Both the position numbers and the translations under genes were made by a program. From positions 385,702,001 through 385,766,000 of the forward strand of contig NW_027362768.1 of NCBI RefSeq assembly GCF_046119375.1: 64,000 nucleotides of DNA, written 5' to 3'. Of this stretch, positions 1-64,000 are shown in pieces. Source of the DNA: Phyllobates terribilis (lineage: Eukaryota). The notes beneath the pieces are model-generated. The model saw only the letters and a list, made by a program, of their open reading frames with translations. It did no database searches and was not told where the DNA came from. How positions within the stretch are numbered: the first letter of the stretch is position 1; each line of letters starts with the position of its first letter.

Positions 1-1147
1 GTGGCTGAGTCTGAAGCCGACGTGAAAGAGGTCAAGGTGGCAGAGTCACTGTCACGTGCCCAAAAGCAACAGTGCAGAGAGTTGCTTCATCGGAACAGAG
101 ACCTATTCTCAGAATTACCGGTTGTACTTCTATCATAGAGCATGAGGTTCTTATGGAGTCTCAAGTCCGGGTAAACTTGAAGCCGTATCGGATTCCCGAA
201 GCCCGCCGCGAGGCGTACTCGAAAGAGGTGAAGAGGATGCTTAGCCTGGGAGTCACTGAAGAGTCCAAAAGTGGCTGGTCCAGTCCCATAGTCTTAGTGC
301 CGAAACCAGATGAGGAATGGCGGTTTTGCAACGACTATAGGAAGCTGAACGAGGTCTCGAAGTTCGACGCCTACCCAATGCCTAGGGTAGATGAGCTTTT
401 TGAAAGGACCCGCTCGATACGTCACCACTCTGGACCTCACCAAAGGATACTGGCAAATTCCCGTCTAAAGAGGCCAAGGAGAAGACGGCCTTCTCAACGC
501 CAGACGAGTGTTATCAGTATGTCAGGATGCCGTTTGGGTCGCAGGGAGCTCCAGACACTTTGCAGAGAGCCATGGACCGGATCTTAGCACCCCATAAAAA
601 GGATGCAGCGGCCTACCTAGATGACATCGTCATATTCAGTCAGGACTGGGGAAGTCATCTTGATAAAGTGCAAGCCATACTTGACGCCCTAAGGAAGGCG
701 GGCTGTACTATCAACCCAAATAAATGTGCTATGGGGATGGAGGAAGCCAAGTATCTGGGCTACGTGGTTGGTAGAGGGGAAATAAAACCACAAATAAATA
801 AGGTCGAGGCGATCCTGAACTGGCCAAAGCTCCTCACGAAGAAGCAGGTCAGGGCATTTCTAGGCAGCGTGGGCTACTTTCGAAGATTTGTCCCTAACTT
901 TGCCCTGATAGCAGCCCCGCTGACGGATCTTCTGAAAGGGACGAAGTCGGCTATTGCTAAGTGATCCCCAGAAGCTGAGGAGGCCTTCCAGGAATTGAAA
1001 CTGGCCCTCTGTAAACAGCCAGTCTTGGTGGCGCCCAACTTCTCTAAAGAGTTCGTGATCCAGAAGGATACATCGGATGTCGGGCTGGGAGCAGTCTTGT
1101 CCCAGGAGATTAAAGAAAGTGGAACACCCTGTAATGTACCTCAGTCG
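1..1147 (+). mobile_element. Decayed Ty3/Gypsy LTR-retrotransposon pol fragment (reverse transcriptase and start of RNase H), frameshifted and 3'-truncated
   Basis: Overlapping ORFs in different frames give WSSPIVLVPKPD..WRFCNDYRKLN..DAYPMPRVDEL, MPFG..GAP.T.QRAMD, the YxDD motif AYLDDIVIFS, YLGYVV, and the RNase H start PVLVAPNFSKEFVIQKDTSDVGLGAVLSQ..EHPVMYLSR. Similarity stops near 1147. Confidence 0.93.
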
Positions 1148-1631
1148 CTTCCCGGCTGCTTCAGAGTTTATTATTCTGCCGCGAAAAGAGCCAATGCTCA
1201 GTGTGAACTGCGCCCTAACGAGAGCTGGTCCTAGCAGAGGACGCCATGCACGAGCCCTGTGCACACTCTACATGGATTACATTTTCCTTACAAAACCCAC
1301 ATCGCCAGGTCAAGGATCCAGCAACCCATCTGCAATGCGGATGAAAGCTTGAACGGACAAGTCATCAGCGTCGCTGAGCCGTCATTCATCAATCTGAACA
1401 ATGTAATGGATTGTCAAAAAGTACAAGTGTCACATACGTCTCTAAGGGGCCACATCCAGACCACTAGCAGTGCCAACCAGCAAGAAAAGCCCAAGACAAA
1501 ACAGAAAATACATCAGCTCTCAGAAGAAGATGGCGGACCACCATTGGTGCAGACGCAGAAGGGTGAAGGGGGCGACGGTTAAAGCAGCAGACATATTCAG
1601 ACACAGAACTGCAAAGGGCCCATTTACCGTG

Positions 1632-1744
1632 CTTGTCTACGTCCGCCCCCTTGTCTACGTCCGCCCCCTTGTCTACGTCCGCCCCCTTGTCTACGTCCGC
1701 CCCCTTGTCTACGTCCGCCCCCTTGTCTACGTCCGCCCCCTTGT
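1632..1744. repeat. 18-bp minisatellite (cttgtctacgtccgcccc), 6 copies
   Basis: Six perfect consecutive units read directly. Confidence 0.95.
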
Positions 1745-2154
1745 TGTAGTGCGCCAACCACGACCAGAAAACACACTAATCTATATGTGCGTGATCCAAA
1801 CTCATGACCATTAACATTAGAGGCGGCATTACTCAGAATTCAGCACAAGTAACCCCGACCCCCCCAGTGACCGGATATAAACCTTCAATCTGAGTCATTC
1901 CAGGAAGAGACCTGAATTCAATTAAGAACATAAAGTTTCACATTTCTCTGGTTGTTTAGTTTTTTTTTTTATTACATTTTTTGTTTTTCTTTATGAAACA
2001 ATTTTTATTGCTGCAGCCAAAACCAGAACTAAATCCCTATTTAGGGTTAGAAAAATTGTAAAACCATGAAAGAAGCTGTTAGTAATGAACGAAGGCGGGA
2101 TTGTAATGTGCTCGCTGCATTTGGCTCATTAGCTGCTCCGTTTCTGTCATCTCA

Positions 2155-3540
2155 GCCGCTAATGACGCAGAGCGCAGCAGCGAATGACGCAGAGCGCAGC
2201 AGCGAATTACACAGAGCGCAGCCGCTAATGACGCAGAGCAGCAGTGAATTACACAGAGCGCAGCAGTGAATTACACAGAGCACAGCCGCTAATGACGCAG
2301 AGCGCAGCAGCGAATGACGCAGAGCGCAGCAGCGAATGACGCAGAGCGCAGCAGTGAATTACGCAGAGCGCAGCAGTGAATTACACAGAGCACAGCCGCT
2401 AATGACGCAGAGCGCAGCAGCGAATGACGCAGAGCGCAGCCGCTAATGACGCAGAGCACAGCAGTGAATTACACAGAGCACAGCCGTTAATGAGGCAGAG
2501 CACAGCAGCGAATGAGCAAGAGCGCAGCAGCGAATGAGCAAGAGCGCAGCAGCGAATGAGGCAGAGCGCAGCAGCGAATGAGGCAGAGCGCAGCAGCGAA
2601 TTACGCAGAGCGCAGCAGCGAATTACGCAGAGCGCAGCCCCTAATGACGCAGAGCAGCAGTGAATTACACAGAGCGCAGCCACTAATGACGCAGAGCAGC
2701 AGTGAATTACGCACAGCGCAGCCGCTAATGACGCAGAGCAGCAGTGAATTACGCACAGCGCAGCTGCTAATGACGCAGAGTGCAGCCGCTAATGACGCAG
2801 AGCAGCAGTGAATTACACAGAGCGCAGCAGTGAATGATGCAGAGCGCAGCAGCGAATGACGCAGAGCAGCAGTGAATTACGCACAGCGCAGCCGCTAATG
2901 ACGCAGAGCAGCAGTGAATTACACAGAGCGCAGCAGTGAATTACGCAGAGCGCAGCAGCGAATGACGCAGAGCGCAGCAGCGAATGACGCAGAGCGCAGC
3001 AGCGAATGACTGCAGCGAATGACGCAGAGCGCAGCAGTGAATGACTGCAGCGAATGACGCAGAGCGCAGCAGTGAATGACGCAGAGCGCAGCAGTGAATG
3101 ACGCAGAGCAGCAGCGAATGACGCAGAGCGCAGCAGCGAATGACGCAGAGCGCAGCAGTGAATGACTGCAGCGAATGACGCAGAGCGCAGCAGTGAATGA
3201 CGCAGAGCGCAGCAGTGAATGACGCAGAGCAGCAGTGAATGACGCAGAGCGCAGCAGTGAATGACGCAGAGCGCAGCAGTGAATGACGCAGAGTGCAGCA
3301 GTGAATGACGCAGAGCGCAGCAGTGAATGACGCAGAGCGCAGCAGTGAATGACGCAGAGCGCAGCAGCGAATGACGCAGAGCGCAGCAGCGAATGACGCA
3401 GAGCGCAGTAGCGAATTACACAGAGCGCAGCAGTGAATTACACAGAGCGCAGCAGTGAATTACACAGAGCGCAGCCGCTAATGACGCAGAGCAGCAGTGA
3501 ATGACGCAGAGCGCAGCAGTGAATGACGCAGAGCGCAGCA
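2155..3540. repeat. About 22-bp minisatellite (gcagagcgcagcagcgaatgac and variants)
   Basis: Continuous tandem units with gaattacac and gccgctaatgac variants. Confidence 0.95.
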
Positions 3541-3947
3541 ATTTAAGACAAATTCCTCTCCCTGCTGCCCTCAGAATAAGCTCCAGGCACCCATGACTTT
3601 GTCCCCCCACACTACGCCACTGACCTAATATTACAGTGTTGTATACATTGATTACAGTGCTCTTTATCGGTGTTTCATGGTAGGGGAAAGCCTGTAGGGT
3701 CCTGCAAGACGTAGGCATTATCGCTATGTTTACAATCCTCGCCGTGTTTTCTCCGTCTGTTAGGGGACACCTCTCCCCCCCTACACGTACATCATCTGAG
3801 CAAAAGGTAAGAACAAGCCTCAGCTGAAAATCGTTGTATACTTCAGAGTCTACAGGAAATGTTCAAATCCATGAATATCAGGAGCTAGGTCTCCTACTTC
3901 TGGTCGTCAGGTCTCCTCCGCTCCTGAGGGTCGCGCCATCGCTCCCA

Positions 3948-4015
3948 TTACTTCATGCACACAATGATGTTGGAGTCGGAGTCCAATCTTTCATCCAGCT
4001 CTCGATAGCTCATGC
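3948..4015 (-). CDS. NPRL2: NPRL2 coding exon 11 (last): (G)MSYRELDERLDSDSNIIVCMK*
   Basis: Acceptor ttatccag at 4016-4023, 68 nt, TAA at 3950-3948. Matches the remembered human C-terminus [22 protein letters not shown]. Confidence 0.93.
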
Positions 4016-4279
4016 CTGGATAAGAAAATGCAAAACCCGATGGTCAGCACCGCTCTCTAACTGCTCATGTAGGGGGAGGATAGCTATGGGACGCAGCACT
4101 CGGATTCATTTGCAAAGACGATGATCGGTAGTACTAATTTGCCCTATGAGTAATTCAACTTATTTTTTAAATATAAAAATATCCCGCAGGATTTGGAAAT
4201 GATGAACTTCTGGAACATTCTCCATTAAGTTATTTTGCTTCCTTCTCTCCTAAAATGCTGTCAAGTTCAGGCTCTTTTA

Positions 4280-4412
4280 GTAGCTGCTTTGAGCTGCAGC
4301 CAGAATCTGTACCCGGACCCTAGTTACAGACCATCTCCATGCCTGAGCTTCTCTGCCCTCTCCCCATTGCTCAGACAGTTAGGGGGTTGGAGTAGCAGTT
4401 CAAAGCAGCTAC
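4280..4412. repeat. Short inverted-repeat pair (18-bp arms, 1 mismatch), probable MITE remnant in NPRL2 intron 10
   Basis: gtagctgctttgagctgc (4280-4297) versus gcagttcaaagcagctac (4395-4412). Confidence 0.45.
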
Positions 4413-4661
4413 AGAAAGAGCAGGAACTCGAGAAGCTAAAACAGCACATTTGGTGCAATGTATGGAAGTAAAATAAGGTCACTGATTAGATTAAAACGTC
4501 TTATAACTTGACAAAGGCTGATCAATAAATAAAATAGTGTAGTTACTCTTTAATGATTTTTGAAGCCATTACTTTGCCTGTGTGTCATCCCTCCACCCCG
4601 ACCACACAAGCAGGACTTCTCCCAAACACTGTGCCTTGTGGGGTCACACCGGTGCCGGTAC

Positions 4662-4804
4662 CTGTCTTGCAGCAGATCTCATCGTAGCTGTGGCTTCCCG
4701 TGTAGAGACGAGCCGGGGGGCTGCGCTCATCACGAGACACCTTTACGGGGTATTTCTGGAGTCTTCGGATCAGGTTCTTCATCAGCCCAAACTGGATAAG
4801 TTTC
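4662..4804 (-). CDS. NPRL2: NPRL2 coding exon 10: (R)[47 protein letters not shown](G)
   Basis: cgcag acceptor, GTACCG donor, 143 nt, phase consistent with neighbouring exons. Confidence 0.96.
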
Positions 4805-4996
4805 CTGCGTTCACACAGAAGGTACCGTACATTATGTCTGCAACGCGGAGGAGCGTACGCTGCGAGCAGCATCCCCCCAGGGATCTGGGGTCACAAAGTG
4901 TCCCAGTGATGTCCCAAGGCCCCCCGTCCCTCTGGACCCTTTAGCTCCCGCAGGGTTTCTGGGCGTCGTACGTCTGCGCACATTATAGTCACTGAC

Positions 4997-5114
4997 CTCT
5001 CGTCCACTCTCTGCAGCTGCTGCGTGTGTCGGGCGATCAGGTCTCGCACCGTGGTGCCAGGACTGAGGCCGCAGTACAGCTGGAAGACGTCACGAAGACT
5101 CGGCCGCCTCACAC
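4997..5114 (-). CDS. NPRL2: NPRL2 coding exon 9: (G)[38 protein letters not shown](R)
   Basis: cttag acceptor, GTCAGT donor, 118 nt. Confidence 0.96.
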
Positions 5115-5654
5115 CTAAGAGAAAGACCAGGTGAAGAAGCAGAGACTGGAGCCGGCCACATATATACGGAAAGGGAAGCCCCCCGCACACATCGGACTAA
5201 CGTCAGCCACGGATGACCACGGCTCCAGCCGACAGTCCAGTGTATACGGAGCCCCAAAGGATTCCAGACGGGCCGACAATGCACAGGAGATATGGTGGAG
5301 GCTCATAATACAGAACACAGGAGCGTGAGAGCCGCCGAACCACCGGCTGACAGCCATCTATGGGGGCCTTAGTGCGGAACAACTGCAGGGACTATGGGGC
5401 GGTGTAATGTGTTCTCTGTTATCAACCATTTTTATCAGATGACTGAAGGACAGGTGATTACCATCTATTGCTCCCTGTAATCAGCCGAGAGGTTATTGTC
5501 GTCACTTCTGCACAGTGACAAGATCCCATAGATGTTCTCTGGACAGCAAACGCAATGTCAAATCCCACCGCAATGTAGAGAGTATGGAGGACAGCGCCCC
5601 CATCTGCAGGCAGGAGATGTCAGGAAGCTTCTGTTATAGAGAGGGAATGGTCAC

Positions 5655-5748
5655 CTGGTTTACTAATGTAGGAGATGCACTCGTCCTGCAGAGCCTTGTC
5701 GTGGATCAGCTCCTGCACCCGCGGAGTCGTACAGTAGACATTGGAGTA
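5655..5748 (-). CDS. NPRL2: NPRL2 coding exon 8: YSNVYCTTPRVQELIHDKALQDECISYISKP(G)
   Basis: cttgcag acceptor, GTGACC donor, 94 nt. Confidence 0.96.
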
Positions 5749-5784
5749 CTGCAAGGAGGAGACCAGGATCAATAAAATATATAG

Positions 5785-6970
5785 AGCAGCCGCCCCTCCC
5801 TCCATCCCGTATACCGCAGCCGCCCCTCGCTCCATCCCGTATACCGCAGCCGCCCCTCGCTCCCTTCATTACGCCGCTATAGAGCATCCGCCCCTCGCTT
5901 TGTCCCATATGCCGCAGCCGCCCCTCGCTCCCTCCCGTACGCCGCAGCCGCCCCTCGCTCCGTCCGGTATGGCGCAGCCGCCCCTCGCTCCGTCCCGTAC
6001 GCCGCAGCCGCCCCTCGCTCCGTCCCGTACGCCGCAGCCGCCCCTCGCTCCGTCCCGTACGCCGCCCCTCGCTTTGTCCCATATGCTGCAGCCGCCCCTC
6101 GCTCCCTCCCGTGTACCGCAGCAGCCCCTTGCTGCGTCCCGTATACCGCAGCCGCCCCTCGCTCTGTCCCGTATACTGCAGCCTTCAGCCGCCCCTCGCT
6201 CCATCCCGTATACCGCAGCCGCCCCTCGCTCCCTCCATTACGCTGCTATAGAGCATCCGCCCCTCGCTTTGTCCCATATGCCGCAGCCGCCCCTCGCTCC
6301 GTAAGGTAAGGCGCAGCCGCCCCTCGCTCCGTCCCGTACGCCGCAGCCGCCCCTCGCCCCGTCCCGTAGGCCGCAGCCGCCCCTCGCTCCGTCCCGTACG
6401 CCGCAGCCGCCCCTCGCCCCGTACGCCGCAGCCGCCCCTCGCTCCGTCCCGTACGCCGCAGCCGCCCCTCGCTCCGTCCCGTACGCCGCAGCCGCCCCTC
6501 GCTCCGTCCCGTACGCCGCAGCCGCCCCTCGCTCCGTCCCGTACGCCGCAGCCGCCCCTCGCTCCGTCCCGTACGCCGCAGCCGCCCCTCGCTCCGTCCC
6601 GTACACCGCCCCTCGCTCCGTCCCGTACACCGCCCCTCGCTCCGTCCCGTACACCGCCCCTCGCTTTGTCCCATATGCTGCAGCCGCCCCTCGCTTTGTC
6701 CCATATGCTGCAGCCGGCCCTCGCTCTGTCCCGTATACCGCAACCACCCCTCACTCTGTCCCATATGCTGCAGCCGCCCCTCGCTTTGTCCCATATCCTG
6801 CAGCCGCCCCTCGCTTTGTCCCATATGCTGCAGCCGGCCCTCGCTCTGTCCCGTATACCGCAACCACCCCTCGCTCTGTCCCGTATACCGCAACCACCCC
6901 TCGCTCTGTCCCGTATACCGCAACCACCCCTCGCTCTGTCCCGTACGCCGCTATAGAGCAGCCGCCCCTC
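5785..6970. repeat. GC-rich minisatellite of about 24-30 bp (gccgcccctcgctccgtcccgtacgccgca) in NPRL2 intron 7
   Basis: Tandem units read directly; C-rich on plus, so G-rich in the NPRL2 pre-mRNA. Confidence 0.95.
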
Positions 6971-7599
6971 TGCTTTTAGCTGAAATACAATATGTAAATT
7001 TGACTAATTAAAAAAAAAAATTATATAAATGTTTATGTTTTTTAAGTAACTATTTTATTATTCCAGCCATAAACCTGACCCGAGCTCCAGCCTTAGTGCC
7101 CAAGAATGTGAAACTGTAAAATTTGAGTCAACAGTCGTGTCTTTTTTTCAATGCAGGGACAATTGACATTTTGGGGCAGCTCTGCCGCTGAGGCGCTGTC
7201 TCTCCTCTGACAAAAATGCAAGACTCAATTCTTTCTTGCTCAGCTTCTGGCATCTCGTTTTTTTCCTATGCAGAGTGCAGAAGCCGATGAAAACACTAAT
7301 TTTAACAACTGCGCTCTGCATAGGAACTGGGGCAGCGGCTGCGATGAATGGCCGGTCTGCGTTACTCGCTCAGATCGCCGGCCATTCACTCCCGACCCGT
7401 TACCTCCTCCGAGGTGTCGTGTGTCAATCTATGAGATCTCATCCTCTGCACCAATAACATCTGGTAATGAGAAGTATTCGGTCGCTGCCGTCTCTTCTAG
7501 AATTGATATTCTGCAATTTATTTCTTGCTTTATTCTCGAGCAGAAATCATCCAGACTCCACCGGTAAGCAGCTTATATGGACTGAAGCCGCCACGTCCC

Positions 7600-8270
7600 C
7601 CAGCTGGCCGCCCCTTACATTGGCCCCCAGGCGGCCGGCCCGCCCCTTACATTGGCCCCCAGGCGGCCGGCCCGCCCCTTACATTGGACCCCAGGCGGCC
7701 GGCCCGCCCCTTACATTGGACCCCAGGCGGCCGGCCCGCCCCTTACATTGGACCCCAGGCGGCCGGCCCGCCCCTTACATTGGACCCCAGGCGGCCGGCC
7801 CGCCCCTTACATTGGACCCCACGCGGCCAGCCCGCCCCTTACATTGGACCCCACGCGGCCAGCCCGCCCCTTACATTGGACCCCACGCGGCCAGCCCGCC
7901 CCTTACATTGGACCCCACGCGGCCAGCCCGCCCCTTACATTGGACCCCACGCAGCCGGCCCGCCCCTTACATTGGACCCCACGCGGCCGGCCCGCCCCTT
8001 ACATTGGACCCCACGCGGCCGGCCCGCCCCTTACATTGGACCCCACGCGGCCGGCCCGCCCCTTACATTGGACCCCACGCGGCCGGCCCGCCCCTTACAT
8101 TGGACCCCACGCGGCCGGCCCGCCCCTTACATTGGACCCCACGCGGCCGGCCCGCCCCTTACATTGGACCCCAGGCGGCCGGCCCGCCCCTTACATTGGA
8201 CCCCAGGCGGCCGGCCGCCCCCTTACATTGGACCCCAGGCGGCCGGCCGCCCCCTTACATTGGACCCCCA
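7600..8270. repeat. 32-bp minisatellite (cccgccccttacattggaccccaggcggccgg), about 21 copies, NPRL2 intron 7
   Basis: Tandem units; the ORF track shows a 32-aa period equal to 3 x 32 nt. Confidence 0.96.
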
Positions 8271-8352
8271 CCCATCGTGGCCATATGCTGGAGATCCGGC
8301 TGCATTACATGAGATTGATGTTGGAAAAACCCAGACATCCCCAGATTCTTAC

Positions 8353-8389
8353 CTGGAAGATGGAAACAAGAGTCACCACCCCGTAATAC
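8353..8389 (-). CDS. NPRL2: NPRL2 coding exon 7 (37 nt, absent from the ORF track): (M)YYGVVTLVSIFQ
   Basis: Minus strand reads ctag|G TAT TAC GGG GTG GTG ACT CTT GTT TCC ATC TTC CAG|gtaag. Confidence 0.95.
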
Positions 8390-8626
8390 CTAGAAAAAGG
8401 AAGTTGAGAGTTGTAGTCAGAATGCTGCACATTAATGGCCGCTCAGTATTTCTTGCAGAAGCCGCCGCTAAGAATCAAAACGTCACGAACATTAAGCTCT
8501 GACCACAAGACCCCGGCCTCAGCGCTCCCCCTGCCTCTAGTATTGGTATCGTACCGATAATCAAACGCCGAATTAAAGGAATGTCGCCGTCCCATTTATC
8601 CAGATGCTTCGCTCTCAGATCACTCA

Positions 8627-8755
<129 letters not shown>

Positions 8756-9026
8756 TCACAGAATCTCCTCTCTGCGAGCCCCGCCGATGCAGGTCACATG
8801 TACAGAATCCTAGAGCTGCAGTGAAGACTGACACTTAAAGAGGCAGTCCACCTTTGGGGACCTTTTATTTTATGTAAATGCATTTTATTTGCAGATAAAG
8901 ATGATTTTTGTAATTGTAAGCATTGTGCTCCCTTTGCCTTCTCTAGCCTCAGGCTGCACTCATTAATCCTGGTTGCAGAATGAGTGATCTGAGGATCCAT
9001 CAGTGAGCTCACACTGACAGTCTGAG

Positions 9027-9672
9027 TGTCACGATGCTGTTGTCTCTGACAACCCGGGACTAGGGGCTCCTACCCTGTCCCTAATGCTAGGGGCACCCTT
9101 ACTATCTCTGTTCCCCAGGTTACTTCAGATGATGAAGATGCTGGGGTCATGTACCTTGCTGTTCTCCTGAATCAGCCCTTATCTGTCCCCTCCCCCACCC
9201 AGGGAAGTGGGCAGGAATAGTGAATGTAAATACTCAAACCAGACAAACAAGGATGGAAGTACAGGGACAAATGAAAATACAAAAACACACAAAATATTCA
9301 CTAACAGAGGGAACACCGAAGGGATTAGGAAGGTAAAGAAAAATAGAAGAGGATGGGACTATGCACTGAACCAAAACTCCAAGCAACACTCACAGAACAA
9401 CGCTCCTCGCACGCCACTCCATAAAAAGACATAACACTGGCAATCCCAGATGGCCAGAGCAGAGACTATATAGGAGAGGGGAGTGGCTGATGCTGCTCAG
9501 CTGAGAACTTCCAGAAGGAAGCTACAGAGACTCAAAGCTGAGCAGATTAACTACTGCACTGCTGAAAGAAACCAGCACCATTTAAAAGGAGGGATAATGC
9601 TTCTACTCAATGCAGGAGTGTGTGAACTCAGACGCTGCAGACTTCTGACTCCGTCGCGGTACACCCATGACA
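9027..9672. mobile_element. Probable solo LTR in NPRL2 intron 5
   Basis: Begins TGTCA(cg) and ends (a)TGACA, giving TG...CA termini with short inverted ends. Flanks are ctgag and ctcag (5 bp, 1 mismatch). 646 bp, non-coding. Confidence 0.6.
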
Positions 9673-9896
9673 CTCAGGCGATAGCACCGTACATCTTTTG
9701 AGGGGGCATTCAGACATGGCGGCCACATTTGGAACCTGCAGACATTCGGTTAGCAGGTTTTTATTTTTGCAATTTTTTTAGCATTGCAAAATTCCAAAGA
9801 AAAATAGATAAAACCACAATGAGAAAGAGCAGGTAAATGTGAACACAGACTAAAGACTGGAGGACGGAGGCTCATATTCTTAACTTGCAGATTTAC

Positions 9897-10033
9897 CTGC
9901 TGCGTCGTCAGATCCCACTGTGCGTTGCAGAAGTCGTCCTTGTCTTCGGTGAACACCGGGACGTCGTACTCCTGGGCTGTAGGGGGCGCCACCCGCAGTT
10001 CTATGACCTTCAGGTGCATGGTGTTACTTTCAT
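9897..10033 (-). CDS. NPRL2: NPRL2 coding exon 5: (D)[45 protein letters not shown]
   Basis: ttccag acceptor, GTAAAT donor, 137 nt. Confidence 0.96.
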
Positions 10034-10324
10034 CTGGAAGTACAAGGAGAGGTTAGAGGTCTTCTCGCTGAGCCCTGCACGCGGGGGTCACATATCTCAC
10101 CCTATATGAGACGGCGGGTGTCAGCCATTATTGGCAATCAATTGATTTTAACACAAAGCAATTTTTCTACTATAAATCCTCAGTAAAATCCATATGAATG
10201 ACACGCAGAATATGCTGCTGATTTCACTCCTCTACATCGAAGGTGGATAAATCTGCAGTTATAGTCTGGGATTAAGCGCTGGAGCGGTGCAGGGGCGCTG
10301 CGCTCGGCCTCCCAGTTAGCAAAA

Positions 10325-10885
10325 GACGAGCCCAGAGCCAGGAGCGAATCCGGAGCTGAAAATCAGGAGCAGATCTGGAGCTGAGGACCAGGAGCCGAGA
10401 GCCAGGAGCAGATCTGGATCTGAGGACCAGGAGCCGAGAGCCAGGGGCACACCTGAAGCGGATCCAGAGTCCGGAGGAGATCCAGAGCCAGGAGCAGATC
10501 CAGAGCCAGGAGCACACCCGAAGCGGATCCAGAGCCCGGAGCAGATCCAGAGCCCGGAGCAGATCCAGAGCCCGGAGCAGATCCAGAGCCCGGAGCAGAT
10601 CCAGAGCCCGGAGCAGATCTGGAGCTGAAGACCAGGAGCCGAGAGCCAGGAGCACACCCGAAGCGGATCCAGAGCCCGAAGCGGATCCAGAGCCCGGAGT
10701 GGATCCAGAGCCCGGAGCGGATCCAGAGCCCGGAGCGGATCCAGAGCCAGGAGCAGATGTGGAGCTGAGGACCAGGAGCTGAGAGCCAGGAGCACACCCG
10801 AAGCGGATCCAGAGCCCGGAGTGGATCCAGAGCTGAGGACCAGGAGCCGAGAGCCAGGAATGGATCCAGAGCCAGGAGCGGATCT
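10325..10885. repeat. Composite minisatellite with an 18-bp core (gagcagatccagagcccg), NPRL2 intron 4
   Basis: Tandem core units interspersed with gagctgaggaccaggagcc and gcacacccgaagcgg sub-blocks. Confidence 0.9.
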
Positions 10886-11059
10886 GGAGCTCCGAGATCT
10901 GTGGCAGAAGAGGAATAGACGTCCTGTAGCCTAGTGATAGGGGCCCTCATAGGTGATTTATTACCCGACTCTTCTGTCTCATGTAAGGTGGATACCCGCC
11001 CCCTGCGCGCTGCCCGGGGGCGATAAGGAAAATTCAATGTCATCCCGAGTGGTCAGTAC

Positions 11060-11168
11060 CTATGGGCAGGGAACATTCTCCGGTGGAGTTCAGCCCCTCC
11101 AGCAGGATGCTCATGATGGGCACCAGTCTCTGCTTACTGTCCTCATTAGAGATGAAGCCGGACTCTAG
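11060..11168 (-). CDS. NPRL2: NPRL2 coding exon 4: [36 protein letters not shown](D)
   Basis: ttgtag acceptor, GTACTG donor, 109 nt. Confidence 0.95.
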
Positions 11169-11199
11169 CTACAACGAGAGAACAGGAAAGTGATGGGCT

Positions 11200-11999
11200 G
11201 AGCCGCCGTGCTGCCCTATATAGAGTACAGTGCTAACCACTGAGCCACAGTGCAGCCCTATATATAGTACAGTGCTAACCACTGAGCCACAGTGCAGCCC
11301 TATATATAGTACAGTGCTAACCACTCAGCCGTCGTGCTGCCCTATATATAGTACAGTGCTAACCACCATGCTGCCTTATATATAGTACAGTGCTAGCCAC
11401 TGAGCCACCATGCTACCCTATATATAGTAGTGCTGACCATTGAGCCACTGTGCTGACCACTGAGCCACCGTGCTACCATATAGTACAGTGCTAACCACTG
11501 AGCCACCGTGCTGCCCTATATATAGTACAGTGCTAACCACTGATCCACCGTGCTGCTCTATACATATATATATATAGTACAGTGCTAACCACTGAGCCAC
11601 CGTGCTGCCCTATACATATATATAGTACAGTGCTAACCACTGAGCCACCGTGCTGCCCTATACATATAGTACAGTGCTAACCACTGAGCTACTGTGATGC
11701 TCTATACATATATATATAGTACAGTGCTAACCACTGAGCCACCGTGCTGCCCTATAGTACAGTGCTAACCACTGAGCCACCGTGCTGCCCTATATAGTAC
11801 AGTGCTAACCACTGTGCTGCTCTATACATATATATATAGTACAGTGCTAACCACTGAGCCACCGTGCTGCTCTATACATATATATAGTACAGTGCTAACC
11901 ACTGAGCCACCGTGCTGCCCTATGTATAGTAGTGCTAACCACTGAGCCACCGTGCTGCCCTATATATAGTACAGTGCTAACCACTGAGCCACTGAGCTG

Positions 12000-12040
<41 letters not shown>

Positions 12041-14712
12041 AGTGATAACCACTGAGCCACCATACTGCTCTATACATATATATAGTACAGTGCTAACCAC
12101 TGAGCCACCGTGCTGCCCTATATATAGTACAGTGCTAACCACTGAGCCACCGTACTGCCCTGTATAGAGTATAGTGCTAACCACTGAGCCACCGTGCTGC
12201 CCTATATAGTACAGTGCCAACCACTGAGCCACCGTGCTGCTCTATACATATAGTACAGTGCTAACCACTGAGCCATCGTGCTGCTCTATACATATATATA
12301 GTACAGTGCTAACCACTGAGCCACCGTGCTGCCCATAGTACAATGCTAACCACTGAGCCACCGTGCTGCTCTATACATATATATATATAGTACAGTGCTG
12401 ACCACTGAGCTACTGTGCTGCCCATAGTACAATGCTAACCACTGAGCCACCGTGCTGCACTATACATATATATATAGTACAGTGCTGACCACTGAGCTAC
12501 TGTGCTGCTCTATACATATAGTACAGTGCTAACCACTGAGCCACCGTGCTGCTCTATACATATATATAGTACAGTGCTAACCACTGAGCCACCGTGCTGC
12601 CCTATATATAGTACAGTGCTAACCACTGAGCCACCGTACTGCCCTGTATAGAGTATAGTGCTAACCACTGAGCCACCGTGCTGCCCTATATAGTACAGTG
12701 CCAACCACTGAGCCACCGTGCTGCTCTATACATATAGTACAGTGCTAACCACTGAGCCATCGTGCTGCTCTATACATATATATAGTACAGTGCTAACCAC
12801 TGAGCCACCGTGCTGCCCATAGTACAATGCTAACCAATGAGCCACCGTGCTGCTCTATACATATATATATATAGTACAGTGCTGACCACTGAGCTACTGT
12901 GCTGCCCATAGTACAATGCTAACCACTGAGCCACCGTGCTGCACTATACATATATATATATAGTACAGTGCTGACCACTGAGCTACTGTGCTGCTCTATA
13001 CATATAGTACAGTGCTAACCACTGAGCCACCGTGCTGCTCTATACATATATATAGTACAGTGCTAACCACTGAGCCACCGTGCTGCCCTATGTATAGTAC
13101 AGTGCTAACCACTGAGCCACCGTGCTGCTCTATACATATATATAGTACAGTGCTAACCACTGAGCCACCGTGCTGCTCTATACATATATATAGTACAGTG
13201 CTAACCACTGAGCCACCGTGCTGCTCTATACATATATATAGTACAGTGCTAACCACTGAGCCACCGTGCTGCTCTATACATATATATAGTACAGTGCTAA
13301 CCACTGAGCCACCGTGCTGCTCTATACATATATATAGTACAGTGCTAACCACTGAGCCACTGTGCTGCTCTATACATATATATAGTACAGTGCTAACCAC
13401 TGAGCCACCGTGCTGCTCTATACATATATATAGTACAGTGCTAACCACTGAGCCACCGTGCTGCTCTATAGATATAGTACAGTGCTAACCACTGAGCCAC
13501 CGTGCTGCCCTATGTATAGTACAGTGCTAACCACTGAGCCACCGTGCTGCCCTATATATAGTACAGTGCTAACCACTGAGCCACTGTGCTGCTCTATACA
13601 TATATATAGTACAGTGATAACCACTGAGCCACCATACTGCTCTATACATATATATAGTACAGTGCTAACCACTGAGCCACCGTGCTGCCCTATATATAGT
13701 ACAGTGCTAACCACTGAGCCACCGTACTGCCCTATATAGTACAGTGCCAACCACTGAGCCACCGTGCTGCCCTATATATAGTACAGTGCTAACCACTGAG
13801 CCATTGTGCTGCCCTATACATATATAGTACAGTGATAACCACTGAGCCACCGTGCTGCTCTATACATATATATATATAGTACAGTGCTAACCACTGAGCC
13901 ATTGTGCTGCCCTATACATATATAGTACAGTGATAACCACTGAGCCACCGTGCTGCTCTATACATATATATATATATATAGTACAATGCTAACCACTGAG
14001 CCACCGTGCTGCTCTATACATATATAGTACAGTGCTAACCACTGAGCCACCACACTGCCCTATATATAGTACAGTGCTAACCACTGAGCCACCGTGCTGC
14101 TCTATACATATATAGTACAGTGCTAACCACTGAGCCACCGTGCTGCTCTATACATATATAGTACAGTGCTAACCACTGAGCCACCGTGCTGCTCTATACA
14201 TATATAGTACAGTGCTAACCACTGAGCCACCGCGCTGCCCTATATATAGTACAGTGCTAACCACTGAGCCACCGCGCTGCCCTATATATAGTACAGTGCT
14301 AACCACTGAGCCACCGTGCTGCTCTATACATATATAGTACAGTGCTAACCACTGAGCCACCGTGCTGCTCTATACATATATAGTACAGTGCTAACCACTG
14401 AGCCACCGTGCTGCTCTATACATATATAGTACAGTGCTAACCACTGAGCCACCGCGCTGCCCTATATATAGTACAGTGCTAACCACTGAGCCACCGCACT
14501 GCCCTATATATAGTACAGTGCTAACCACTGAGCCACCGCGCTGCCCTATATATAGTACAGTGCTAACCACTGAGCCACCGCGCTGCCCTATATATAGTAC
14601 AGTGCTAACCACTGAGCCACCGCGCTGCCCTATATATAGTACAGTGCTAACCACTGAGTCACCGTGCTGCCCTATATATAGTACAGTGCTAACCACTGAG
14701 CCACCGCGCTGC
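11200..14712 (-). repeat. Tandem array of about 39-47 bp units (about 80 copies): GGGCAGCACGGTGGCTCAGTGGTTAGCACTG plus TAC(TA)n, the 5' head of a tRNA-derived SINE; NPRL2 intron 3
   Basis: The plus-strand unit cagtgctaaccactgagccaccgtgctgccc(ta)n reverse-complements to a tRNA-like head containing the A-box TGGCTCAGTGG. No B-box follows. Confidence 0.9.
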
Positions 14713-14815
14713 TCTTTCCCTGTAGCACACTGACATGAAGCCTCAGCCTCTTATTACACCTCGTGCAGTGCACGGCCCCAGTAATCGGTGCGCGGCCCCC
14801 GTCATCGGTGCGGAC

Positions 14816-14984
14816 CTCCAGCGTCTTCAGGTATCCCGCGAGCTTCTTCACGATGGGCTCCAGCGCGCACGTCTTGGCTCTGGCGTTGCACACAAAGCCC
14901 AGGTTAAAGAGCAGAGCGTTGCGGCTGTACTTCTTGTGCTCGATGCAAACCGGGCAACCGATCAGCTTCTTGTCCATGGCGGTC
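14816..14984 (-). CDS. NPRL2: NPRL2 coding exon 3: (V)[56 protein letters not shown]
   Basis: tctcag acceptor, GTCCGC donor, 169 nt. Contains the GATOR1 arginine finger (YSRN; human R78, here R77, codon 14923-14921). Confidence 0.97.
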
Positions 14985-15136
14985 CTGAGAACAGACGCGC
15001 GTCAGTGAGACGGCCGCCATCGCAGCTGCTGCTCCCCTGCCAGGAGCTTAGCTACACGGCGATACATCCGCTGTAGAACCATAATGGCGCCACCCTGAGC
15101 GTTCCCCCGGCATTACAGCGGCCCGGACGTCACTCA

Positions 15137-15292
<156 letters not shown>

Positions 15293-15296
15293 TCAC

Positions 15297-15371
15297 CTGG
15301 TAACTGATCTTGGGGCCGAGGGTCGGATGGAACTCGCTGAAGAAAACGCACTCGATCCTCCGACTGGACAT
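15297..15371 (-). CDS. NPRL2: NPRL2 (GATOR1 complex subunit) coding exon 1: [25 protein letters not shown]
   Basis: ATG at 15371-15369, GTGAGT donor at 15296. The 11 exons total 1140 nt, giving 379 aa plus stop with no internal stop. Confidence 0.96.
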
Positions 15372-15404
15372 CACTGCAGACAGAGAGGTGGTCACTGAGG
15401 GGGG

Positions 15405-16975
15405 AGGGGCCGAGCGAGGGCGGGGGGAGGGGCCGAGCGAGGGCAGGGGGAGGGGCCGAGCGAGGGCAGGGGGAGGGGCCGAGCGAGGGCAGGGGGAGGG
15501 GCCGAGTGAGGGCAGGGGAGGGGCCGAGCGAGGGCAGGGGGAGGGGCCGAGCGAGAGCAGGGGGAGGGGCCGAGCGAGGGCAGGGGCCGAGCGAGGGCAG
15601 GGGGAGGGGCCTAATGAGGGCAGGGGAGGGGCCTAATGAGGGCAGGGGCCTAATGAGGGCAGGGGGAGGGGCCTAATGAGGGCAGGGGAGGGGCCTAGTG
15701 AGGGCAGGGGGAGGGGCCTAATGAGGGCAGGGGCCGAGCGAGGGCAGGGGGGGGCCAAGCGAGGGCAGGGGGAGGGGGCGAGCGAGGGCAGGGGAGGGGC
15801 CGAGCGAGGGCAGGGGCCGAGCGAGGGCAGGGGCCGAGCGAGGGCAGGGGGAGGGGCCGAGCGAGGGGCCGAGCGAGGGCAGGGGGAGGGGCCGAGCGAG
15901 GGGCCGAGCGAGGGCAGGGGAGGGGCCGAGCGAGGGCAGGGGAGGGGCCTAATGAGGGCAGGGGCCTAATGAGGGCAGGGGAGGGCCTAATGAGGGCAGG
16001 GGGAGGGGCCTAATGAGGGCAGGGGCCGAGCGAGGGCAGGGGGGGGCCAAGCGAGGGGCCGAGCGAGGGCAGGGGAGGGGCCGAGCGAGGGCAGGGGAGG
16101 GGCCGAGCGAGGGCAGGGGAGGGGCCGAGCGAGGGCAGGGGGAGGGGCCGAGCGAGGGCAGGGGAGGGGCCGAGCGAGGGCAGGGGGAGGGGCCGAGCGA
16201 GGGCAGGGGGAGGGGCCGAGCGAGGGCAGGGGGAGGGGCCGAGCGAGGGCAGGGGAGGGCCTAATGAGGGCAGGGGGAGGGGCCTAATGAGGGCAGGGGC
16301 CGAGCGAGGGCAGGGGGGGCCAAGCGAGGGCAGGGGCCGAGCGAGGGCAGGGGCCGAGCGAGGGCAGGGGCCGAGCGAGGGCAGGGGAGGGGCCGAGCGA
16401 GGGCAGGGGAGGGGCCGAGCGAGGGCAGGGGAGGGGCCGAGCGAGGGCAGGGGAGGGGCCGAGCGAGGGCAGGGGAGGGGCCGAGCGAGGGCAGGGGAGG
16501 GGCCGAGCGAGGGCAGGGGCCGAGCAAGGGCAGGGGAGGGGCCGAGCAAGGGCAGGGGGAGGGGCCGAGCGAGGGCAGGGCCGAGCGAGGGCAGGGGAGG
16601 GGCCTAATGAGGGCAGGGGAGGGGCCTAATGAGGGCAGGGGAGGGGCCTAATGAGGGCAGGGGAGGGGCCTAATGAGGGCAGGGGCCTAATGAGGGCAGG
16701 GGAGGGGCCTAACGAGGGCAGGGGAGGGGCCTAATGAGGGCAGGGGCCTAACGAGGGCAGGGGAGGGGCCGAGCGAGGGCAGGGGGAGGGGCCGAGCGAG
16801 GGCAGGGGGAGGGGCCGAGCGAGGGCAGGGGAGGGGCCGAGCGAGGGCAGGGGAGGGGCCGAGCGAGGGCAGGGGAGGGGCCGAGCGAGGGCAGGGGAGG
16901 GGCTGAGCGAGGGCAGGGGAGGGGCCGAGCGAGGGCAGGGGAGGGGCCGAGCGAGGGCAGGGGAGGGGCCGAGCA
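15405..16975. repeat. Very G-rich minisatellite of about 22 bp (ggggccgagcgagggcagggga; cctaat variant) upstream of the NPRL2 ATG
   Basis: Continuous G3-G5 tracts on the plus strand. Confidence 0.96.
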
Positions 16976-17639
16976 CACACTGACAGTAACCAGTAAGAAA
17001 GCCCCGTGCTCAGACCCCGCCCACCAGGAGCCAGCTGCATTGGGACCTGGCTCTGCTTCTGGATTCGGGATCAGGGTGCAGAGCGACTGAATAATATAAT
17101 AAACTAATTTAAAAAAAATATTAGAAAAAAAAATAAAACTTCATATCTTTAATCCAGAAGTATAACAAAAAAAAAGAAAATATATATATAAAATTGAAAT
17201 GGCACAGTGCGGTTGTTCAGTCGCGGCTCCTCCGCTGAAAAATTGCAACAAAAACCAATCGACTCATTATAAAAACATTTCACCACTAAAATAAAGGAAT
17301 AATAACCTCCCTGGTGCGGTGCCGCTGTTATTGCACTGAGACCAAGAATCACAAGTGCTGTAAACTAAACCCAAAGACAATGGCAGAACTGTGGCCTTTC
17401 ACCATCACCCCCTGCTGTCTGCACTATGATTGCAGCTCTGAGGCAGAACACTCATAAAGAAGCGACCATGTTCTGCACTCTCTGCCCTTCCTCCTGGCTT
17501 CTCCCCCGTCTGCGGGTTATCCCCTGACCCCAGAGCAGCACTCACTCTTCTTCTTCCTCCTCCTCTTCTCCTTCTTCTTCCTCCACTCCTTCAGGTATTC
17601 TCACCCCCACTAAGAAGAGAAATGAACCCGTCCAGCACA

Positions 17640-17930
17640 AGCCGGAAACAGCATGGATGCGTCTCAAGCCTCTCTCCCATTCCGGCTCCGCCCCTCCACG
17701 TTCATTGGTTGGTTGTCAGTTCTTACTTACATAATCTGTGGAAAATAACCTGCCAATGGGCGGGGCCTCATGTGATTGACAGGAGCTGTACCAAATGAGA
17801 CATGTAGATGGGCGGAGCAGCGGAGCATTTCCTGAAGGCGGAAGAGACAGAGAAGCGACGTCCGGGAGGCAGAGCCGCGGGAGGGGATGAGAGTGCGGGT
17901 AATGTGCAGGACTACAAGTCCCAGCGGGGA
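17640..17930. promoter_or_regulatory. Candidate bidirectional promoter for NPRL2 (minus) and CYB561D2 (plus)
   Basis: CCGGAA ETS (17642), GC boxes (17688 and 17758), CCAAT in both orientations (attgg 17704, ccaat 17753), TCATGTGA E-box (17768-17775), GGACTACAAGTCCCAGC ZNF143/THAP11-type motif (17909-17925). Lies between two divergent genes. Confidence 0.65.
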
Positions 17931-17985
17931 GGAGTCAGGCCCGCAGTGGCTGATAACTTCTCCGTTATGTGCTCACGTCTCTGCC

Positions 17986-18065
17986 TCTCACAGCTGAGGG
18001 TGTGTTACAATGTGTCAGTGCAGTTGTCAGGCGGATACAAGTGTACCAGACCCTCAGCTGTGAGA
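17986..18065. repeat. Small palindromic dispersed repeat (tctcacagctgaggg...ccctcagctgtgaga); related copy at about 45189-45302
   Basis: Perfect 15-bp inverted arms. The second copy shares cagctgagggt.tgttaca.tgt and ccctcagctgtgaga. Confidence 0.55.
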
Positions 18066-18329
18066 CGTCGCCGCCGGTGGTGGCTGCCGCCTATGGCCGC
18101 TCCTCTTCATGGCGGTTTTGTGGCCGATCCTCCGTCTGTCGCTCGCGGGATCCGGAGTTATTTGCACCAAAATCCGAGATCTTTTCTCTTTTGCGCCTTT
18201 TTGGAGTAAAACCATTGTTTTGGGGGACAGTCAGGGGTCTGTGATGGCGATACGGCTTAATTGTCTGCTGCAAATCAATCAGGCGTTGTGCAGGTACATC
18301 TCTATAAAGTGTCTCCGACTGCAGGAACC

Positions 18330-19445
18330 AACCAGGACAGGCGGTTATGGCGGTGCTCGAGGCTGATCGCTCTGTACGCCCCCCCCCCCCCAGGACAGGC
18401 GGTTATGGCGGTGCTCGAGGCTGATTGCTCTGTACGCCCCCCCCCCCCCAGGACTGGAGGTTATGGCGGTGCTCGGGGCTGATCGCTCTGTACGCCCCCC
18501 CCCCCCCAGGACAGGCGGTTATGGCGGTGCTCGAGGCTGATTGCTCTGTACGCCCCCCCCCCCCCAGGACTGGAGGTTATGGCGGTGCTCGGGGCTGATC
18601 GCTCTGTACGCCCCCCAGGACAGGCGGTTATGGCGGTGCTCGGGGCTGATCGCGCTGTACGCCCCCCCCCAGGACTCACGGTTATGACGGTGCTCGGGGG
18701 CTGATCCGCTCCGTACGTCTCCCGACCCCCCTGGACAGGCGGTTATGGCGGTGCTCGGGGCTGATCGCTCTGTATTCCCCCCCCCCCAGGACTGGCGGTT
18801 ATGGCGGTGCTCGGGGCTGATCGCTCTTTATTTCCCCCCCCCAGGACAGGCGGTTATGGCGGTGCTCGGGGCTGATCGCTCTTTATTTCCCCCCCCCAGG
18901 ACTGGCGGTTATGGCGGTGCTCGGGGCTGATCGCTCTGTATTCCCCCCCCCCAGGACTGGCGGTTATGTTGGTGCCCGGGGTTGATCGCTCTGTACTTCC
19001 TCCCCCAGGACAGGGTGTTATGGCGGTGTGATTTCCCCCCCCCCCTCCCCCAAGGATCCACTCTGTACATCCCCCCACCAGGACAGGCGGTTATGGTGGT
19101 GCTCCGGGGCTGATCCCCCTATGTACGACCCCCTCCAGGACAGGCGGTTATGGTGGTGCTCCGGGGCTGATCCCCTATGTACGCCCCCCTCCAGGACAGG
19201 CGGTTATGGCGGTGCTCAGGGGCTCATCCTCTCTATACGCCCCAGGACGGGCGGTGCTCAGGGGCTGATCCTCTCTATACGCCCCCCAGGACGCACGGTT
19301 ATGACGGTGCTCGGGGGCTGATCTGCTCTGTACGTCCCGCACCCTCCAGGACAGTCTCTGCTCAGTGGCTGATCCTCTCTATATGCCCCGTAGGATAGGC
19401 GGTTATGGCGGTGCTCGGGGTCTGATCCCCTTTGTACGCCCCCCA
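18330..19445. repeat. About 50-57 bp minisatellite (caggacaggcggttatggcggtgctcggggctgatcgctctgtacg plus poly-C), upstream of the first coding exon of CYB561D2
   Basis: Tandem units with a variable C-run, decaying towards 19445. Confidence 0.93.
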
Positions 19446-20347
19446 GGATGCACAGTTATAGCAGTGCTCACAGTGTCCTTCAGTATAAAGCACGAGGGAT
19501 CAGATGGTCTCAGGTACAAATCTCAAAGGGAAATAGCGGCAAAGACAAAAATAATTGTGAAAATGTAAAGAAATATTATATTAAAAGATAAAAGTTTAGA
19601 TGAGAAAATAAATGAAATAGTCTGCTCCGGGGACGGTCGGTACGTTGCATTATATGTCAGTGGGAGGGGGAGGAACAAGATCAGCAAAACCGCAAACGAC
19701 CCAAAAACTGTGAGGGGAAAAAAACGCTCAGAAAAATGATGAAAACTGCTGAAGCCGGCGCTCGGGAAACAACAAGAAGATACACAGCGCCGACGTGTCC
19801 TGGAAGCGTCGTCAGAATCGCCTGCGTGTAACAAACGCTGTGTGAACGCGACCTTACTGCAAATAAACGCAGAGCCACCTTTATTTAAGACTTTGCACCT
19901 TTCCCAAAGCCTGAAGTGACCCCAAAAAGAGAAACCCTGCAGCTCGCCCCCCCCCCCACCGCATCTCCCTCCTAGCCCCCCAAAACTTTATATTACAAAA
20001 GTTCAGAATTTGATAAATGGACGATGGGTTTTGGTTTTTTTTCCGCCTTTTTACTGCAGGTTTTTCAGGACTTTTCGGTGTCCTAGAAAACTACAACTCG
20101 TCCCGCAAAAACAGCGACAGGGAGGGAACATAGAAACACTAGAAGGGGAGAGTGACCGTCCTGAAGGGGTTAAGTGTGTGGCCCCGGAGCGGTCAGAGGC
20201 TGGTGCTGCAGGTTCCCGTCTGCGCCGGGGCCACACTGCTCTCCGCACACAGAGCACCATGGTCACAGCAACGCGTCCGCTCCTCGCACTGCAGGGGGCG
20301 CCGCACAGTTCAGTCGTTTATAACGTCTCATCTGTTCCTCAGGATCA

Positions 20348-20474
20348 ATGGCGCAGAGCTCAGACCCCGACCCCCGGCTGCACCGCACCCTGCGCCTGAT
20401 CTCCGGGACCGCCGCTCATCTCACCGCACTCACCGTCACAATCTACATCGCCTGCGTGTCCCAGCTGGGAACAT
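20348..20474 (+). CDS. CYB561D2: CYB561D2 coding exon 1 (missed by the ORF track): MAQSSDPDPRLHRTLRLISGTAAHLTALTVTIYIACVSQLGT(S)
   Basis: Acceptor ctgttcctcag ends at 20342, ATG at 20348, GTGAGT donor at 20475, 127 nt. Aligns with remembered human [42 protein letters not shown]. Confidence 0.9.
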
Positions 20475-20499
20475 GTGAGTATTAGACGGGGAAGGTGGA

Positions 20500-22388
20500 G
20501 CGTAATAATGTCTGGAGGTTATATCAGTGCTGGAGCGTTATAAGAGGCTGATATCAGTCACATATGATGTAATGTCTGGAGGTTATATCAGTACTGGAGC
20601 TTTATAAGAGGGGCTGATATCAGTCACATGATGTAATGTCTGGAGGTTATATCTCTACTGGAGCGTTATAAAAGGAGCTGATATCAGTCAGATATGGTGT
20701 AATGTCTGGAGGTTATATCAGTACTGGAGCGTTATAAGAGGGGCTGATATCAGTCACATATGATGTAATGTCTGGAGGTTATATCAGTACTGGAGCGTTA
20801 TAAGAGGCTGATATCAGTCACATATGGTGTAATGTCTGGAGGTTATATCAGTACTGGAGCGTTATAAGAGTCTGATATCAGTCACATATGATGTAATGTC
20901 TGGAGGTTATATCAGTACTGGAGCATTATAAGAGGCTGATATCAGTCACATATGATGTAATGTCTGGAGGTTATATCAGTACTGGAGCAATATAAGAGGA
21001 GCTGATATCAGTCACATATGGTGTAATGTCTGGAGGTTATATCAGTACTGGAGCTTTATAAGAGGGGCTGATATCAGTCACATATGATGTAATGTCTGGA
21101 GGTTATATCAGTACTGGAGCGTTATAAGAGGGGCTGATATCAGTCACATATGGTGTAATGTCTGGAGGTTATATCAGTACTGGAGCATTATAAGAGGAGC
21201 TGATATCAGTCACATATGGTGTAATGTCTGGAGGTTATATCAGTACTGGAGCATTATAAGAGGCTGATATCAGTCACATATGATGTAATGTCTGGAGGTT
21301 ATATCAGTACTGGAGCGTTATAAGAGGCTGATATCAGTCACTTATGGTGTAATGTCTGGAGGTTATATCAGTACTGGAGCGTTATAAGAGGGGCTGATAT
21401 CAGTCACATATGATGTAATGTCTGGAGGTTATATCTCTACTGGAGCGTTATAAAAGGAGCTGATATCAGTCAGATATGGTGTAATGTCTGGAGGTTATAT
21501 CAGTACTGGAGCGTTATAAGAGGCTGATATCAGTCACATATGATGTAATGTCTGGAGGTTATATCAGTACTGGAGCATTATAAGAGGCTGATATCAGTCA
21601 CATATGATGTAATGTCTGGAGGTTATATCAGTACTGGAGCGTTATAAGAGGAGCTGATATCAGTCACATATGGTGTAATGTCTGGAGGTTATATCAGTAC
21701 TGGAGCATTATAAGAGGCTGATATCAGTCACATATGATGTAATGTCTGGAGGTTATATCAGTACTGGAGCATTATAAGAGGCTGATATCAGTCACATATG
21801 ATGTAATGTCTGGAGGTTATATCAGTACTGGAGCATTATAAGAGGAGCTGATATCAGTCACATATGGTGTAATGTCTGGAGGTTATATCAGTACTGGAGC
21901 TTTATAAGAGGGGCTGATATCAGTCACATATGATGTAATGTCTGGAGGTTATATCAGTACTGGAGCGTTATAAGAGGGGCTGATATCAGTCACATGATGT
22001 AATGTCTGGAGGTTATATCAGTACTGGAGCGTTATAAGAGGGGCTGATATCAGTCACATATGATGTAATGTCTGGAGGTTATATCAGTACTGGAGCGTTA
22101 TAAGAGGGGCTGATATCAGTCACATGATGTAATGTCTGGAGGTTATATCAGTACTGGAGCGTTATAAGAGGGGCTGATATCAGTCACATATGATGTAATG
22201 TCTGGAGGTTATATCAGTACTGGAGCGTTATAAGAGGGGCTGATATCAGTCACATATGATGTAATGTCTGGAGGTTATATCAGTACTGGAGCGTTATAAG
22301 AGGGGCTGATATCAGTCACATATGATGTAATGTCTGGAGGTTATATCAGTACTGGAGCGTTATAAGAGGGGCTGATATCAGTCACATA
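20500..22388. repeat. About 60-63 bp minisatellite (gatatcagtcacatatgatgtaatgtctggaggttatatcagtactggagcgttataagaggggct), about 30 copies, in the intron after CYB561D2 coding exon 1
   Basis: Tandem units read directly. Confidence 0.96.
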
Positions 22389-22579
22389 TAGGAGGGTCTC
22401 GGCTCTGGACATTTGCATTTATTGAGGTTTTCTATACTGTCACTCGTCCCATTGATGAGAAATGGCTGATACCAGGGAGAATAGAGTGCGTCCCTCCCTT
22501 GCGATGGAGGCGTGGGGTCGGCCGGTATTTGCTTGTCTGCTGTTTTTAGCTGCTGTTAACCCTTTGTCTTCTGTTGCAG

Positions 22580-22617
22580 CGCTCTTCTCCTGGCACCCGT
22601 TCCTGATGAGTCTGGCG
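22580..22617 (+). CDS. CYB561D2: CYB561D2 coding exon 2: (S)LFSWHPFLMSLA
   Basis: ttgcag acceptor, GTGAGT donor, 38 nt, phase fits exon 1; contains the WHP heme-ligand His. Confidence 0.94.
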
Positions 22618-22686
22618 GTGAGTCCTCGCTGTGCAGATTACTGTTAATGTGAACATGTGGCAAAGTGAGAGGAGGAAACGATGGAG

Positions 22687-23310
22687 ATCACAGGACGGAG
22701 ACGACACAGATCTGTACATGGTGGAAAGATGCAGAACTACAACGTCCAGAGTCCGAGCCTCGTGCAAAAATCCCGGCAGCTCCGGCCTCTGCTGCTGTCA
22801 CTGAGGTCAATAATGGTCGTCTGAGGAAGGTTCTGCTGCTGAGTGTACAAATCCTCTCCCGCGTCTGCGGACTTTCCTCCCGCGGCGTCTGCGGACTTTC
22901 CTCCCGCGGCGTCTGCGGACTTTCCTCCCGCGGCGTCTGCGGACTTTCCTCCCGCGGCGTCTGCGGACTTTCCTCCCGCGGCGTCTGCGGACTTTCCTCC
23001 CGCGGCGTCTGCGGACTTTCCTCCCGCGGCGTCTGCGGACTTTCCTCCCGCGGCGTCTGCGGACTTTCCTCCCGCGGCGTCTGCGGACTTTCCTCCATCG
23101 AGCACATCGGGGGGACTTCATTGATCACAAAGGAGCTGCCGGCAGCGGACCCTGATGATTTCCTTCCTCAGACGACCATTAATGACCTCAGTGACAGCAG
23201 CCGAGGCCGGAGCTGCCGGGATTTCTGCACGAGGCTCGGACTCCGGACATGGTCAGTTCTGTGTCCATCCTTCCATCACGTGCAGATCTGTGACGTCTCC
23301 GTCCAGTGAT
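22687..23310. mobile_element. Foldback/MITE-like element with about 150-bp imperfect terminal inverted repeats and an internal 24-bp array
   Basis: The left arm atcacaggacggagacg...ggtcgtctgaggaagg is the reverse complement of the right arm ccttcctcagacgacc...cgtctccgtccagtgat. No TSD recognised. Confidence 0.75.
22860..23096. repeat. 24-bp minisatellite (cgcggcgtctgcggactttcctcc), about 10 copies
   Basis: Perfect tandem units inside the foldback element. Confidence 0.95.
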
Positions 23311-23626
23311 TTTTTTTATGTGGTACTTTGAGTGTTTTTACACCAGAGCTGCGCTCACTATTCTGCTGGTGTTATTGGAAGCAGTCAGTAAGCTTGTGGA
23401 CACCTATAGCTTATCTCACCTCCTATAATACATGGAGGCTGTTCACATTATTTTAGCAAAAACTGAACAAATAGGGAACGCTGGATTTCAGCTCTGAAGC
23501 TGAAGAATAGTGAATGTTCTATAATTGTGATCCCGGCGTTCCCATGTGCTCCATTATCAGCAATTTCGGGGTGGAGGTTGGGGATCAGCGGTGACTGATG
23601 CCGTTTGTCTCTGTTTCTCTTTGCAG

Positions 23627-24127
23627 TTCTCCTTCATGACAGAAGCCATCTTGGTTTTCTCTCCTGACTCCTCCGTGCTGCGCTCCTTCTCCCGTAAGGC
23701 GCGGGTGCGGGCGCACTGGGCTCTGCAGCTCCTCTCCGTCCTCTGCGCCATCCTGGGCCTGGGCATCATCTACTATAACAAGGGAGTACACGGGAAGCCG
23801 CACTTCTCCACCTGGCACGGACGGCTGGGGTTACTCACCGTGCTGTGCGCGCTGGTGCAGAACGCCGGCGGGGTAACGCTGCTGTACCCCAAACTGCTGC
23901 AGCGCTGGACCCTGTCTACCCTCAAGCTGTACCACGCCACCTCTGGCCTGCTGGCATACCTGCTGGGCTGCACCAGCCTGATCCTCGGCATGTGTTCCCT
24001 GTGGTTCAGCGCCCATGTGACTGGCACCTCGTGGTACCTCTGCGCCCTCTGCCCGCTGCTCACCGGCCTGGTGGTGATGAATCAAGTCAGTAACGCTCAT
24101 CTGTACCGAAAGAGGAGCCAGTCCTGA
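23627..24127 (+). CDS. CYB561D2: CYB561D2 (transmembrane ascorbate-dependent reductase, 101F6) coding exon 3: [16 protein letters not shown]...HLYRKRSQS*
   Basis: ctctttgcag acceptor, 501 nt to TGA. The remaining three heme-ligand His contexts (RAHW, TWHG, LYHAT) are present. Total 666 nt, 221 aa. Confidence 0.96.
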
Positions 24128-24152
24128 GGCGCAGTACCTCCCCCGAACTCCC

Positions 24153-24525
24153 GCCATTGAGGCTCAGGACCTCCCCCCGAGTGGCTGCCATTGAGGCTCA
24201 GGACCTCCCCCCGAGTGGCTGCCATTGAGGCTCAGGACCTCCCCCCGAGTGGCTACCATTGAGGCTCAGGACCTCCCCCCGAGTGGCTACCATTGAGGCT
24301 CAGGACCTCCCCCCGAGTGGCTGCCATTGAGGCTCAGGACCTCCCCCCGAGTGGCTGCCATTGAGGCTCAGGACCTCCCCCCCCCGAGTGGCTGCCATTG
24401 AGGCTCAGGACCTCCCCCCCCCGAGTGGCTGCCATTGAGGCTCAGGACCTCCCCCCCCCGAGTGGCTGCCATTGAGGCTCAGGACCTCCCCCCCCCCCCC
24501 CCGAGTGGCTGCCATTGAGGCGCAG
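24153..24525. repeat. 34-bp minisatellite (gccattgaggctcaggacctccccccgagtggct), about 11 copies, in the CYB561D2 3' UTR
   Basis: Starts about 25 nt after the stop codon; the C-run varies between units. Confidence 0.95.
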
Positions 24526-24696
24526 GACCTGCCATCGAGGTGCCTAGGGAGCAGAAGACGCCACATTACTTTTTTACTGTTAAAGTCTAATGACCAAAAA
24601 TATGGCCAAAATCCAAGACAGCCGTCCCCAATCAGCGAGGACCGACACCGCCCTCCCCGAGACTCTCGATACTTTCTTACATGTTGTGTAAAGTAA

Positions 24697-24702
24697 AATA
24701 AA
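24697..24702 (+). terminator. Candidate polyadenylation signal AATAAA for CYB561D2
   Basis: First AATAAA seen after the stop, followed by T-rich sequence. Confidence 0.55.
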
Positions 24703-25257
24703 ATGATTACGGGATTTTCCTTGTTTATAACTTTAAAGCTGTTTTTTTTTTCTTTCATTTCCTCGCACTCTATTCTTAGCCAGAGCTGCAATCACCATTC
24801 TGCTGGTGGCTGCTTTTCTTTTTACATCCCACAATCCAACACTTCAGACTATGCACTGATCCAGCAGTACTGTGTGTGCAGCTCTGGCTGTGACTGGAGC
24901 AGAAGCCCTGAAGGTATAACTCCCCACATCCGTGATCTCCAGTGGCCGGGTGTCGCTCTGCGCTTAGAGGAGACGTGTACAGGAGGTGCCAGTGTGTGCC
25001 AGGATCAACACCGACTAATGCGGGCGATGCCCAGAAAGTGTGGGAACGACACGGGACCATTACACGTAAGAGCAGCGCTCCGAAACTGCAGGAGCTGGGA
25101 GAGATCTGTGCACCTGACTGATGGCTGCGAATCTGCAGGTGAGTCAGGGCCCCGGAGCCAAACTCACTGTGACCCAGAACCGCGGAGACCGAGGAAACGT
25201 GATCAGAAATACAGGAGCCCAAGAGCGGCCGACGTTCCTGCTGGTTCTGTCTCATTC

Positions 25258-25980
25258 TCAGCACAGGCAGAATAGTGAGTGCAGCTCTGGAGTATAATAC
25301 AGGATGTAACTCAGGATCAGTAATGTAATGTATGTACACAGTGACTGCACCAGCAGAATAGTGAGTGCAGCTCTGGAGGATAATACAGGATGTAACTCAG
25401 GATCAGTAATGTAATGTATGTACACAGTGACTGCACCAGCAGAATAGTGAGTGCAGCTCTGGAGTATAATACAGGATGTAACTCAGGATCAGTAATGTAA
25501 TGTATGTACACAGTGACTGCACCAGCAGAATAGTGAGTGCAGCTCTGGAGTATAATACAGGAGGTAACTCAGGATCAGTAATGTATGTACACAGTGACTG
25601 CACCAGCAGAATAGTGAGCGCAGCTCTGGAGTATAATACAGGATGTAACTCAGAATCAGTAATGTAATGTATGTACACAGCGACTGCACCAGCAGAATAG
25701 TGAGTGCAGCTCTGGAGTATAATACAAGAGGTAACTCGGGATCAGTAATGTAACGTATGTACACAGTTACTGCACCAGCAGAATAGTGAGTGCAGCTCTG
25801 GAGTATAATACAGGATGTAACTCAGGATCAGTAATGTAATGTATGTACACAGTGACTGCACCAGCAGAATAGTGAGTGCAGCTCTGGAGTATAATACAGG
25901 ATGTAACTCAGGATCAGTAATGTATGTACACAGTGACTGCACCAGCAGAATAGTGAGTGCAGCTCTGGAGTATAATACAG
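25258..25980. repeat. 81/86-bp tandem repeat, same family and orientation as 33688-42570
   Basis: Unit tgtatgtacacagtgactgcaccagcagaatagtgagtgcagctctggagtataatacaggatgtaactcaggatcagtaa(tgtaa). Confidence 0.96.
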
Positions 25981-26539
25981 GCAGGCCCGTATTTGCCACT
26001 AGGCATTGGAGGTCCGGCGTCTGGGGCGGCGGGCTGCAGGGGGTGTTGCCAAGGTCAAAATAAACCTTCCTACTCCAGGTTCTTTAAGAAAACCGGCGTC
26101 TTTCTTGGGAAGGGAGGGGGAGCGGCACATTGATTTGTTTTTGCGTCTGTAAGACGTGAATACAAATGATCCTCCGTCATGGCGGCACTTCCGGGGTCAG
26201 TGGAGCCCCCAGTCAGCCCCCTGAGCCGAGGTGCGCACGTTGCTGACATCAGTGCAGAGGAGGAGGACGATCCGGGGTCTGGAGCAGGTGAGCGCTCAGA
26301 ACCAAAGATATAGGGGGGGAAACTGGTGAATGTGGGGGGTTCTGTGTGAAGAGCATAGGGGGGTTGATCTCGGTATGGAGAGGACAGAGAGGTGGGTTTC
26401 ATTTATGAGGGGGCGCTGCGGCTGTCATATTTCACTGGGGGAGACAGTGTGGTGGGAATATTTTATAGGAGAGAACAGTGCGGAGACCGTGTACCATTAG
26501 TGAGACAGTGAGGGGCAATTATTTATTCAGCGGCGTCTG

Positions 26540-26755
26540 TAGGGTCACGGCGCGGGGCGTCTATAGGGGCACGGCGCGCGGCTTCTATAGGGTTGGGGCT
26601 TCTATAGGGTTGGGGCGTCTATAGGGCGCGGGGCGTCTATAGGGTCGGGACGTCTATAGGGGCACGGCGCGGGGCTTCTATAGGGTTGGGGCGTCTATAG
26701 GGCACGGCGCGGGGCTTCTATAGGATTGGGGCGTCTATAGGGGCACGGCGCGGGT
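26540..26755. repeat. Degenerate minisatellite of about 20 bp (ggggcgtctatagggcacggcgc)
   Basis: Recurrent tctatagg core. Confidence 0.8.
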
Positions 26756-27691
26756 GTTTTTTTTTATTGAGTAACATTATAGTGACCCTGTTATTTTTAA
26801 GGTCACGTTGTCGGGATGTGCTGCAGAAGACGGAGACCTTCAGAGACCAGCGGAGACGTCATCATGGAGTCAGGTATTAGATGTAAGGGGCAGTATGTAA
26901 TCGACCGCTGATTTGCTATATGAAGCCGATCTATATGAAGCTTAATGACCTGTTTCCAGGATGTGGAGTCGCTTTCATGTGCACAGAACAATCGTTTACA
27001 TGATCGTCCTGTGCACATAGAGAAGCCTCGTTCTCCGCAGCAGATGTGCACCCAGGAGAACATGTTGCTGAGAACGATGATGTATAAGGGGTCTTTCACC
27101 CCACAAAATGCCAATTATTCTGCATGCAGATTGATATAGGGGACATAGCCCAGGCAGATACAGGTTTAACTTATTTTTTTTATATGCAAATGAGGACGCT
27201 TCTGTGCCCCCTCGCGCGGCCTTGTGCGCCGTTGCACCCTCCTATTTGCATATTAAAGCCATTCCCTTGGTAGAATAGACCGGTGCTTTGGTAAGGATAA
27301 GTGCTGGGCATTTCTGTGCTTGTGCCCTGACCCTGGAGAAGCTCAGCAGCGCTGTGAGTGTCAGTGTGAACGCGCACAATGTGGCTGACGGCGCGTTCTA
27401 TCGCCTGGTTGCTGCAGATACAATGAGGAGGAAGGGCGCTGAGGTGAGCAGACGGCACACACTTGTCCTCCTCCTCACCTGCTTCTTCCAGGTGCACCGC
27501 GTGGCAGCTACAGACAGGATCCAGGCGTCGGACCGCGCCCGCAGCCACATTGTGTGCACACCGGCACTGACACCAGGAGTGCGCTGCCGTGCCCCTCCAG
27601 TGTAGGCGCGCTAGCACAGACAGGTGAGCTGATGTGAGACTGTGCTCGCTCTTACCAACAGATCAATATCAAGAAAAGGGACTGGCTTTAA

Positions 27692-27995
27692 AAGGGAACC
27701 TGTCACCAGCGTGGCTGAGAGAAGTGCGACCGCACAGGAGCGCGATGGGGGGACACCGTGATGATGACGTAGGACGCGTCCTCCACATGAAGCAGGGAAG
27801 GAGGACGATGATTGTAAGAAGAGAGAGGAGACGCCGGATCCGGACCTGAGACGTCCACCGGACCGGACCGCGCCGTCTGTGCCTTGCATAGGGGATTAGA
27901 GACCTACAGACCACCTACCAGAATGCTGTATATATCAGACGGCTTATAGGCGCTGGCCGCACTTTATACGGGGAAAACCTGGTGACCGCTTCCCT
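27692..27995. mobile_element. Probable T2/Kolobok-type MITE with a decayed right end
   Basis: Left end ttaa..AGGGAACCTGTCACC; right end GGTGACcGcTTCCCT is its imperfect reverse complement. Confidence 0.5.
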
Positions 27996-28334
27996 GTCAT
28001 TTTCAAACGTTCGGTCATACGGTGCACCAAGGCTTTGGCCGCGCCGAGGGTGCACAGACGTGTCTTCACGGGAATATTAGATACATGTCGCTTTTTCAGC
28101 AAATATTGCGCCAAACTGTATATGCCCGGTATTATTCTAGCAGGGGCTACGTCCTCTGTGTAGATCTTTATGCAGTTTCATTGTCAGTTTGAGGTGACAG
28201 ACTCCCTTTCAGTGAGCTTAAAATTAATTTCCCCCAATGAATGAACGTTTTGGTGGTGCATCGGGTGATTGACAGCCTGGTTAGATGGATCGATAATCCT
28301 TTTCGGTGTTTAAAGACTTTTGTAGTTTTAGACC

Positions 28335-28633
28335 AATCTGCAGTCAGTCTATGTGACTCTACGTGACTGCAGACTTGTTACTCCTCACATGACGCACAGC
28401 GGCTGCGAGGATTCTCCGGTGGGGAAAAAGCAGTCGTGTGATTCGCAGACTCCCGGCCACAATCCGACTATGCAAGTAAATTGAGCGAGGCCGCGGCCGT
28501 CTAGTCTGATTGTGGCCGGGAGTCTGCGAATCACACGACCTCTTTTCCCACCGGAGAATCCTCGCAGCCGCTGTGCGTCATGTGAGGAGTAACAAGTCTG
28601 CAGTCACGTAGTCACATAGACTGACTGCGGATT
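28335..28633. mobile_element. About 300-bp foldback element (arms of about 135 bp, 31-bp spacer) flanked by a 14-bp direct repeat
   Basis: 28335-28470 is near-perfectly complementary to 28502-28633. Flanks are tgtagttttagacc (28321-28334) and tgtagctttagacc (28634-28647). Confidence 0.8.
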
Positions 28634-28655
28634 TGTAGCTTTAGACCGACAACCC

Positions 28656-30095
28656 TTTTTTTTTTTTTCCGTAAATCAAGAGTTTATTGATAATCAAATG
28701 ATAACGGTACCTGCATAGGATAAATATAAAAGCATTCGCATCCCAGTATGATCAGGTTTCAATAAACTTATTTGTTTGTCATCAGTTTGTGTAACATTGT
28801 AATTTTCAAGCAAAACAATCATTAATGTTAACGTACAAAATCTTAATAAAGTATTATAATGAGACGATACTAGAAAGAGGTAATATATAGAAAGAAATTG
28901 AGAGGGGGAAGAGGGAGGTAAAAGGGGGGTCTCTCCTCCAGACAAGCCCCTCTGTAACCCGCGGACGGACCCAGATCTCTGGTAAGTATCCTGCTCCATC
29001 TACAGTATGCGATGCCTTCTGGGTACTATGTTAAAAATTGTACAATACTTGGATTAATGATTATTCAACTCAGATCTGGGGTTCCTCTAAATGCGATCCA
29101 CAGAACCCCTGTGTTCTATCTTATCGGAGCTTCCGTTACTTTCTCCTATTGTTCCATTCTATCCATGTTCTAGCGTTCGGTTGCACGTCCTGAGCCTGCA
29201 GGCGCTTGTTCTGGTTTCCGACACCGGGGGATCAGATTCCTAGTAGCTGATAGGAAATGTCTGATCTTTAGATCTAGAGATTGACATGTCCTTTAGTGAT
29301 AGTAAGGCTAATTCTGCTGAGGGGTCGGGGTCTTGTATATAGATAATTTGTTATAAAGTTTGAATATTGCTAGCCATAGACTCATAATGAGTGGGCACAA
29401 GCACCAAGTATGTATATCCCATCCTCTGTCCTTCCAGCACCTGCACCAGGTATCTGGGGTTGTGGGGAATACAGAATGTGGACTAGAGGGGCATCTCTAC
29501 CATCCCGATAAAACCTTATAGCGTCTCCCCTATCGAGTATCGCCAAGATCTGAATCTATTTAGTAGAATTTTCGATCTATCTTCATGTGAAAGATCATTT
29601 TTTCCCATTTGGTAAAGAATAATGGGACGTTTCGTGCTGTTTGCGCCTCTTGATACAACCTATATAATGAGGAGACTGTGGGGTCTGGACGGTCAAAGGG
29701 GGAAAGAGGTCTGACGATACTGTTTATAGCTCTTTAACTGTTCATAGAAGAACCATGTACCTGTTGGGGGGTCCACACCGAGATAAATATCTTGTGATGA
29801 CCTTATTCCGGACTGATTAATATAATCATATAAGATGGGATGTGAGTCTTTGTTTTATTGATGCCTGCTGGGACTGTGGGATTATCGTATATTGGTGTTA
29901 AGGGGTCGGGTGTAGACCACCAAGCGCAGCGCTCTGCTGATCTTATGGCGTTCTCATTAGAATGAATGTGGATGCTCCATTCAACTGTGGGGGTCTTCAG
30001 CTCTCCGGTCGTCAGGATCGGTGGAAAGCCCCCCAGTGATAAGAAAATAATTCCCTATCCCGTGGATGCGGAATAACTTTCAAACTTTGAGATAT
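28656..30095 (-). mobile_element. Decayed L1-clade LINE 3' fragment (ORF2 C-terminus, 3' UTR, poly-A tail)
   Basis: T13 at 28656-28668 with tttatt (minus-strand AATAAA) at 28683-28688. Minus translation gives YKVLSGW*..P..PHSVFPTTPDTWCRCWK..G..IHTWC.CP.I (cysteine-rich ORF2 end) and PLTPIYDNP upstream, with stops. Confidence 0.8.
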
Positions 30096-30100
30096 CCGCT

Positions 30101-30475
30101 TTAAAGAGTATCTAAAACTTTTGGGATATTTTTATGTTTTACACCGATTCTGAACAGATGGGTGCGTCACCAGTTCTGAGACCCCCACCAGTCACTAAAC
30201 AAAGACACCCCCCCTTCCCCCCCTAGAAGACCGCAGCTCAGGAGACAGGAGCGCATTCACACAGCGCAGACTGGATCCAGTGAGTAGAAAGTCACAGTCC
30301 TGTCTCCTGAGCTCTGCACTTCTAAAAGGTCTTTTGAGCAATTGGTGGGGGTCTCGGGTCCCACCCCCATGATGCCTCTTCACACTGAGCCAAACTTCAG
30401 ACTCGCACCAATCTGCTGAAAATTAATGGACCTAAAACATATAAGATATCTTCCAAAAGTGAAGTTACTCTTTAA
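30101..30475. mobile_element. Probable TTAA-flanked T2/Kolobok-type MITE
   Basis: ttaaAGAGTATCT at the left end and AGTTACTCTttaa at the right end form short imperfect TIRs bounded by TTAA. Confidence 0.55.
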
Positions 30476-31029
30476 ATGTTTAATAAAGCTCCTGCCTAGG
30501 ACCAAGCAGTGCTGTGATTCCTGTATGGTCCGCAGTCTGATGATGGCTGGTAACAACAACTCTCAGCATCTCCTTACCATTGTTATGGGCATACTGGGAG
30601 TTGTAGGTTAATGCAATACACTTGTATTTGGGGCTGACCTGATACTGCAATTGATTGCTGTACTAAGCTTGGCAATGTATTCATGTACTGATGGAGGCTC
30701 TGGTGATGTGTTCATGTACTGACGGTGGTTGTGGTGATGTGTTCATGTACTGACGGTGTTCTGGTGATGTTTTACTGTATTGATGGTTGTTCTTGTGAAG
30801 TGGCCATGTAGATGTTGTAATCTTTTTAATTTAGGAGACTTGATCCTAAAACAGACTAAAAATTCAACTGGATGTCTCACAGCTGAACAAGAAATTGACT
30901 ATTAAGGCCACGTACCCTATAAACAGCTGCCTGACCGTGCGGCAGCTATCTCGCCCGGCTCTCCCATGTACAGGATTGCTCACGTTCCTGTGTTCTCTAT
31001 GAGAGCCGCTGTTAGATGTCAATATGACT

Positions 31030-33107
31030 TGCGTTTATTTGTGGAAAAAAAAAAAATCTGAAATTTGGCGAAAATTTTGAACATTTCGCAGTTTTCAAAC
31101 TTTGAATTTTCAAGCCCTTAAATCAGAGAGATATGTCACACAAAAGAGTTAATAAATAACATTTCCCACATGTCTACTTTGTCAGCGCAATTTTGTAACC
31201 ATTTTTTTTTATTTATTTTTTTGTTGGGAAGTTATAAGGGTTAAAAGTTGACCAGCGATTTCTCATTTTTACAACACCATTTTTTTAGGGACCACATCAC
31301 ATTTGAAGGGACTTTGAGGGGTTTTTATGACAGAAAATACCCAAAAGTGACACCATTCTAGAAACTGCACCCCTCAAGGTGCTCAAAACCACATTCAAGA
31401 AGTTTATTGTGGAAGAAAACAATGACCATTTAACTTTTTTTCACAAAAATTTTTACTTTAGACCCAGATTTTTTTTTTTTCGCAAGAAGAAAAAATGGTC
31501 CCCAAAATTTGTGGTGCAATTTCAAAACAAATACCCCATATGTGGAGAAAAAACACTGTTTGGGCGCACTGCCGGGTCCGGAAGGGAAGGGGCGCCATTT
31601 GACTTTTTGAATGTAAAATTTGCTTGAATAATTAGCAGACGCCATGTTGCGTTCGGAGAGTCCCTGATGTGCCTAAACAGTGGAAACCCCACACAAGTGA
31701 CACCATTTTGGAAGCTAAACCCTTTAAGGGACTTATCTAGACATGTGGTGAACACTTTGAACCCCCAAGTGTTTCGCAAAAGTTTATAACATAGAGCTGT
31801 GAAAATTAAAAAAATCACTTTTTTTCCACAAAAATGATCTTTTAGCCCAATTTTTTTTATTTTCACAAGGGTAACAGGAAAAATTGGACCCCAAAAGTTG
31901 TTGTACAATTTCTCCTGAGTACGTTGATACCCCATATGTGGGACAAAATTACTGTCTGGGCGCACGGCCGGGCTCGGAAGGGAAGGAGAGACAAAATGTG
32001 TCCGACAATTTCTGCTGAATGTAGAAATACCTCATATGTGACAGCACTGCTTAGCCACACGGCGAGACTCGGGAGGGACAGAGCGCTATTTGCCTCCTGG
32101 AGTGCAGATTTTCCTAGAATAGTATGCAGACTCCATATACACAGACCCTAAGAGCTAGAAGAGCAGAATTCCCCCCCGCTCAAGTGATCTCATTTTGGAA
32201 ATTATACCCCTTTGGGAATTTATCTACAGGTGTGATGAGGATTTTATCTACATTGGTGTTTTCCAGAAACAAGCAGAAGTGGATGCTGTAGAGTGAAAAT
32301 TGCAAACTGCCGTTGTAGTGACCAGTACGTTGTAGTGACCAGTACTTTGCGCTCAGCTCGTGCTTCTGGAGACATGCACCCGTAAATTAGGTGGGCTCTC
32401 ATCACTACAGAGATGCCAAACATGTGGACGCTAACTGCGGTTTAGGCACACTGTGCGGCTCAGAAGGAAGAGGGGCGTTTGTATTTTGGAGCGCAGAATT
32501 TGCTGAATTTCTTTTGGGGGGCAAGGGCCATTTCGCTTTTCCAGGGCCTTTCTGCTACTAGTAAAGTGGAAGCCCCCTATATTTCCGCTAACAGATGACG
32601 GACCTGTGTTTTTCTATGGACAGTGTGTCTGTGGGCAAAACACCTTTTATATGTCAGTTTTTTCTCGCGCTGCATGGGCCACAAAACGTCCCACATGGAT
32701 AACATCCGTGTGTCATCAGTGTGACACGTGTATAGTTAGCGCTGTTCCCCAGCGCCGGGTGCTGAACGCTGCCCTCATCATTGTCCCTTGCTAGTGCTGC
32801 GATCAGCGCAAGCAAGGGACAATGATGAAAGTAGTAGTGTAAAAATTAGAAAATAAAAAAAATCCTTATACTCACCTGTCCTAAGTATCCCCCCCACTGT
32901 AATCCTCTGACCACTCATGCCGAGGAGAATGACTTGCTCCAGCGAGCGATCACAGGATGGAGGGGCTTAAAGTGCCGGGAGCGGCGCGGGCACCGTTCCT
33001 GACAGAGTGCTGGGTGTCAGAATCAGCTGACAACTGGCGGCGACCGCCCCCGCACAGCCTCTGTGCACAGGGACGTATTACTGCGCCTCACATCAGAAAG
33101 GGGTTAA
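31030..33107. mobile_element. Fragment of a common anuran non-autonomous DNA transposon (piggyBac-like end)
   Basis: Internal sub-repeats (gtgacaccattttgga, ccccatatgtgg, ggaagggaagg) and a terminal AAGGGG-TTAA at 33098-33107. The same terminus occurs at 20164-20173. Family assignment is from recognition, not a search. Confidence 0.5.
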
Positions 33108-33687
33108 AGAACACAAGGATCTACAGTCCGATATCGGACATGCTGGATTCTTATCTCACCTGACAGTCGTCAGTCAGATCCGCCCATAGACCGTCAGCAG
33201 AACCTGTTGGTTTCAGTGTATTTGGCAAAATTTAGTCTAATGTGCATGGGGGTCTTAACTAGTATCTGAAGGGTATGAGCACTATCAGGGTACGTGCGCA
33301 CGACTTCTATGAATCCGTTGAGTATTTCAGACGGAAGACGCTTCAGGACACAGAGTCGTCATTTTGTACAGAAGTAACTTTTTTTTTTTTTTTTTTGCAT
33401 CTTTTTGGTCGTCTTTTACCCATTAACTTTAGTTTTAAATGGGAGTTACTTCTTTTAGTCGCTTCATGTCTTGGAAAACCTGAAGTGGTTAACAAACCCC
33501 TCAACAGACTGAACAGCGAGTCGTCTTTACGTTGTAGTGAATCACTTCATTGTTTTTAGCACTAATTCCAAGAGGGTTAAAGAGCGGATCTGCCTGAAAA
33601 CCGCTGTGTGCACATAACCTTAATCTGACTGATCAGTAGGGGGCGTGAGCGCGAAAAGTGCCTGGGACAGCATGAAACCCAAAAACT

Positions 33688-36600
33688 GTATGTACACAGT
33701 GACTCCACCAGCAGCATAGTGAGCGCAGCTCTGGAGTATAATACAGGATGTAACTCAGGATCAGTAATGTAATGTATGTACACAGTGACTGCACCAGCAG
33801 AATAGTGAGTGCAGCTCTGGAGTATAATACAAGAGGTAACTCAGGATCAGTAATGTAATGTATGTACACAGTGACTGCACCAGCAGAATAGTGAGTGCAG
33901 CTCTGGAGTATAATACAGGATGTAACCCAGGATCAGTAATGTAATGTATGTACACAGTGACTGCACCAGCAGAATAGTGAGTGCAGCTCTGGAGTATAAT
34001 ACAGGATATAACTCAGGATCAGTAATGTAATGTATGTACACAGTGACTCCACCAGCAGCATAGTGAGCGCAGCTCTGGAGTATAATACAGGAGGTAACTC
34101 AGGATCAGTAATGTAATGTATGTACACAGTGACTCCACCAGCAGCATAGTGAGCGCAGCTCTGGAGTATAATACAGGATGTAACTCAGGATCAGTAATGT
34201 AATGTATGTACACAGTGACTGCACCAGCAGAATAGTGAGTGCAGCTCTGGAGTATAATACAGGATGTAACTCAGGATCAGTAATGTAATGTATGTACACA
34301 GTGACTGCACCAGCAGAATAGTGAGTGCAGCTCTGGAGTATAAAAAAGGATGTAACTCAGGATCAGTAATGTATGTACACAGTGACTGCACCAGCAGAAT
34401 AGTGAGTGCAGCTCTGGAGTATAATACAGGAGGTAACTCAGGTTCTGTAATGTAATGTATGTACACAGTGACTCCACCAGCAGAATAGTGAGTGCAGCTC
34501 TGGAGTATAATACAGGATGTAACTCAGGATCAGTAATGTAATGTATGTACACAGTGACTGCACCAGCAGAATAGTGAGTGCAGCTCTGGAGTATAATACA
34601 GGATGTAACTCAGGATCAGTAATGTAATGTATGTACACAGTGACTGCACCAGCAGAATAGTGAGTGCAGCTCTGGGGTATAATACAGGATCAGTAATGTC
34701 TGTACACAGTGACTACACCAGCAGAATAGTGAGTGCAGCTCTGGAGTATAATACAGGATGTAACTCAGGATCAGTAATGTAATGTATGTACATAGTGAGT
34801 GCAGCTCTGGAGTATAATACAGGATGTAACTCAGGATCAGTAATGTAATGTATGTACACAGTGACTGCACCAGCAGAATAGTGAGTGCAGCTCTGGGGTA
34901 TAATACAGGATCAGTAATGTCTGTACACAGTGACTACACCAGCAGAATAGTGAGTGCAGCTCTGGAGTATAATACAGGAGGTAACACAGGATCAGTAATG
35001 TATGTACAAAGTGACTGCATCAGCAGAATAGTGAGCGCAGCTCTGGAGTATAATACAGGATGTAACTCCGGATCAGTAATGTAATGTCTGTACACAGTGA
35101 CTGCACCAGCAGAATAGTGAGTGCAGCTCTGGAGTATAATACAGAATGTAACTCGGGATCAGTAATGTAATGTATGTACACAGTGACTGCACCAGCAGAA
35201 TAGTGAGTGCTGCTCTGGAGTATAATACAGGATGTAACTCTGGATCAGTAATGTAATGTATGTACACAGTGACTGCACCAGCAGAATAGTGAGTGCAGCT
35301 CTGGAGTATAATACAAGATGTAACTCAGGATCAGTAATGTATGTACACAGTGACTGCACCAGCAGAATAGTGAGTGCAGCTCTGGAGGATAATACAGGAT
35401 GTAACTCTGGATCAGTAATGTAATGTATGTACACAGTGATTGCACCAGCAGAATAGTGAGTGCTGCTCTGGAGTATAATACAGGATGTAACTCTGGATCA
35501 GTAATGTAATGTATGTACACAGTGACTGCACCAGCAGAATAGTGAGTGCAGCTCTGGAGTATAATACAAGATGTAACTCAGGATCAGTAATGTATGTACA
35601 CAGTGACTGCACCAGCAGAATAGTGAGTGCAGCTCTGGAGAATAATACAGGAGGTAACTCAGGATCAGTAATGTATGTACACAGTGACTGCACCAGCAGA
35701 ATAGTGAGTGCAGCTCTGGAGTATAATACAGGAGGTAACTCAGGATCAGTAATGTATGTACACAGTGACTGCACCAGCAGAATAGTGAGTGCAGCTCTGG
35801 GGTATAATACAGGATCAGTAATGTCTGTACACAGTGACTACACCAGCAGAATAGTGAGTGCAGCTCTGGAGTATAATACAGGATGTAACTCAGGATCAGT
35901 AATGTAATGTATGTACATAGTGAGTGCAGCTCTGGAGTATAATACAGGATGTAACTCAGGATCAGTAATGTAATGTATGTACACAGTGACTGCACCAGCA
36001 GAATAGTGAGTGCAGCTCTGGGGTATAATACAGGATCAGTAATGTCTGTACACAGTGACTACACCAGCAGAATAGTGAGTGCAGCTCTGGAGTATAATAC
36101 AGGAGGTAACTCAGGATCAGTAATGTCTGTACACAGTGACTGCACCAGCAGAATAGTGAGTGCAGCTCTGGAGTATAATACAGGAGGTAACTCAGGATCA
36201 GTAATGTATGTACACAGTGACTGCACCAGCAGAATAGTGAGTGCAGCTCTGGAGTATAATACAGGATGTAACTCAGGATCAGTAATGTAATGTATGTACA
36301 CAGTGACTGCACCAGCAGAATAGTGAGTGCAGCTCTGGAGTATAATAAAGGATGTAACTCAGGATCAGTAATGTATGTACACAGTGACTGCACCAGCAGA
36401 ATAGTGAGTGCAGCTCTGGAGTATAATAAAGGATGTAACTCAGGATCAGTAATGTATGTACACAGTGACTGCACCAGCAGAATAGTGAGTGCAGCTCTGG
36501 AGAATAATACAGGAGGTAACTCAGGATCTGTAATGTAATGTATGTACACAGTGACTCCACCAGCAGAATAGTGAGTGCAGCTCTGGAGTATAATACAGGA

Positions 36601-39600
36601 TGTAACTCAGGATCAGTAATGTAATGTATGTACATAGTGAGTGCAGCTCTGGAGTATAATACAGGATGTAACTCGGGATCAGTAATGTAATGTATGTACA
36701 CAGTGACTGCACCAGCAGAATAGTGAGTGCAGCTCTGGGGTATAATACAGGATCAGTAATATCTGTACACAGTGACTACACCAGCAGAATAGTGAGTGCA
36801 GCTCTGGAGTATAATACAGGAGGTAACTCAGGATCAGTAATGTCTGTACACAGTGACTACACCAGCAGAATAGTGAGTGCAGCTCTGGAGTATAATACAG
36901 GATATAACTCAGGATCAGTAATGTAATGTATGTACACAGTGACTGCACCAGCAGAATAGGGAGTGCAGCTCTGCAGTATAATACAGGATGTAACTCCGGA
37001 TCAGTAATGTAATGTATGTACACAGTGACTGCACCAGCAGAATAGTGAGTGCAGCTCTGGAGTATAATACAGAAGGTAACTCAGGATCAGTAATGTATGT
37101 ACACAGTGACTGCACCAGCAGAATAGTGAGTGCAGCTCTGGAGGATAATACAGGATGTAACTCAGGATCAGTAATGTAATGTATGTACACAGTGACTGCA
37201 CCAGCAGAATAGTGAGTGCAGCTCTGGAGAATAATACAGGAGGTAACTCAGGATCAATAATGTATGTACACAGTGACTGCACCAGCAGAATAGTGAGTGC
37301 AGCTCTGGAGTATAATACAGGAGGTAACTCAGGATCAGTAATGTATGTACACAGTGACTGCATCAGCAGAATAGTGAGTGCAGCTCTGGAGTATAATACA
37401 GGAGGTAACTCAGGATCAGTAATGTAATGTATGTACACAGTGACTGCACCAGCAGAATAGTGAGTGCAGCTCTGGAGTATAATACAGGATGTAACTCAGG
37501 ATCAGTAATGTATGTACACAGTGACTGCACCAGCAGAATAGTGAGTGCAGCTCTGGAGGATAATACAGGATGTAACTCAGGATCAGTAATGTATGTACAC
37601 AGTGACTGCACCAGCAGAATAGTGAGTGCAGCTCTGGAGAATAATACAGGATATAACTCGGGATCAGTAATGTATGTACACAGTGACTGCACCAGCAGCA
37701 TAGTGAGTGCAGCTCTGGAGGATAATACAGGATTTAACTCAGGATAAGTAATGTATGTACACAGTGACTGCACCAGCAGAATAGTGAGTGCAGCTCTGGA
37801 GGATAATACAGGATGTAACTCAGGATCAGTAATGTAATGTATGTACACAGTGACTGCACCAGCAGAATAGTGAGTGCAGCTCTGGAGTATAATACAGGAT
37901 GTAACTCAGGATCAGTAATGTAATGTATGTACACAGTGGCTGCACCAGCAGAATAGTGAGTGCAGCTCTGGAGTACAATACAGGAGGTAACTCAGGATCA
38001 GTAATGTAATATATGTACACAGTGACTACACCAGCAGAATAGTGAGTGCAGCTCTGGAGTATAATACAGGAGGTAACTCAGGATCAGTAATGTATGTACA
38101 CAGTGATTGCACCAGCAGAATAGTGAGTGCAGCTCTGGAGGATAATACAGGATGTAATGTATGTACACAGTGACTGCACCAGCAGAATAGTGAGTGCAGC
38201 TCTGGAGGATAATACAGGATGTAACTCAGGATCAGTAATGTATGTACACAGTGACTACACCAGCAGAATAGTAAGTGCAGCTCTGGAGTATAATACAGGA
38301 TGTAACTCAGGATCAGTAATGTAATGTATGTACACAGTGACTGCACCAGCAGAATAGTGAGTGCAACTCTGCAGTATAATACAGGATGTAACTCAGGATC
38401 AGTAATGTAATGTATGTACACAGTGACTGCACCAGCAGAATAGTGAGTGCAGCTCTGGAATATAATACAGGATGTAACTCCGGATCAGTAATGTAATGTA
38501 TGTACACAGTGACTGCATCAGCAGAATAGTGAGCGCAGCTCTGGAGTATAACACAGGATGTAACTCAGGATCAGTAATGTATGTACACAGTGATTGCACC
38601 AGCAGAATAGTGAATGCAGCTCTGGAGTATAATAAAGGATGTAACTCAGGATCAGTAATGTATGGACACAGTGACTGCACCAGCAGAATAGTGAGTGCAG
38701 CTCTGGAGGATAATACAGGATGTAACTCAGGATCAGTAATGTATGGACACAGTGACTGCACCAGCAGAATAGTGAGTGCAGCTCTGGAGGATAATACAGG
38801 ATGTAACTCAGGATAAGTAATGTATGTACACAGTGACTGCACCAGCAGAATAGTGAGTGCAGCTCTGGAGGATAATACAGGATGTAACTCAGGATAAGTA
38901 ATGTACGTACACAGTGACTGCACCAGCAGAATAGTGAGTGCAGCTCTGGAGTATAATACAGGAGGTAACTCAGGATCAGTAATGTAATGTACACAGTGAC
39001 TGCATCAGCAGAATAGTGAGCGCAGCTCTGGAGTATAATACAGGATGTAACTCCGGATCAGTAATGTAATGTATGTACACAGTGACTGCACCAGCAGAAT
39101 AGTGAGTGCAGCTCTGGGGTATAATACAGGATCAGTAATGTGTGTACACAGTGACTACACCAGCAGAATAGTGAGTGCAGCTCTGGAGTATAATACAGGA
39201 TGTTACTCAGGATCAGTAATGTAATGTATGTACATAGTGACTACACCAGCAGAATAGTGAGTGCAGCTCTGGAGTATAATACAGGAGGTAACTCAGGATC
39301 AGTAATGTATGTACACAGTGATTGCACCAGCAGAATAGTGAGTGCAGCTCTGGAGTATAATACAGGATGTAACTCAGGATCAGTAATGTAATGTATGTAC
39401 ACAGTGATTGCACCAGCAGAATAGTGAGTGCAGCTCTGGAGTATAATACAGGATGTAACTCAGGATCAGTAATGTAATGTATGTACACAGTGACTGCACC
39501 AGCAGAATAGTGAGTGCAGCTCTGGAGGATAATACAGGATGTAACTCAGGATCAGTAATGTATGTACACAGTGACTGCACCAGCAGCGTAGTGAGTGCAG

Positions 39601-42570
39601 CTCTGGAGTATAATACAGGATGTAACTCAGGATCAGTGATGTAATGTATGTACATAGTGACTACACCAGCAGAATAGTGAGTGCAGCTCTGGAGTATAAT
39701 ACAGGAGGTAACTCAGGATCAGTAATGTAATGTAATGTATGTACACAGTGACTGCACCAGCAGAATAGTGAGCGCAGCTCTGGAGTATAATACAGGATAT
39801 AACTCAGGATCAGTAATGTATGTACACAGTGATTGCACCAGCAGAATAGTGAGTGCAGCTCTGCAGTATAATACAGGATGTAACTCCGGATCAGTAATGT
39901 AATGTTTGCACACAGTGACTGCACCAGCAGAATAGTGAGCGCAGCTCTGGAGTATAATACAGGATATAACTCAGGATCAGTAATGTATGTACACAGTGAC
40001 TGCACCAGCAGAATAGTGAGTGCAGCTCTGGAGTATAATACAGGATGTAACTCCGGATCAGTAATGTATGTACACAGTGACTGCACCAGCAGAATAGTGA
40101 GTGCAGCTCTGGAGGATAATACAGGATGTAACTCTGGATCAGTAATGTATGTACACAGTGATTGAACCAGCAGAATAGTGAGTGCAGCTCTGGGGTATAA
40201 TACAGGATGTAACTCTGGATCAGTAATGTAATGTATGTACACAGTGATTGCACCATCAGAATAGTGAGTGCAGCTCTGGGGTATAATACAGGATGTAACT
40301 CTGGATCAGTAATGTAATGTATGTACACAGTGATTGCACCAGCAGAATAGTGAGTGCAGCTCTGGAGTATAATACAGGATGTAACTCAGGATCAGTAATG
40401 TAATGTATGTACACAGTGACTACACCAGCAGAATAGTGAGTGCAGCTCTGGGGTATAATACAGGATGTAACTCCGGATCAGTAATGTAACGTATGTACAC
40501 AGTGACTGCACCAGCAGAATAGTGAGCGCAGCTCTGGAGTATAATACAGGATGTAACTCAGGATCAGTAATGTATGTACACAGTGATTGCACCAGCAGAA
40601 TAGTGAATGCAGCTCTGGAGTATAATAAAGGATGTAACTCAGGATCAGTAATGTATGTACACAGTGACTGCACCAGCAGAATAGTGAGTGCAGCTCTGGA
40701 GGATAATACAGGATGTAACTCAGGATAAGTAATGTATGTACACAGTGACTGCACCAGCAGAATAGTGAGTGCAGCTCTGGAGTATAATACAGGAGGTAAC
40801 TCAGGATCAGTAATGTAATGTAATTTATGTACACAGTGACTGCACCAGCAGAATAGTGAGCGCAGCTCTGGAGTATAATACAGGATATAACTCAGGATCA
40901 GTAATGTATGTACACAGTGATTGCACCAGCAGAATAGTGAGTGCAGCTCTGCAGTATAATACAGGATGTAACTCCGGATCAGTAATGTAATGTTTGTACA
41001 CAGTGACTGCACCAGCAGAATAGTGAGCGCAGCTCTGGAGTATAATACAGGATGTAACTCAGGATCAGTAATGTAATGTATGTACACAGTGTTTCCACCA
41101 GCAGAATAGTGAGTGCAGCTCTGGAGTATAATACAGGAGGTAACTCAGGATCAGTAATGTAATGTAATGTATGTACACAGTGACTGCACCAGCAGAATAG
41201 TGAGTGCAGCTCTGCAGTATAATACAGGATGTAACTCCGGATCAGTAATGTAATGTATGTACACAGTGACTGCACCAGCAGAATAGTGAGTGCAGCTCTG
41301 GAGTATAATACAGGAGGTAACTCCGGATCAGTAATGTAATGTATGTACATAGTGACTACACCAGCAGAATAGTGAGTGCAGCTCTGGAGTATAATACAGG
41401 AGGTAACTCAGGATCAGTAATGTATGTACACAGTGACTGCATCAGCAGAATAGTGAGCGCAGCTCTGGAGTATAATACAGGATGTAACTCCGGATCAGTA
41501 ATGTAATGTATGTACACAGTCACTCCACCAGCAGAATAGTGAGTGCAGCTCTGGAGTATAATACAGGATGTAACTCTGGATCAGTAATGTAATGTATGTA
41601 CACAGTGACTGCACCAGCAGAATAGTGAGCGCAGCTCTGGAGTATAATACAGGATGTAACTCAGGATCAGTAATGTATGTACACAGTGATTGCACCAGCA
41701 GAATAGTGAATGCAGCTCTGGAGTATAATAAAGGATGTAACTCAGGATCAGTAATGTATGTACACAGTGATTCCACCAGCAGAATAGTGAGTGCAGCTCT
41801 GGAGTATAATACAGGATGTAACTCTGGATCAGTAATGTAATGTATGTACACAGTGACTGCACCAGCAGAATAGTGAGCGCAGCTCTGGAGTATAATACAG
41901 GATGTAACTCAGGATCAGTAATGTATGTACACAGTGATTGCACCAGCAGAATAGTGAATGCAGCTCTGGAGTATAATAAAGGATGTAACTCAGGATCAGT
42001 AATGTATGTACACAGTGACTGCACCAGCAGAATAGTGAGTGCAGCTCTGGAGGATAATACAGGATGTAACTCAGGATAAGTAATGTATGTACACAGTGAC
42101 TGCACCAGCAGAATAGTGAGTGCAGCTCTGGAGTATAATACAGGAGGTAACTCAGGATCAGTAATGTAATGTAATTTATGTACACAGTGACTGCACCAGC
42201 AGAATAGTGAGTGCTGCTCTGGAGTGTAATACAGGATGTAACTCCGGATCAGTAATGTAATGTATGTACACAGTGACTGCACCAGCAGAATAGTGAGTGC
42301 TGCTCTGGAGTGTAATACTGGATGTAACCCAGGATCAGTAATGTAATGTATGTACACAGTGACTGCACCAGCAGAATAGTGAGTGCAGCTCTGGTGTATA
42401 ATACTGGATGTAACCCAGGATCAGTTATGTATGTACACAGTGACTGCACCAGCAGAATAGTGAGTGCTCCTCTGGGGTATAATACAGGATGTAACTCAGG
42501 ATCAGTAATGTATGTACACAGTGACTGCACCAGCAGAATAATGAGTGCAGCTCCGGAGTTCAATACTGGA
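33688..42570. repeat. About 8.9-kb 81/86-bp tandem array (about 105 units) between the CYB561D2 and TMEM115 3' ends
   Basis: Continuous units differing by a tgtaa indel and recurrent point variants. Confidence 0.97.
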
Positions 42571-42744
42571 TAAATAATGCTGCTGGCTCATCTGGTTGGT
42601 GAGTTACTCTGCTACATTCTGGTCAGTTTGGAGTTTTCGGACCCCCTATCTATTGCTCCTCAGTACTATACCTATTAGACCAGCGCACACGCCCCAAGTC
42701 TTTTCCTGGGGTCAGACACACACAATTGGATAATTTTCAAAAAG

Positions 42745-42750
42745 TTTAAT
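42745..42750 (-). terminator. Candidate polyadenylation signal ATTAAA for TMEM115
   Basis: tttaat on plus, about 450 nt past the stop and just before the satellite. Confidence 0.4.
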
Positions 42751-43203
42751 CCAGACAGAAAAATATGAACATTTACATCCCCCGGACCAGAAAATGAAAA
42801 TCCTTCAAGAGGATAAAGAGCGTTCTTTCCCAAGGTCCAGCGGATCACCGCTTGCGCGGAGCAGTCTTCAGCGAGCGCCTCTGCTCGGGTCCTGTCTCCC
42901 GTTGCACAGATGTGCGGAGAGGGTCCTCTATAGTGATGGCACATCCCATATAAAAGTGCTGCCCCCCGATATTGGTAGCGTTACCGGAGGACACGGAGTA
43001 GGGGGAGGGAAGGTGCTAGGAGCGGAGCTGGCGGACGGGTCCCATGGGGCATCTGCGGGGGCCACCGTGCAAACAATGTAATAACAATAGTGATGGTGGC
43101 GGCCCCTGCAGGACGTGTAGTGTACCCATGTCCTGCTCCTCCAGGAGGTGGCACCATGCGCTGGATGGCGGCTGGCTGGTAACGGGCAGTGCCTGCAGGC
43201 GGG

Positions 43204-43396
43204 TTATACCATGGGTGCTGCCGCTGCACTCGGCTCCTGCGCGGCTGGAGGGTCCGCTTTACCACCAGCACTGCTACTGAAGGACGTCTCATGTGACGCA
43301 TCGTCGTCTTCCTCCTCTTCTTCCTCCATGCTCGGCCATGATGTCTGGTCTTCTACTCGCTTCAACCGCTCGTTTAGCGCTTTCAGCGCCAGCTGC
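43204..43396 (-). CDS. TMEM115: TMEM115 coding exon 2: (R)QLALKALNERLKRVEDQTSWPSMEEEEEEDDD...APMV*
   Basis: ctctgcag acceptor; phase fits exon 1 (AG+G); matches remembered human RQLALKALNERLKRVEDQSIWPSMDDDEEE. Confidence 0.95.
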
Positions 43397-44099
43397 CTGC
43401 AGAGGGCGAGAGGAGAAGTAAGGGGGCGATCACCCACCAGCAACAATACATACACCCCAAACAGTGGCAGCACCGGGGACAGGCACCGGACTTATACTGC
43501 AGTCACACCCAGAGCAGCAACTGCCCTGGGGTCTGATAAGTCTCAGGCTGCTGGACCTCACTGCCCGGGATGTGACAGCAGAATAGTGACCGCAGCTCTG
43601 GAGGATAAGACACGATGTAACAGCAGAGTAGTGAGTGCAGCTCTGGAGGTGATGGAGGATAAGACAAAACATAACAGCAGAATAGTGGCCGCAGCTCAGG
43701 ATGTGACTGGAGGATAGGACGTGCTGTGAGCACAATACAGGATAGTGATAGGGAAGTGTCACATTTTCAGTTTTCGACAATTCTTAGTCTCAGCGCCGAC
43801 TTTAAGGAAAGCAAAAAATCTGCACAACTTATTATATTTAAAGGGCCGGTGTCCATACTGATGTCAGTAAACATTTCATTATAAGGCTGTGTTCCCACTA
43901 TGCATTTTTTAAGCGCTTCCGCAGCGGCAATTCCACTGCAGAAACGCTTGGTACACGGTCTGCCATGTTCCCCAATGATAATCCACATGCTGTGCACATG
44001 CTGCGGAAATATCCGCTGCGGATTATCATTGCGGAAAAAAAAGCAGCACTACCAATTATTTTGCGGAAGCGCTGTGTTTTCGCCGCCATTGACTTGCAC

Positions 44100-44155
44100 T
44101 GAATCACTTAATATCCGCATGACTACAAGTGCACATGCGGATATTAAGTGATTCA
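44100..44155. repeat. Perfect 22-bp inverted repeat with a 12-nt loop
   Basis: tgaatcacttaatatccgcatg and catgcggatattaagtgattca. Confidence 0.85.
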
Positions 44156-44216
44156 ATGTGCGGATGGTACCCGAGTTTGGAGAAGAGGAGACTCATCCAG
44201 ACTCGGGTACCATAGA

Positions 44217-44221
<5 letters not shown>

Positions 44222-44295
<74 letters not shown>
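44222..44295. repeat. (TA)n/(CA)n microsatellite
   Basis: About 32 TA followed by about 5 CA. Confidence 0.97.
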
Positions 44296-44351
44296 TTATA
44301 CTCACCTTCTGATGGCCCCCGGTCTTCTCTCCGCTGCGTCTGGTCTCTTGT

Positions 44352-44471
44352 ACGGCTCGCGGTGGTGTGAAAGGACCTTCCATGACGTCATTTAGTCATG
44401 TGACAGGTCACGCGACCTGTCACATGACTAAAATACGTCATGGAAGGTCCTTTCACACCACCGCGAGCCGT
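44352..44471. repeat. 120-bp palindrome (58-bp arms, 2 mismatches, 4-nt loop) within a MITE-like insertion in the TMEM115 intron
   Basis: acggctcgcggtggtgtgaaaggaccttccatgacgt...gacaggtc-acgc-gacctgtc...acgtcatggaaggtcctttcacaccaccgcgagccgt. Confidence 0.9.
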
Positions 44472-45400
44472 TTGGCACGCTGAGTTCGCATTGTCGTCTG
44501 GTTCTACCGACTTTTCCTTGTAGTTTTATATAAACCTGAGATTCTTTTCCATGTTCCCCTGAAGAGCAGCATCCCCCACCCTGACCTCTAATAAACCCAC
44601 CAGCCTTCATGGCCGCACTAATGGGGCTGCGGGGGCTTAGAGCTTCACCAGCCACCGGCCCCTGCTTTCCAGTCCGTGCTTTCTTCTGAGGTCTTTTTGC
44701 ATCTGTCTGGGGGGGTTTACAGAGAGCCCCTCCACGTTCTCTGCCAGGGCAGGAAATGCCTCTGGGGGGCGCTGCCAAATCTTATTAATCATCCCCTGAA
44801 CGGCTTCATGCACAAGAAAAGATCATCCCGAGCGTGAAGAGGCCGCCCCAAGGCCCACCAGACACTGCAATCATCTGCCGCACTCTGCAGGGAGAGCGCC
44901 CCCCTGAGTGCGTCCAGGAAAGCTGCGTGACAACCAATATGGCCGCCACTAATGCCCCTGGGGCGCCCCCTCCATTACCTCTACTGCATCACAGACAAGC
45001 CATTCTGTACTCTGGGAAAGCCGGGTACACAGTGATGGCCGTCATGTAATTGCCAGTATTCATTACCTCTGCTCGCTGTCAGCGAATGTGAACATTACTG
45101 TTTATATCAGAAAGATGAAAAGCCGTCAGCACCTGACGCGGGAAGGAAGGCACCAGGCGAAATTCTGGAATTACCGGTCATGTCATTGCAGCTGAGGGTT
45201 TGTTACATTGTACTCTCCTACGCTGCAGCAATCTATCAGATCTGCGCTGCTCACAGACATCCTCTCCGCTGGATACATTATAACAAACCCTCAGCTGTGA
45301 GAAGCATCAGACCTGTATAACCAGGAATGTTTCCATTCATTGACAACAATCAGAAACATTGAACAGTGACGTGAAGACTACGAGAACGTTGCATCTTTAC

Positions 45401-46242
45401 CTCCTGCGTTCGGCGTCTTGGGGATCGGTGCCCGGTAAGCTGATGGTGATGGAGGACGGCGCCCCCACGTCGTATCTCTTGACGGCCCGCGGGCAGAGTC
45501 GTAGTTTCACCAAGCCGGCATGTGTGAGGGTCCCCAGAAGGGCAGCGGCGGGCTGCAGGGGCGCCGGGAAGAAGCTGGCGAAGGAGAAGTGGTCAGACAT
45601 GTCTCCCCGGCCGCGGCTGTGTCTCTGATAGAAGCGCAGGTACACCCATCCGGACAGCAGCCCCAGACTGTAGCCCACCAGCATCTGCCCCGGGATCAGC
45701 CCGGCTACCGTCAGGACTACAACCCCCAGCAGTGCCAGCTGAGGAAGGAGCCGCACCCAGCGCTGAGGCTCCACCAGCCCATCTCCAATCGTCTGTTTAT
45801 GAGCCACCAGGACGGCGCCGGCAAAAGCTGGAAAGCCGTGGACCCGGGCGGAGAACAGGAAGTGCAGGTCTGAGGTGGCAGCGTAGGCCACCAGGAAGAA
45901 GAGGGAGCTCAGGACCCCCACAGACAGACTGACCACCCCATAGAACAGGAGCAGCTCCGGGGCCCCCCACAGTGGCTCCAGCCGCCGCCCGGCCCCCAGT
46001 GTCAGCAGCAGATTGGCCAGGATGTCCCAGAGGTGCAGCTCCACCAGTCCGTGTGTCACCAGCGTCCACAGCCACAGATTGGGGGGCAGCAGCAGTCCAG
46101 GGGTGACGGCCAGAAAGTGAGCGCTGTCCACCCAGAAGGAGAGAAGGTAAAGGAGGACGACCGCCCCCCACAGGCACTTCACCAGCACGCTGCTCCCGGA
46201 CAGCGCCATCACCAGGCGGTTAGCGGGGATGGAGCGCAGCAT
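45401..46242 (-). CDS. TMEM115: TMEM115 (Golgi membrane protein, rhomboid-like superfamily) coding exon 1: MLRSIPANRLVMALSGSSVLVK...LPGTDPQDAERR(R)
   Basis: gccATG at 46242, GTAAAG donor at 45400. Hallmark peptides LEPLWGA.ELL.F, WVYLRFYQRHSRGRGDM and KRYDVGAPSSITISLPGTDPQDAERRR. Total 1035 nt, 344 aa. Confidence 0.95.
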
Positions 46243-46404
46243 GGCAGCACTGACCGGGCCACTAATGTCTAAACCAGGGGTCACCCTGTCCCCGACACCC
46301 CCAGATCCTCACACAGTCAATCGGCACAGAAGGAGGAGAGCCCCCCACAGTATGGGAACTACAACTCCAATCCTCCTGCCGGATCTGTCACTGCGTCCTC
46401 TACA

Positions 46405-46915
46405 CAGGGTCCTAAATACAGTGACCCCAAAACTTCCCCTATAAAGGGTCCTAGATACAGGGTGACCCCAAAACTGCCCCTTTAAAGGGTCCAAAATTCA
46501 GGATGACCCCAAACCTGCCCCTATAAAGGGTCCAAGATGATTAATGATGACAGAACTGCACCTAAAGAGGGTCCTAGATATAGGGTGACCCCAAAACTGC
46601 CCCTATAGAGGATCCAAGATGCAGGGTGACCCCAAAACAGCCCCTATGAAGGGTCTTAAATACAGTGACCCCAATACTGCCCCTATAGAAAGTCCTAGAT
46701 ACAGGGTGACCCGAAAACTGCCCCTATGAAGTCCTCGGCACCATGTGACCCCAAAACTGCCCCTATAGAGGATCCAAGATGCAGGGTGACCCCAAAACAG
46801 CCCCTATGAAGGGTCTTAAATACAGTGACCCCAATACTGCCCCTATAGAAAGTCCTAGATACAGGGTGACCCGAAAACTGCCCCTATGAAGTCCCCGGCA
46901 CCATGTGACCCTATA
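46405..46915. repeat. About 40-bp degenerate minisatellite (gggtgaccccaaaactgcccctatagag...) upstream of the TMEM115 ATG
   Basis: Recurrent gtgaccccaaaactgcccctata; 46587-46745 is repeated at about 46750-46910. Confidence 0.88.
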
Positions 46916-47049
46916 GAACCTGTGGGAGAAGCTGCTGCTGGCCTATAGAAAGCAAAGAGCACCTGAAGAGGGTCCAGACACAAGCTGCCTCTATGCCGCC
47001 CCCTATAGAGCCGCTCTGTGCTGTGACTTCCACTGTAGAGTCCGCACCA

Positions 47050-47340
47050 TCAACTTCCCGGTCTGGGTGTCCCCGGCAATTCCTACCCCTATTTCCGGCC
47101 CCGCCTGTGTCCCTACACTGGTCTCCTCGGTTCCGCCCCCGGTGCTCGCGCTCCGGCCGCTCTCCCGCTCCGGGTTCCGGCCTGTTCCGGGGAGGCCGCC
47201 GGACCCTAACACCCGACAACGTCACCAGCCGCGCAGCGCACAAACACACAGCACGCATGCGCCGCCACCACCGCACAGACTTCTGGGAGCTGAAGTCCTA
47301 AGGAGCGGCCATGGGGCAGTCGTGCGCATGTGCAGAGCTG
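47050..47340 (-). promoter_or_regulatory. Candidate CpG-rich promoter or 5' exon of TMEM115
   Basis: CpG-dense unique sequence with several TTCCGG (ETS) motifs and two NRF1-like motifs (cacgcatgcgc near 47252, tgcgcatgtgca near 47322). Confidence 0.5.
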
Positions 47341-50300
47341 CAGCCGCGTTCATGAGTGTCATGTGGTGATGTTGGCGCCGGTGTAGGAGAGGCCAGGAAA
47401 GAGCACAGTCAGCAGGCAGAGTGGAAACCGTGAGGAAGCCGGGTACAGGGTGATTTACAGAAAACTGGAAATCCCTTTAATGCTCAGAATCTGCCCTCTC
47501 TGGGTATGAGACATCCGGGGCGCCGGATAGATTACAGCCGGTACCCGGGTGTGCAGCACCAGCGCCTCTGCCCCTACATTGTGCTGCCCCCTGGAGGCCG
47601 GGCGCTGAGCATGGGGGTCTGAGAGGGAACCGGGACCTGCGGATCACTACACCAGAGCCCAGGAGGTCACCCCCGATGTCCCAGCCTTGTGACCGCTGCA
47701 GCCGATCAGTACTGACACCTCCATCAGATGATGTCCCTGCTGGAAGAGAACGACTGGAGACCCCACAGTGATCAATACTGGACAAACCCCTCTATATATA
47801 AGCCGTACATATATAATTATATACAGAGGATGCCCAGGTTATACCAGCCGTACATATATAATTATATACAGGAGATGCCCAGGTTATACCAGCTGTACAT
47901 ATATAATTATATACAGAGGATGCCCAGGTTATACCAGCCGTACATATATAATTATATACAGGAGATGCCCAGGTTATACCAGCTGTACATATATAATTAT
48001 ATACAGAGGATGCCCCGGTTATACCAGCCGTACATATATAATTATATACAGGAGATGCCCAGGTTATACCAGCTGTACATATATAATTATATACAGGAGA
48101 TGCCCAGGTTATACCGGCTGTACATATATAATTATATACAGGAGATGCCCAGGTTATACCAGCTGTACATATATAGTTATATACAGGAGATGCCCAGGTT
48201 ATACCAGCCGTACATATATAGTTATATACAGGAGATGCCCAGGTTATACCAGCCGTACATATATAATTATATACAGGAGATGCCCAGGTTATACCAGCTG
48301 TACATATATAATTATATACAGGAGATGCCCAGGTTATACCAGCCGTACATAGTTATATACAGGAGATGCCCAGGTTATACCAGCTGTACATATATAATCA
48401 TATACAGGAGATACCCAGGTTATACCAGCTGTACATATATAATTATATACAGGAGATGCCCAGATTATACCAGCCGTACATATATAATTATATACAGGAG
48501 ATACCCAGGTTATACCAGCTATACATATATAATTATATACAGGAGATGCCCAGGTTATACCAGCTGTACATATATAATTATATACAGGAGATGCCCAGAT
48601 TATACCAGCCGTACATATATAATTATATACAGGAGATACCCAGGTTATACCAGCTGTGCATATATAATTATATACAGGAGATACCCAGGTTATACCAGCC
48701 GTACATAGTTATATACAGGAGATGCCCAGGTTATACCAGCCGTACATATATAATTATATACAGGAGATACCCAGGTTATACCAGCCGTACATATATAATT
48801 ATATACAGGAGATGCCCAGGTTATACCAGCCGTACATATATAATTATATACAGGAGATGCCCAGGTTATACCAGCTGTACATATATAATTATATACAGGA
48901 GATGCCCAGGTTATACCAGCTGTACATATATAATTATATACAGGAGATGCCCAGATTATACCAGCCGTACATATATAATTATATACAGGAGATACCCAGG
49001 TTATACCAGCTGTACATATATAATTATATACAGGAGATACCCAGGTTATACCAGCCGTACATAGTTATATACAGGAGATGCCCAGGTTATACCAGCCGTA
49101 CATATATAATTATATACAGGAGATACCCAGGTTATACCAGCTGTACATATATAATTATATACAGGAGATACCCAGGTTATACCAGCTGTACATATATAAT
49201 TATATGCAGGAGATACCCAGGTTATACCAGCCGTACATATATAATTATATACAGGAGATACCCAGGTTATACCAGCTGTACATATATAATTATATACAGG
49301 AGAGACCCAGGTTATACCAGCCGTACATATATAATTATATACAGGAGATACCCAGGTTATACCAGCCGTACATATATAATTATATACAGGAGATACCCAG
49401 GTTATACCAGCTGTACATATATAATTATATACAGGAGATACCCAGGTTATACCAGCCGTACATATATAATTATATACAGGAGATGCCCAGGTTATACCAG
49501 CCGTACATAGTTATATACAGGAGATGCCCAGGTTATACCAGCCGTACATATATAATTATATACAGGAGATGATACCAGCCGTACATATATAATTATATAC
49601 AGGAGATGCCCAGGTTATACCAGCTGTACATATATAATTATATACAGGAGATGCCCAGGTTATACCAGCTGTACATATATAATTATATACAGGAGATGCC
49701 CAGATTATACCAGCCGTACATATATAATTATATACAGGAGATGCCCAGGTTATACCAGCCGTACAAATATAATTATATACAGGAGATACCCAGGTTATAC
49801 CAGCCGTACATATATAATTATATACAGGAGATGCCCAGGTTATACCAGCTGTACATATATAATTATATACAGGAGATGCCCAGGTTATACCAGCTGTACA
49901 TATATAATTATATACAGGAGATGCCCAGGTTATACCAGCCGTACATATATAATTATATACAGGAGATGCCCAGGTAATACCAGCTGTACATATATAATTA
50001 TATACAGGAGATGCCCAGGTAATACCAGCCGTACATATATAATTATATACAGGAAATGCCCAGGTTATACCAGCTGTACATATATAATTATATACAGGAG
50101 ATGCCCAGGTTATACCAGCTGTACATATATAATTATATACAGAAGATGCCCAGGTTATACCAGCCGTACATATATAATTATATACAGGAGATGCCCAGGT
50201 TATACCGGCTGTACATATATAATTATATACAGGAGATGCCCAGGTTATACCGGCTGTACATATATAATTATATACAGGAGATGCCCAGGTTATACCGGCT

Positions 50301-51739
50301 GTACATATATAATTATATACAGGAGATGCCCAGGTTATACCAGCTGTACATATATAATTATATACAGGAGATGCCCAGGTTATACCAGCCGTACATATAT
50401 AATTATATACAGGAGATGCCCAGATTATACCAGCCGTACATATATAATTATATACAGGAGATGCCCAGGTTATACCAGCCGTACATATATAATTATATAC
50501 AGGAGATGCCCAGGTTATACCAGCCGTACATATATAATTATATACAGGAGATGCCCAGGTTATACCAGCCGTACATATATAATTATATACAGGAGATGCC
50601 CAGGTTATACCAGCCGTACATATATAATTATATACAGGAGATGCCCAGGTTATACCAGCCGTACATATATATTTATATACAGGAGATGCCCAGGTTATAC
50701 CAGCCGTACATATATAATTATATACAGGAGATGCCCAGGTTATACCAGCCGTACATATATAATTATATACAGGAGATGTCCAGGTTATACCAGCTGTACA
50801 TATATAATTATATACAGGAGATGCCCAGGTTATACCAGCTGTACATGTATAATAATATACAGGAGATGCCCAGGTTACACCATCTGTACATATATAATTA
50901 TATACAGGAGATGCCCAGGTTATACCAGCTGTACATATATAATTATATACAGGAGATGCCCAGGTTATACCGGCTGTACATATATAATTATACACAGGAG
51001 ATGCCCAGGTTATACCAGCTGTACATATATAATAATATACAGGAGATGCCCAGGTTATACCAGCTGTACATATATAATTATATACAGGAGATGCCCAGGT
51101 TATACCAGCTGTACATATATAATTATATACAGGAGATGCCCAGGTTATACCGGCTGTACATATATAATTATATACAGGAGATACCCAGATTATACCAGCT
51201 GTACATGTATAATTATATACAGAAGATGCTCAGGTTATACCAGCCGTACATATATAATTATATACAGGAGATGCCCAGGTTATACCAGCTGTACATATAT
51301 AATTATATACAGGAGGTGCCCAGGTTATACCAGCTGTACATATATAGTTATATACAGGAGATACCCAGGTTATACCAGCTGTACATATATAATTATATAC
51401 AGGAGGTTCCCAGGTTATACCAGCCGTACATAGTTATATACAGGAGATGCCCCGGTTATACGGGCTGTACATATATAATTATATACAGGAGATACCCAGG
51501 TTATACCAGCTGTACATATATAATTATATACAGGAGATACCCAGGTTATACTGGCTGTACATATATAATTATATACAGGAGATGCCCCGGTTATACCAGC
51601 CGTACATAGTTATATACAGGAGATACCCAGGTTATACCGGCTGTACATATATAATTATATACAGGAGATACCCAGGTTATACGGGCTGTACATATATAAT
51701 TATATACAGGAGATGCCCAGGTTATTCCAGCTGTACATA

Positions 51740-53082
51740 TCTATAATATAACGGGAGATGTGTGCCTCTGTCTGAAGCCTCTATAGACTGCTCATGCGTG
51801 ACGCGCAATCTGGCTCCAGACAGAAGAACGCATGCAGCCGTTACAGGTAAGAGGAGTGTATGGCGCCGGAGATCGCGGTATGTGTAGACACTGAACACAT
51901 ACCGTAATTTCCGGCACCATACTTGCATTCCAGGATTGGGGGGTGAGGGGACCATGCATACCAAGATGAGGGGTACCACACATACCAGGATAGGGTGGGT
52001 GAGGGGACCATGCGTACCAGGATTGGGGGGTGAGGGAACCATGCATACCCAGATTGGGGAGTGAGGATACCATGCATACCAGGATTGGGGGATGAGGGGA
52101 CCATGGATACCAGGATTGGGGGATGAGGGGTACCACACATACCAGGATTGGGGGATAAGGGGACCATGCATGCCAGGATGAGGGGTACCACACATACCAG
52201 GATTTGGGGGGTAAGGGGACCATGCATACCAGGATTGAGGGGACCATACATACCAGGTTACGGGACCCTGCATACCAGGATTGGGGGGTGAGGGGACCAT
52301 GCATACCAGGATTGGGGGGTGAGGGGTGCCATGCATACCAGGATTGGGGATGAGGGGTGCCATGCATACCAGGATTGGGGATGAGGGGTGCCATGCATAC
52401 CAGGATTTGGGATGAGGGAGCCATGTATACCAGGATGGGGGTGAGGGGCCCATGCATACCAGGATTGGGTATAAGGGGTACCACACATACCAGGATTGGG
52501 GATGAGGGGTACCATGCATACCAGGATTGGGGGTGAGGGGTGCCATGCATACAAGGATTGGGGATGAGGGGAGCCATGCATACCAGGATTGGGGATGAGG
52601 GGTGTCTTGCATACCAGGATTGGGGATGAGGGAGCCATGTATACCAGGATGGGGGGTGAGGGGCCCATACATGCCAGGATTGGGTATAAGGGGTACCACA
52701 CATACCAGTATTGGGTATAAGGGGTACCACACATACCAGGATTGGGGATGAGGGGTGCTCTGCATACCAGGATTGGGGGTGAGGGGTGCCATGCATGCAA
52801 GGATTGGGGATGAGGGGTGCTATGCATACCAGGATTGGGGGTGAGGGGTGCCATGCATACCAGGATTGGGGGTGAGGGGTGCCATGCATACTAGGATTGG
52901 AAGTGAGGGGTGCCATGCATATCAGGATGGGGATGAAGGGTGCCATGTATACTAGGATAGGATGGTGGGGACAGGATGGGGGCAGCACAAATACCAGGAG
53001 GGGGACTGTACATACCAGCATGGGAGACCATATACCAATAAAAATCCTCGCCTCCCGGGCGTAGAACGGGCTCAATAGCTAG
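51740..53082 (+). mobile_element. Non-autonomous Helitron, copy 1 (1343 bp)
   Basis: 5' TCTATAATAT, 3' CTAG preceded by the GC hairpin cccg-ggcgtagaa-cggg 12 nt upstream. Inserted between A and T with no TSD; removing it restores the satellite unit gtacata|tataatta. Confidence 0.88.
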
Positions 53083-53696
53083 TATAATTATATGCAGGAG
53101 ATGCCCAGGTTATACCAGCTGTACATATATAGTTATATACAGGAGATACCCAGGTTATACGGGCTGTACATATATAATTATATACAGGAGATGCCCCGGT
53201 TATACTAGCCGTACATAGTTATATACAGGAGATACCCAGGTTATACCAGCTGTACATATATAGTTATATACAGGAGATACCCAGGTTATACGGGCTGTAC
53301 ATATATAATTATATACAGGAGATGCCCCGGTTATACCAGCCGTACATAGTTATATACAGGAGATACCCAGGTTATACCAGCTGTACATATATAATTATAT
53401 ACAGGAGATGCCCCGGTTATACCAGACATACATAGTTATATACAGGAGATACCCAGGTTATACCGGCTGTACATATATAATTATATACAGGAGATACCCA
53501 GGTTATACGGGCTGTACATATATAATTATATACAGGAGATGCCCCGGTTATACCAGCCGTACATAGTTATATACAGGAGATACCCAGGTTATACCGGCTG
53601 TACATATATAATTATATACAGGAGATACCCAGGTTATACGGGCTGTACATATATAATTATATACAGGAGATGCCCAGGTTATTCCAGCTGTACATA

Positions 53697-55017
53697 TCTA
53701 TAATATAACGGGAGATGTGTGCCTCTGTCTGAAGCCTCTATAGACTGCTCATGCGTGACGCGCAATCTGGCTCCAGACAGAAGAACGCATGGAGCCGTTA
53801 CAGGTAAGAGGAGTGTATGGCGCCGGAGATCGCGGTATGTGTAGACACTGAACACATACCGTAATTTCCGGCGCCATACTTGCATTCCAGGATTGGGGGG
53901 TGAGGGGACCATGCATACCAAGATGAGGGGTACCACACATACCAGGATAGGGTGGGTGAGGGGACCATGCGTACCAGGATTGGGGGGTGAGGGAACCATG
54001 CATACCCAGATTGGGGAGTGAGGATACCATGCATACCAGGATTGGGGGATGAGGGGACCATGGATACCAGAATTGGGAGATGAGGGGTACCACACATACC
54101 AGGATTGGGGGATAAGGGGACCATGCATGCCAGGATGAGGGGTACCACACATACCAGGATTTGGGGGGTAAGGGGACCATGCATACCAGGATTGAGGGGA
54201 CCATACATACCAGGTTACGGGACCATGCATACCAGGATTGGGGGGTGAGGGGACCATGCATACCAGGATTGGGGGGTGAGGGGTGCCATGCATACCAGGA
54301 TTGGGGATGAGGGGTGCCATGCATACCAGGATTGGGGATGAGGGGTGCCATGCATACCAGGATTTGGGATGAGGGAGCCATGTATACCAGGATGGGGGTG
54401 AGGGGCCCATGCATACCAGGATTGGGTATAAGGGGTACCACACATACCAGGATTGGGGATGAGGGGTGCCATGCATACCAGGATTGGGGGTGAGGGGTGC
54501 CATGCATACAAGGATTGGGGATGAGGGGTGTCATACATACCAGGATTGGGGATGAGGGAGCCATGTATACCAGGATGGGGGGGTGAGGGGCCCATGCATG
54601 CCAGGATTGGGTATAAGGGGTACCACACATACCAGTATTGGGTATAAGGGGTACCACACATACCAGGATTGGGGATGAGGGGTGCCCTGCATACCAGGAT
54701 TGGGGGTGAGGGGTGCCATGCATGCAAGGATTGGGGATGAGGGGTGCTATGCATACCAGGATTGGGGGTGAGGGGTGCCATGCATACCAGGATTGGGGGT
54801 GAGGGGTGCCATGCATACTAGGATTGGGGGTGAGGGGTGCCATGCATACTAGGATTGGAAGTGAGGGGTGCCATGCATATCAGGATGGGGATGAAGGGTG
54901 CCATGTATACTAGGAAAGGATGGTGGGGACAGGAGGGGGACTGCACATACCAGCATGGGAGACCATATACCAATAAAAATCCTCGCCTCCCGGGCGTAGA
55001 ACGGGCTCAATAGCTAG
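53697..55017 (+). mobile_element. Non-autonomous Helitron, copy 2 (1321 bp)
   Basis: Same termini, hairpin and A|T site as copy 1; differs by scattered substitutions and a deletion of about 23 bp near the 3' end. Confidence 0.88.
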
Positions 55018-55400
55018 TATAATTATATGCAGGAGATGCCCAGGTTATACCAGCTCTACATACAGTATATAATTATATACAGGAGATGCCCAGGTTATAC
55101 CAGCTGTACATATATAATTATATACAGGAGATGCCCGGGTTATACCAGCTCTACATACAGTATATAATTATATACAGGAGATGCCCAGGTTATACCAGCT
55201 TTACATACAGTATATAATTATATACAGGAGATGCCCAGGTTATACCAGCTCTACATATATAATTATATACAGAAGATGCCCAAGTTATACCAGCTGTACA
55301 TATATAGTTATGTACAGGAGAAGCCCAGGTTAAACCAGCTGTACATATATAGTTATGTACAGGAGAAGCCCAGGTTAAACCAGCTGTACATATATAGTTA

Positions 55401-57038
55401 CAGTTATATGAAAAAGTTTGGGCACCCCTATTAATCTTAAGCTTAATGTTTTATATAAATTGGTGTTTTTGCAGCAGCTCTTTCAGTTTGATCTATGTAA
55501 TAACTGTTGGACACAGTAATGTTTCTGCCTTGAAATGAGGTTTATTGTACTAACAGAAAATGTGCAATCTGCATTCAAACAAAATTTGACAGGTGCATAA
55601 GTATGGGCACCTCACCAGAAAAGTGACATTAATAGTTAGTAGATCCTCCTTTTGCCTCTAGTCGCTTCCTGTAGCTTTTAATGAGTTCCTGGATCCTGGA
55701 GGAAGGTATTTTTGACCATTCCTCTTTACAAAACAATTCCAGTTCAGTTAAGTTTGATGGTCGCCCCCGAGCATGGACAGCCCTCTTCAAATGATCCCAC
55801 AGATGTTCAATGATATTCAGGTCTGGGGACTGGGATGGCCATTCCAGAACATTGTAATTGTTCCTCTGCATGAATGCCTGAGTAGATTTGGAGCGGTGTT
55901 TTGGATCATTGTCTTGCTGAAAGATCCATCCCCTGCGTAACTTCAACTTTATCAATGATTCTTGAACATTATTGTCAAGAATCTGCTGATACTGAGTGGA
56001 ATCCATGCGTCCCTCAACTTTAACAAGATTCCCGGTGCCGGCATTGGCCACACAGCCCCAAAGCATGATGGAACCTCCACCAAATTTTACTGTGGGTAGC
56101 AAGTGTGTTTCTTGGAATACTGTGTTTTTTTGCCGCCATGCATAACGCCTTTTTGTATGACCAAACAACTCAATCTTGGTTTCATCAGTCCACAGGACCT
56201 TCTTCCAAAAAGAAATTGGCTTCTCCAAATGTGCTTTTGCATACCTCAGCCGACTCTGTTTGTGGCGTGCTTGCAGAAACGGCTTCTTTCGCATCACTCT
56301 CCCATACAGCTTCTCCTTGTGCAAAGTGCGTTGTATAGTTGACCGATGCACAGTGACACCATCTGCAGCAAGTTGATGCTGCAGCTCTCTGGAGGTGGTC
56401 TGAGGATTGTCCTTGACTGATCTCACCATTCTTCTTCTCTGCCTTACTGATGTTTTTCTTGGCCTGCCACTTCTGGCCTTAACAAGAACTGTCCCTGTGT
56501 TCTTCCATTTCCTTACTATGTTCCTCACAGTGGAAACTGACAGGTTAAATCGCTGAGACAGCTTTTTGTATCCTTCCCCTGAACAACTATGTTGAATAAT
56601 CTTTGTTTTCAGATCATTTGACAGTTGTTTTGCGGAGCCCATGATGCCACTCTTCAGAGGAGATTCAAACAGGAGAACAACTTGCAAGTGGCCACTAAGT
56701 AGCTTTTCTCATGATTGCATACACCTGGCTATAAAGTTCAAAGCTCAATGAGGTTACAAAACCAAAAAAGTGCTTTAGTAAGTCAGTAAAAAGTAGGTAG
56801 GAGTATTTAAAACAAGAAAATGATAAGGGTGCCCATACTTATGCACCTGTCAAATTTTGTTTGAATGCAGATTGCACATTTTCTGTTAGTACAATAAACC
56901 TCATTTCAAGGCAGAAACATTACTGTGTCCAACAGTTATTACATAGATCAAACTGAAATAGCTGCTGCAAAAACACCAATTTTTATAAAACATTAAGCTT
57001 AAGATTAATAGGGGTGCCCAAACTTTTTCATATAACTG
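55401..57038 (-). mobile_element. Full-length Tc1-family IR/DR transposon (1638 bp)
   Basis: 211-bp TIRs (55401-55611 and 56828-57038; 2 mismatches seen) starting CAGTTATATG, each with outer and inner direct repeats (tgaaaaagtttgggcacc and tgcataagtatgggcacc). TA duplication at 55399-55400 and 57039-57040. Confidence 0.96.
55629..56642 (-). CDS. Tc1 transposase, DD34E, 337 aa, uninterrupted ORF
   Basis: ATG at 56642 (MGSAKQLSNDLK; the track's start is an upstream TTG). Paired-like HTH, GRPRK motif, WTDETK, FQQDNDPKH, SPDLNIIEHLW with 34 residues between the second D and E. Confidence 0.93.
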   Translation of the reverse strand: MGSAKQLSNDLKTKIIQHSCSGEGYKKLSQRFNLSVSTVRNIVRKWKNTGTVLVKARSGRPRKTSVRQRRRMVRSVKDNPQTTSRELQHQLAADGVTVHRSTIQRTLHKEKLYGRVMRKKPFLQARHKQSRLRYAKAHLEKPISFWKKVLWTDETKIELFGHTKRRYAWRQKNTVFQETHLLPTVKFGGGSIMLWGCVANAGTGNLVKVEGRMDSTQYQQILDNNVQESLIKLKLRRGWIFQQDNDPKHRSKSTQAFMQRNNYNVLEWPSQSPDLNIIEHLWDHLKRAVHARGRPSNLTELELFCKEEWSKIPSSRIQELIKSYRKRLEAKGGSTNY

Positions 57039-60000
57039 TATATACAGGAGATGCCAACGTTATACCGGCTGTACACATATAATAATGTACAGGAGATACC
57101 CAGTTTATACCAGCTGTACATATATAGTTATATACAGAAGATGCCCAGGTTATACCAGCTGTACATATATAGTTATATACAGGAGATACCCAGGTTATAC
57201 CGGCTGTACATATATAGTTATATACAGAAGATGCCCAGGTTATACCAGCTGTACATATATAATTACATACAGGAGATGCCCAGGTTATACCAGCTGTACG
57301 TATATAGTTATATACATGAGATGCCTAGTTTATACCAGCTGTACATTTATAATTATATTCAGGAGATGCCCAGGTAATACCAGCTGTACATAATTATATA
57401 CAGGAGATGCCCAGGTTATATCAGCTGTACTTATACAATTATATACAGGAGATGCCCAGGTTATACCAGCTGTACAAATATAATTATATACAGGAGATGC
57501 CCAGGTTATACCGGCTGTACATACAGTATATAATTATATACAGGAGATGCCCAGGTTATATCAGCTGTACATATACAATTATATACAGGAGATGCCCAGG
57601 TTATACCAGCTGTACATTTATAATTATATTCAGGAGATGCCCAGGTAATACCAGCTGTACATAAATAATAATATACAGGAGATGCCCAGGTTATATCAGC
57701 TGTACATATACAATTATATACAGGAGATGCCCAGGTTATATCAGCTGTACATATACAATTATATACAGGAGATGCCAGGGTTATACCAATTGCACATATA
57801 TAATTATATAGAGGACATGCTGAGTTATACCAGCAGTACATGGATAATTACATACAGGAGATGCCCAGGTTATACCAGCTGTACATATAAATTATATACA
57901 GGAGATACCCAGGTTATACCAGTTGTACATATATAATTATATACAGGAGATGCCTGGGTTATATCAGCAGTACATTTATAATTATATACAGGAGATGACC
58001 AGGTTATACCAGCTATACATATATAATTATATACAGAAGATGCCCATGTTATACCAGCTGTCCATATATAATTATGTACAGGAGATGCCCAGATTATACC
58101 GGCTGTCCATATATAATTATATACAAGAGATGCCCAGGTTTTACTGGCTGTGCATATATAATTATATACAGGAGATGCCCAGGTTATACCAGCTGTACAT
58201 GTATAATTATATACAGGAGATACCCAGGTTATACCAGCTGTACATATATAATTATATACAGGAGATACCCAGATTATACCAGCCGTACATATATAATTAT
58301 GCACATTAGATGCCCAGATTATACCAACTGTACATATATAATTATATACAGGAGATGCCCATGTTATACCAGCCGTACATATATATTTATATAAAGGAGA
58401 TACCCGGGTTATACCAGCCGTACATATATAATTATGTACAGGAGATGCCCAGATTATAACAACCGTACATATATAATTATGTACAGGAAATGCCCAGGCT
58501 ATACCAGCTGTACATATATAATTATATACAGGAGATGCCCAGGTTATACCAGCTGTACATATATAATTATATACAGGAGATGCCCAGGTTATACCAGCCA
58601 TACATATATAATTATATACAGGAGATGCCCAGGTTATTTCAGCCGTACATTTATAATTATGTACAGGAGATGCCCAGATTATACCAGCTGTACACATATA
58701 ATTATATACAGGGGATGCCCAGGTTATACCAGCTGTGCATATATAATTATATACAGGAGATGCCCAGGATTTACCAGCTGTACATATATAATTATATACA
58801 GGAGATGCCCACGTTATACCAGCTGTACATATATAATTATATACAGGAAATGCCCAGGTTATACCAGCTGTACATATATAATTATATACAGTAGATGCCC
58901 AAGTTATACCAGCTGCACATATATAATTATATAAATGAGATGCCCAGGTTATACCAACTGTACGTATATAATTATATACAGGAGATGCCCAGGTTATACC
59001 AGCTGTACATATATAATTATATACAGGAGATGCCCAGGTTATACCACCTGTACCTATATAATTATATACAGGAGATGCCCAGGTTATACCAGCTGTGCCT
59101 ATATAATTATATACAGGAGATGCCCAGGTTATACCAGCTGTGCCTATATAATTATATACAGGAGATGCCCAGGTTATACCAGCTGTACCTATATAATTAT
59201 ATACAGGAGATGCCCAGGTTATACCAGCTGTACATATATAACTATATACAGGAGATGCTCAGGTTATACCAGCTGTACATATATAATTATATACAGGAGA
59301 TGCCCAGGTTATACCGGCTGTACATATATAATTATATAGAGGAGATACCCAGGTTATACCAGCTGTGCATATATAATTTTATACAGGAGATGCCCAGGTT
59401 ATAAAAGCTATACATATATAATGATATACAGTAGATGCCCAGGTTATACCAGCTGTACATATATAATTATATACAGGAGATGCCCAGGTTATACCAGTTG
59501 TACATATATAATTATATACAGGAGATGCCCAGGTTATACTAGCTGTACATATATAACTATATACAGGAGATGCTCAGGTTATACCGGAGTACATATATAA
59601 TTATTTACAGGAGATGCCCAGGTTATACCAGCTGTACATATATAATTATATACAGGAGATGCCCAGGTTATACCGGCGTACATATATAATTATTTACAGG
59701 AGATGCCCAGGTAATACCAGCTGTACATATATAATTATATACAGGAGATGCCCAGGTTATACCAGCTATACATATATAATGATATACAGTAGATGCCCAG
59801 GTTATACCAGCTGTACTTATATAATTATATAGAGGAGGTGCCCAGGTTATACCAGCTATACATATATAATTATATACAGGAGATGCCCAGGTTATACCGG
59901 CGTACATATATAATTATTTACAGGAGATGCCCAGGTTATACCAGCTGTACATATATAATTATATTCAGGAGATGCCCAGGTTATACCAGCTATACATATA

Positions 60001-63000
60001 TAATGATACACAATAGATGCCCAGGTTATACCAGCTGTACAAATATAATTATATAGAGGAGGTGCCCAGGTTATACCAGCTATACATATATAATTATATA
60101 CAGGAGATGCCCAGGTTATACCGGCTGTGCATATATAATTATATACAGGAGATGCCCAGGTTATACCAGCTGTACATATATAATTATATACAGGAGATGC
60201 CCAGGTTATACCAGTTGTACATATAAAATTATATACAGGAGATGCCCAGGTTATACCGGCGTACATATATAATTATTTACAGGAGATGCCCAGGTTATAC
60301 CAGCTGTACATATATAATTATATTCAGGAGATGCCCAGGTTATACCAGCTATACATATATAATGATACACAATAGATGCCCAGGTTATACCAGCTGTACA
60401 AATATAATTATATAGAGGAGGTGCCCAGGTTATACCAGCTATACATATATAATTATATACAGGAGATGCCCAGGTTATACCGGCTGTGCATATATAATTA
60501 TATACAGGAGATGCCCAGGTTATACCAGCTGTACATATATAATTATATACAGGAGATGCCCAGGTTATACCAGTTGTACATATAAAATTATATACAGGAG
60601 ATGCCCAGGTTATACCGGCGTACATATATAATTATTTACAGGAGATGCCCAGGTTATACCAGTTGTACATATATAAATATATTCAGGAGATGCCCAGGTT
60701 ATACCAGCTATACATATATAATGATACACAGTAGATGCACCGGTTATACCAGCTGTATATATATAATTATATAGGGGAGGTGCCCAGGTTATACCAGCTA
60801 TACATATATAATTATATACAGGAGATGCCCAGGTTATACCGGCTGTGCATATATAATTATATACAGGAGATGTCCAGGTAATACCAGCTATACATATATA
60901 ATGATATACAGTAGATGCCCAGGTTATACCAGTTGTACTTATATAATTATATAGAGGAGGTGCCCAGGTTATACCAGCTATACATATATAATTATATATA
61001 GGAGATGCCCAGTTTATACCGGCTGTGCATATATAATTATATACAGGAGATGCCCAGGTTATACCAGCTGTACATATATAATTATATACAGGAGATGCCC
61101 AGGTTATACCAGCTGTACATATAAAATTATATACAGGAGATGCCCAGGTTATACCGGCGTACATATATAATTATTTACAGGAGATGCCCAGGTTATACCA
61201 GCTGTACATATATAATTATATTCAGGAGATGCCCAGGTTATAACAGCTATACATATATAATGATACACAGTAGATGCCCAGGTTATACCAGCTGTACAAA
61301 TATAATTATATAGAGGAGGTGCCCAGGTTATACCAGCTATAGATATATAATTATATACAGGAGATGCCCAGGTTATACCAGCTGTACATATATAATTATA
61401 TACAGGAGATGCCCGGGTTATACCAGCTGTACATATATAATTATATACAGGAGGTGCCCAGGTAATACAAGCTGTACATATATAATTATATACAGTAGAT
61501 GCCCAGGTTATACCAGCTGTACATATATAATTATATGCAGGAGATGCCCAGGTTATACCAGCTGCACATATCTAATTATATACAGGAGATGCCCAGGTTA
61601 TACCAGCCGTAAATAGTTATATACAGGAGATGCCCAGGTTATACCAGCTGTACATATATAATTATATACAGGAGATGCCCGGGTTATACCAGCTGTACAT
61701 ATATAATTATATACAGGAGGTGCACAGGTAATACAAGCTGTACATATATAATTATATACAGTAGATGCCCAGGTTATACCAGCTGTACATATATAATTAT
61801 ATTCAGGAGATGCCCAGGTTATACCAGCCGTAAATAGTTATATACAGGAGATGCCCAGGTTATACCAGCTGTACATATATAATTATATACAGGAGGTGCT
61901 CAGGTAATACCAGCTGTACATATATAATTATATTCAGGAGATGCCCAGGTTATACCAGCTGCACATATCTAATTATATACAGGAGATGCCCAGGTTATAC
62001 CAGCTGTACATATATAATTATATACAGGAGATGGCGAGGTTGTACCAGCTGTACATATACAGTATAATTATATACAGGAGATGCCCCGGTTATACCAGTC
62101 GTACATAGTTATATACAGGAGATGCCCAGGTTATACCAGCTGTACATATATAATTATATACCAGAGATGCCCAGGCTATACCAGCTGTACATATATAATT
62201 ATATACAGGAGATGCCCAGGTTATACCAGCTGTACATATATAATTATATACAGGAGGTTCCCAGGTTATACCGGCTGTACATATATAATTATATACAGGA
62301 GATGCCCAGGCTATACCAGCTGTACATATATAATTATATACAGGAGATGCCCAGGTTATACCAGCTGTACATATATAGTTATATACAGGAGATACCCAGG
62401 TTATACCAGCTGTACTTATATAATTATATACAGGAGGTTCCCAGGTTATAACGGCTGTACATATATAATTATATACAGGAGGTTCCCAGGTTATACCGGC
62501 TGTACATATATAATTTTATACAGGAGATGCCCAGGTTATACCAGCTGTACATATATAATTATATACAGGAGATGCCCAGGTTATACCAGCTGTACATATA
62601 TAATTATATACAGGCGGTGCCCAGGTTATAGCAGCTGTACATATATAGTTATATACAGGAGATACCCAGGTTATACCAGCTGTACATATATAATTATATA
62701 CAGGAGGTTCCCAGGTTATACCAGCCGTACATAGTTATATACAGGAGATACCCAGGTTATACGGGCTGTACATATATAATTATATACAGGAGATGCCCCG
62801 GTTATACCAGCCGTACATAGTTATATACAGGAGATACCCAGGTTATACCGGCTGTACATATATAATTATATACAGGAGATACCCAGGTTATACCGGCTGT
62901 ACATATATAATTATATACAGGAGATACCCAGGTTATACCGGCTGTACATATATAATTATATACAGGAGATACCCAGGTTATACAGGCTGTACATATATAA

Positions 63001-64000
63001 TTATATACAGGAGATGCCCTAGTTATACCAGCTGTACATATATAATTATATACAGGAGATACCCAGGTTATACGGGCTGTACATATATAATTATATAGAG
63101 GAGATGCCCGGATTATACCAGCCGTACATAGTTATATACAGGAGATACCCAGGTTATACCGGCTGTACATATATAATTATATACAGGAGATACCCAGGTT
63201 ATACGGGCTGTACATATATAATTATATACAGGAGATGCCCAGGTTATACCAGCTGTACATATATAATTATATACAGGAGATGCCCCGGTTATACCAGCCG
63301 TACATAGTTATATACAGGAGATACCCAGGTTATACCGGCTGTACATATATAATTATATACAGGAGATACCCAGGTTATACCGGCTGTACATATATAATTA
63401 TATACAGGAGATACCCAGGTTATACCGGCTGTACATATATAATTATATACAGGAGATACCCAGGTTATACCGGCTGTACATATATAATTATATACAGGAG
63501 ATGCCCTAGTTATACCAGCTGTACATATATAATTATATACAGGAGATACCCAGGTTATACGGGCTGTACATATATAATTATATACAGGAGATGCCCGGAT
63601 TATACCAGCCGTACATAGTTATATACAGGAGATACCCAGGTTATACCGGCTGTACATATATAATTATATACAGGAGATACCCAGGTTATACCGGCTGTAC
63701 ATATATAATTATATACAGGAGATACCCAGGTTATACCAGCTGTACATATATAATTATATACAGGAGATGCCCGGGTTATTCCAGCTGTACATATATAATT
63801 ATATACAGGAGATGCCCAGGTTATACGGGCTGTACATATATAATTATATACAGGAGATACCCAGGTTATACGGGCTGTACATATATAATTATATACAGGA
63901 GATGCCCAGGTTATTCCAGCTGTACATATATAATTATATACAGGAGATACCCAGGTTATACCGGCTGTACATATATAATTATATACAGGAGATACCCAGG

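What the first reader, a model, noticed from the sequence alone, without database searches (positions are those of the whole stretch)
11200..14712. 3.5-kb intronic satellite built from the Pol III A-box head of a tRNA-derived SINE
Seen: on the NPRL2 sense strand each of about 80 units reads GGGCAGCACGGTGGCTCAGTGGTTAGCACTG followed by TAC(TA)n. TGGCTCAGTGG fits the Pol III A-box consensus TRGCNNARYGG. No B-box (GTTCGA-like) or SINE body follows in the window. Known: GGGCRGCACRGTGGC.CAGTGGTTAGCAC is how tRNA-derived V-SINE-type elements of fish and amphibians begin (recalled, not searched). Inference: the first 31 nt of a SINE were cut at a fixed point, joined to a TA microsatellite and amplified. 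The result is a dense A-box-only array that could affect TFIIIC occupancy or insulation, or yield tRNA-5'-fragment-like small RNAs from the excised intron. I know of no description of such an array.
Basis: partly seen in the sequence, partly recalled or inferred. Interest (0 to 1): 0.78.

Follow-up and report, generated by a model that had tools for sequence, protein, structure and literature searches.

The report
SINE-head minisatellite filling an NPRL2 intron
A 3.5-kb tandem repeat whose ~42-48-bp unit is the first 32 bases of a common mobile element (a tRNA-derived SINE) plus a TA-rich spacer has swollen a ~130-base intron of the NPRL2 gene to 3.6 kb; it is spliced out normally and looks like a tolerated by-product of very repeat-prone DNA.

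Summary
Window 11198-14714 (minus strand) carries about 79 head-to-tail units, with modal lengths of 42, 46 and 48 bp. Seventy copies of the 31-mer lie within 3 mismatches, against 0 expected by chance.

The array makes up 96% of a 3,647-nt GT-AG intron of NPRL2. RNA contigs show this intron removed exactly.

- In 22 dispersed SINE copies from metagenome contigs, the 31-mer plus one base starts the element. It is followed there by an anticodon arm, a B box and a conserved core.
- DNA contigs of the same organism show the motif dispersed. Upstream flanks differ from copy to copy, and downstream comes a B-box-bearing body. The tandem junctions sit at only about 2-12 times single-copy depth.

The array has 72 A boxes but no B box, no T-run terminator and no tRNA fold. 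TFIIIC is anchored by the B box, so the proposed TFIIIC or insulator role is unlikely.

The kind is already described: SINE-derived satellites in squamates (2023) and Alu-derived minisatellites in humans. About 60% of this window is tandem arrays, so this is one more in repeat-prone DNA.

Earlier scan notes report other intron-filling minisatellites in this genome, but none reports this array.

Verdict: a real, neutral SINE-head-derived minisatellite and a new member of a known kind.

The parts
11198..14714 (-). Tandem array of about 79 units. Each unit is SINE bases 1-32 (4-nt leader GGGC, then tRNA-like acceptor 5' strand and D arm with the A box TGGCTCAGTGG) plus a TA-rich spacer.
   Evidence: SINE alignment; tRNA register
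11169..14815 (-). NPRL2 intron, 3,647 nt, GT...AG, phase 0, between codons equivalent to human 113 and 114. The array is 96% of it.
   Evidence: RNA contigs X9/X10 end at 14816 and continue with letters identical to window 11139-11168; splice dinucleotides checked
14816..14983 (-). NPRL2 exon upstream of the intron (matches human NPRL2 residues 58-113, E 1e-30).
11060..11168 (-). NPRL2 exon downstream of the intron (matches human NPRL2 residues 114-149, E 4e-10).
14715..14815 (-). Unique 5' part of the intron (about 100 nt), with zero depth in the RNA contigs.
11169..11197 (-). Unique last 29 nt of the intron: a likely branch site (CATCAC, A at -23, by eye), a pyrimidine tract and the AG. The array stops at -30, inside a truncated head (...GGCTCAG).
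   Evidence: branch site is inference
12088..13055 (-). Two adjacent copies of an 11-unit, 484-bp block: 481 matches, 1 mismatch and 4 gap letters, the gaps lying in TA runs.
14055..14497 (-). A 221-nt exact repeat at a shift of 222 bp, i.e. a 5-unit duplication.
13093..13360 (-). Run of identical 48-bp GAGCAG-type units (220-nt exact match at a shift of 48).
12003..12036 (.). Longest spacer, (TA)17. It is the source of the weak miRNA-like Rfam chance hits.

Best explanation
This is a SINE-derived minisatellite. A fragment made of the first 31-32 bases of an abundant tRNA-derived SINE became flanked by TA-rich sequence. That fragment holds the 4-nt leader, the acceptor 5' strand, the D arm and the A box. 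The head-plus-spacer unit was then multiplied in place by replication slippage and unequal exchange, first unit by unit and later in blocks of 2, 5 and 11 units. TA-run slippage and CpG-type transitions then diversified the units. The array inflated an ancestral intron of about 130 nt in the compact NPRL2 gene to 3.6 kb. It is tolerated because the donor site, the last 29 nt (branch site, pyrimidine tract, AG) and the reading frame are untouched, and the intron is removed exactly. It is expected to have no Pol III promoter activity and no sequence-specific function. Shown here: the array, its SINE-head identity, the fixed breakpoint, dispersed SINE copies in the same organism, the nested recent duplications and exact splicing. 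Inferred: the order of events, the slippage/unequal-exchange mechanism and neutrality.
For: Array and statistics. SINE identity: 22 single-copy dispersed elements begin with the same GGGCA + 24-mer + TGT. They continue into an anticodon arm, a B box and a conserved core. Their nhmmer profile hits the window only in the array and only at model positions 2-32. Rfam's tRNA model aligns end to end to one such element, with tRNA position 1 at base 5 of the 31-mer (22.3 bits, below threshold). Same organism: DNA contigs from two samples of two studies pile on the head at 1e4-6e5 summed depth, against 8-12 on the unique flank. Loose ends upstream of base 1 have low agreement (0.48-0.59), meaning many different flanks. 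Loose ends after ...CACTG(T) agree on a continuation that ends in GGGTCCTGGGTTCA, a B-box-like motif. The longest contigs that span head-spacer-head have depths of 5-135, about 0.6-8 times (X1) or 2-12 times (X5) single-copy depth, consistent with this array alone. Both DNA samples join the unique flank to the first unit. Recent block duplications. Splicing: one RNA contig in each of two runs joins 14816 to 11168, with zero depth on the unique intron part. Context: 14 separate arrays cover 60% of the window, and the next NPRL2 intron upstream holds an unrelated 22-bp array. Precedent: PMC10702118 and PMC3389668.
Against: Neither end of the array carries a longer terminal unit running on into the SINE body or tail, which most squamate SINE-derived satellites have. 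Birth in situ from a full insertion is therefore not shown, and the array seed may have come from elsewhere. The origin of the TA-rich spacer is unresolved, because I could not obtain the 3' part of the host's SINE. No full SINE copy lies in the 64-kb window. Summed contig depths are not copy numbers, and short contigs cannot exclude other arrays with different spacers. Array length was not verified independently, since short-read contigs collapse it. Neutrality is inferred, not tested.
Confidence: 0.85

Rival explanations
1. This is one locus of a multi-locus SINE-derived satellite family, like the squamate sSats. The unit would have formed once elsewhere and spread, and this intron received a seed by recombination or repair, not a SINE insertion. 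This is compatible with the best explanation for what the unit is; it differs only on where the array was born.
For: No extended terminal unit and no SINE body or tail remnant at either array edge. TCAG occurs at both junctions, in the flank just before the first unit and at the end of the truncated last head, which could mark microhomology-mediated insertion. 1,723 and 2,692 distinct contigs lie on the 300-bp array part, far more than 79 units could yield. Squamate sSats are multi-locus.
Against: The many short contigs are explained by dispersed SINE heads. The longest contigs shown that contain a head-spacer-head junction have only about 2-12 times single-copy depth. No such junction was found in viral contigs, which is uninformative. 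The genome-wide count was not possible with these tools.
Confidence: 0.2
2. The array is a functional Pol III-related element: about 72 A boxes would recruit TFIIIC (tauA) or act as an insulator, or the excised intron would be processed into small RNAs resembling tRNA 5' fragments.
For: 72 perfect A-box matches in one orientation. RNA-run contigs do lie on the head bins.
Against: There is no B box in the intron. TFIIIC is anchored by the high-affinity B box, and human tauA stayed off the A box even on a complete tRNA gene (PMC11811891). Known extra-TFIIIC sites and tDNA insulators depend on B boxes (established knowledge). There is no TTTT on either strand of the array, no tRNA fold and no significant RNA structure (z = -1.7). 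RNA depth on the heads is expected from SINE copies in other transcripts, and the unique intron flank has zero RNA depth. The window holds 13 other arrays of unrelated sequence.
Confidence: 0.04
3. The unit comes straight from a tRNA gene or belongs to the older amphibian tRNA-like tandem families (OAX/satellite I, Rana/PolIII, PolIII/TAN), not from a SINE.
For: The head is tRNA-like. Amphibians have several tRNA-related tandem families whose SINE origin is unconfirmed.
Against: The unit includes the 4-nt leader GGGC upstream of tRNA position 1. It starts exactly where dispersed copies start, both in the metagenome loci and in the same organism. Those families have units of 200-741 bp with A and B boxes, whereas this unit is 42-48 bp without a B box. 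ARAGORN and Rfam find no tRNA in the window.
Confidence: 0.04
4. The array is an assembly artefact, with its length inflated or a collapsed repeat misplaced.
For: Short-read contigs cannot span it, and some units had zero laid depth.
Against: Contigs from two samples of two studies join the unique flank 14715-15400 to the first unit without any difference. The mRNA splice partners lie on either side of the array. The internal structure (nested near-identical blocks, a degenerate edge, variable TA runs) is that of a real array.
Confidence: 0.03

Closest known systems
SINE-derived satellites (sSat1/2/3) of squamate reptiles (Vassetzky, Kosushkin & Ryskov 2023, PMC10702118)
   Same: Tandem arrays whose unit is a fixed portion of a tRNA-related SINE dispersed in the same genome. 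Some units cover the 5'/tRNA part and carry 14-44 extra nt of unknown origin. Locus-specific alternating subvariants and greater homogeneity in long arrays are also shared.
   Different: Units there are 67-215 nt, against 42-48 here with only 32 SINE bases. Most sSats have an extended terminal unit reaching a SINE terminus, and this array has none. sSats are multi-locus and favour subtelomeres, whereas this is a single intronic locus as far as could be seen. The host here is said to be a frog, and the 2023 paper leaves open whether sSats exist outside squamates.
Alu-derived minisatellites in humans (Jurka & Gentles 2006, as cited in PMC3389668; Ahmed & Liang 2012, PMC3389668)
   Same: Parts of a SINE are turned into minisatellites and expanded locally. 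Short direct repeats flanking the segment are proposed as the trigger, and any region of the element can be used.
   Different: Most Alu-derived arrays have 2-3 units. Here there are about 79 units, with a microsatellite built into each.
Amphibian tRNA-like tandem families: Xenopus OAX/satellite I, Rana/PolIII, newt PolIII/TAN, Hydromantes Hy/PolIII
   Same: Tandem repeats in amphibians that contain tRNA-related sequence.
   Different: Those have units of 200-741 bp, mostly with complete internal promoters, are very abundant, and have no matching SINE known. Here the unit is short, has an A box only, and is identical to a dispersed SINE head.
V-SINE superfamily (e.g. fish elements, Racla of Rana clamitans, SINE2-1_XT of Xenopus tropicalis; PMC6887750, PMC5804259)
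   Same: The dispersed elements that share the head have a tRNA-related head with A and B boxes and a strongly conserved central block. V-SINEs are reported in bony fishes and anurans.
   Different: The array units are fragments, not SINE copies. I recalled that the central block is the V domain but did not test it, and the body of the host's own SINE beyond the B box was not seen.
Extra-TFIIIC (ETC) sites and tDNA/SINE B2 insulators
   Same: They are built from Pol III promoter elements outside transcribed genes.
   Different: They rest on B boxes, which give high-affinity tauB binding. This array has only A boxes.

Membership tests
SINE-derived satellite (sSat sensu Vassetzky et al. 2023) | Head-to-tail tandem array of four or more units | tested here: met
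   About 79 units
SINE-derived satellite (sSat sensu Vassetzky et al. 2023) | Unit is similar to a defined portion of a SINE that is dispersed in the same genome | tested here: met
   Bases 1-32 are identical to SINE heads. Same-organism contigs show dispersed copies with varied 5' flanks and a B-box-bearing continuation.
SINE-derived satellite (sSat sensu Vassetzky et al. 2023) | Longer terminal unit continuing to a SINE terminus (common in the family, not universal) | tested here: not met
   The 5' edge has no SINE body and the 3' edge is a truncated head. The paper reports minor variants without this feature.
SINE-derived satellite (sSat sensu Vassetzky et al. 2023) | Many loci per genome, with a subtelomeric preference | not testable with these tools
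   Only one 64-kb window is readable. Junction-contig depth hints at a single locus.
Complete tRNA-derived SINE copy (V-SINE type) | Internal Pol III promoter with both A box and B box | tested here: not met
   A box found 72 times; no B box in the intron
Complete tRNA-derived SINE copy (V-SINE type) | Conserved central domain and LINE-related 3' tail | tested here: not met
   The nhmmer profile of 220 nt of dispersed copies matches only positions 2-32, with no hit elsewhere in the window.
tRNA gene | Cloverleaf detectable by ARAGORN or Rfam RF00005 | tested here: not met
   0 genes, no match at gathering score, and no tRNA hit at E<=10 in the array
Type 2 Pol III transcription unit | A box, then a B box 30-67 bp downstream, then a T-run terminator | tested here: not met
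   A box only. There is no TTTT or AAAA anywhere in the 3,515-bp array. The A-to-B spacing is from PMC11811891.
ETC site / TFIIIC insulator | B-box motif bound by tauB | tested here: not met
   No B-box-like site in 11169-14815. Actual binding is not testable here.
NPRL2 intron (host context) | Flanking exons encode contiguous NPRL2 residues and are joined in RNA | tested here: met
   Exons searched one by one, by reference; RNA contigs join them.

The most novel reading that the evidence does not exclude
The roughly 72 co-oriented A-box/D-arm heads are not inert. As DNA they could load tauA/TFIIIC or another head-binding factor cooperatively without a B box. As part of the excised intron they could be cut into small RNAs resembling tRNA 5' fragments. 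In either case the array length, a variable-number tandem repeat (VNTR), would tune NPRL2 (a GATOR1 subunit) expression or a small-RNA pool.
Probability: 0.04. Interest if true: 0.65.

Novelty: new member of a known kind. Interest (0 to 1): 0.25.

Why it matters
This is a clean, base-resolved example of a SINE fragment turning into a minisatellite. The breakpoint is exact: SINE base 1 on one side and base 31-32 on the other. Matching dispersed copies exist in the same organism.

If the host is an anuran, as the scan's notes say, it fills a stated gap. The 2023 squamate paper could not say whether SINE-derived satellites exist outside squamates. A 2025 Rana temporaria study calls a SINE origin of amphibian tandem repeats suggested but unconfirmed.

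It also shows that a 28-fold intron expansion ending 30 nt from an acceptor site can leave splicing intact. It does not point to a new mechanism or function.

Tried and rejected
- **SINE copies elsewhere in the window.** The 31-mer and 20-mer with 3 mismatches, an nhmmer profile run with --max at E<=10, and the host B-box continuation with 3 mismatches all found none. The host SINE's body and tail therefore stayed unknown, and the origin of the spacer could not be tested.
- **An untested idea from memory.** The spacer may be the SINE's own TA-containing 3' region, joined to the head by an internal deletion at CTGT microhomology.
- **Viral-contig scans.** Scans for the head, the host continuation and the head-spacer junction each gave 0.
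- **Full-text search for sequence strings.** The head core gave 0 papers. The core block gave one unrelated zebrafish paper.
- **Laying reads on the whole array.** Following the tool's own advice I laid the part 14420-15400, which has 7 units.
- **Rfam at a permissive threshold.** It gave only miRNA-family hits far below their gathering scores, centred on the (TA)n palindromes. I rejected these as chance.
- **RNA folding of three units.** Not significant, z = -1.74.
- **Findings search.** Searches by sequence and by 'SINE ... satellite' words were blank.
- **Ogiwara et al. 2002 (V-SINE definition).** The paper is not held, so the V-domain assignment was not checked.
- **Species identity.** Run names are coded, so the species could not be established with my own calls.
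Full report
**1. The observation**

Reading 10900-15100 shows an uninterrupted tandem array on the minus strand. TRF places it at 11198-14712 with periods 42, 48 and 92 and about 72 copies.
All hits are on the minus strand between 11228 and 14714, and none appeared in 100 shuffles.
- A 20-mer core gives 77 hits. A fuzzy anchor splits the array into 78 units plus a truncated last head.
- Fourteen heads are exact and mean head identity is 95.9%. The two commonest variants are GAGCAG... (16 copies) and GGGCAG... (14 copies). A local GCGCGG variant clusters at 14210-14714.
- Head-to-head distances are mostly 42 (22 times), 48 (13 times) and 46 (9 times).
- The spacer reads TAC(TA)n, often followed by TGTA, then TAG. 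TA runs range from 2 to 17 repeats.

**2. Host gene and intron**

The two flanking exons were searched one by one, by reference. Window 14816-14983(-) matches human NPRL2 residues 58-113 (E 1e-30). Window 11061-11168(-) matches residues 114-149 (E 4e-10). I built no joined model.
- In each of two runs labelled as probable RNA, one contig of 1.6-1.7 kb covers exons 15294-15373, 15137-15226 and 14816-14983. It then continues with 30 letters identical to window 11139-11168.
- The intron is therefore 11169-14815: 3,647 nt, GT...AG, phase 0.
- The array is 96.4% of the intron. Only about 100 nt at the donor side and 29 nt at the acceptor side are unique.
- The neighbouring introns seen in the same contigs are 153 and 67 nt. 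The ancestral intron was therefore probably about 130 nt, which is inference.
- The array stops at -30 from the acceptor, inside a truncated head. The remaining 29 nt hold a plausible branch site, the pyrimidine tract and the AG (read by eye).
- The unique intron part has zero depth in the RNA contigs, against 170-296 on the exons.

**3. What the unit is**

An exact 24-mer from the head was scanned against metagenome contigs. It found 22 loci, each with a single copy.
- In these loci the motif is preceded by GGGCA (or a close variant) and followed by TGT.
- It then continues into an anticodon-arm-like stretch, a B box (GGGTTCGAATCC and variants) and a strongly conserved block. These loci are dispersed tRNA-derived SINEs of unknown eukaryotic hosts.
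- An nhmmer profile of 220 nt of these elements hits the window 80 times. All hits are in the array and all end at model position 30-35, mostly 2-32 or 3-32. Nothing matches outside the array.
- Rfam's tRNA model aligns end to end to one such element (22.3 bits, below the gathering score), with tRNA position 1 at base 5 of the 31-mer.
- The unit is therefore a 4-nt leader, the acceptor 5' strand, the D arm with the A box, and the first bases of the anticodon stem.
- The array itself has no tRNA and no B-box-like site. It has 72 perfect A boxes and no run of four T or four A.

**4. The same SINE in the same organism**

As the tool advised, I laid 14420-15400, which holds seven units plus the flank.
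- In DNA contigs from two samples of two studies, the unique flank has depth 8.4 and 11.7. The head bins sum to 1e4-6e5, from 1,723 and 2,692 contigs.
- Loose ends upstream of head base 1 (places 14672-14675 and 14713-14715) have low agreement (0.48-0.59), which means many different flanks.
- Loose ends downstream of ...CACTG(T) agree on a continuation. Read on the SINE strand it is TGCTTTGCAGCG, or CAGCTTTGCAGCGGTGGGGTCCTGGGTTCA, which ends in a B-box-like motif.
- The head is therefore the true 5' end of a highly repeated, dispersed, B-box-bearing element in this organism. The array shares exactly bases 1 to 31-32 with it.
- The longest contigs that span head-spacer-head have depths of 5-135, about 0.6-8 times (X1) or 2-12 times (X5) single-copy depth. 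That fits this array alone.
- Summed contig depths are not copy numbers, and only the longest pieces are listed, so other arrays with different spacers are not excluded.
- Both DNA samples join the unique flank to the first unit without any difference.

**5. How the array grew**

There are nested, nearly identical blocks:
- an 11-unit, 484-bp block duplicated at 99% identity (481 matches, 1 mismatch, 4 gap letters in TA runs);
- a 221-nt exact repeat at a shift of 222;
- runs of identical 48-, 46- and 42-bp units.

Other features point the same way.
- Units near the acceptor (11198-11480) are degenerate, with internal deletions, while the donor-side units are homogeneous.
- Many substitutions are transitions at the head's CpG (CACGG to CATGG or CACAG).
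- This is the usual picture of a minisatellite evolving by slippage and unequal exchange, with microsatellite slippage inside each unit. The mechanism is inferred.

**6. Context**

TRF finds 14 separate strong arrays covering 38.2 kb, or 60% of the window.
- One is an unrelated 22-bp G-rich array (15401-16974). It lies in the next NPRL2 intron upstream, because the RNA contig's next exon maps at 17546.
- Earlier notes of this scan are unchecked AI notes. They call this genome a poison frog and list many intron-filling minisatellites that are still spliced out, one of them copied from a transposon end.
- I did not test those notes. My own TRF result agrees that the region is highly array-prone.

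**7. Function**

Human TFIIIC is anchored by high-affinity B-box recognition. [quoted passage not shown]
- An A-box-only array with no terminator is therefore a poor candidate for TFIIIC loading or Pol III transcription.
- Three units folded as RNA are not more stable than shuffles (z = -1.74).
- RNA-run contigs on the heads are expected from SINE copies in other transcripts.
- I therefore commit to a neutral, tolerated expansion (confidence 0.85). A Pol III-related or small-RNA role gets about 0.04.

**8. Comparison with what is known**

- SINE-derived satellites were described in 56 squamate genomes. Their units of 67-215 nt cover various SINE parts, including 5'/tRNA parts with added sequence of unknown origin. 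They show alternating subvariants and, usually, an extended terminal unit (PMC10702118).
- In humans, 23% of mini/satellites derive from transposable elements, Alu included (PMC3389668).
- Amphibian tRNA-like tandem families (OAX, Rana/PolIII, PolIII/TAN, Hy/PolIII) have much longer units and no matching SINE. A 2025 Rana temporaria study calls their SINE origin unconfirmed (PMC12054243).
- V-SINEs are reported in bony fishes and anurans (PMC6887750 and PMC5804259). That the shared central block is the V domain is my recollection, not a test.
- The present array meets the two core criteria of a SINE-derived satellite. It lacks the extended terminal unit, has an unusually short chimeric unit, and is single-locus as far as could be seen.

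**9. Verdict**

The functional speculation and the claim that no such array has been described are not supported. The array is a new member of a known kind, and interest is low to moderate.

Noticed in passing
window 15401-16974: A 1.57-kb array of a 22-bp G-rich unit (about 74 copies; C-rich on the NPRL2 sense strand) fills most of the next NPRL2 intron upstream. That intron runs from 15374 to about 17545, because the RNA contig's next exon maps at 17546-17575. So a second intron of the same gene is swollen by an unrelated minisatellite.
   Followed up: partly
window 1-64000: Fourteen separate tandem arrays (TRF score >=400) cover 38.2 kb, or 60% of the window. They include an 8.9-kb 86-bp array (33687-42571) and a 45-bp array of more than 16 kb that runs off the window end (47801-64000).
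   Followed up: partly
window 2153-3540, 5786-6951, 7608-8268, 10457-10884: Four further GC-rich minisatellites (22-, 30-, 32- and 18/140-bp units) lie downstream of the NPRL2 exons studied, possibly in later NPRL2 introns or the neighbouring gene. Their position relative to exons was not determined.
   Followed up: no
window 14453-14684 (table 5): DNA contigs of both samples show joints that skip 140, 179 or 230 bp inside the array. These are most simply short-read graph collapses across identical units, but they could also reflect unit-number variants between copies or alleles.
   Followed up: no
L015:957-1200 and L021:865-1100 (metagenome contigs): Two of the dispersed SINE copies carry what looks like a duplicated tRNA-like B-box segment (two GGGTTCAA-type motifs separated by about 40-60 nt). 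That would be an internal duplication within a SINE, the kind of first step from which SINE-derived tandem repeats could start.
   Followed up: no
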